A DNA stretch of 64,000 nucleotides. Source: Convolutriloba macropyga (taxonomy: Eukaryota). A program made the translations under genes and the position numbers. Below are positions 1 to 64,000 of the stretch, in pieces. Every line of letters begins with the position of its first letter. Positions within the stretch are counted from its first letter, which is position 1. Below the pieces are notes generated by a model, which had not been told where the DNA came from, did no database searches, and worked only from the letters and a program-made list of their open reading frames with translations. Location of the stretch: NCBI RefSeq assembly GCF_964194025.1, contig NC_134480.1, forward strand, positions 42,036,001 through 42,100,000, given 5' to 3'.

Positions 1-643
1 TTAACTCTTGTGTTCATAGTGTTAACAAAACTATCCATTTTGTGAACATATTTATCGTCGTTTTCCTCCATGTAGCGATATATAATGTTTTTTAAAGATC
101 TAATTGCTCTTTCTGCTACAGCAGTTTTTGTTTCACTTCTTGTAGAGTAGATTTTGATGTCTTTACTCTTGCAAAATTTTTTGAATTCTCCCCCGAACTC
201 AGTACCTTGATCATCCCACACTCTATCAGGTTTAGTGTTCTTCCTTAACATTTTTTTAAAGGCAGCTACAGCATCAGTGGCATATTTTTTTTACTTCATT
301 GATTGAACACGGACCAACCGAGAAAAGATGTCAACACATATCAATAAGTATTTCACACCGTTTTTAAATTCAGACATCTTATCCAAAAAAGCCAAATCAA
401 GACACCAAAACTCATTGATACGTTTTGCAAAAGCAGGTAATTTTTTGAAATGTCGAATCGCTTGTCGAAAATTAGCGTAAGAATTCTTTCTGTATAAAAA
501 TCAGTAACTTTCTTCTTTGACAACCCGCTAGCTTTCTAAAGTTTTTGAAGTGAACCATATGCGGCTTTTCCTTCCCTGTACAACCTCTGTAGCTTGGCTC
601 TTTCGGATTTGGAAAGGGTTCCAGCTCCCCCGTTTTTTGGCAT
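1..643 (-). pseudogene. Maverick retroviral-type (rve) integrase, disrupted, runs off the window start
   Basis: Manual translation: MPKNGGAGTLSKSERAKLQRLYREGKAAYGS...WCLDLAF...KYLLICVDIFSR...VWDDQGTEF...AERAIRSLK gives the D-D-E triad. There is an in-frame TAG and frameshifts. Confidence 0.9.
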
Positions 644-1010
644 CTTTGTTGAAAATTTTATGTGGATTTAAGCCAATTGCGTCAAGAAATGTGTAATAAA
701 TATCAGTACATTCAACGTTTTTCTTCTTCAAAGCGTATACAAAATCGACAAATGCGACGTTTTTATCTCTTCCGTCTAATAATATGGAATCAGAAAGGGA
801 TAGCTTAATGCGAGGAGAACTCAAAATTTCATTGATAAGTGATTCGTTGCTGGAAGACTTTGTTTTAACGTTAACTTTCTTATAATTAGTTTCTAAGTTT
901 TTTTGCAGCCGAATCCTGTTTTTCGTTATATTTGTCCAATCTTTGAGGTGATAACCTGATTTTTTGATCATAAAGTTATTGAGGAATTGAAACAAACTGA
1001 TCCATTTCAA
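528..1010 (-). pseudogene. Maverick hypothetical protein between the small basic ORF and integrase
   Basis: 160-aa ORF. The likely original start (MDQFVSIPQ*LY..., ATG at ~1005) is in another frame, so it is frameshifted. Tightly packed with its neighbours. Confidence 0.5.
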
Positions 1011-1309
1011 GAGAGACGATTAATGATTGAAGGAGTTAAAATTGATATAAGACTGATCCCTTTTTTGGAGCTCAGGATCTGTCTTCTTTTACTGAGACTA
1101 GTTCTTTTTAAAAAAGGCAGTTGATTTTCTTCTCTGAACTTTAAAATTTCTTGTTTTTGAATTTCTCTTAGCTCTCCTCTTAGAAGGTTTACTATGCACA
1201 CGTTTAGAAACTGGATGAAGTCTTTGGGGCAATATTTGAGGAAAGTTGTTTTGAAGCTCTGGGAATATTTCTGGAAAGCGATCAGAGTAGAGAGATGTTG
1301 TGTGCTCAT
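1007..1309 (-). CDS. Small basic protein of the type that follows the ATPase in Mavericks (putative virion core/membrane-active protein)
   Basis: 100 aa, K/R-rich, with FLNVCIVNLLRG...KRRQILSSKKGISLISILTPSII and an amphipathic C-terminus. Its start overlaps the ATPase stop. Confidence 0.65.
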   Translation of the reverse strand: MSTQHLSTLIAFQKYSQSFKTTFLKYCPKDFIQFLNVCIVNLLRGELREIQKQEILKFREENQLPFLKRTSLSKRRQILSSKKGISLISILTPSIINRLS

Positions 1310-1964
1310 CGTTCAAAAATGTAATCTGTTGCCTGCTTTGAGGTAGAAAAAAAAGATAGCGTTGAACCACTGTTAGTACAGTATCTTAGAGAGTCGACTG
1401 TTTCTGGAGTCAAGTCAATAAGTAAATGACCATAGGGAATTGAAGTTGCTGTGGTATACCAGTCTTTTAGTTGAGATCCCAATCCCAACTGTTGACTGAG
1501 CGTGTTTATTTGTAAGACGTCTCTGGGTGATTTGAATAAAACAATATGGGTGTTCTGTAGCTCAATATACCTTCCTATTGTCGGCTTTGATGAAAGAGAT
1601 TGTGCTTTATGTACACTGTACTTAAACTTTTATGTCTACCAGCGGTAGCTATTTTTACAAATTCTTTGGAACTAGAAATTTCTTCAAGAGGGTAATCAAA
1701 AATAAGGAAATACTTTCTTCCAATGTTAGGTAAATTCTCTATCAACTTGAAATCAACACCTTGAACGAACTCAATGTTTTTTATATTTTTTGACATTAGT
1801 CCGTAAAGAGATTGATAGTGTTGATAAAAATGGTAAATTTTTTCAAATTCTGGTTGAAAAGTTCCAAAAACTAACCAATCATGGATGAGATGAGATTTCC
1901 CGGATCCACTTGGTCCAACCAATGAATTAAAAACTCGTTATTTCGTGGAAATTGATTTGTTCAT
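1306..1964 (-). pseudogene. Maverick DNA-packaging ATPase (A32/FtsK-HerA-like), disrupted
   Basis: Walker A GPSGSGKS, degenerate Walker B FLIFDY, AGRH motif, HNLFHQ, then NTHIVLFKSPRD and PYGHLLIDL. Split over ORFs 1575-1922 and 1306-1488 in different frames. Confidence 0.92.
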
Positions 1965-2224
1965 ATTTTTGGAGAAGGTAAAATATATCCAACAGTACTC
2001 AACAAAATGGCGATCCAAACTGTTGTCTCCTCACAAGTGTCAGCTAATGTAAATCTTACGATACAGCAAGCTAGAATCAATAGTATGACAAAAAACTGGG
2101 ACAGAAAAACTACTAAAGACCGGTTACATGTCTGTCCAAAACATTTCCAAGATTGACGTTCTTGATTATTGTCATCAAAGACAAAATTACCTAATTGAAG
2201 TCCCTTATCAGTGTGATCAGTCAT
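1961..2224 (-). CDS. Small two-TM membrane protein (W-x-C...FLSQF...YILPSP type)
   Basis: Intact 87-aa ORF with two hydrophobic helices (LVVFLSQFFVILLILACCIV; VWIAILLSTVGYIL). Its stop overlaps the ATPase ATG. Confidence 0.7.
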   Translation of the reverse strand: MTDHTDKGLQLGNFVFDDNNQERQSWKCFGQTCNRSLVVFLSQFFVILLILACCIVRFTLADTCEETTVWIAILLSTVGYILPSPKI

Positions 2225-2243
2225 TTATACGCTATCTTATTCC

Positions 2244-2480
2244 CTAGGAATTAAGGAACTGTGCAACTGAATTGAAACGTAAACAACACAGAAATATGCC
2301 AAAAATTAACAAGAAGATAAGTGAACTTGACATAACACACAACCAAAAAATTGTTCCGTCCGAGGAATCAGTGAGAAAAAGCATCAAAATTGAAAAAAGT
2401 ACTAAACTTAGGATCAAGACTATGAAAGAATAATAAAGTATGGGAACACAGTATTTGTAGATATTTTTTAAACAACTCAT
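2244..2480 (-). CDS. Small two-TM membrane protein
   Basis: Intact 78-aa ORF, almost entirely two long hydrophobic segments separated by TDSSDGT. Its start overlaps the upstream stop. Confidence 0.55.
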   Translation of the reverse strand: MSCLKNIYKYCVPILYYSFIVLILSLVLFSILMLFLTDSSDGTIFWLCVMSSSLIFLLIFGIFLCCLRFNSVAQFLNS

Positions 2481-3016
2481 TCTCTAATACTAATTTCAGA
2501 GAAAAAAATTACGAATAAAAATGTTAAATTACAATCACGAATACAAACTTTAAATATTATCAAAAAATTCAAAGTCCATTTCTCATAACCGTATGTTTTC
2601 TTTTCTGCACAATGAAGAGTCTTCTTGTGTTGATACGTGTAGTTGCTGCAATTCCATTCAGCATCATCGTTTTCTAATAGTTTGGAAGCCTTCGGACAAC
2701 CAAGATCATCAAGATTTTCTACATCCTTACACAAGTAGGGTTAAAAAATTTTGCATTTTTCAAGTCCTTTAGCAAAGTACTCTGTTGTTGGTCAGCAATG
2801 CTGATGTATGATAAAAGCCAGCTCAGAATAATCAAGCTTTCCATGGTTTCAATTTATACCGTGCATATTTTTGGTATTCCATTTTGCTTGAAAAGTCGGT
2901 TTATGGACTTTAGGTGCGAGAAAACTGTATTCAAGTACGATTCCGTCCTTAAAGATTCCCAATTCTTTGACAAGTTTTCCTTCTAAGCATTCAATATCTT
3001 GTACAACGAGAGGCAT
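2477..3016 (-). pseudogene. DEDD-type 3'-5' exonuclease-like accessory protein, disrupted
   Basis: One frame with internal stops: MPLVVQDIECLEGKLVKELGIF...HGIN*NHGKLDY...YFAKGLEKC...VENLDDLGCP...HCA. Shows a DxE ExoI-like start and an HGI motif. Confidence 0.55.
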
Positions 3017-3037
3017 TCTTCCTTGTGGGATGATTTT

Positions 3038-3467
3038 TCAAAAAATGATCAACAGTCTAGCATTTTGAAAATACGTGGATGACACATTTTTATAAAGATA
3101 CAAAAGAACAGACAAGTAATGTGACCCAAGAGACATGAGCTTGGAATTTGAGGTAACATGTAACAACATGTAACAATAATCCGGTCGTTGGTTTGTAGTT
3201 GCTTTAACCGCTCCAGCAAAATCGTGTAGAAGTGCATGTAAATGAAACACTTTCGATCTTGCTATGAAAAAGTCCAGAATTGAATTACCGTAACCAATGA
3301 GTCCTCCGTGGGGGAAGTTTGGTCAATTTCCTCCAAATTAATGTTGGAATTCCAAATTTTACATGCAGCCAGAAAACAATTTTTTTACGTTTTTCGTTCT
3401 TGGGAAACATTGGAAAAATACTACTGTAACAATTAAAAATGTTTAAAAGTGTGACAATATCCATCAA
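3038..3467 (-). pseudogene. HD-motif accessory protein (possibly phospholipase A2-like), frameshifted
   Basis: Pieces from three overlapping ORFs: ...VFHLHALLHDFAGAVK...DYCYML...SCLLGHITCLFFC. Confidence 0.35.
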
Positions 3468-3476
3468 TTGTTTTCT

Positions 3477-3872
3477 TTATTTATCTAGAGTGATACTGGT
3501 CTTTTTGAAAGTCTCTACATAAGAAAGAAGGTCAGGAAGATGTTCCAATAATTTTTTGTATTCCTCTTTTTTTAGTTCCATTTTTGTCAAAAAACTCCAA
3601 TGAACTCCGTTCCAACGATGTTGTGAAATGGAAGTTTCTTGTTTTTCAGATTGATATATTAAAGAAGTGCGTCGAAATCCGTTATGAATAACCCACTTTA
3701 GTTCTGAAAAATTGGACTCACTGTCAAGTTTATCAATTTTGGGAAAATTTATAGCTTCAAGAACTGTATAAGAAGACTTTTTTAGTTCGTAGTGAAGTCT
3801 AACGTCGAATATTTTTGATTTATTTCATAGACTCAGAAAAATATTTCTGGAGGAACCAATATTCCAACTCAT
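3477..3872 (-). pseudogene. PC4/Sub1-like ssDNA-binding protein candidate (two half-domains), one internal TGA
   Basis: Manual translation MSWNIGSSRNIFLSL*NKSKIFDVRLHY...WSFLTKMELKKEEYKKLLEHLPDL. This resembles the PC4 beta-hairpin (FQIGKMRYVSV...IDIREY) and helix (ISLNPEQWSQLKEQI). Confidence 0.45.
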
Positions 3873-3945
3873 TTTCAGGTTGAAAAAAGGAAAAATGAAC
3901 AGAAGATATCAATTAAAAAGACAAATATATTACAAAATTACACAT

Positions 3946-4543
3946 TTAGTGAAATGTACATTGTTGAATATTAGAAAATTCTTTCAAATTTTGTATCAAC
4001 TCCTTGACATCATCCAGAGTGTAGCTGACATAAGTCACTTGTTTGAACTAGTTGTTCTCCTTTCGACGAAAGTCGAATTTGTACATAAGTTGAGTCTGGG
4101 TTGTTCTTGATGTATTGGAGGAAAGTAACATAGAGTCTGCGGTTTCGTCCAATGCTAATCTCTCTCACTTTGTGACACTGTTCCAGCACGTGTTCGATGC
4201 CTATGTTTTTGTCGAATTGAGGCTGGTTTCCTCTCATCTCTAGTTCTCCTTTGAGAAGATCTTCCTTGAGGAAGCAGAATTTTTGAAACTCATAGTCTCC
4301 AATTCGCAGTTGCCGGTACTTTTCAAAAGTCCCAGAATTGTCTTTTCTAAAGACTTGGAAGGTTGGTTCAGTTTAAATTTTTCCGTTTCTTGAAATCTGG
4401 AACACAGTAAATCTCCCAAGTCTTTTTGAATTGGAACCAAAGTCCATATAAAAAAGAACCGAATCAGTCGCTGGTTTTGGAGACGATTGAGTGTACCTTG
4501 AAGGAGCACTCGAAAGGAAAGGTGATACTTTAGAGAGAGACAT
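3946..4543 (-). pseudogene. Tandem PC4/Sub1-like ssDNA-binding protein candidate, disrupted
   Basis: ORFs 4373-4600 and 4010-4237 are the same frame. Reconstruction: MDFGSNSKRLGRFTVF...FQVFRKDNSGTFEKYRQLRIGDYEFQKF / ISIGRNRRLYVTF...YVQIRL(F)RRKENN*FKQVTYVSYTLDDVKELIQNL. Confidence 0.55.
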
Positions 4544-4620
4544 TTCAACAACTTGAGCAGAGAGTGAAAAACAAAATAAATGATTTGTATTTGTATGCAA
4601 TTCCTCTCAATAACTAAAAA

Positions 4621-4694
4621 TTTCCTTTTATGGTAATGACGTCATTTATACCCATAAAAGGTATGCTAAATGACGTTATTTCCTTATAGGGTAA
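4621..4694. promoter_or_regulatory. Divergent promoter with two inverted CArG boxes flanking a CRE, plus a second CRE/CArG-like pair
   Basis: CCTTTTATGG (4624-4633), TGACGTCA (4637-4644), CCATAAAAGG (4652-4661), TGACGTTA (4671-4678), CCTTATAGGG (4682-4691). Lies between divergent genes. Confidence 0.6.
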
Positions 4695-4990
4695 CTTAAT
4701 CGGAAATCTTAAGGTTGGCAAATATTTTAATCCGATTTTCAAAAGTTTCCTGGTTTTTAGCTCGTCTGTGTTGCATTAAAGGAAAATAGTGCTTGAAATA
4801 TTTTGAACAAGTATAACAACGAATTCTTTTTGTCTTCTGTTTCTTGAACTGTATCATTATGAAAATGATTTTTTAGCTTTTCATGGAAACAGAAATTGTT
4901 ACAGCTAAAAAGAGAAAATTAAGTTACCGTACTTTTTGTTTCCATAAATAGGTTCTATTCTGTTATCTCGATAGGGAAATTGCAGCAATA

Positions 4991-5580
4991 ATGTGTCAGG
5001 TTTTACCTCAATTTTTCAGAGATTATAATGACAAGACATTATTCCTTTCTGTATCAGTTAAGGAGTATAAACCTTATCTACTCACTAAAAATCACTCCGT
5101 TGCTACTCATAATGATAATTTTTGTCCATTAAAGACTTGTCGCTACCACATTATTCTCATTTCATCCTCAGTTAAAGAGATGTTAGAGACAATAGAAAAC
5201 TTGTCTCATTTTTTTCAAACAGTCGATTGCTTGTATACACTTGTATAAACGACAGTTGTTTTGGTTCCATTTTAGAAGAGTCAGGTGTGGTCTTTGCTCA
5301 GTTAACCAGAGCGGTGGAGCACAACTTGGAGAATAAGTACGTGGAAAAATCACCCAGTATCTCCAAAAAAAGATTGAGCAGAAAGAAGTTCAAGCGTCAT
5401 CTACTAAGCGCTGAGCAAAGAAATGCGAGTACTCAAACCCTTGGATCATCTTTCCTACATAGAATTCATTCCCTTAGAAACTCAAAGTATGAGAGTGAAC
5501 TTATAAAGATTGTTAATATTTTGTTAGATGGCCATGGCATAATTGATAATCCTCTTCTGTATCTTGAAATTAGAAAATAA
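4991..5580 (+). pseudogene. Maverick accessory hypothetical protein (frameshifted near 5230)
   Basis: Overlapping ORFs 4991-5248 and 5227-5580 join at VDCLYTCIN. Contains ATHNDNFCPLKTCRYHIIL and an NLS-like KKRLSRKKFKR. Confidence 0.5.
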
Positions 5581-5644
5581 CGTTATTAAATTCTTGTTTG
5601 TGTTTTGTGATTTGTAGTTGTCTGTATAATTTGAATTAACTGGT

Positions 5645-6080
5645 TGCTTAAAATCGATTTTATAAAAAACTTTTCTTATAAATTGAAAATTCAAACAACT
5701 TTTTTCTTAAAAATCGATAAAATTTTCAACGTTCTCCTAAAAATCGAAAATTTTTTCAACATTTCCTTTTAAATATAAAATTTTGGGTTATAAAAAAATT
5801 CTTAAATGTCGAATAAATTTTCAATATATGTCATTTAAAAACGCAAAAAATATTCATTTTTCTTCATTTTACGGTATGATATTGCGCAAAAAAAATTTTC
5901 TTCACATTTTAAAATGACAACTTTCGAACTTGTTTTGTTTTATTACATATCAATTTTCAAAACAAAGATTTCTATTAAAAATCGAAAAAAATTCAGTTAT
6001 TTGCATAAAAATCAATTTTTAAATCGACATTTTTGCTACGAAGCAGAATTTTAATCAAAGTAATTATAAAATTTTGACAA
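5645..6080. repeat. Degenerate AT-rich ~30-bp tandem repeat between convergent Maverick genes
   Basis: Recurring TAAAAATCGA/TTTTCAAC units, clearest at 5700-5770. Confidence 0.5.
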
Positions 6081-6202
6081 AAGTTGCTGTGCTTTTGCTT
6101 GAACAAAGCCTGCATAGTGTTTGGAGTAACGAAATAGTTCAACTTCAAAAGAAATGAATTAAAACACAAGTGAAAATACATCACAAAGTACTTTAAAGGA
6201 AT

Positions 6203-6916
6203 TCAAGTATAAAATTTACAAGTTTTAATTTCATTGCCAAATGAACGGACTCTTTCAACGATTGCTGGCGGTTCTGTAGGTCGAACACTGATGGGAGTTA
6301 TTGGAGCCTCATCCGTCAGCACAATAGGGTTGTGAGTTGCTCCGTCCTCTATGGAGGGGGTTGTCATTGACGGTTTAGTCGACATATCAGTCGAACCATA
6401 TTATTGAGCTGGATCGAAGTTTTCCAGATCGCTAAATGACCACGTGGTGCTAGTATCGACACTCAATTCGCTTTGTTCACTGCTGCCAGCATTGCTCACT
6501 ATCCGGAGAAGACTGTTTGGCGGCTCTGGACTGGATACTTGACTTGTCACTGGTGTATTTAACCAGTTGTTGGGAATCTGTCCTTCCTCACACGGAAGTA
6601 TGTACTGAATGCTTCCAGCACCGTAGTTGTCGGGAAAATCTGTTCCATATAAGTGAGGATAGTGATGTCCACTGATCACAGCAACTTCGTGACCCATTGC
6701 GTGAGTTCCAAGCTGATTCTCCGTGATTGGAAACTGTCCCTGATGATATGTGTCAAACTGTTGTCGCTGGTGCTCAATAATGTGCCACACTGTAATAGGC
6801 AGGGTTAGAATTGACTCGTAGAGCCCATTCGATAGGTCTCTGATGCTTATCCGAGCAGTCTCCTCTGTGAAAGAAACTGAGTAGAGAAGACTGTTGATCT
6901 GCTCTGTAAATTCCAC
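6203..6916 (-). pseudogene. Accessory protein: N-terminal PC4-like segment plus long S/T/P-rich disordered tail
   Basis: ORFs 6401-6916 and 6203-6385 are one frame separated by a single TAA. N-terminus YSVSFTEETARISIRDL...ILTLPITVWHIIEHQRQQFD. Higher GC than the flanks. Confidence 0.55.
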
Positions 6917-7062
6917 TTCTCAGTGTGGTGAGATGAGAAGAAGGATTAGAGTTAAAGTTAGTTGAGACAGAGGTGATGTTGTTTTAAGAGAAGAGAAAGC
7001 AAGTGATGTTGGATGAATTTTTCAGATCTATTTATACTAAACTCCAACCGATGAGAACAAAG

Positions 7063-7265
7063 TTTCCAAAAAGGGTAATGATTAGCAGAAAAAGTGACGT
7101 TATTATCCAGGAAAGGAAATGTATCAGTTGTAAAATTACCAAAGAAGGAATCAACTCATAGAAAATGTAACAATACTATCCGAAACGGGTAAGCTCAGTA
7201 CTGAATAGTGACCAAAAAAGGTAACTTTTACACGTGTTATCCTAATTAACAGCCAAAGATGGATA
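7063..7265. promoter_or_regulatory. Array of six CC-N6-GG (CArG-like) boxes with a CRE-like site, upstream of the 6203-6916 gene
   Basis: Boxes start at 7066, 7107, 7139, 7180, 7212 (perfect CCAAAAAAGG) and 7253, with spacing alternating 41/32 bp. TGACGTTA at 7095. Minus-strand TATAAATA at 7029-7036. Confidence 0.55.
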
Positions 7266-7267
7266 AG

Positions 7268-7902
7268 TTAGGGGAAATGAATTGATGTAATTGACCAAAA
7301 AAATAAGCTTTGATAATTTCTCTCCATCTCGTTAAATCTCAAATCGATCTCGGAAAGTTCTCCAAATTTGGAACTAAATTTTTGTATATAAATGTTGGGA
7401 AGTCGTATTCCAAATCGTACTCATACCCCCTCTGCATTGTAGTCCTTGTAATAATGAAAAAAAAGCGCACTCTGCAGAGATGAAGTAATTATTACTGGTT
7501 CAGTAATTGGGATCAAATTAGATTGAGTCAGATTTCTGTACTGTTCCATAATTTCTGGGACAGAATTCAATATGAAAAGCATTTCATACTTGTTGATGTG
7601 TAGTTCTGACGATAAATCGAAAGACATCAGACATGTTTTGTTATGCAGTCATCATACTAGAATTTTTTGATAGAGAAGGTTGCATATTCAAATCCTTTAC
7701 TAAATCGTATGATTCTGTTGTTTTGATTAAAAACATCCAAGATATTGTAAAAGAAATAAGAATCAACATCAATTTCATCTACTCTGTAAGCATCAGCGAT
7801 TTCTTCCTTTCTTTTGTAAATTTTTTCCAAAAGTTGTAAGTGATTCTTGATCAACCTTTTTTGCACAAATGAATACAGTATCAATAAAAACCCTGTTAAC
7901 AT
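7268..7902 (-). pseudogene. Degenerate accessory gene with tandem PC4-like pattern
   Basis: Fragments NRIIRFSKGFEYATFSIKKF...FDLSSELHINKYEMLFIL...VRFGIRLPNIYIQKF...SEIDLRFNEME, with stops and a frameshift. Confidence 0.35.
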
Positions 7903-8460
7903 AAAGGAAAATTAAAATAGAAAAAGCAATGCATAGAATGATATCGTTTATCTTGAGCATTAGATTTCTAAAGCTGAAGTCTGTTTGGAAGGGAAGTTCT
8001 ATTACAACAACTTTAAGTTGTACAACGTCCAATTTTTCCTCAATAACAGATGGAAATCTTTTCTTGATCTCTCTCTGATTGTTTTGAAAGCACATTTATG
8101 CGCTAGTTTCTATTTTCAATAAAACTAAATTTGATCTCAGACAGTAAATTTTATCAATATTTGAGATACACAATTTTGGACTACATCTATTCAAAATACT
8201 GTAACAATCGAAAATTTTTAAAGAGTAATGGTCTTGTTGTATTTTCTTTGGTGAAAAAATCTGTTTTCGAAAGGAAAAATTCAAGTAAAGGTTAACAAAT
8301 AAAAGTGAGAAGAAAATGAGAAAAGTTCGAATTTTTTGCCAGGGAACGATTTTGTACATTTAAACTGAAATTTAGTTAATTGTATGTAGATCTGTCTAAA
8401 TTGGAATCATATCAATCTTCTAGAGTGTTCTGTCATGACGCCTGAAACTAAAAGTAGAAA

Positions 8461-8494
8461 TGACGTCATTTCCATATATGGAAGTGATGAGTCA
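8461..8494. promoter_or_regulatory. Compact CRE-CArG-ETS-AP-1 module upstream of pPolB
   Basis: TGACGTCA (8461-8468), CCATATATGG (8472-8481), GGAAGT (8480-8485), TGAGTCA (8488-8494). About 120 bp before the pPolB ATG at 8614. Confidence 0.6.
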
Positions 8495-8613
8495 TCGTCG
8501 AGTAGCTTAAAGTTACATAGCAGCTTTTAATGATTATATTTTCTGTTTTTTCAGATTCAGTTGCTCCGCAATTTACCTCAATTTGACTCAATTCCTCTTG
8601 AACTAACATAACA

Positions 8614-11600
8614 ATGCCTGCTCTCGTTAGAAATCTTCCAGTGGAAAGCGCAAAGTGCAAAAAAATGGTTGCTAAACTAAACATGACCAGACGAACTAAA
8701 CATGACAAAAATCTTGTGATAATGGGACTTTATCTTGTCCCAAATTTTATAATTTTTATACAAAGAAGAAGGAAGACTTGAATTATCACCTTGCCAAGCA
8801 TCATGCCCCAAAAATTATGCAGCTTAGTACTGCGTGTACTGTGTGCTTGGAAAAATTCCCAAGCTTCTATTCTCTTCAACAACACAAGAGGAGAAAGCAT
8901 GGAACTTCTACAAAAGTTGGGATCAATTCGAGTGAAAAGCTCGAAGAAGTCCTATAATCAGAGGAACTAGACCAGAACAACAAGCAATTGCAGCAGGAAC
9001 TAAGTGCTTGCCAGCACTGTTTTGACGATACGGAAATGGAGAATGGGAGACATCGAGTGTTCAACTTCAAGTTGTCCAAGCTCAATCCCAATGAGGTCAA
9101 CGATAAATTAATAGAAGTTTTTGAAAAATTAAATTGCGCTGCCAAGGTGAATATAGCTCTTGGATTTATCTTGCGTAATGCGGACACAGATGAGTATCGA
9201 TACTTTTATGCACATGAGAACAACACATTTTTTGAAAAATCTCATTTGCTCTGCTGAAAAGGAGACTTTGTTTCATTTCAAGACAGAGTAGAGAAAATGG
9301 ATCTAGTGCAGACGTGTGCACAGGAGAGGGAACATACAAAGTGGCGATTTGCTTTAACTACTAAATTAACAATATTTTGCTGCGCTCTCTTAAAAAACAT
9401 TCCAATGGGATGTATCGATGCTGTTCTTCCTGAACAGTTACTTAGACGATCAGATGTGAATTATCTTGTATCAAATGGTTACGGCGAGACTTACAAAGAT
9501 TATCTTTGCCTGTTCAGAGCTATAGCTGTTCACTTGTATGGAACATCTGAGATGGAAACGAATGCAGCAAATTTGTTTAGTGCTTTTCTTCATGAATCTG
9601 GACATGACGCAATCAACTCAGGGGAGTACCAATTGATCACCTCGTGTTTGTTGAAAATGCGATAAAGCATAATATCTTTGTTTATGATATTTTTATAGAG
9701 GAAGGAGAATTTGTCGGAGAACTTGCGAGAAGAAGTGTTGAAATGTATGAGAAAAATTTTAATTTACTGCGATACAACAATCATATTTGCTACGTGGATG
9801 ATTCTAAAACATTCTTTAAACGATTCCGCTGTCTAAGTTGCGATACATTTATAAAGCACGCAAGTAATTTCAACCGTCACGTAAAATCTTGCAAAGACAG
9901 AGAACAGCATATTTACCCAAAGAGTGTGCATACTCTGCGAGAAACTTTGTTTGATAAACTCGATGGGTTTCGAATTTCTTACAACGATGATCAAAAATTG
10001 TTCAAAAACTTGGCTATTTTTGACTTTGAATCTACCTGCGTTCCCACTGATGAGCTAAAAGATACAAATACAACTACTTTGATTGGAAAACATGAGCCAA
10101 TATCCTGTCTCCATTTCCTCCAATTTGATTGAAGAACCTGTGTTTCTATGCGACAAAGACCATAAGAACTTGATTGTTTCTTTTGTCGAAGCTCTTGAGG
10201 AGTTAGCTAACAAGAGTAAAACTGAAATGCAAACAAAATTTGCATCAATTCAGGAGACAATCAATAGCCGAGTTAAAGCCAACTTTGAAAAATTGAACGA
10301 AAGGAAAGGTCACACAACTCCTGCATTTGATTTCGTAGATGAGTGTATTGAAGAGGAGGAGGAAGCTGATATGTCTACTCAGAAAAATTTATTTTTGGAC
10401 CTGCAACAACACTTTGAGCGTTATATCAACACATTACCTGTATTTGGATTCAACAGTGGAAAGTACGATTTGAATCTCATCAAATCTTACTTTCTACCTT
10501 GTCTCATTCACGAGCGGGATATTCAACCAACAGTTATCAAAAAGGCGAACCATTTTGTTTCCTTCAAGTTCGGTGACGTGCAGTTTCTCGACATTCTAAT
10601 TTTCCTAGGAGGAGCTACATCTCTCGATTCATTCCTCAAAGCTTACAAGACCAGCGAGACTAAAGGATTCTTCCCATATGAATGGTTCGATTCTTCAAAT
10701 AAACTTGACGCAACTTTTCTACCCCCTATGAGTGTTTCTGCAGTAAATTGAAGGATCATAACCCCTTGCAGAAAGAGTTCACTGATTTTACAAAATTACT
10801 GAACAGCAGACTATCTCAACAATAAGCCCTGAAAAAGTTGAGACAGGAAGACGTTCCCCCATCTGGAGTCGATAACTACAATTACTTGAAAGTGATTTGG
10901 GTGGAAGAGCAAGTGTCTACATTTAGAGATTTTGTCAAGTGGTACAACAACAAGGATGTTGTTCCAACACTGGAAGCAATGCAAAAAATGATGGAATTTT
11001 ACCACAAAAAAGGTATCGACATGTTAAAACTTGGATGTACACTTCCCAATTTAGCAAACATTTGTCTTCACAAGTCAACAAATCACAAGTTTTTCCGGTT
11101 TGTTGAAAGTGACAAGGATTTACATGATAAAATACGCGAGGACACGACTGGTGGACCTTCTATTGTTTTCACAAGAAAGGCAGTAGTTGATCAAACCTAC
11201 ATCAGGAATTCAGAAAATATATGTAAATCTATCGTGGGTATTGATGCTAGTCAACTCTATCCCTTTTCAATGTGTCAAGAAAAGCCAACAGGGCTTTACA
11301 CACAATGGCAGCTCGACACAAATTTTCAAAAATTCAAAGCTCGAACCAATAAACCTCGAACATTTGAGAACATGGTCATGTCTTATCTCCAATCACAACG
11401 CCCAGAATGCACAATTAAAAGCTATTATACAACCGGGAAACAGAAAAAGATTGACTGTTTTAGCGTGGACGGTTTTTGTGCTCGTTGCTACACAGTATTC
11501 GAAGCCATGGGTTGTTATTTCCATTTTTGCCCATGCCAAGAATCACAAGTTTTTCCGATTTGTTGAAAGTGACAAGGATTTACATGATAAAATACGCGAG

Positions 11601-13918
11601 GACATGACTGGTGGACCTTCTATTGTTTTCACAAGAAAGGCAGTAGTTGATCAAACCTACATCAGGAATTCAGAAAATATATGTAAATCTATCGTGGGTA
11701 TTGATGCTAGTCAACTCTATCCCTTTTCAATATGTCAAGAAATGCCGACAGGGCTTTACACACAATGGCAGCTCGACAAAAATTTTCAAAAATTCAAAGC
11801 TCGAACCAATAAACCTCGAACATTTGAGAACATGGTCATGTCTTATCTCCAATCACAACGCGCAGAATGCACAATTGAAAGCTATTATACAACCGGGAAA
11901 CAGAAAAAGATTGATTGTTTTAGCGTGGACGGTTTTTTGTGCTCGTTGCTACACAGTATTCGAAGCCATGGGTTGTTATTTCCATTTTTGCCCATGCCAA
12001 GAATCACAAGTTTTTCTGATTTGTTGAAAGTGACAAGGATTTACTTGATAAAATACGCGAGGACATGACTGGTGGACCTTTTATTGTTTTCACAAGAAAG
12101 GCAGTAGTTGATCAAACCTACATCAGGAATTCAGAAAATATATGTAAATCTATCGTGGGTATTGATGCTAGTCAACTCTATCCCTTTTCAATGTGTCAAG
12201 AAAAGCCAACAGGGCTTTACACACAATGGCAGCTCGACACAAATTTTCAAAAATTCAAAGCTCGAACCAATAAACCTCGAACATTTGAGAACATGGTCAT
12301 GTCTTATCTCCAATCACAACGCCCAGAATGCACAATTGAAAGCTATTATACAACCGGGAAACAGAAAAAGATTGACTGTTTTAGCGTGAACGGCTTTTGT
12401 GCTCATTGCTACACAGTATTCGAAGCCATGTGTTGTTATTTCCATTTTTGCCCATGCCAAGAATATCGAGCAAGCCTCTCGGAGGAGGAAATGCAGAGAG
12501 GAATCAGAAAAAGAGAACATGATGAACTGAGAAGAGATTATTTGAGAAACAAAAGATACAATATTGTTGAAGTCTGGGAGTGTAAATGGTGGGAAAGAGC
12601 TAAAGAAGAGGAAAATGTCAGAAATCACGTGAGGAAGAACTTTCCCTTCAAATTACCTATGAAGCAGGAGTCTCTTTTAGCGAAAATAAGAGATGGGAAA
12701 ATGTTTGGATATGTACAGTGCGTTCTCGAAGTTCCAGACGGATTAAAGTACAAGTTCTCTAATTTCCCTCCTATTTTTAAGAACTTTAATGTCACTCGAG
12801 CCGATATGGGAGATTATATGAGAGAGTATGCAATTGAAAACAACCTACTCAAACAACCTCAACAATATTGATTTCGAGCTTCAAGTTGGAAAATGGGACA
12901 ATCATTAATCCTTTACTCAACTTTTATCTCAGTCTTGGTCTGAAATGCACAAAAATATATAGATTTGTACAATACACGCCCAAAAAATGCCGTCAACAAT
13001 TTTGATCAGTCAGTGGTAGATGCTAGAAGAGCGGGTGATGAAAATCGATGCTAGAAGAGCGGGTGATGAAAATCCTGACTCTAGCGTTGTGGCTGAGACA
13101 AGGAAATTGTTGGGTAACAGCTCTTATTGATATCAAATTATGGACAGAAGTAGACACACAGAGACCAAGTACCTGAATGATGAGAAGACGCACAAAGCAA
13201 TCAATGGGAAAATGTTTAAACGTCTGAACAATGTGTCAAAAGAAGTTTACGAAGTTGAGCTTGCAGAACCCAAAATTGAGCATGGAGAACCTATAATGGT
13301 TGGGTTTTTTATACTTCAATACGCTAAGCTACGTATGTTGGAGCTCTATTACATTTTTTCGATAAATTTTGCGATGGTGACAAGTTTGAGGTGTTGGAAA
13401 TTGACACAGATTCTCTTTATTTAGCGCTAGTGCACGAGAACTTGTACGATTGCATTAGAACTGCTAAAGAGGAAGAATAGGAGACTTTGCGAGAGAAGGA
13501 CTGTGATGATTCCTTCAGAGCAGATGCCTCACACAACGTTTTCTCTAGAACATGTTGCTCAAAGCACAAGAAGCACGATAAAAGAGAGCCAGGACTCTTC
13601 AAAGAAGAATTCAGATGCACCGAAATGATTTGTCTCTGCAGTAAAACCTATTGCTGCTACGATGCCAAATCTGACAAGTACAAATTTAGTAGCAAAGGCT
13701 TGAACAAAAGAACTCTGGAGGAGACTGGAGATGGAGCAATGGAAAAATATCGACGAGTGATGGATGAAATTATCAACCTTACTTCGACAAACAGAGGGTT
13801 CAGAACAATAAATCATTGTGTTGCTACAAATGAACAGAGGAATGAAGGGCTGTCCTATTTCCATCCCAAACGAGTAGTTCTGGCTGACGGTATCCATACC
13901 GAAACCCTCAAATTGTAG
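8614..13918 (+). pseudogene. Protein-primed family B DNA polymerase (pPolB) with N-terminal C2H2 fingers, OTU-like domain and Vsr-like nuclease insertion; disrupted
   Basis: C2H2 (CTVCLEKFPSFYSLQQHKRRKH); OTU-like CLFRAIAVHLYG...YNNHICY; Exo I IFDFES, Exo II GFNSGKYD, Exo III YNNKDV; Pol A GIDASQLYP; Vsr-like VDGFC...FEAMGCYFH...VWECKW; Pol B KLLGNSSY; Pol C IDTDS; KTY. Many frameshifts and stops. Confidence 0.95.
11081..12464 (+). repeat. Tandem triplication (~460-bp unit) inside pPolB
   Basis: Units start AATCACAAGTTTTT at 11081, 11541 and 12002. Near-identical, with scattered substitutions. Confidence 0.95.
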
Positions 13919-15123
13919 AGTTTTTATCATAATTTTTCTTTTTGTTGTTTATTATCTGATATTTTTATTATTTTGTCTTTGTGATTTTTTAAACATATGC
14001 TTTATAATTTATACCTATTTAATGTAAATGTTCGAGTAATTTTGTAGCTTTGATGTGCATAACTTATACTGTGTCTGTTATTTATAACTTTTGCAATTCC
14101 ATTTTTTAAAAAACTGTCATTTTTAACCAAACAGAAAAGAGTATTTAGAAATTATTGAAAAAAAACTATAAACTGCTAACCAATCAGAAGAGAGTATTTA
14201 GAAATTATTGAAAAAAAAAACTATAAACTGCTAAAAAATAACATCCTTCTATTATTAATGGAGCGGATCCTAATTATCTAATCCAGTACGCGCGGATCAT
14301 TACTAGCCAAATTATTGACCCCGAACAGCTACTATGACGTAATTTTATCCCAAAAACAGAAAAATTTTGCAAAAAATTCTGCAAAAACTGCAAACAATCT
14401 GCAAAAAATACCGTAGATCCTATTCCTAATCTTAATACATATCAACGGCTATAACTATACTTCGACAAACAGAGGGTTCAGAACAATAAATCATTGTGTT
14501 GCTACAAATGAACAGACGAAGAAAGGGCTGTCCTTTTTCCATCCCAAACGAGTAGTTCTAGCTGACAGTATCCATACCGAAAACCTCAAATTGTAGAGTT
14601 TTTATCATAATTTTTTTTTTGTTGTTTATTATCTGATATTTTTATTATTTTGTCTTTTTGATTTTTTATAACTATGCTTTATAATTTATACCTATTAAAT
14701 GTAAATGTTCGAGTGATTTTGTAGTTTTGATGTGCATAACTTATACTGTGTCTGTTATTTATAACTTTTGCAATTCCATTTTTTAAAAAACTGTCATTTT
14801 TAACCAATCAGAAAAGAGTATTTAGAAATTATTGAAAAAAAAACTATAAACTGCTAACCAATCAGAAGAGAGTATTTAGAAATTATTGAAAAAAAAACTA
14901 TAAACTGCTAAAAAATAACATCCTTCTATTATTAATGGAGCGTATCCTAATTATCTAATCCAGTACGTGCGGATCATTACTAGCCAAATTATTGACCCCG
15001 AACAGCTACTATGACGTAATTTTATCCCAAAAACAGAAAAATTTTGCAAAAAATTCTGCAAAAACTGCAAAAAATACCGTAGATCCTATTCCTAATCTTA
15101 ATACATGTCAACGGCTATAACTA
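13780..15123 (+). repeat. Tandem duplication (~0.67-kb unit) of the pPolB 3' end and subterminal region
   Basis: TACTTCGACAAACAGAGGG at 13780 and 14458. Both copies end ...CAACGGCTATAACTA. Confidence 0.95.
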
Positions 15124-15367
15124 TTCCTAATACATGTCAGCGGCTATAACTAATCGTAATACATGGAGATTCTATTCCTATTCCTAATACATGGAGCCTG
15201 ATCTTAATACATCGAGCCTATACCCTATCTTAATACATGCAGGCGCCCCTAGATTCTATACCCAATCTTAATACATTAGGGAAGACCCTAATCGGTCAAA
15301 GCCGCTATAAACAATCTTAATACATGGGGTCTTCACCCCCGGGAGGGTCGCTCACCCTATTACTACT
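15075..15367. repeat. Maverick right terminal region (TIR) with reiterated TAATACAT motif
   Basis: About eight (C/T)TAATACAT copies, short GC hairpins (GGGGTCTTCACCCC; AGGGTCGCTCACCCT), then TACTACT. The inner TIR boundary cannot be fixed without the left end. Confidence 0.8.
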
Positions 15368-15384
15368 AATCCCAAATATTTTGG

Positions 15385-16130
15385 TAATTTTCACAATTTT
15401 TTCGACTCGGTGGCTACCAATACCCATCCTGAAAGAGGTTTCATAGCATGCAATGTAGAAAATATTCAGCCTCCAGCTACACAGAGCACCCCTTTAAGAG
15501 GCAGCTAATCAAGCTCAGGATCAACAGAACCCCTCAATCTTTATTGTCGTTGTTTAAAAATTTCCCCATGCAACGGCCGAATTCGAGTCTTAATCTCTAC
15601 ATCATGTCGCAAATGGCTTTAAAATTTTGCAATCGAATCTTGCAGATCTTTGTTTCTTAGATGTGGTTTTGTGTCTTTTGGACAATTGGTGGCCGGTGCC
15701 ACGGTGAAGATTTTGCTTTAGGAACCCATTAATGGCTTTTAAGATTGATCCCAGACATTGTTTAGAAAATATCACAAGCTTTTTATTTAGAAAATCAAAT
15801 TGATGGTTAACGGCCTTGGTGTTCCTATAATTTTTGCCAGCATCAGCTTTTAGTTCTAATCTTGCTTGAAGCTCACTTCCTATCGTTAATCAATGAGGAA
15901 AGAGTTCCCTTTGCAATGGCTAATCTTTAGTCTCAATTGCATCATCATATCACAAATCACTTTAAAACATCTCCAAAAACTCTTGCAGTTTGTGTTCATT
16001 GAATGAGTGTAGTCACCATTTGGACGATTGAAGCCTAGAGCCAGCACAATATGATCCCCATAGGCACAAAATAATTGCTTTTATGGCTGTATCCCGGCCA
16101 TTACACAAGCTATATAATAAAGTCGCACAC
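15385..16130 (+). repeat. Unclassified repeat, paralog of 23125-24000
   Basis: Colinear diverged match, e.g. GACTCGGTGGCTACCAATACCCATCCTG vs GACTCGGTGTCTACCAATCCCCATCCTG. Both contain CACTTTAAAACATC(T/C)CCAAAAACTCTTGCA-like text. Confidence 0.8.
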
Positions 16131-17711
16131 GTTTTAAAAATAGATATGATTGACCGTATCCAAGTGATATCATAACAAACACCTTTTTAACATTTTAATG
16201 CCCGCATAGCAAACGCAGCGGAAAGATTCAAAATAATTGCAACCTGGCAAGATAACCCGACAGGACGGCAAATAGTAGGACAAGTGGGAAAAATAAGAGT
16301 AAGTGCGTGGACCAATAGCATTTGGATCGCTCTCCTTCTGAACGTTGCTCAAGAATTTTACCGTGGTAATGAGCTAGAACTATTTTGAAGGATTTGGTTC
16401 GCAGCATATTTTTAAAAATTACTGATAGGGAAATTTTTAGTATAATAACCTTTGCTCTCTATTCTTAAAGAACATAATTTCTGCGAATTAAAGTAGCTTT
16501 TTGGCAAATTGCGTAGACCATCTGATATTATACCAAACGCGCTGTGAGAGGCGGCTATATATGTTCATGCGTGTGCTAAAGTTGAAGAGGAAGATACTTT
16601 ATTGTTCCAGATTGTACAAGCATTAGAATCTGTGATAAGTCAACTGCGAATATGCAAACAAATGACAACCCCGATTTCTGAATTGCATATGTTTACAGCT
16701 CCTAGATGAAGAATTTCGGAAATTGAATACAACCCCTTAGAAAACTGCAAAACCGAAAATAGCTGAAAGTGAGTATGAAGCATTTTAAATTTTGGTTAAT
16801 GAAAGTAAATTAGAGGAGTTGACGTATCAATTATGAGGGTCCATTTTTTTAACAATCTCTGACTATTCCTGAACTCCATCTCAACAAATTTTAAACCATT
16901 CGCTATTAAAATGAGGCTATCAGAAGTTTCAATTATGCTTTGGTGGAAAAACAACCTGAGAAAGCAAAACATTTAAAAAAGTCATTCACATCATGGAGAA
17001 ACAATTGAGAAAGCAAACAAATTAATTGATTGGTTCAATTGTAATTATCAAAGGAGGAAACTCGCTGAACTTTCACGAATCAAAACTGCGTCTTTTCATA
17101 TAGATTTAGATATATCTCATTTCTGGCTTGGAACTATTTACAAAATGAAACTGAAGAGTAGGACAACCACAAAAAATAAATTTGGACAGCGCTCAATTTT
17201 CACTTTTTTTTCAAAACATTTAGTGTCAAATCAAATGAAGAATGAGCTAAAAAAATAACCAATGATAACTTCACTATATTCTAAAACTGAAAACAACGAG
17301 ACCGTGCTGTATTCAGACTGAGACAATACATAATAAGAGTTCAAACAACAGCATGTATTCACCATCAAGACAAATGCATCGCCTTTATTCTTACTTGCCT
17401 GTATGTCACGACAAAGAATATCAAAATAGACCTCTAATGACTGCAAAGCTGAAAAAATAACTCTAAAATCGAAACATCTTTACAGATTCTTGTAAAGGCG
17501 AGACATAAAAGCAACGGCGAGACATAAAATGACTCTATCTTGCTCTTAAGTTAGAAAGACCCGTGATTACTCAAAATTTGACAATAATTGTTCAAAAATT
17601 AAGCAAATTGTTTTATAAAACCCAAAAAAGTGATTAAAATCAAAAATTAATGAAAATCGAAATGTTCACTTAAACTTTAAATCTCGATAAACCCTGAAAA
17701 AAAATAACTTT

Positions 17712-18790
17712 GGGATAAAAGAGTAATTAAAATAGACCGGACAATTACATTTGCGCTTGATTCAAAAACTCTAGAAAAAGCGCTCCACAAAAACAAATGT
17801 CAAATATCAGATATTTATTCGTTTAGCCGATTCTACTTTCACTTATCGGAAAGCACTGTATACGTCTGCAACTTAGAATTAAACTCTACATCTAGTTGAT
17901 TAAACGTAAACTTGCATCCTGACGCAGTTAAGCATTGCAAATCTATTGTGATACGTGCGGAAGTGACTAACACAAGTTGTTTTAAAATTGGACTTTACGG
18001 TATCACGGACATAACAGCTTTACTACAGAAATCAATGGACAGTTCATAGATTGGAGTAGATTTCATATTGTTCTCTGGCTTTGATTTTTCAGGAAAAAGT
18101 TCGAAAGGAGACTAATTAAAACATATTTTTGACTGCCTTAAATCACTAGAAAAAGAAATTTGTCGAACTATTGTTCCCACATGTCGTTTCCCACAGGCAG
18201 AATTAGATTGGATGGGCTATTATGTTTCACTATACGGCATTTTGTTCTCGAACACAAAACATCTATCATATCACTCGAACCGCCTGAAACACAAAAGTTT
18301 TATTCTGTTAATTGGTCAGTTCTGTATAAAAGTAAAGTTATACTTAATCTAGCCCTAGCTGTTTCCCAGTTCGTCATTTTTTTTGCAAATCAGGGAGTTT
18401 TTGTTTGGACAGATTTACTTGGAAACATTTTGGTGATATTAATTCCCGCATAGCAAACGCACCGGAAAGATTCATAATAATTGCAACCTGGCACGATAAG
18501 CCGACATGACGGCTGATATTAGGACCACTAAGAAAACTGAGAGTAGGTGCGTGCGTGGACCAATAGCATTTGGATCGTTCTCTTTCTGAATGTTCCTGAA
18601 GAATGTTAATTTGGTAATAAGCTAGAACGTTTTGGAGCAATTTGACTTGCTGAATCTTTTTAAAAGTTGTTGGTACGGAAATTTTTTGTATAATAATCTT
18701 TGCTCTGTTCTTAAAGAACATATTTTCTAAGAATCAAAAGTATCTTTTTTGGCAAATTGCATATATCATCTATTATTATAACTAACGCGC
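17712..18790 (+). pseudogene. Ty3/gypsy RT-RNase H remnant
   Basis: Manual reading: RVIKIDRTITFALDSKTLEKALHKNKCQI...LHPDAVKHC...FKIGLYGITDITALLQKSMD...PIAFGS...NKLE. This matches gypsy RT and RNase H motif order. Confidence 0.75.
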
Positions 18791-20865
18791 CGCGAAAAGC
18801 CTTTACAGATGACATTCATGCTTGTGCTAAATATGAAAAGGAAGATACCTTTTTGTTCCACATGGCACAAGGATTTGGATCTTCGATAAATCAACTGCGA
18901 ATATGCAAACAAAAGACAACCCCGATTTCTGAAATTGCACATGTTTACAGCCCTCAGTGAAGTTTTTCGGTTTTGGCAACCGCACTAAATATATGGTTGT
19001 TTTTTCGGAAATTGATTTATCAGATAAAAAATCCTTACTCAAGAAGTAAAAAAGGAAAAGCAATGAATAAAGCTCCGAATTATTCGATGTTGAATTTTAG
19101 AATATGAATACAACCCATTAGAAAACTGCAAAACAGAAAAAACTGCCGATGAGTATGAAGCATTATAAATTTTTGGTTAATGAGAATAAATGACAAGTTG
19201 GCAAATCAATATTGAGGGTCCACTTTTTTTTATTAATCTCTTACTATTCTTGAACACCATCTTAACGAATTTTAAACCATTCGCTGTTAAAATGACGCTA
19301 TCAGAAGTTTCAATTATAATTTCGTGGAAAAAAAATCGGAGAAAGCAAAACATTTATAAAAACAATGCGAAAAAACATGTTAACATTATGGATAGACAAT
19401 TGAGAAAGCAAACAAATTAATTCATCGGTTCAATTGTAATCATCAAAGAAGGATACTATCCAAACTTTTACGAATTTAAACTGCGTCTCTTCCTATAGAT
19501 TTAGATATATCTCATTTCTGACGTTGGCACAAATTGAAAAATGAGACTGAAAGGTAAAAACGAAAAATCCAGATTTATGTAACACTTTGTATAATTCTAA
19601 AAACAACGGCGAGACATAAAACGACTCTATATTGCTCTAAAGTTACAAAGACCCGTGCAGACTCAAAATTTGACAATAATTGTTCCAAAATTTATCAACT
19701 TCTTTTATAAAGCCCAAAAAAGTGATTAAAATCAAAAACCTATGACATGATGAAATATTCACTTAAACTTTAAATCTCGGGATAAAAGAGTAATTAAAAT
19801 AGACCGGACAATTACATTTGCGCTTGATTCAAAAACTCTAGAAAAAGCGCTCCACAAAAACAAATGTCAAATATCAGATATTTATTCGTTTAGCCGATTC
19901 TACATGTTAACATTATGGATAGACAATTGAGAAAGCAAACAAATTAATTCATCGGTTCAATTGTAATCATCAAAGAAGGATACTATCCAAACTTTTACGA
20001 ATTTAAACTGCGTCTCTTCCTATAGATTTAGATATATCTCATTTCTGACGTTGGCACAAATTGAAAAATGAGACTGAAAGGTAAAAACGAAAAATCCAGA
20101 TTTATGTAACACTTTGTATAATTCTAAAAACAACGGCGAGACATAAAACGACTCTATATTGCTCTAAAGTTACAAAGACCCGTGCAGACTCAAAATTTGA
20201 CAATAATTGTTCCAAAATTTATCAACTTCTTTTGGTTAATGAGAATAAATGACAAGTTGGCAAATCAATATTGAGGGTCCACTTTTTTTTATTAATCTCT
20301 TACTATTCTTGAACACCATCTTAACGAATTTTAAACCATTCGCTGTTAAAATGACGCTATCAGAAGTTTCAATTATAATTTCGTGGAAAAAAAATCGGAG
20401 AAAGCAAAACATTTATAAAAACAATGCGAAAAAACATGTTAACATTATGGATAGACAATTGAGAAAGCAAACAAATTAATTCATCGGTTCAATTGTAATC
20501 ATCAAAGAAGGATACTATCCAAACTTTTACGAATTTAAACTGCGTCTCTTCCTATAGATTTAGATATATCTCATTTCTGACGTTGGCACAAATTGAAAAA
20601 TGAGACTGAAAGGTAAAAACGAAAAATCCAGATTTATGTAACACTTTGTATAATTCTAAAAACAACGGCGAGACATAAAACGACTCTATATTGCTCTAAA
20701 GTTACAAAGACCCGTGCAGACTCAAAATTTGACAATAATTGTTCCAAAATTTATCAACTTCTTTTATAAAGCCCAAAAAAGTGATTAAAATCAAAAACCT
20801 ATGACATGATGAAATATTCACTTAAACTTTAAATCTCGATAACTCCTCAAAAAAAAGTGATTTTT

Positions 20866-21990
20866 GGATATAAGAGTAATTAAATTAGACAGGACAATTA
20901 CACTCGCGCTTGATTCAAAAGCTCTGAAAAAACACTTCCCAAAAAGAAATACCAAATATCAAATATCTATACGATTAGTCGATTCTGTTTTCAAAACAAA
21001 TAAGGGATCCCTTATCGCAAAGCCCTGTATACGTCTGCAACACAGAATTAAATTAAGCATCTAGTCAAATAAAATTAAACTTGCTTCTTGACACAGTTAA
21101 GCATTTAAGATTTTTTTATGATACCTGCTGAAATGACTAGCGCAAGTCATTTTAACATTGAATTTTATGGTCTCAAGGACACGACGGCTTTACTACAGAA
21201 ATCAATGGACAATTCATTGATTGGAGTAAATTTCATTTTATTTTCTGGTTTCGATTTTTGATTTACAGGAAAAAGTTCAGAAGCAGAAGCAGACTAATTA
21301 AAACAAGTTTTTGACTGGCGTAGGCAACTAGATTATCAATATTGTTGAATCAATCTTCCCAAATGTCACTTCGCAAGGGCAGAAACAAATTGGCGGGGCT
21401 ATTATGTTTCGCCGGCCGGTAGTTTTCCCCTCGAACGCAAAATTATCTATCTTGTCTCTTATGCCGCCAGAAACCCTCGTTTTGTTTTTTTTCTTGGATC
21501 AGTCCTGTATATAAGTAAAGTTATACTTAACCTGGCCTCAATCTGTTACCCACTTCGTCCAGTTTTTTGCAAATCTGAAATAGAAATCAGAACAGAAATA
21601 CTTGAAAACTTTTCCGTGACATTGATACCCTCAACCGCAACCGAAAAGTTGATAGCATTGATAGCAAACGCAACCGAAAAGTTCATAATAATTGCAACCT
21701 GGTTCTATAACGTGAAAGGACGGCAAAAACTAGGACTGCTAGGAAAACTAACAGTTATTGCATTCACCAATATCGTTTGGATCGCTCACTTTCTGAACGC
21801 CGCTGCAAAATGTTACCGTGGTATTGAGCTAGAACTACTTGGGATGATTTGGCTGCCTGATTATTTTAAAAACTAATTGCACGGAAACTTTTAGTATAGT
21901 AACCTTTGCTCTCTATTCTAAAAGAACTTAGTTTCTGCGAATCATAAATAACCGACTTGAAAATTGCGTAGATCATCTGTTACCATACCT
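20866..21990 (+). pseudogene. Ty3/gypsy RT-RNase H remnant (second copy)
   Basis: ORF 20864-21064 (RVIKLDRTITLALDSKALKK) and ORF 21616-21876 (IANATEK...FLNAAAKCYRGIELELLGMIWLPDYFKN), the latter matching RNase H 'ELELLGVVW'. Confidence 0.75.
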
Positions 21991-22028
21991 AACTTTCTGC
22001 GGGAGGCCGTTATAGATGACATTCATGC

Positions 22029-36155: not shown

Positions 36156-36588
36156 TCAGACCGAATTGAACTCTGACCAGACTAACTCCAGATCATGGTC
36201 CAGATTGTATTGCGCTCGAACTTCCATCCAGACCCTGTAATTTCGGTCTGGGAACACACGGGTGTGCTCTCGATTGGTCTGATCATAAAGCATTTTGGTC
36301 TGCACCTCAACCTGGGATGCAGTTACGTCCTATATTTCACTACTCTAGTTTTTAGTTGCCCTGTATTGACCAAAATATTATTGTAGTGTGCTTGAGAATT
36401 TGGTTTTGCGAAGAGAATACCGCGTTTAAATTAATATTAGTCTTTACAAAGCGTCAGAATAGACACTCTCGAATTAGACAAAACATAGAAGATTAAACTA
36501 AGAACAGCAGATTGTCATCTTTAAATTATTATTTGAAATTTCAAAATTGGATTTTTTTCAAGAAAATTTTATCATGAACATGAAAATT

Positions 36589-36972
36589 TGTTACGAAGTA
36601 ACGGAAAGAATTTTAACCAGTCAGATTCGAGTATTTTAAATGCTTACCGAAATCGTTCTATATGAATAAAATAGGTTCTAATATACATAAAAAGTTCCGA
36701 AAAACTTTGCTTAACCTAATTATAAGTAAACCACGATATGTAACAATTAAGGTGGTTTTCAGCTCAACATTTTCAGGTTTTCTAGAAAATTATTTACTGA
36801 TTATGAACAGATTTTGACGTCAATAAAATCAGAAAAAAAATTTGGTAAAAGAGCATCAAAAAACCATGCCATCTACATTTCATTTTTAGAATTGTACTTT
36901 TTAAGTCTTATACGTTGATGTTTACATATAATTATTGAACTGACTTTCGAAAGAGTGCTCTGCACCTTTATA
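36589..36972 (+). repeat. BEL/Pao 5' LTR
   Basis: TGTTACGAAGTAA...CTTTATA, followed by T-TGGTGCCG (complementary to tRNA-His/Phe-type 3' ends over 8 nt). Confidence 0.88.
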
Positions 36973-39900
36973 TTGGTGCCGCATAGTAATAACCGAACAA
37001 TCCATCAAAAATAATTAGCTCACAAAACAGTTATAATTTATCAGATGTCAGACGACAAATTTAATAGGAAAAATTTTATTTGCAATTGTAAAAATCATTT
37101 TTCTTAATAAATTTGTCAGAAACGTTAGACTGCCTTTTATTGAATTTGTTAATGCTAACGCGTTTATAATTATACGTTGTTTTCTGAAATTCGCGACCCA
37201 ATTCTCGACAACACTTAACTCATTCAGTAGATTTTAGTATATTTGTTTTTATAAACCGAGCCGTCTTTTGTGAATAGAACATATGCAGGACTAAATATTG
37301 ACTTCAACGTTAGAGAATCTCAACCTCACAGAATCAGGGAAAAAGAAGATTGGTTACATCCTCGTCTGCACCCACCACTTCCGGCTTGTGCATATAATCG
37401 CCCGAAAACCCCGTTGTAGAGTACCGAATGCGCATTGAGCTGATTCAAATCTTGAATTTGAGATATTTATTTATTACTACAACGGAGAACAAATGACAAC
37501 GCAAATGCCCTGCGAACGTTTTATAGCATGTGATGGTCATCAAGAGGGTATGATTGTCAACACAACACCAGGAATCAGACTCTAACAGAAATGAGATTTC
37601 CTATCAACGTTGAAGCACGTACCGGATCCTTGAGACAAAACCAATTTGTTGATTTTTTTTTGCAATAAAGTGTTTCGAGAATAATTTAGACGGCAAGAAA
37701 CTCAACCACTGATTTTTGACATTTTAAGGTGTAGTAAACAATTGCTTGAAAAATTTTCGTAAAATGACACCATCAACACCCACAGACATAATTTTTGAGA
37801 AGATAAAAATCGATTAAGAATTTTTTCGTTGAGTTCTCAAAAGTTCAAAAAAATTGAGCAATTTGGTTTGTACATTAAAGAGCCTCTTACATAGAAAAGA
37901 AATGAGATATGCTAAAGTTCATATTTGAAAATTTTTTGTCAGTTTTGATGCATCTTTTTGTCAGTTTTGATGCAACTGAAAAGAAGCTAGCAAATCAATA
38001 TAGAAACTTTGGATAACTATTCGATCAGGCGAGAGAACCTTAATTTGCTTAAAATCCGTTACTTAATCTTGATATTGCAAAAAAAAAATGGCGAAAAGTT
38101 TGAGATAATTGGAAAAAAGATTCAAGTTGAGACATATTTGTCAAATTCAACTTTTTTGTGCATTCGAAGGTTCGCAGATTTAGTGAAACTTGATACACAA
38201 AAAATTTGGGAAAGTTCACAACCTCCGGCCTACAAAAAATGTTGCATCGCCAAAATTGTTTTTCTTCAAGCTTGATTCAAAATCGCATCGTCCGCGTATT
38301 TTTCGTATTTTTAACTTTTCAAATTTTTGATTTCCGTATGATTTTCAATAACATCCCTATCCTGAAACGTCTTTTTTAATGCTCGTATCCAATCGTTCAG
38401 TTTTTTGCGTTCAACTTTGTCCCTCTCCGCTTCATTTATTGCTAAGAGGTCGTCTGTTGTCATATGTGATGAAGTATGTTTCTCTTTTTGTTACAGTATG
38501 TTGATAATGCTAGTATGCTCGCTGGTTGATTCTGTCTTGTAGCATTTCAGGGTGTGACTTAGTTCATTCTTAGTTCTCGCTTATTGCCTGTTCTTTACGA
38601 CCGTCCCGCTCCAGTTCTGTTTTGTCGGGCACTTTTTGTGCTCAACCACTTTTCTGCTTTTCGGGCGGTTTGTTTTTGAGACTGTCTACAGTGTGCCATG
38701 GTTGGGTGTCTCTTGAGTTGTTTGTTTTGCGTGAATTTTGGTATGTGTGGTGTGGGTGCAATTAAGAGATAACTGTGTGCAGCGGTAGTTATGTTGATTG
38801 ATCGAATGAATATTTTCTTGATGTCCAATAGTCTTGATCGAAAAGTCAAAAAATTGTTCGCTGCTAGTTCAAAGTGTGAAGATGAGTTGCTTACTGTACA
38901 TGAAGACATCCTTCATTGTATTGATGGTCAAACTACGCGAGTGAAAGTTGAATCCTAGTAACAAAAAGCAGCAACGAAGCCTTTATGAGTGATGTAGACA
39001 AAATCGAGGAATTGATTGCGTTTGCTTGAAAAACGGAGGACCCAAACGCTCTTGTTCATTCATTAGTGTATCACTTGGGGGCAATAATAAATAAGAACAA
39101 CAAAAACTTCACTTAAGCACAAAACTACATCAATCCTGCTGATGATAAACTGAGTGAGTTTCAGGAACTGAGGGCTTCAAGTTGTTCTAGAGTTCATTCA
39201 CTCATGGTCTCGTCGAAAACATATGGTCAAAATGAAAAGGATTACAGGATTGCCCCTAAAATGAAGCACGAGGAAATTGAGGAACAGAATGAAGCAGCCA
39301 TTCGCCCAGCTAAAGAGAAAAGGGAAATGGAATTCGGTGAATTGGAGGAAAACAACAGCAAGCGGTTGGCAGAGAATTGCTGTACGCCTTTTCTAATGTA
39401 CTCAATCGGAAACATCTGAAAGTGCTAGATGATCAATGAAAAGTGAAAAGGCTCTTTAGGACTGGGTTAACACCTTACTTGTCTTAATTTTGTCAATCAG
39501 GAGGGGAAATTGGTGAACCAGTGGTTTTGAAGGACCCGCCAGAATGCCATGGCTACCATGACGGCAAAACAGTTGAAGATCAGAACACTGATTTTTCAAA
39601 GATTATATTCCAAAAAATTGGTGAGGCAATTATATTCTAAGCATTGAGACCTTAAACCAAATAGATGCTTACTAGAGTACAAAGAGTACTTTAATTTTTT
39701 TCTTACTGTTGTACCAGGTGCACTTGCGGACGCAAATGAATGAAACAGACTAACAAGGCGTGGTGCTTCCTAGCAAGACTGACGAAGGAATCGCAGATAG
39801 TCACCCCAGATGCACATGCCCCAGGGACATATCACAACAGCGGGATTTACCACAGCCATTCGCACCGCAAGTGAAAAAAAAAACAATTGTTTCCAGTTTC

Positions 39901-40679
39901 TTTTACACGCACAACCTCCAACTTCGCAAGCTAGGGGAAATTGAACATCAGGTCTGCCTGAGAACACCCCACAACATATTTTTCCCGTCAACAATTAAAT
40001 TTTGTACCACGAGCAACAAATGCTATTGTCCCTCTTTTTTCCGTGAAAAAAAATGATGTTGTCCCTGCAACAAATGTTCACATCCGTCAGAGCGTCTCCA
40101 AGTTTAAACAAGCACCGCACAAAATGGCACGCAAAATTGTTAATGCTCCTCCCAACAAAAATTCGAAAATCGCACCTAACCTCATGGTTCCCATTCTACA
40201 TGCCCCTTCATTTAAATCAGCCTCCAGTCAACAACAGTTTTCAAAACAGCAAATACATTCAAAGTCGTACGCTCCGTCGCTCCTCCCATTCCGAATATGC
40301 CCCATATCCCCTTTGGGCAACAATTTTTCGCCAAATATGTAAAATTGGCATTTTCTGCAGCGCAGACAAACAATAGGCAACCAAGGCACAACTACCGTAC
40401 AAAATTTGTTTGCCTACAAATGCACAGACACATTTATCAAAATTTAACTCTTTTGATTGATATGCAGTCGCCATCTAGATTAGATTAAGAAAACCCGATA
40501 TCTCTTGCCAGCATTGTAGCGCCTGGTTTCGCAACTCTATTATTTCAGCCGACGCATAGGTATGTTGGGCCCCACTCTGTGGAATTGCAATGGCCCGCAG
40601 AGAGTTACATCTGCCCTTACGATACCAGACAATGCCTGATTGGTTGGGGAAGTGGCTGTTGCAACAACCATCAAGAAAA

Positions 40680-43600
40680 GTGATCCTACGACCCAGTGGA
40701 AACTTTCTCACTATAATGGCAACACATTACAGTGGCATGAGTGTTATGGCCAATTCAAAAGCTTGATTCACTCGCAATTACTCACTGAAAACGTTAAATT
40801 GATTTCCCTTTAAACTCTCGTCATTGTCAAAGCAAAGATCGCAATCACTGAGTTTGCTTACTGTGGATTATTGTACAAAGATAGACTAATGTTTGGCCAG
40901 CCACAAGTAGTTGTGAGAGCACACTTGGATAAATTAAAAGCAACTTTTGGCCTCCCAAAATGCCCAGTAGTGATAACAAAATAAACTATTCTGAAGCAAT
41001 ATCCAGCTTAGTTGGGGTTTTCAAGTCACTATTATATTACGCTGAATTGAACAGCGCTTCCGCAATTAATCAAGTGGTACAGAAGTTACCACCAAACATG
41101 AAAGAGTCTTGGAGGGACTTTACGGTAAAAAGCGCTGATTTAAAACAACTTTCTTGATTTTAGAGATTGGGTGATAGATAAAGCTTAGGCATACGATCTA
41201 TTGAAGCAAACTTTAGCGAAGGCAAAGACTGTTGATATTAACATTTCAGCAAACAAGCGCAACGTTGTCACGAAAGTATTCAATTGAATAACGCTACAAA
41301 GAAACCATGCAAACAAGTTTCGTCTTCCTTGACGCTAATTAACTTGTGTTGCCTGGTTTGTGAGGGCAATCACCCTTGTTGGAATGTAGAGTCTTCAAGG
41401 AGAAAACTCCCACACTGCGCAAAGTTAGTTTCCGAAAATAAACTTTGCTTCTTGTGCTTACGGGACAAGCAAAGTTTCTGCCATTGTCTACCAAGAACGT
41501 GCCCGCAGAGAGATGCAATAGTTCGCGTGAAACGCAATTGCATGGAGCAGATAGGATTTTCCCAAACAAACAGTCAGCAAATCCCAATACTTTAAGTTCT
41601 GGTAACACGGTTCAAAATAAATCAACTGCTAGTAAACAGCTGTCTAGTAAGGCCACAACGATGTCGTCTGTAACTGACATTAGGGGACTCTTTGATTTTG
41701 CGTGATACAGCCTGCAATAACTCTTGTGTCGCCGGTAGTCTCGTATAGAGACTCAGTTTGCACGGTAAAGCACTAAAACTAATTGTCAAGGGTATAAATA
41801 CCAAAGAAGTAGTTGACACTAACGTTGTTGAACAGAATTAAACCAAGAGAACATCAGGACTTCGACCCATTTTTCATCAATTTTTTCGTTAATGGGGGTA
41901 TTAAAAAGACCTATTACTGCAAAGAACAGGAGATGAAACTCTGAAACGATGTCTGTCATGCTATCTGCCCGTTAGAATACTTCTGTCGATGACAAGCGTT
42001 CACCCGTTGCTGTACGCTTACCCATAGGTAGGGTCTTAAGCGGTCTGTTACCATCGAGTTCCGGTTTAATCTCAGTGTGCTTCAAAGTGATTATTGAAGA
42101 ATACAATGAAATGGCAACCACGTAATTTCAAAATATGACATTGAATCGTTGGGAGCGAACAAACAGGTTGATTCACGATCTGCAGCAGAAGAAAGGTCTA
42201 ACGAAATTTTTGAGAATAGCGACGTACATAATGGCCTGAGGTACGACGTCGGAATGTTGTGGGCGGGAAACAAAATCAAGCTCCCATATAGTTACTTCTT
42301 CTCCCTTGTGAAACTTAAGTCTCTCAAAAACTGACTGGCAAGGATGAAGAATTTTGGGAGAACTACAATAGTACCAACAAGGAAGATTTACACGAAGGAT
42401 ACGTAATTATGTTTCCGGACGCTCACGAGGTTGAGAACTGGTCAGACAAAGAGTGGTATCTTCACCAACATTGTGTTGCAAAACCAAACAAGCCGGGTAA
42501 TTTGCGTAAAGTTTTCATTGGAACAACAAACTTTTACTGTGCTTCGTTGTATAAGTTCTTACTCACTGGCTTGATCTGCTCCAAAACGTCATTTATGTAC
42601 TTCTCAGCTTCTGACAGCAACCACATGCTGTGTCTGCTGACATCGAGGGAAAGATTCTACAAGGTGGCGTATTACCATCAGATCTACCACCAGTTCAATT
42701 CATATGACGGTTGGACCCCAACAATAAAGTTATAGCGTATCAAAATACGCGCCATTTTATATGGGATAAAAACTCACCTACCTTCGTCAAAAATGTATTA
42801 TAAGGCAGTGCTAGAGACAATGACAAGTTATAACCCGGGGCTGCAAAAGCTGTTCCTGAAAATTTTGCATGCTCGACTACCTTGACTTGGTGGAGTCACT
42901 TGAGAAAGCCAACAATAGACCAAAGGAAACGGCAAATCTTGGGTTCAAGCTGAATAAACTATTAAGAATTATGCCAAATCTGGCTGATCGAAAAGATGGT
43001 TCTCCTCAATCTACTGAGCCTCAGGTTGTTGTTTCATGCAAGGAAGATTCATCGCACGTGCTTGAGCTAATGTGGGACCACACTAGTGACACTTAAGTTG
43101 TAAGCAGGTACAAGGTTGGCTATTACAAAGGCACTATTGCAGCGCTTGATCCTAAGTGTTGCATCGAAGTTCTTTGGCAGCATATATATTTTTGCATCGT
43201 TTACTGTCTGTGCTCGAGTGCTCTTAAAAGACATTTGGCATGTCACAGGACAATATTAGGATAACGATTTCTCGCCAGACAAGGTTAAATGATTTTTGGT
43301 TCAGATTGCGGATTTACCGAAGCTTGAAAACATCTAAATCCCTCGCATTTATTTTTACAGGAGTCTTTGATTTTGTAGAATTGCATACACTCAGTGACAA
43401 TTCCAAGGATATTTTCAATGCCGTCGCATTCCTGCAAGCCTTAGGAGTAACAGCTCTTATGGGCGGGGAAAGCAGATCTGTGTTTGTAATGTGGAAAACG
43501 CGCGTGGCGCAAATGAAAGTAATGTCTGTCCCGAAACTGGAATTGCAAGAAGTTCTACTTGCCGCCCAGTTGAAAAACAAAATTATTCGGAAATTGACTG

Positions 43601-45010
43601 CAACGGTTAACCAAGTATTCATGTGGACAGGCAGCACGACTGTTCTTCAATGGATCAACTCTACTGAAATGCATCCAATGTTTGTTGCAAACCGCGTTTG
43701 CTATATTTTGGAGTATACCAGCGTTGACCAATGGAAGCACGCCGCAACTAACGATAATCCAGCTGATGGTGGCACGCGTTGAATGTCCGCTGAAGTCCTA
43801 AGCAGTTGGGTCATTGGTCCACATTTCTTAACGAATTCAAGTTTACGGTTCGTACCGAAGAAACACGTCATTTATAACATCACACTTGGCTCCAACAAAG
43901 CAACTTTTACAAAGACACTCACTTTCGGGCCACTTCTGTTACAAAACAGACAGCTCCTTTTTTTCGTTGTTAACATACAAAAATTTTAATTTTTATCAGA
44001 AATGTTTGCGTATTGCCGCGTACATTCTCAGACTTTCACCAAAACATGCTGGCTACAGTTACCTCAATTGTAGCATTACTAATCCCACTGAGCTTGACGA
44101 AGCCGAGCGTTATCTCAAATATTGGTTGCAAAAAGAGTCCTTTGAGACCGAAAGAAATCTGTTAATCGGAGTAGCCGCATCCAGGAGTTTATTGAAGATG
44201 GGTTTAACGTAAAGTACCCAATCATCTTAGATGCACGTCACCCGTTTGCAAAACTCTTTCTTGTACACATCAACGTGAAGCATTACCATCAGGGCGTTGA
44301 ATACATGAGATCAATTTTAAACGAAAAATACAGAATACTGAAACTAAGATCACCATTGCCCTCTATCAAAACCCACTTCCTGAGGTGCAAAAAATTTTAT
44401 GCTGTAACTATGCAACCAATCATTTTTGACTTAACTACGGAGAGATTTGCTTACCAGTTTCCTTCCTTCGAGAACAACGGCGTCGACTACATGGGACCGT
44501 TTTTCGAAACCGTCCGCCGTACTACTGAAAAAAGGTAGGGAGTCCTCTTCAAATGTCTTACATTTCGCGCCGTCCACGTTGAGATAGTTACCTTTTGTCT
44601 TGTGGAACGTGCCCTCAATTCGCGCCCTCCAACACCCGTAAACGCTGATCCCTTCGGCTTGAACGCTATAATGGCCAAAAAATTTTTTTAGGAGAATACT
44701 CTACCGGTATCCCGTCTCTTGCTCATCGTAAACATTGCGCCCGTGCGCTGTCGTACGCTAATGCGATCGGGTCCCGTTGGATCAAAGAGTATGTACCCAC
44801 ACTGAACCGACTTTCTCAGTGGCAGACGCCTGCCGCGAAACAGCTTACGTCCGGTGATTTGGTTTGGGTAGTTGAGGAAACAAACTGTAGTGGGGTTAAT
44901 GCCCTACCGCTCAGATTGTGGAACTCCGTTACAGCTCCGACAGCGTCGCGCGCTCCGCCATCTTACGTACATCGGCCGGTTCACTGGTCCGCGGGCTTGT
45001 AAAACTTGTA
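40680..45010 (+). pseudogene. BEL/Pao gag-pol remnants
   Basis: Gag FGQPQVVVRAHLDKL and Cys/His knuckles (CLVCEGNH; CFLCL); protease DTAC; RT WYLHQH...KPGNLRKVF, ADIEG; RNase H/A17 KTRVAQ...VPKLEL...FVANRV...NPADGGTR; integrase GVDYMGPF...RAVHVEIV...LNSRP; C-terminal RWIKEYVPTL. Confidence 0.9.
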
Positions 45011-45045
45011 CCAGATTTGCCAGCATCTTCTTCCGGGTCAGAGTA

Positions 45046-45436
45046 TGTTACGAAGTAAATGAAAGAATATTAACCAATCGGACGCGTATTTTAAATGCTT
45101 ACAGAAATCGTTCTAAGTGAATAAAATATGTTCTAATATACATAAAAAGTTCCGAAAATTCTCGCTTAATCTAATTTTAAGTAAACATAACCACGATATA
45201 TACCGATTAAGGTGGTTTCGGCTTAATATTTTTAGGTTTTCCAGACAATTGTTGGCTGATTTTGAACCGATTTTGACGTCAATAAGTTCAGAGAGAAAAA
45301 GAAACCGGCAAAAGAGCATCGAAAATCCCTTACCGTCTAAGTTTCACTTGTTGAATTGTCTGCTTTAAAGTTTATACGTTGGTGCTTACATATGTTGTTC
45401 GGATTAAATTTCGAATGAGTGTTTTCCACTTTTATA
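45046..45436 (+). repeat. BEL/Pao 3' LTR
   Basis: Colinear but visibly diverged copy of 36589-36972, preceded by a degenerate PPT (CCGGGTCAGAGTA). Confidence 0.88.
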
Positions 45437-46171
45437 AAATTTTTAAAGCGGGTTTGAACATGAAATTATTAAGAAATAAAATGAACTAAAATTAAGCATG
45501 AACTAAAACTATGTTCGAAAACTATGATTGATTGATGAAAGCATAAATACTTAAATGGCGCGTAGTAAACAAATTTGGGCGGAGGGCACATGGGACACAT
45601 AAGATGGCATTGTGTACCACACTAATATTCTTAGTTAATATTGGATTTAGACCTGAACTGAACTGAATTGCTATTGACCATGTGTATGGCCGCGTTATTT
45701 TGAGGGGAACAAATTCTAATTAATGAAATTGTAGGATTAACTAATTGAACGGACAAAAGGAAGCCGATAAAAACCTTTTTTGAAATTAAACTTTTTTCAG
45801 CTTTTTTCCTTCAAGATGAATTGTATTGAGTTTTAATAGCTTTGCTAGGTCCAAAATTACGTCCTGATTCGCATCAAAAATTGTATATATTTTCTAGATA
45901 CGCGGCTCGTGTCCTCTTTAATTCTTCCGTTTTTGACATAAAAGTGAGGGAGTGTGTGTCTAAGGGGGCAAATTGGTGTAAGGTTGACTGGGTAACTTAC
46001 CTAGTGGGGTTACAACTGGAGGACTTCAGGATTTAAGAAATGTCCAAAAGCACAACTTTAGTTGTTAGGGTTGACTGCAAAGGGCTATTTCTGGGGCGAT
46101 GGGGTGATTTCTGAGGAATCGCCCTGAAGCAGGTTGGCCAATTTAGGCAATGAATCTTATTCAAATAGAAG

Positions 46172-46456
46172 CCCGTACCTAAAGCTCACTGTCAATCAGT
46201 ACTGATTCAGAGCAATTTCAGAGAATTCTTAAGTTTTAGTACTGATTCAGAAGGATTTCAGAATCAACTGTGAATTGATTTCTGAATTTCTCTGAATCAG
46301 AGCAAAATTTACAGAAAATATTCTGTATTCTTCTGAATCAGAAGATAATTCAGAAGGAATCACTGAATTAGCTCTGAATCAGACAAATTCAGTGCAAAAT
46401 GTGACCTGAATTAGACTCTGACGCAGTTCTGAATTTGCCGTAGAGTTAGGTACGGG
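46172..46456. mobile_element. Non-autonomous CMC/EnSpm-like DNA transposon
   Basis: 11-bp TIR CCCGTACCTAA/TTAGGTACGGG with a 2-bp AG TSD. The interior is filled with TCTGAAT/ATTCAGA repeats. Confidence 0.8.
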
Positions 46457-47381
46457 AGGTCCAAAGTGTTCTCGTCAGGCTTCGGTAGTTTATTGGCGAC
46501 AACCACTAGCTGAGATGTCAGAGGTTATGGGTTCAAGACTGGTCACAATTGGATATGGGATGCAGAGCAATGTAAGACATGAGCGGTCATAAGAGGTGAA
46601 ATGGTGTTAGAGTACCCTAAAACCATTTAAGTGGTGGAAAAAATTTGCAAAGCTACCAGCAAAATGCGGTGAAAATTATTAAAATTGCAAGTATTAAAAA
46701 ATCCACCGGTAATCGGACGTAAATTCACCACTCTTAATGCATTCAACGTCAAAAAATACCCGCGTATTATTCTGAAAAAAATTGTGGTCACCGGTATAAT
46801 CTTACATTACTTTTTTCGCTAAAAAACTTTGACCAACGGTGCGGGAAGAATTGGAGAACTTCACAGGGAAACCTCTCATTTCAGCCCCAAACTCACATCT
46901 TTTTATCCCCCTGCAGCCTTTTGCAGCTTAGCTTAAAAAGAAGTTTGAGCTGCCTTTTTCCTATTTTTTTCCATCGCAGCACTATTCTTACACAGACAAA
47001 CGATTTCAAATCTATAGTGATAAATTAGAAGAACAGCTTATTGAAACATGATTATCACATAATGCGTAATAAATAACTAAAAATTTGAGGGCTATTTGGA
47101 AAGATAGTATATTTTCATACATGGTTAGAGGAAAAAGACAATTTTTGATTTGTAAACTAAAATTTATGCGAGGCCTCAACCTATAATCAATGGAAAATGG
47201 CGACCTCCACGATTATTAAGCTCCACATGGACTATTTAAATCTTTTCATTTCGCCGATGCATCAACTACGAGAAGAGTGGACTAGAATTTGATCAAATTA
47301 TGAAATTAACTTTGTCATTTTTCACTTTTATTTTTCAACTGGAATGCGGTCGTCGTCTTGGTTGATATGACTCTTCAGATC

Positions 47382-47691
47382 TCATGGCGTCAAACATTTC
47401 AACGGACAACAAATTTGACATTGTGGGCTATTACATTTTTTCCAATGCTCGATAATTTTCCTCGAAGACGAACAGTGCGTAACCAGACACGTCTCTCCTT
47501 CTTGACATGTGTAGAGATGTTGCAACACACTTTTGATCGTTCCGCACATCGGCAGTTTGCAAAATTCTGCGGCAGTTTCACCGGGTTTTCCGTTCAACTT
47601 GGTACATTTATGAGCATGTAACAGCACAATTAACCGTTGCTGAATTTTTTTCTTGTCAACTAAAGATTTCCAAAACTGTTTCCTCTGCCAT
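47382..47691 (-). CDS. CBP/p300-type TAZ1 zinc finger, stand-alone (terminal exon, or frameshifted single-exon mini-gene)
   Basis: VDKKKIQQRLIVLLHAHKC...CKLPMC...HLYTCQEGETCLVTHCSSSRKIIEHWKKCNSPQCQICCPLK aligns by eye with p300 TAZ1, with all 12 HCCC ligands. A stop follows directly, and a minus-strand AATAAA lies at 47327-47332. Confidence 0.85.
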
Positions 47692-48471
47692 GTTAGAAAA
47701 ATGAAGCTAAAAAAGTAATTTTTAATACTTTCATAGAGATAGATAGGAATTAAGAGAGATTGATAGAACCACCTCTTTCACGTGCAAGTTCTATAGTGCC
47801 AGATTACCGCCATACCAAATTTTAGAATGCCACATTTTTTTACATACAGTGCCTGATTTGAAAAATACGAGTTCGCGTTTCAACCAATTTTGCCGGACTT
47901 TATTGCTAAAGTCAGTTTTAAATGCTGGATTATATCTCCGTAAGGATAACCACTGTAAGGATCTGGAATGATGCCAGATTTTCAAAGTGACTCCAACATG
48001 GTCGAGTGACCTACACTTATTTGGCCCTATAAACCATCAGCGGTATTATAACACTCAGAAGTTTGTTCAGGCTGGCTACCCAAGATTCGATTCCGCTCCC
48101 AAATTGTGGTTACGTTTGGGTCCCTTAACGTAGAGTAGAAAAAGACCCTTAGGCCAGACCTCGACCACAGCAAACAGACCGGATTAAAGTAGCATAAGTG
48201 CTTGCTCATTAAAACTTAAAATACCTGCTTTTCAAAAAGGCACAGAAAATGAAGCCTCTTGAATTCTTTTATAATCCGACTTTTTTAGGAGCAACGAACA
48301 CAAATCTGCAGTCAGAAAACCAGGGTCGAGGAAAAATTGGAAGAATATGTAAGATAAGCGGTGATAAGTTGTTTTTTTTTCACCGCAAATTTCGTACTTA
48401 ATTTTGCGGTGAAATTATGTAATTTCACCGCTATAATAAGCGGTGAACTTACAAAAATTGCCTGCATTTCA

Positions 48472-48540
48472 TCTCCCTTACTCGGGTTCGAACCTACCAC
48501 CTCATGCATGTCATCCACTTCTTCCACTACGCCCTCTCTC
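48472..48540 (-). repeat. tRNA-derived (Pol III box A/box B) sequence inside a GCGGTG/CACCGC-rich repeat (48320-48640)
   Basis: Minus strand GGCGTAGTGG-N29-GGTTCGAACC, with no convincing cloverleaf. A more decayed inverted relative lies at ~46490-46840. Confidence 0.5.
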
Positions 48541-51500
48541 ACTAACTTACCGTATTTTTGTTTTGAATATAAATCAATTTCACTTTACTTTCTGTAAAAC
48601 ATGCGCGGTGAATTTTTGTAAGATTTGCGATTTTTAGCACTTTAAGACTAGTTATGACTAGTTACTAAAGGTCAAAGTTGTCAAGACAAAATAATCAATT
48701 TTGATCATCCTATTAAAAGTAGGGGCTGGACGGACCAGACCAAAACTTTGAAAAGGTAACAGACTGGATATAATAAAAATGGGTGATGGTCAGAGGGTGT
48801 TGCACAAACAATACATATTCTGTGACAATGGACCCCAAATTCCTGACCTGCCGGCCGAATCCCGGACTTTCTTGGATCTGTGACCTCATCCAGGGTTTGG
48901 AGGCAAATGTTTTATTTAAAGTGGAGGAAACAGTTCTATACTTCTGCCTGACGGTTTTTTGTTAATGGTCATCGAGCTTGAAGTCGTTCAACGGCAAAGT
49001 TGTAAGGATGCCTAAATAGAACAAGGCGTTTTTTCTAAATATCTTCAAGGCATCACGTGGCTAGACTTCATTAAAGCCTATTGATGACCTGTCAGATCTG
49101 AGTTATGTATTTGTATTTACATTATAACTTTCTCCTAGATTCTGAAAACAAAAAGATTATTGTTAATTTCTTAATTTTTTTTGTTAAATCGGTTTGAGGT
49201 TTTTGTGTTTGAGTTTGATTTTTATTTGAAGTAACTATGTTTGCTGTAAAAGGGTGATGCTGCTTTGTGTAGGGATAATTGAGGCTACTTTAAACAATTG
49301 TTTTAAGAGATTCTTACGTTTTTGTCTCTGAAATATGACTTTTAAATTTATTAATATTTGAAGTAATAACAACTAAATGAGCATCACAAACGTAAAAATT
49401 AAAAAAAAATACATGAGAAAGGAGGTGACAATTGATTTTTACTCAAATTAATCAAAGCAAACTTTAAAATATGCGATTTATAACTGAAAGCTTATAATAA
49501 CACATTTCAAATTTTACCTAGTTCATGAGTTTTGATACAAATGAATATAAAATTTGCTAAAAAATTCTTTGCTGAGACGTTCTAGCATCAGTGACAATTC
49601 AAATAAAGATGCTCATTTAAAGCAGAACAAAATTCTGCCTAGAATAGCTTTTCTCGCAGGACATCAGTTTTTGTCACATGATTCAAATGCAGTGGTCTTG
49701 CGGGAGTGTGGGGAGCGGGGTAGCTACGATTTTTCATAAACCACAAAAGACAATTGTGTTCTCGGATATCTGCTTCAACATCACCTTTTTTGCAACAAAA
49801 GTATTTGCGAATTTTCCGTTGGATTAAAAAAGAGTTTTTCCCTCAACCACTCAATACCACCCAAAACTACATACACTAAACATTTATCATAATTTTAAAA
49901 TTTTGAAAATAAAACAAGTATTATTTTTGCTTTTCGCTTAATTATTTAAAATAATCCAAATCTCAGAAAGGCTTGAATCTTTTTAAGGAATTAAACTGAC
50001 AACTTAAAGTTTTCCGCATCAACTTAAGCATAAAAAACGTTTGTTAGTACCTGACCTCATGCAACCAAATCTCCCATTGTATTGCGGGTTTTCACGAATT
50101 TGTAAGGTTTAAAAAAGTCGACTTGACCTTGGACAAAGTCGTAAAGAATAAGGACATGAAAAGCTATTATTTATCACAATCCATTCATACACAATGGTGA
50201 AAAAAAATGGTTCAGAAAAAAAATGAAAAAATGAAAATCATTTATGAAGGAAAGGGCGTTATTAAATTTTTCCGCAGGACCCTTCACCATTTTGAAATTA
50301 GGAATTTCTCTGAAGAGCTAGAAAGAGCGAAGAGATTGCTTTAACTCAATTCTTTTATCAATAAAATGCATCCTCTTCAGTCTAAGGCACATCCTCATTT
50401 CAATTATCCGGACAATTTTATTCCGCTATACAGAACGCATAAACTGAGTAAGCATAACATACATTAAACAAACTGCAAAAGCCAGGAAAAAAAGACCAGC
50501 CCAATTTTTTTACTGTGAACTGTTGCAGATAATTTGCTTTCAATTATTGTTGACACGATCGCAATCGATTCTGATAGAAAACACAAGCACCAAAATGATA
50601 ATCGCTCTTCATTTTTTTGTCCGCTCGATACTTTGATATCCCTTCAAAAACTTTCAAGACTCAGGGTTTTCTAGTTTTTCACAGAATTGCATCTATCAAA
50701 TTTACTTCGTTAACATAATTCAGAGAAATTAAGGGTGCCATGTTTGTTTTTAATAACGGTGAAACGGTTAGGGTCACGCTTAGAAAAACATCAATCATTA
50801 TTTTTGAAGGTTTTGCCCGCATTTATAGCTTTTTCTTCTGTATTCGATGAAAGCAAAGTAAACGGCATAATGGACTGTACGACACAATTAAAAATTTTGA
50901 ACGCCTGACTTATTATGTTTACTGCGAATAAGTAAACAATTTAAGAAGCAAAACCAGACAAGGCAAACTAGTACTTTGTTTTTGAAAAACTGATTTTGAG
51001 ACAAAAGGAGGAGCATGCTTAGTTTTGTAAGAATTTGGAGAGCGTCTATTGCTTCGAAGAGCACATATCATTACGTCAAGGATTGTTTAATTTTTAAATT
51101 TGATTTCGTGCAATAGATCATGATGATGCTAATATTAATTCTATTTTTTCTCTATTAGTTCACCTATTTTTTCTCCATTCTATTAGTTCACCTCTTTTTT
51201 AAACAAGTCTAAACTTCACGAGGTAATTTTTTGTGCCCGATCTGATTTGCAACACACTTACCGTAACTAAAAAACATTTCTAGTACTTTTGGTAAGATCT
51301 TATGGCTTTCAGCAAAACTAACGTTTGTATATTAAGGTTATAGTAAGAACCAATTGGAATTACTTAAAACTTTTGAAGAGGAGTATTCTCATTTGTGTGA
51401 GACAACCGAGGCACTTCATGGAGCACTTGTTAAGACTTTAAAAAATATCTAGTAGTCAGCTTGGTTGTTGTTATCAAAAAATTGTTATTCCAGAGCAACT

Positions 51501-51556
51501 TTTACCTTCTGAACGTTTATTTTGATACCAGAAACTTCTAACCTTGTATGTATTTT

Positions 51557-51997
51557 GGATCTTTTCAGCAATTGCCTCCCTTTTGCAAAAAGGGGGCCTA
51601 TTTTTAAGCAGAATTCAAGCGAGTGATTTATTAACCAATCAGAGACGACTAAACTTTTTGTGTATGCTCATACTGTGTTAAACTGGATAGAATAAAATGC
51701 ACCATGCTAGGTAAATTAGCCTAATTGGAATACAAAGCGAAAAGAATTTCCGACTGGTGGGTCGGTGGGCGCGCCTCGCGCGGGTCGCGGCTTTGCTGCG
51801 ATAACCGACCCGCGATTTCCGAATTACATCCCACAGCGCGTGAGAGGCTTAGCCGTGAACAGCGGTCCGCAATCGCGCTTAATTTGATATTCGGCTATCA
51901 AACTGTAGGCCAACTAATATTGTGGTAAAGTATAGCACAAGGTGGTGGCGATTCACTAATAGGTACCAAGGGGGGGGGGGAATTGTTGAAAAGATCC
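51557..51997. mobile_element. Longer non-autonomous element with GGATCTTTTC TIRs
   Basis: GGATCTTTTCAGCAATTGCCTCCC / GGGGGGAATTGTTGAAAAGATCC, flanked by ATGTATTTT/ATGATTTTT. CpG-rich core at 51750-51880. Confidence 0.75.
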
Positions 51998-53287
51998 ATG
52001 ATTTTTAATACGCCCATTTGGCTACCCTAATTCAGATCTTTATTTAGAAGAACAATAACCTTTGGCAAAAAACCAGTATAAATTTTGTGATCCGCATTGA
52101 TAAAGCTTTGTGAAGACCTTATTCCGTGACTTTAATTGAGCTAAATTATTTTTTAAATTTATTTTCAGTGATATTTTTCTTGACAATGCAACAAGCACAA
52201 TATTCGTGCCCAATTTTATTTACAAAATTTACATCGTTCTGTTGGCGAATTCCTAATAATGATCAAGTACGTTTCACTTCAACATTACTGTTTATAGAAC
52301 ACAAAAGTTGGGCTCTTTCTGATGTTATTTTGTTTTTAACCAGCCCTCACAAACTTTTTTTTCAGCTCAGTTTTCGGATGTGATCTAACTCACAACCCAC
52401 TTACCCTAATTTTGGGGTATTACTTTAAAAAATTTACGAAGACCCTAGCGCTCGGTGTAAGATGCTATGAGCTTTTTAGGGGCTCATGGTTTGTGATGCT
52501 CTTGAAAAGTCAATAGATCTAAAATTTTTGAAATAACTGTCGTTTAATTTGTAATCAGTTATATGCTGAGCTTACTTGGGTTCTCGGCAGTAGCTTGGAA
52601 TGAAATTTTAAACTGGATATCCGTTTTGTTGTTACTCAATTCGGTCAAATTTTAGTGAACCAAATAGTTGCTGAATTAACGTAGTTTTGCAAACAATGTC
52701 GGGACCAAATAATTTAAATAATACTGAGAAGGAATCAACTCATTTAAGGTCACGTGACCGTTTCAGACAAATAAAACATTGAACCGGGAGTAGCATTATT
52801 TTATCCAATAGAAATGAGATTCTTAAACCGTTGATTTGTATCACCATATGACGTCACTAACATTATATTTCACGCTGCTGAATTATCCAAGCCGTAAAAA
52901 GATGTTTCAATTAATGCATTCATGTTAAGTGTATTTGAAAACCTATTTAGCAGTTTATTTTCTCAAATTCGTCAAAACGCCCTAAATTGTTAAATTTGTC
53001 GCATTTTTGACTGTTAGTTTTGCTTTTGTTGTATAACTCTTGCTCGTTTTTGTTGCATATAATTGTTACTTTTCGTCTAAAATTCTGATGGCTGCACCAA
53101 TTGGTCATTTTGTGCTTGAACCTTGCCATGAATATTAGCGGAAAGGAAAATTAACGGACTGGAATGTTAGCCGAAAAGGAGAAATTAACGGATCAGATTC
53201 GAGAGCGCACAAATTTTATTACGAGGATAATACGTTATGTTGGGTTCAACTGTAATAGATTCAAAGCCTAACCATTGAAAATTTCAA

Positions 53288-53460
53288 AATCTTGCAAGAA
53301 CCTTGCACGCCATGTTGCAAGAGAATTACTTTTTGCAGATTCTTGCTAGAATATTGCAAGTTTTTAATCATCTAGCAAGATTCTTGCAAGATTTCAAATT
53401 TAACATGGAAGATTAATGCACGATTTTAAATCCTGCCATCAAGATTCTTGCAAGATTTTG
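53288..53460. repeat. Cluster of palindromic TCTTGCAAGA motifs (likely decayed non-autonomous DNA transposon)
   Basis: Several exact and degenerate TCTTGCAAGA copies within 170 bp. Confidence 0.55.
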
Positions 53461-54299
53461 AATTCATATTTTTTATTAGCGCATTGCAGGGACGACTGGT
53501 CCAGCTGAAAATGAAAAATGAGCATAGGAAACTAATACTCTGTCGGAAACTCATCTCAAGTCAAGTTAAAGAACAGTCTTTTTGATTTTTCCACTATGTT
53601 TTAAAAACTCTCCTTTCCATTTCCGGCGTGGGACAGACAGAGGTGGAGCTTCGCAAAACAGCAATGAGAGAACTCTAGGTAAAAAAAAACTTGGCTCAAA
53701 AATCTTTCTTCAAAACAGAAGAAAAAAGAACGAAGAAACAAAAAAAAAAACCAAACGAAAGAACAGAATTTAAGAAACTTACTTAATATCTGTTGGTTCA
53801 TGTCAAAATAAAAGCGAACTCTTTGAAATTTTCCAGTTTTATTTGTTCGGGAGGAAAAACATAATTGAACGCGGATGAAAAAATGCAACAAACTTAGGGA
53901 ATTCGTGACACATAAAATCCGGAAAAATTGAACTGAGTTAAAATCAATCAAAAATCAGAAAAAAATCTGTGGTTGAAGCGTTAAAGTCTTCGAGCAACTC
54001 GACCTCATTAGTGCCAGAGGTCAAATGACAGACTTCGTACTTAGATGAGGATATTCCTCGACTTGTTCGAATGGATTCATACAAAAACATTTTCACTTAA
54101 AGGAGTGAATGATACCGGCAGCCTTACATCTTCAGGGTTAAGAAAGACAACAAAACTGATTTGGTCAAAATTCTGGTCGAAATCGCATTTATCGTAGAGC
54201 TGTTTGCTCAAGAGAACCATTAGCTCCATTATTAGATACCTCCTTAACTTACTCATCTGATATTTCATCCGTCTCATCTGCTCCTGCTATTATAACGTT

Positions 54300-54960
54300 G
54301 CTTCTAAATCTGTGTCTATGGAGTACACTGACTGATTTTTCTCAATTTACTAGTTCGGCGATTTTTAAATGGAGTCTTGTCATCTTTTTGTTCTTAACTT
54401 GATCCTGCTGAAAAAATTGTTTTTGTCTAGTGAAGCTATCGTTCAGTGGATCACCATGAACTCCATCACTCCATTTATTCTTAGAGCAACACATGGAGCA
54501 CTGAATTTTGTTCTTAAAAATTTTGCATGAATACACTGATTTGCAAGAAGAATATACAAATAATGGACCGAGCGTTAGGAAAGTGCTTTACAGATTACTG
54601 CTGATTGTGATCAAAGAAAATTTCTCGAAGCCCTCGATATGTTCTGCACCGGGGACCTCACTAAGGAAACAAGCAGCCTCTACCTATCTGACACACTTTT
54701 TTAAGGGAAATTTAAGACTTTCATGGCATCCGTCAATTAGTCCGATGATTCACTTTGTGTCGTCATTTGGGTGACATAACAGTTTTTCATTCTAAATATT
54801 CAGTTTTGTGAGCTCAGTTTCAATACTCTCCGAACGCTTCCATATCAATTCTACTTGATAATTAGCAGTATTCATTTCTAAGTATGTAGGGAAGAGATTC
54901 AGGGTACTCCAAGTTGCATCAACAGAACAAATTGAACGCCCAAACCACGAACAGTGACAG
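54300..54960 (-). pseudogene. Possible highly decayed DDE (MULE-like) transposase fragment
   Basis: Mostly open minus frame containing RSICSVDATWSTLNLF and, further on, EAACFLSEVPGAEH. The resemblance is weak. Confidence 0.25.
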
Positions 54961-56169
54961 CATAACAACGTGATATATTAATATGTAGAAAAAACATTTC
55001 GTCTCTTAAGTTTCAGCCTGATCGGTATCTTCATTTGTTTGCTTTAGCCTTTCATTTCAATGCACAGAGCTAAGAAAAATTGGATTTATTCAATTGAGCC
55101 TTCAGTCGATCTAATTGACGGAGCCATTACGCAAATATCTGCAAAAACGTCAATTAAGGTCTTCAAAATGTTAAATTTCCACAAAGAACATTTTCGAGAG
55201 AAATAGGATAATCAATGATTAAAAAAATATTTCATATCCTTGGTTGGATGAAGGGAAAATACAATGAGACCATTTCGATCACGCATGTGAATCGTCTTTG
55301 GCATAGAAGTTCGGACAAATTAAATAGAGACCTCGTTAAGACTTTGGGAAATAACATATTTTAATTGGTTTTTTTTTTACAATTTTTGCCATCTTTTGCT
55401 GCCCAAAATAATTGTTTTCTTTGACACAAGCTTAGTCGAAGACCTTATAATACTAAAAGACACCTCGTAATTGCTAATAAAACACGTTATATCAATCAAA
55501 CTTTATTTTTTGACCAAAACTTCTGTGATTCAAAAGTTCGCTGATTTCTTTTCAGATAAAAGTTCTAAAAGTTCTTAGACAAGTCCTTCAGAAAGCAGTC
55601 AAACATGAGCAGCTATGCATTTAATTGGATTTGAAATCATTGAGTTTTTGAAGGTGATTGAGTAAGTTGCTGTTCCACTTAGCGAACCGTAAAAAAGAGC
55701 GTCCCTTTGTCTGTTTCTCATAGAGGAGCTTTTCTCGTGAAATTAGAGATAGCTAGTTGCAAGAGAATTTAAGAAAATTTGCTAAACATTGAAAATCATC
55801 AAAGAACTTGTATTGCCCGGGATGGTTTTGCAATTGTGGCTGAAATCTTCGCATTATGAAAAGTGCGATGTGCTGAGCGTCAACCCGATCTAATAAACTA
55901 AAATATATATTTCAAGATTTTGACTATGCTAATAGACTGCTGAACATTTTAAAATTCACGCGCTGAAAAGGTTGAAGTATGAGGTCGAAAAAGCTTCTGG
56001 ATAACAAAAACAACACTTTTTGGCAATTTTTTTTACCATTATTTGGAAATAAAATATTTGAAATTTGTTGATTTGCATTGAAACAGAACTCTTATCCAAG
56101 CCATTCATATAGCTTGCGATCATGAAAAAAAGTCTTCATACATCTTGAACCCTGAAGTTTTTATCGTAC

Positions 56170-56797
56170 TGTGAATTGGGGTAATAGAAACGATATAAGA
56201 AAGAGAAATCCAATTCTTATTTTCCAATAGAGGAGCATATTATGTAAAAAAAGGAAAATGAGGAAATTGGATACAACATTTCTTTAGCAAACTTTGGTGT
56301 TAGAAGATTTGTTGTGATGATAAAAGACATCTTGTTTCAAATGACAGGGCCTGTACTTGTAAAAGAAATCAATAACTCCTTCGCCAGCACTTGCTAATAA
56401 ACAATAAAACTATTCTTCAATTATTTAGACTATAACTATAAACTGTAGCAGTGAAAAAATTGAATGTGCACCTTCAACCAATCAGAGACTGAGAAGACAC
56501 TATTCTCTTTTAAATAGAGAGAACTGAACTAACTGTAGTCAGTCCTTTAGTTAGATACACCATGTGTATACCATTGACTCCGGTGCTATACTTCTTAACC
56601 ACCGTAATAATAGAAGTTTACTCTCAGTGTTTTACAGAGTCGGTTAGTCTTAGAGATATAGGTAAATCTACTTCGCGCGCAGAAATAAGTAGCCCTAGCT
56701 CTTTAAACTTTAAGGATGTAAAAGGAGCCCACATCGGGTCTGCCTTAACTGGTGCGACCAGTGATTTAACAAACTCTAACCGTAAAAAGGATTCACA
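56170..56797 (+). repeat. Candidate gypsy 5' LTR
   Basis: 7-bp inverted ends TGTGAAT...ATTCACA, with internal CCAAT (56479) and TTTAAATAG (~56509). The second LTR is not in the window, so the boundaries are unproven. Confidence 0.5.
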
Positions 56798-59700
56798 CAA
56801 AACACCCTTTTCTCTTTTGAGAAAGAAACTTAGAACTAGATTACATAGCTTTTTATTTACTTAAAATATAAGAAAAAGGGGAACACGACCCCAACAAAAC
56901 AAAAACTACTAACATTTAAACAAGAGAATTAACTAAAATAGATCATCACATTGATCAACCCTCTTCCCACGTTCGGATACACTCGGGCGAATTACAACTG
57001 GCTTTTCTTACACAAAAGAACAAGCGTTTAATACGCGAAATTCTATCCTTTGAAATTAAACATTATCAACACCAAGATGAGCTAAATATACTCTTAAATA
57101 CAGCTGAACAGCTTAAATACCACTACTTTGCAGTAGAACAACAACCTCACCTTTCTTTACCAGAAAAGGCATCACAGGTTTCACGAACTGCCTTTCTTTC
57201 ATTTTTAGTTGAAATTTATGGAACCCAACTCACAAAAGTTCAGTTCTTTTCATTTGTGATCCTCTCAGAAATAGTTATATCTCACTAACATACGGTACTC
57301 TGTTTCACCCATTATCAGGCACATTATTTGAATTCCCTAACGGAATTTGGTCTGAAATACAACCTTGAGACAGAGAAGGATTATTTAGAAAATCTTCCTT
57401 CGAATTTTATAAACGCCTTGCACCGGCACTTAATGCTAATGCTTTACACTCTCGAAAAGAAAGCGTACACAAAATTGCCAGACAGGAAATAGAAAGATTC
57501 ACTCAACTTCTCAAAATATATATAAGTTCTGTCACAGATGCAGACTTAACCGAAGAAAAAATTTTTGATTCTCTTACACTTCTATCTTGGTATCTACACA
57601 GATTTTGGTAAAGTCTGGTTAGACACATCTTTCCAACCACTGAACTAATAGCAGAACTTATCCCCGAATAATCACCAAATTACCAGAAACACTCCATTAT
57701 ATATATGACCCGAATTGGTTTCCACAAAATGTCGTAAATTCCATCGGACACTATACAAAAATTATCCATAAACCACCAAAATATAGAAATTGAAAACTAT
57801 CATGCGGGAACACAACAATTTACTCATACGAATATCACAGAAAACACAAACACTTCTTTAGAAGTCTCACCCATTGAAAATATGGAAACAATAATTCACT
57901 CTCAACAATTAGAAAGTCGTATAAACGTTATACAAAAACAGACTTCATCTCAACACTTTTAGATGAAGGAACACTCTTTTAATCACACACGGTAAACACA
58001 TTATTTGATCTTGAAGACAATGATCAAAACAATAACTCTACTTATAGTACCACCAAAAACACAAATTTTTTACCAAAATCATCAACACAGACAACCTGTG
58101 AATTCAACTGAATTGAGACAAAACTCAGACCCATTAAACAGAACTATACCACCAATACCAAATGTAAACACACCTTTACCACGTATACATAGACAGAATT
58201 CCGTACACTTTAATACAGTACCCATCATTTTAAATAATTCAACCCAACCCACACAAGGGACTAACCAAAGTATACAAATCACTCCACAACAATTAGTAAT
58301 TATTGTCAGACAAATAAATTCACAGAGTACACAGCAAAGTACAAACGCACAGACTCTTTATTATTTACAAGCAGCGTCTACACAAACGCCGTCACCTGTA
58401 GTTCGTAGGAATTCACAAATGATGTATCCCTACCTAGGCGGCTCGATACCAATGCAACAGTCTGCAACCGTTTGATGGTACTGGTCCCACCTATACAACA
58501 GAAGATTTTTTAAATGCTATCACAGCAAATATGGTAACGACATCAGGACTAGAGCAGACTGATTCACCTATTCATGAAGCTTGGATCTTTAAACGGATTG
58601 CCATGATTCAAACGGCCCTAATAGGACCAGCACAACAATGGTATTTACATCTTCCACTAGACATTAAAAAGAATTGGCAAGCTTTTTGCGAAATTTCAGA
58701 AAACATTCGATTATCAACAATCGCAAACACAAGCGAAATTTTTACTAGAAAGCGTAACACTTGCTTCTGGTGAACAAATAAAACGCTAGAAATCAGAATA
58801 GAACAAATGACTCGATAGCATATGTTAATAATCCCCGGGATATGCGGAACGCACAAATGAATGACGCACTCGTCAAATCAATCTATCCACAACTAGCTAG
58901 AACAGCACTGAAAAAGATTGCAAATCACAAATTGGAACCGCATTGTAACCGCATTGGAAACACAACTTCCATTTGCACAACTTGTTGAAAAATTACACCA
59001 AGGAGATATTACAAGAACACATATTGATAGACACAAATTAAATACAAATTCCGCTCCTTCACACTCAATTAACAATCTCTCACTTGAGATAGATAATCTC
59101 ACAGTAGATGATATACACGCAATGGAATATGATATTGCTCACGGAATAAATGTAGTTCAACACAAGTACTAAAATGACCCTATTTTTAAAAGAATACCAC
59201 TCTTCCTAAAATGTTGTGAAAAAATTTACCTGAGAAAGGGTACACAAAACCACTGGAAAAACCTAATTTTCAAAAACAAACTTTTAATCATGCATGAAAG
59301 GTAATCAAAACCTCCCCAACATACAAGTCACACCGATTAACATGACAGGTGATCCACTACCATTTTCACATCGCTCACTCAGCAATAGCAGAGAACAAAG
59401 AAATCTTTCAAGACACAGAAGTCCAAACAAATTTTCACAAAATAACTGGGGAAAACCCTTATACGGAAATAGTAATTTCAAACCACCGAGTAGAAATGGT
59501 TCACCATGCCCATGACCAAATTTTCAAAATTTTTCACACTATAATTCGCGACCACGATCACCTCACTATAATCGAAACGGAAATCGTTCGCGACAACCGT
59601 TCTCACGAAATAGACTTCGTAATGTTAGTAATTATATTAATTCATTACTAGATCAAGAACAAAAAGACAACATTACGTCGAACACTGAAGATACAGACAC

Positions 59701-61183
59701 TGCAAATGTCTCCGAGGAAACACTCCCCGAACAACAATTTAATGGTTTACTTATAGAATTAAATCAGGATCCACAAGATGAATATTTTAATTGCCAAGTG
59801 GAATGTAACACTCTGACAGAAAGTTACATTCTCTTCAACTCTTGTAAAAATAACATATGGGTACTGCCACTTAAAATATACACACAACAAACACTCGATC
59901 ATAAGCAAACAATCTCTCCACCAAGTCTAGAAATAGATTTTCTATTAGCCTCTGGTGCAACACTTAATATACTAAATACTGACACTTGGAACAAAATCAA
60001 AAAATGTCACAAATTACAACTAAAAGCATCAACATTTGTTCTCTCAGCAGCAAAAAACTCTAAATTACAATCAAAAGGTACTGTAAAATTTACATTCTAC
60101 CCAGCTGTAACCCAGAGTCGAACTCTCAAAAACACTCCGTTTACACTCCCTTTCCATGTATCGAACACAAAATTTAATATTCTAGTCACACCCTTCCTAG
60201 AAAAATATGTATATTCAATAAAATGTTCATCTCATACACTTGAGATTAAACATAATAATGATATAAAGTCCCTAAAATTTTACGAATCATCAATCAAACT
60301 AGCCCCATATTATTCACGATTATTTCCAGTAATTGCAGATCACTCAGTATAATTTACACCATCTGAGCAGCGTATCTTAGCATATTCCTTCACCGCATAC
60401 GAATGTAAAAATAAAAATGCGAGCGGTACCATCCTTTATGCATCTGATTTTTCATTTATACCACTACGCAGGAATATGTTTTTCTCTATAAAAGAATATT
60501 TATCTCGAATACCTTTATCAATCATTTATTCAAATATTAATACAAAATCCTTTGCATCACCCGTTAGCACTCGTAAAAGGAATAATTGGATATGCACAAC
60601 AAGATATTTCACTTAACGACTATCAAACCACAAAATATCGCATCAATGAACTCACAGAATTCATGGATGCTTAACTTTAAATTACCTCATCCAAGGTACG
60701 TCAGAAACACTTAAAAAATTGTTTTGCCTAAATCTTAGCAAACAACAAGAACGCGAATACAAATCACAACAAAAAAAATTCACCATACCCCTTGATGTCT
60801 CAAAATTCACCAAACAGATAAAAAATTTCTCACCAAGTTCAAATTCGAACACATAAAATTAACACAAACACAATTTGAAAAAATAGCACAACTCAAACAA
60901 TTTCAAAAAGGCTATGCAACTTCGAAATTCAATGTCGGAAAAGTTAAAGTGGAATTAAATCTCCTTTAAAGCCATCACTATTTTTGAGAAGCAAAGAGCT
61001 ACTCGTATTCCACTTCAATTACAGGATAGAGTACAACACTTATTCGACATTTTAACACACTTTGGTATCATAGCACCCGTAAATACTCTTTGACCACCGG
61101 AAATACAATTATTAACCCAGTAATAATTCTCAAAAAAGGAGAATCTCTAAAAAATGTCGTAGACCCTCGTCATTTAAACACAA

Positions 61184-62565
61184 TGCTTGACGAAAAAAAA
61201 TGTTGTTGGCCCATAGAACCAATCCAAGTTATTCTATTACGGATCAAAGGACAAATTTTCTCTATAGCAGACATGAACAGTGCATACAATCAAATGCCAC
61301 TTGATAAGCCATCACAAATACTCACAAATTTTGTGATTGTTGGACAATAATACTGTTTCAAACGCTTATTCTATGGTATTTCTATTGGCCCAGCAGCTTT
61401 TTCATCTTTCATGAGCAGGATTTTCAAACCACTAACTAGAAAAAACAAAATAATCATCTATTTCGATGACGTTTTCATCTAAGACACAACAACAGACACA
61501 ATGTTGCAAACCCTTACTCAATACCACACTATTTTAGAGAATGAAAATCTCAAAGCCCCTCCAGACAATTCTTTCTTTTTCTTGGACTCCGTTGTATTTT
61601 TAGGACACCAAATTCAAAATAATCACATAAACCCACTCAAATCAAAAATCGACGGATTTTTGAAAACTGCAACCACCCAAGAATAAAAAAGAAATTCAAA
61701 ACTATGTCGGATTTTTCACCTTTATTTCAAAATATATATACAACCTACAAATCAATCTTCGACCTTTTTGTCTCCAACTCAGAGATACAACAGATTTTAA
61801 ATGGACTCCTGAACTAAAACAAACATTTGATAGAGTCAAACAAGAACTTACGGACGGAACACTTCGCCTCGCAATTGCTTGACGAAACAAAATGTTGCTG
61901 GCCCATAGAGCCAATTCAAGTTATTCTATTACGGATCAAAGGACCAATTTTCTCTATAGCAGACATGAACAGTGCATACAATCAAATGCCACTTGATAAA
62001 CCATCACAAAGACTCACAAATTTTGTGATTGTTGGACAATAATACTGTTTCAAACGCTTATTCTATGGTATTTCTATTGGCCCAGCAGCTTTTTCATCTT
62101 TCATGAGCAGTATTTTTAAACCACTAATTAGAAAACAAAATAATCATCTATTTCGATGAGATTTCCATCGAAGACACAACAACAGACACAATGTTGCAAA
62201 CACTTACTCAATACCACACTATTTTAGAGAATGAAGATCTCAAAGCCCCTCCAGACAATTCTTTCTTTTTCTTGGACTCCGTTGTATTTTTAGGACACCA
62301 AATTCAAAATAATCACATAAACCCACTCAAATCAAAAATCGACGGATTTTTGAAAACTGCAACCACCCAAGAACAAAAAGAAATTCAAAACTATGTCGGA
62401 TTTTTCACCTTTATTTCAAAATATATATACAACCTACAAATCAATCTTCGACTTTTTTGTCTCCAACTCAGAGATACAACAGATTTCAAATGGACTCCTG
62501 AACTACAACAAACATTTGATAGAGTCAAACAAGAACTTACGGACGGAACACTTCGCCTCGCAATT
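61184..62565 (+). repeat. Tandem duplication (~690-bp unit) of the gypsy RT core
   Basis: TGCTTGACGAAA at 61184 and 61876. Both units end CTTCGCCTCGCAAT(T). CAAT microhomology at the junction. Confidence 0.95.
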
Positions 62566-64000
62566 CCTAATGCAGAAAATTTTTTTAATATTCAGTGCGA
62601 TGCCTCTAACTATGGCATTGGAGCAGCAATCCTCCAAAAAACTCAGTTTGGAAAAATGGAAATAGTATCGACAAACTCTCGTCTATTTTCTACCACAGAA
62701 CTTAGATTATCCACCATTCTTCGCGAATGCTCAGCCATCAAATATGCACTTTCAGAATATGAATTCCTTTTTCAAGCATCCAAACACCCAATAATATTAT
62801 ACACTGACCACAAACCAATTTTATTCCTATTTACACAAAAGAATAAACCAAATCACAGAGTTTACAAATTTCAGTTAATTCTTATGAAAATTTCAGATTT
62901 ACACATAGTTTGGACGGAAAGGAAAAATCTTTCACTCTCATTTCTACTCACTGACGACTACAACACAAGATGAACACCGTCTTTGCACAGTCGAAATACC
63001 AGATTCAATTAAATTCTTTGTGACATATAATCAAAATACACAACCTATACAGTGTCATTAAGCTGTATCAAAAGAAAATATTAATTCAGTATCTGCAGAC
63101 ACTCATGTAGAATCACCACACTATCCAATCTACTTTCAGATTGAAGATAGTTATTTCAAAGTACTATTAGAGAGCGATCTTTATCTTCCAGTCTCACACT
63201 ATGAATTTAGAAACAAAGCACAGCCGTTGGAGAATATACACCAGCAAAAACTACAACAATTTAAAAGTAACTACTCAAGCCCAGAAAACTATCCTATTAT
63301 ACAACACACAGATGTCACACTAAACCAAAATAAAACAGAATCCTTCATACAATCGAATCACGACGCAAACTATGCCGAATTAATAAATAGTATAAAATTT
63401 TCACTCTCAGCAATGGACGACTTTATACCAAAGTCACCCAACACTTATAACTACTTCTACGAAGATCAATCTGAAGTAAACGATATACTTCTCTATAAAA
63501 CACAACAAGCACCAGTCCTAAGACAACTTTTGCTTTGGAACCAGTATAAAATCCCCCCCCACCCCGTCCCTCACTATTCGAGCAAATAAAACATTACTGG
63601 AGTAATATCGACGTTTCCAATATTTAAGCATTAACGAAGACAATAATCTCCTGTATTACATACAAGAAACAACATCACCAAAAAATTGCCTACCAGTCTC
63701 TCTTCTCCTAGTCATTTTTTATAAAACACACTCTCATGATCTTTCAGGACACCCTGGTTGTCAAAAAACACATGCAAAAATCACGGAAAACTCCTATTTT
63801 CGAAACATTATTACTTGGATAGCAATACTCACACAAGATTGCTTAAGTTGCCAGACGAGCAAATCCATGACAAATCTCTTAATGGCACCACAACCGCCAT
63901 TCCTAGAAGTTTCATCATACTTCAATCACCGTATTTCAATGGATACAAAAGGTCCAATTTCACCGTCTTCTGATGGAAACTCTTACGTCTATGTTATTGT

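What the first reader, a model, noticed from the sequence alone, without database searches (positions are those of the whole stretch)
4621..8494. Maverick promoters share an immediate-early-like MADS/SRF + CRE(+AP-1) code
Seen: ten CC-N6-GG boxes fall in three intergenic regions (4624, 4652, 4682; 7066, 7107, 7139, 7180, 7212, 7253; 8472). Four are perfect CC(A/T)6GG, and most have TT(A/T)CC...GG(T/A)AA-like flanks. Each region also has TGACGT(C/T)A. Known: CC(A/T)6GG with such flanks is the SRF/Mcm1 MADS-box site, and CArG+ETS+CRE+AP-1 is the architecture of c-fos/egr-type enhancers. Inference: this endogenous virus may couple its polymerase and accessory genes to host growth, stress or wound signalling, acting as an induction switch for an integrated virus. 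Alternatively the boxes bind an element-encoded dimer.
Basis: partly seen in the sequence, partly recalled or inferred. Interest (0 to 1): 0.78.

Follow-up and report, generated by a model that had tools for sequence, protein, structure and literature searches.

The report
Maverick early promoters share CRE-CArG module
A broken virus-like transposon (Maverick) carries the same closely spaced pair of DNA words in front of its polymerase and accessory genes; these likely let the host's own SRF- and CREB-type gene switches turn those genes on, which would offer a testable trigger for such dormant viruses.

Summary
The motifs are real. All 10 CC-N6-GG boxes are at the stated places. The three promoter-side intergenic regions (1,021 bp) hold 9 boxes against 0.54 expected and 4 CREs against 0.03 (0 of 3,000 shuffles reach either). 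The two 3'-side regions hold none. New here: each of the 4 CREs abuts a box across a 3-bp (three cases) or 4-bp A/T linker, and the six-box array has a 41/32-bp (73-bp) period that keeps all boxes in helical phase. Corrections: box 7253 lies in the last codons of the upstream gene, canonical ETS sites are not shown, and AP-1 occurs at the polymerase promoter only. The driven genes are the polymerase and accessory genes, two of them predicted Pur-alpha/PC4-fold, so likely an early, non-structural class. Best reading: a host SRF-type MADS dimer plus CREB/ATF reads a shared early-promoter module (0.55). Main rival: a viral dimer reads the dyads, as in baculovirus hr enhancers (0.22). Binding, inducibility and base-level conservation across copies are untested. 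This copy is decayed, and distant Mavericks lack the module. No description for Mavericks was found in the papers searched.

The parts
1..15368 (.). Right part of a decayed Maverick/Polinton; the left end lies outside the window
   Evidence: rve, A32 ATPase and PolB2 pieces (all weak); 462 polymerase relatives; ACTACT end motif at 15362; end position approximate
3..500 (-). Integrase, broken, cut by the window edge
   Evidence: PF00665 E=0.0032
1306..1937 (-). Packaging ATPase, in two frames
   Evidence: PF04665 E=0.012; Walker A visible
3946..4543 (-). Accessory gene A, broken; family predicted to fold like Pur-alpha repeats I-II (likely ssDNA-binding)
   Evidence: 26 relatives; model of relative P0245 pLDDT 81.8; Z 13.1, rmsd 3.7, 140 aligned to 3k44; start and stop read
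4621..4636 (.). Promoter 1, perfect CArG box 4624-4633 with TTT/TAA flanks
4637..4644 (.). Perfect CRE, 3 bp from box 4624; a TATAAATG on the minus strand (4651-4644) touches it
4652..4661 (.). Promoter 1, perfect CArG box
4671..4694 (+). CRE variant TGACGTTA, 3-bp linker, box 4682-4691 (one G in core)
4952..5580 (+). Accessory gene B, broken, no family hit; true start may lie nearer 4730
   Evidence: ORF pieces; frames; no significant Pfam or PHROG hit
6203..6916 (-). Accessory gene C (243 aa in relatives): predicted PUR/PC4-like N-terminal repeat plus acidic, Ser/Thr-rich low-confidence tail
   Evidence: 143 relatives; model mean pLDDT 39.8, about 68 over residues 1-40; Z 7.0 to Pur-alpha repeat III (weak)
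7030..7037 (-). TATA box TATAAATA, 29 bp downstream of the box array, facing gene C
7063..7265 (.). Promoter 2: six boxes (7066, 7107, 7139, 7180, 7212, 7253) spaced 41/32/41/32/41 bp; CRE variant 7095-7102 lies 4 bp from box 7107; box 7253 overlaps the last codons of gene D
7242..8359 (-). Accessory gene D, broken by stops and frameshifts; start uncertain; holds a perfect CArG at 7362
   Evidence: relative P0241 aligns over 8071-7245
8461..8494 (+). Promoter 3 (polymerase): CRE 8461-8468, 3-bp linker, perfect CArG 8472-8481, AP-1 site 8488-8494
   Evidence: block 8448-8559/8633 aligns in diverged copies where 8322-8447 does not
8614..13918 (+). Protein-primed DNA polymerase B with N-terminal zinc fingers, broken by stops, frameshifts and a 460-bp triplication
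14335..14366 (+). CRE-like TGACGTAA plus an imperfect box-like stretch at the right end (second copy at 15012 through a 677-bp duplication)
   Evidence: does not fit the composite

Best explanation
The boxes and CREs form a shared promoter module in front of this Maverick lineage's polymerase and accessory genes, and it is likely read by the host's SRF-type MADS dimer together with a CREB/ATF dimer, which would switch on an early, non-structural gene class without any viral factor. Shown: the motifs, their enrichment, their restriction to promoter-side regions, the fixed 3-4-bp CRE-to-box linker and the helical phasing of the six-box array. Predicted: the Pur-alpha/PC4 fold of two driven genes. 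Inferred: the binding factors, cooperative binding across the linker, Pol II initiation behind the TATA at 7037-7030, and the early timing. Whether the module responds to signals (wound, MAPK, cAMP) or is simply active in one cell type is a further untested step, about 0.5 given host binding.
For: Enrichment of boxes, CREs and the composite beyond all 3,000 shuffles; none in 3'-side regions; no CRE in 12,096 bp of element coding sequence and no composite in the left arm. Six-base spacer specificity. TT(A/T) flanks, p=1e-5, match the 16-bp MADS site; one-base deviations are usually tolerated (PMC10178880, passages). All 4 CREs have a complete dyad beside them, far half included (chance about 2e-7). 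Phasing: boxes at 3.94, 7.02, 10.96, 14.04 and 17.98 turns of 10.4 bp, reached in 4 of 20,000 random spacings (post hoc). With boxes masked, lag 73 drops out of the top 8 lags, so the boxes are kept better than the spacers. Diverged copies (13-15% different) span the whole array with 4-10 gap letters, and in 3 contigs of each of two runs the promoter-3 block aligns while the 126 bp beside it are replaced. No MADS or bZIP Pfam hit in 31 element ORF pieces. Precedents: SRF, CREB and AP-1 at HCMV MIE; SRF activates MERVL LTRs.
Against: No binding or expression data. This copy is dead, so some boxes may be eroded and others accidental; 2 of 10 have two or three G/C in the core. Base-level conservation is not shown: only 40 of 887 variant places were printed, and 0 of 40 inside the 199 motif bases has P=0.15. 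A non-promoter intergenic piece was as conserved (6.1%) as the promoter-1 piece (5.6%) in run X5, and the 80% likeness filter favours alignable pieces. One contig skips 8340-8545, the whole of promoter 3. 0 composites in 51 distant loci, most of them short. Promoter-1 boxes are not phased (2.7 and 5.6 turns). The flanks cited are those of plant MADS proteins (A/T-rich flanks are stated for SRF too, without the letters).
Confidence: 0.55

Rival explanations
1. hr-like enhancer: a virus-encoded dimer (from this element or a helper virus) binds the 16-bp dyads and cooperates with host bZIP proteins at the CREs, as baculovirus IE1 does; the array might double as a replication signal.
For: 73-bp period against about 72-bp hr units with palindromes and interspersed CRE/TRE sites that synergise with viral IE1 (PMC13513840, passages). 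Lineage-restricted module. Gene C is predicted to pair a dimer-forming fold with an acidic tail and lies behind the strongest array. Mavirus is induced through a helper-virus promoter motif (bioRxiv 068312, passages).
Against: Dyads are 16 bp with a free A/T core, not 30-bp palindromes. The predicted folds are of single-strand binders, not known dsDNA dyad readers (own knowledge). The papillomavirus E2 pattern (recalled) is not met: A before CC in 8 of 20 vs 33 of 108, CCG in 1 of 20. The polymerase is protein-primed, so an internal origin is not expected (own knowledge).
Confidence: 0.22
2. A different host factor reads only the GG(A/T)AA half next to the CRE (ETS-CRE or NFAT/Rel-bZIP type composite); the CArG look is secondary.
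For: In 2 of 4 composites GGAA stands one base from the CRE, the register of the human ETS-CRE motif (PMC3464117, abstract). ETS 5-mers 13 vs 6.0 (10 of 3,000).
Against: None has the conserved 11-mer of ETS-CRE; one composite has GGTAA and one is a base longer. All four carry the far half exactly 6 bp away (about 2e-7), and most boxes have no CRE beside them.
Confidence: 0.1
3. Non-functional relic: an old internal duplication of one short sequence, plus chance in A/T-rich DNA.
For: Promoters 1 and 3 share a 42-bp inverted match at 79%. By eye, units 1 and 2 of the array share some spacer words. The copy is decayed.
Against: Similarity is confined to the motifs (masked lag test). Motifs occur on both strands and only 5' of genes; a TATA box is correctly placed; chance is excluded.
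Confidence: 0.08

Closest known systems
HCMV major immediate-early enhancer (PMC7690695, passages)
   Same: Viral enhancer with CREs, an SRF site and AP-1 sites; CREB and AP-1 act in reactivation from latency.
   Different: One long enhancer for one locus with an ELK-1 site and NF-kB; here a short module is repeated at three promoters, is SRF-site-rich, has a fixed CRE-box linker, and is untested.
EGR1 / c-fos immediate-early promoters (PMC9634628, passages; c-fos layout recalled)
   Same: Several SRF sites with CRE and AP-1 in one promoter.
   Different: Their SREs use TCF/Elk-1; no separate ETS site is shown beside the boxes here, and inducibility is unknown.
Baculovirus hr enhancers (PMC13513840, passages)
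   Same: About 72-bp unit, dyads interspersed with CRE/TRE sites, enhancer of early promoters.
   Different: 30-bp palindromes in recognisable repeats, acting with viral IE1; here 16-bp CArG-type dyads, two per unit, with diverged spacers.
MERVL LTR (PMC11960700, abstract and section 8); HTLV-1 LTR (PMC2734550, passages)
   Same: Integrated viral elements driven by SRF (MERVL) or by CREB at repeated CREs (HTLV-1).
   Different: Retroviral LTRs with one promoter; no CRE-CArG composite in the passages read.
Animal Mavericks/adintoviruses (PMC8097293, PMC8502044, term searches)
   Same: Polymerase, integrase and ATPase; accessory genes upstream of the polymerase.
   Different: No promoter code described in the passages found ('promoter' 0 hits in PMC8502044; 2 unrelated hits in PMC8097293, which proposes giant-virus activation instead).

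Membership tests
Maverick/Polinton | Protein-primed PolB | tested here: met
   PF03175 weak in window piece (E=0.016); close relatives carry PF03175
Maverick/Polinton | rve integrase and packaging ATPase | tested here: met
   PF00665 E=0.0032, PF04665 E=0.012, both under the curated cut-offs, in broken pieces
Maverick/Polinton | Capsid and protease genes; paired terminal inverted repeats | not testable with these tools
   Left part outside the window; no genome held
SRF-type CArG box | CC(A/T)6GG core, one deviation tolerated | tested here: met
   8 of 10 boxes have at most one G/C; N6-specific; 0 MEF2-type sites
SRF-type CArG box | A/T-rich 3-bp flanks (16-bp site) | tested here: met
   TT(A/T) in 11 of 20 vs 10 of 108; definition
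SRF-type CArG box | Bound by an SRF-type MADS dimer | not testable with these tools
   Needs a binding assay
c-fos/EGR1-type immediate-early promoter | CRE with multiple SRF sites | tested here: met
c-fos/EGR1-type immediate-early promoter | Separate ETS/TCF site beside the CArG box | tested here: not met
   3 of 4 ETS-like 7-mers overlap box flanks; the fourth (4701) is about 10 bp from box 4682
c-fos/EGR1-type immediate-early promoter | Rapid signal-induced transcription without new protein synthesis | not testable with these tools
   No RNA holder listed
Baculovirus hr-type enhancer | About 72-bp unit with CRE/TRE between dyads | tested here: met
   73-bp period and one CRE in promoter 2
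Baculovirus hr-type enhancer | 30-bp imperfect palindrome per unit | tested here: not met
   Dyads are 16 bp, two per unit
Baculovirus hr-type enhancer | Virus-encoded transactivator acting on the dyads | tested here: inconclusive
   No DNA-binding family hit in the ORFs seen; PUR/PC4-like folds predicted; left part unseen
ETS-CRE composite | Conserved 11-mer of PMC3464117 | tested here: not met
   0 of 4 composites; same register in 2 of 4
Papillomavirus E2 site (pattern recalled) | A before CC and G after it | tested here: not met
   8 of 20 vs 33 of 108; 1 of 20 vs 21 of 108

The most novel reading that the evidence does not exclude
This Maverick lineage is a host-signal-inducible endogenous virus: a fixed-spacing CREB-SRF composite and a helically phased SRF array act as an immediate-early switch that turns on the polymerase and a set of Pur-alpha-like proteins after wounding, growth-factor or cAMP signals, with no helper virus needed.
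Probability: 0.28. Interest if true: 0.82.

Novelty: new variant of a known kind. Interest (0 to 1): 0.55.

Why it matters
What switches animal Mavericks on is open; the published suggestion is activation by a giant virus (PMC8097293, passage). A precise cis-code in front of the replication genes gives short probes and named host factors to test, and would point to host signalling instead. The fixed 3-bp CRE-CArG linker would also be a bZIP-MADS composite not found in my searches. The principle, viral early promoters run by SRF, CREB and AP-1, is already known from herpesviruses, retroviruses and baculoviruses, which caps the surprise.

Tried and rejected
No whole genome is held, so no copy-by-copy test. 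Viral contigs gave no relative with three protein queries. The exact composite pattern gave 1 hit in viral contigs, inside an ORF of a phage-like contig with no second composite among the boxes printed: rejected as chance. Metagenome and genome scans gave 49 + 2 loci at 21-60% polymerase identity: 0 composites and 2 extended boxes in 260,618 bp; 32 loci of 3 kb or more were listed and 12 upstream stretches of 11 loci read. Two contaminated prokaryote assemblies held polymerase pieces only. No RNA holder listed; this says nothing on expression. The protein atlas could not be queried. My by-eye idea that genes at 3477-3824 and 7242-8359 are also PC4-like found no support in profile comparison; no solved-structure sequence hit for gene A. 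My recollection that the 14-mer at 8470-8483 equals a published mouse Srf motif could not be confirmed (0 papers) and is not used. Simple tandem-repeat origin of the array: not found by TRF, not supported after masking. MEF2, E2 and ETS-CRE readings were tested and not met. No complex prediction was run, as no protein-protein claim is made.
Full report
Setting. Bases 1 to about 15,368 are the right part of a decayed Maverick: integrase, ATPase and polymerase pieces (weak hits), a polymerase broken by stops, frameshifts and a 460-bp triplication, and an ACTACT end motif at 15362. The left part is outside the window and no genome is held. The host is likely an animal (inference from the element type and a TAZ zinc-finger exon). 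The family is large: 462 polymerase relatives, the best 120 at 64-89% identity, and 2,574 and 3,508 contigs laid from two runs (4 of 6 listed runs were laid).

Observation. All 10 boxes exist; 4 are perfect, 4 have one G/C in the core, 2 have more. Over the whole window the perfect box alone is only mildly enriched (10 vs 4.46, 3 of 100 shuffles); the CRE pattern is more so (13 vs 3.2 strand matches, 0 of 100). The signal is local. I drew intergenic regions from the gene map and corrected them when relative P0241 showed that gene D runs to about 7242, which puts box 7253 and an unlisted perfect box at 7362 inside coding sequence. In the three promoter-side regions (1,021 bp) there are 9 boxes vs 0.54, 4 perfect vs 0.055 and 4 CREs vs 0.033, each reached in 0 of 3,000 shuffles. 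The two 3'-side regions (1,164 bp) have none, with 0.14 boxes expected. Element coding sequence (12,096 bp) has 12 boxes, 2 perfect, and no CRE. Spacers of 6 dominate (11, against 3 and 2 for 5 and 7, and 0 otherwise). Flanks are TT(A/T) in 11 of 20 half-sites vs 10 of 108 elsewhere.

First, a fixed composite: all 4 CREs abut a box across an A/T linker of 3, 3, 3 and 4 bp, on both strands. The composite occurs 4 times in the window and 0 times in 200 block shuffles. Second, phasing: the six boxes of promoter 2 are spaced 41/32/41/32/41 bp, that is 4 and 3 helical turns, reached in 4 of 20,000 random spacings (a test made after seeing the pattern). Lag 73 is the best self-match with the boxes and leaves the top 8 when they are masked, although by eye two units share some spacer words. 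Promoter-1 boxes are not phased. Third, a TATAAATA lies 29 bp downstream of the array on the strand of gene C.

What is not there. ETS-like 7-mers are 4 vs 0.6, but 3 overlap box flanks. AP-1 sites (8488, 8584) are only at the polymerase promoter. No MEF2-type sites were found.

Driven genes. The regions face the polymerase (ATG 8614) and four accessory genes. A relative of gene A folds with good confidence like Pur-alpha repeats I-II (pLDDT 81.8; Z 13.1, next 9.2; Foldseek E 2e-4). Gene C has a weakly predicted single repeat of the same kind (Z 7.0; mean pLDDT 39.8) and an acidic tail. A shared fold shows no function, but single-strand binders beside a protein-primed polymerase suggest a replication or early class (inference). 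The left arm (1-3945, with integrase and ATPase) has 5 scattered boxes and no CRE. No MADS or bZIP family hit was found in the ORF pieces and relatives scanned.

Conservation. This is only indirectly tested. Contigs 14-15% diverged span all six array boxes with 4-10 gap letters, no worse than coding pieces. Promoter 1 is covered at 5.6-6.0% difference in two further runs, one under a second organism label (32 of 6,738 pieces shown). In 3 contigs of each of two runs (same study), 8322-8447 is replaced by other sequence while 8448-8559/8633, the motif block, still aligns. Against this: a non-promoter intergenic piece was equally conserved, the likeness filter favours alignable pieces, one contig skips promoter 3, and 0 of 40 shown variant places (of 887) inside motifs has P=0.15. 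Distant Mavericks (51 loci, 21-60% identity, mostly short) hold no composite, so the module looks lineage-restricted.

Mechanism. Most likely (0.55) a host SRF-type MADS dimer binds the boxes and a CREB/ATF dimer binds the adjacent CRE, together driving Pol II transcription of the non-structural genes. The motif layout is shown; the factors, their cooperation and the timing are inferred. The main rival (0.22) is an hr-like enhancer read by a viral dimer with host bZIP help: baculovirus hrs have units of about 72 bp with CRE/TRE sites between palindromes. A half-site reader of the ETS-CRE type (0.10) fails to explain the complete dyads, and a relic without function (0.08) fails to explain position and spacing. 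Signal induction is a further step: SRF and CREB sites also give constitutive or tissue-specific expression (own knowledge), so the switch reading stands at about 0.28.

Literature. I saw passages of PMC7690695, PMC9634628, PMC10178880, PMC13513840, PMC2734550, PMC8097293, PMC8502044, PMC11161782 and bioRxiv 068312; the abstract and section 8 of PMC11960700; and the abstract and opening of PMC3464117. No supplements were read; element annotations there could bear on promoter claims. Searches for a Maverick promoter code or a CRE-CArG composite (listings only, 25 of 57, 20 of 69, 25 of 283, 20 of 291, 2 of 2 and 2 of 2 rows seen) showed none; most subscription papers are not held. Earlier unchecked notes of this scan describe other Maverick promoter classes, CREB-like motifs and CArG-like arrays in fungal giant elements; they are leads, not support.

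Verdict. Observation confirmed and extended; interpretation partly supported. It works like the host-factor enhancers of viral early genes. It is not shown to be a c-fos-type element or an hr. New variant of a known kind; interest 0.55.

Noticed in passing
window 3946-4543 (-) and 6203-6916 (-): Two accessory gene families with no Pfam hit are predicted to have Pur-alpha/PC4-like folds; candidate single-strand DNA binders of this Maverick lineage ('PC4' had 0 hits in three Maverick papers searched).
   Followed up: partly
window 11081-12464: Three 460-bp copies (97% alike) inside the polymerase gene; may be a real duplication or an assembly artefact.
   Followed up: no
window 13934-15075: 677-bp duplication of the polymerase end and part of the right terminal region, each copy with TGACGTAA beside an imperfect box-like stretch (14335, 15012).
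   Followed up: partly
window 47382-47777 (-): TAZ zinc finger (PF02135, E=2e-15), by eye a CBP/p300-like exon of the host.
   Followed up: partly
window 3038-3322 (-) and 2849-3037 (-): By eye a phospholipase-A2-like and an exonuclease-like small gene in the element; no significant family hit.
   Followed up: partly
window about 41000-45000 and 57000-64000: Decayed LTR-retrotransposon-like frames (BEL/Pao-like and Gypsy-like by eye, labels recalled); the second has strong strand skew and a 690-bp duplication.
   Followed up: no
window 23303-23468, 27230-27395, 51556-51998: Short elements with 25-27-bp inverted ends that finish in C/G runs facing inward; likely miniature transposons.
   Followed up: no
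window about 29650-29850 and 30930-31110: Runs of N with a 1.3-kb duplication around them; assembly gaps.
   Followed up: no
L018 1-14327, L022 1-12801: Gene-dense Polinton-like contigs with open polymerase frames; L017 and L018 share a TAAATAAATGG word at gene starts, a different promoter type.
   Followed up: no
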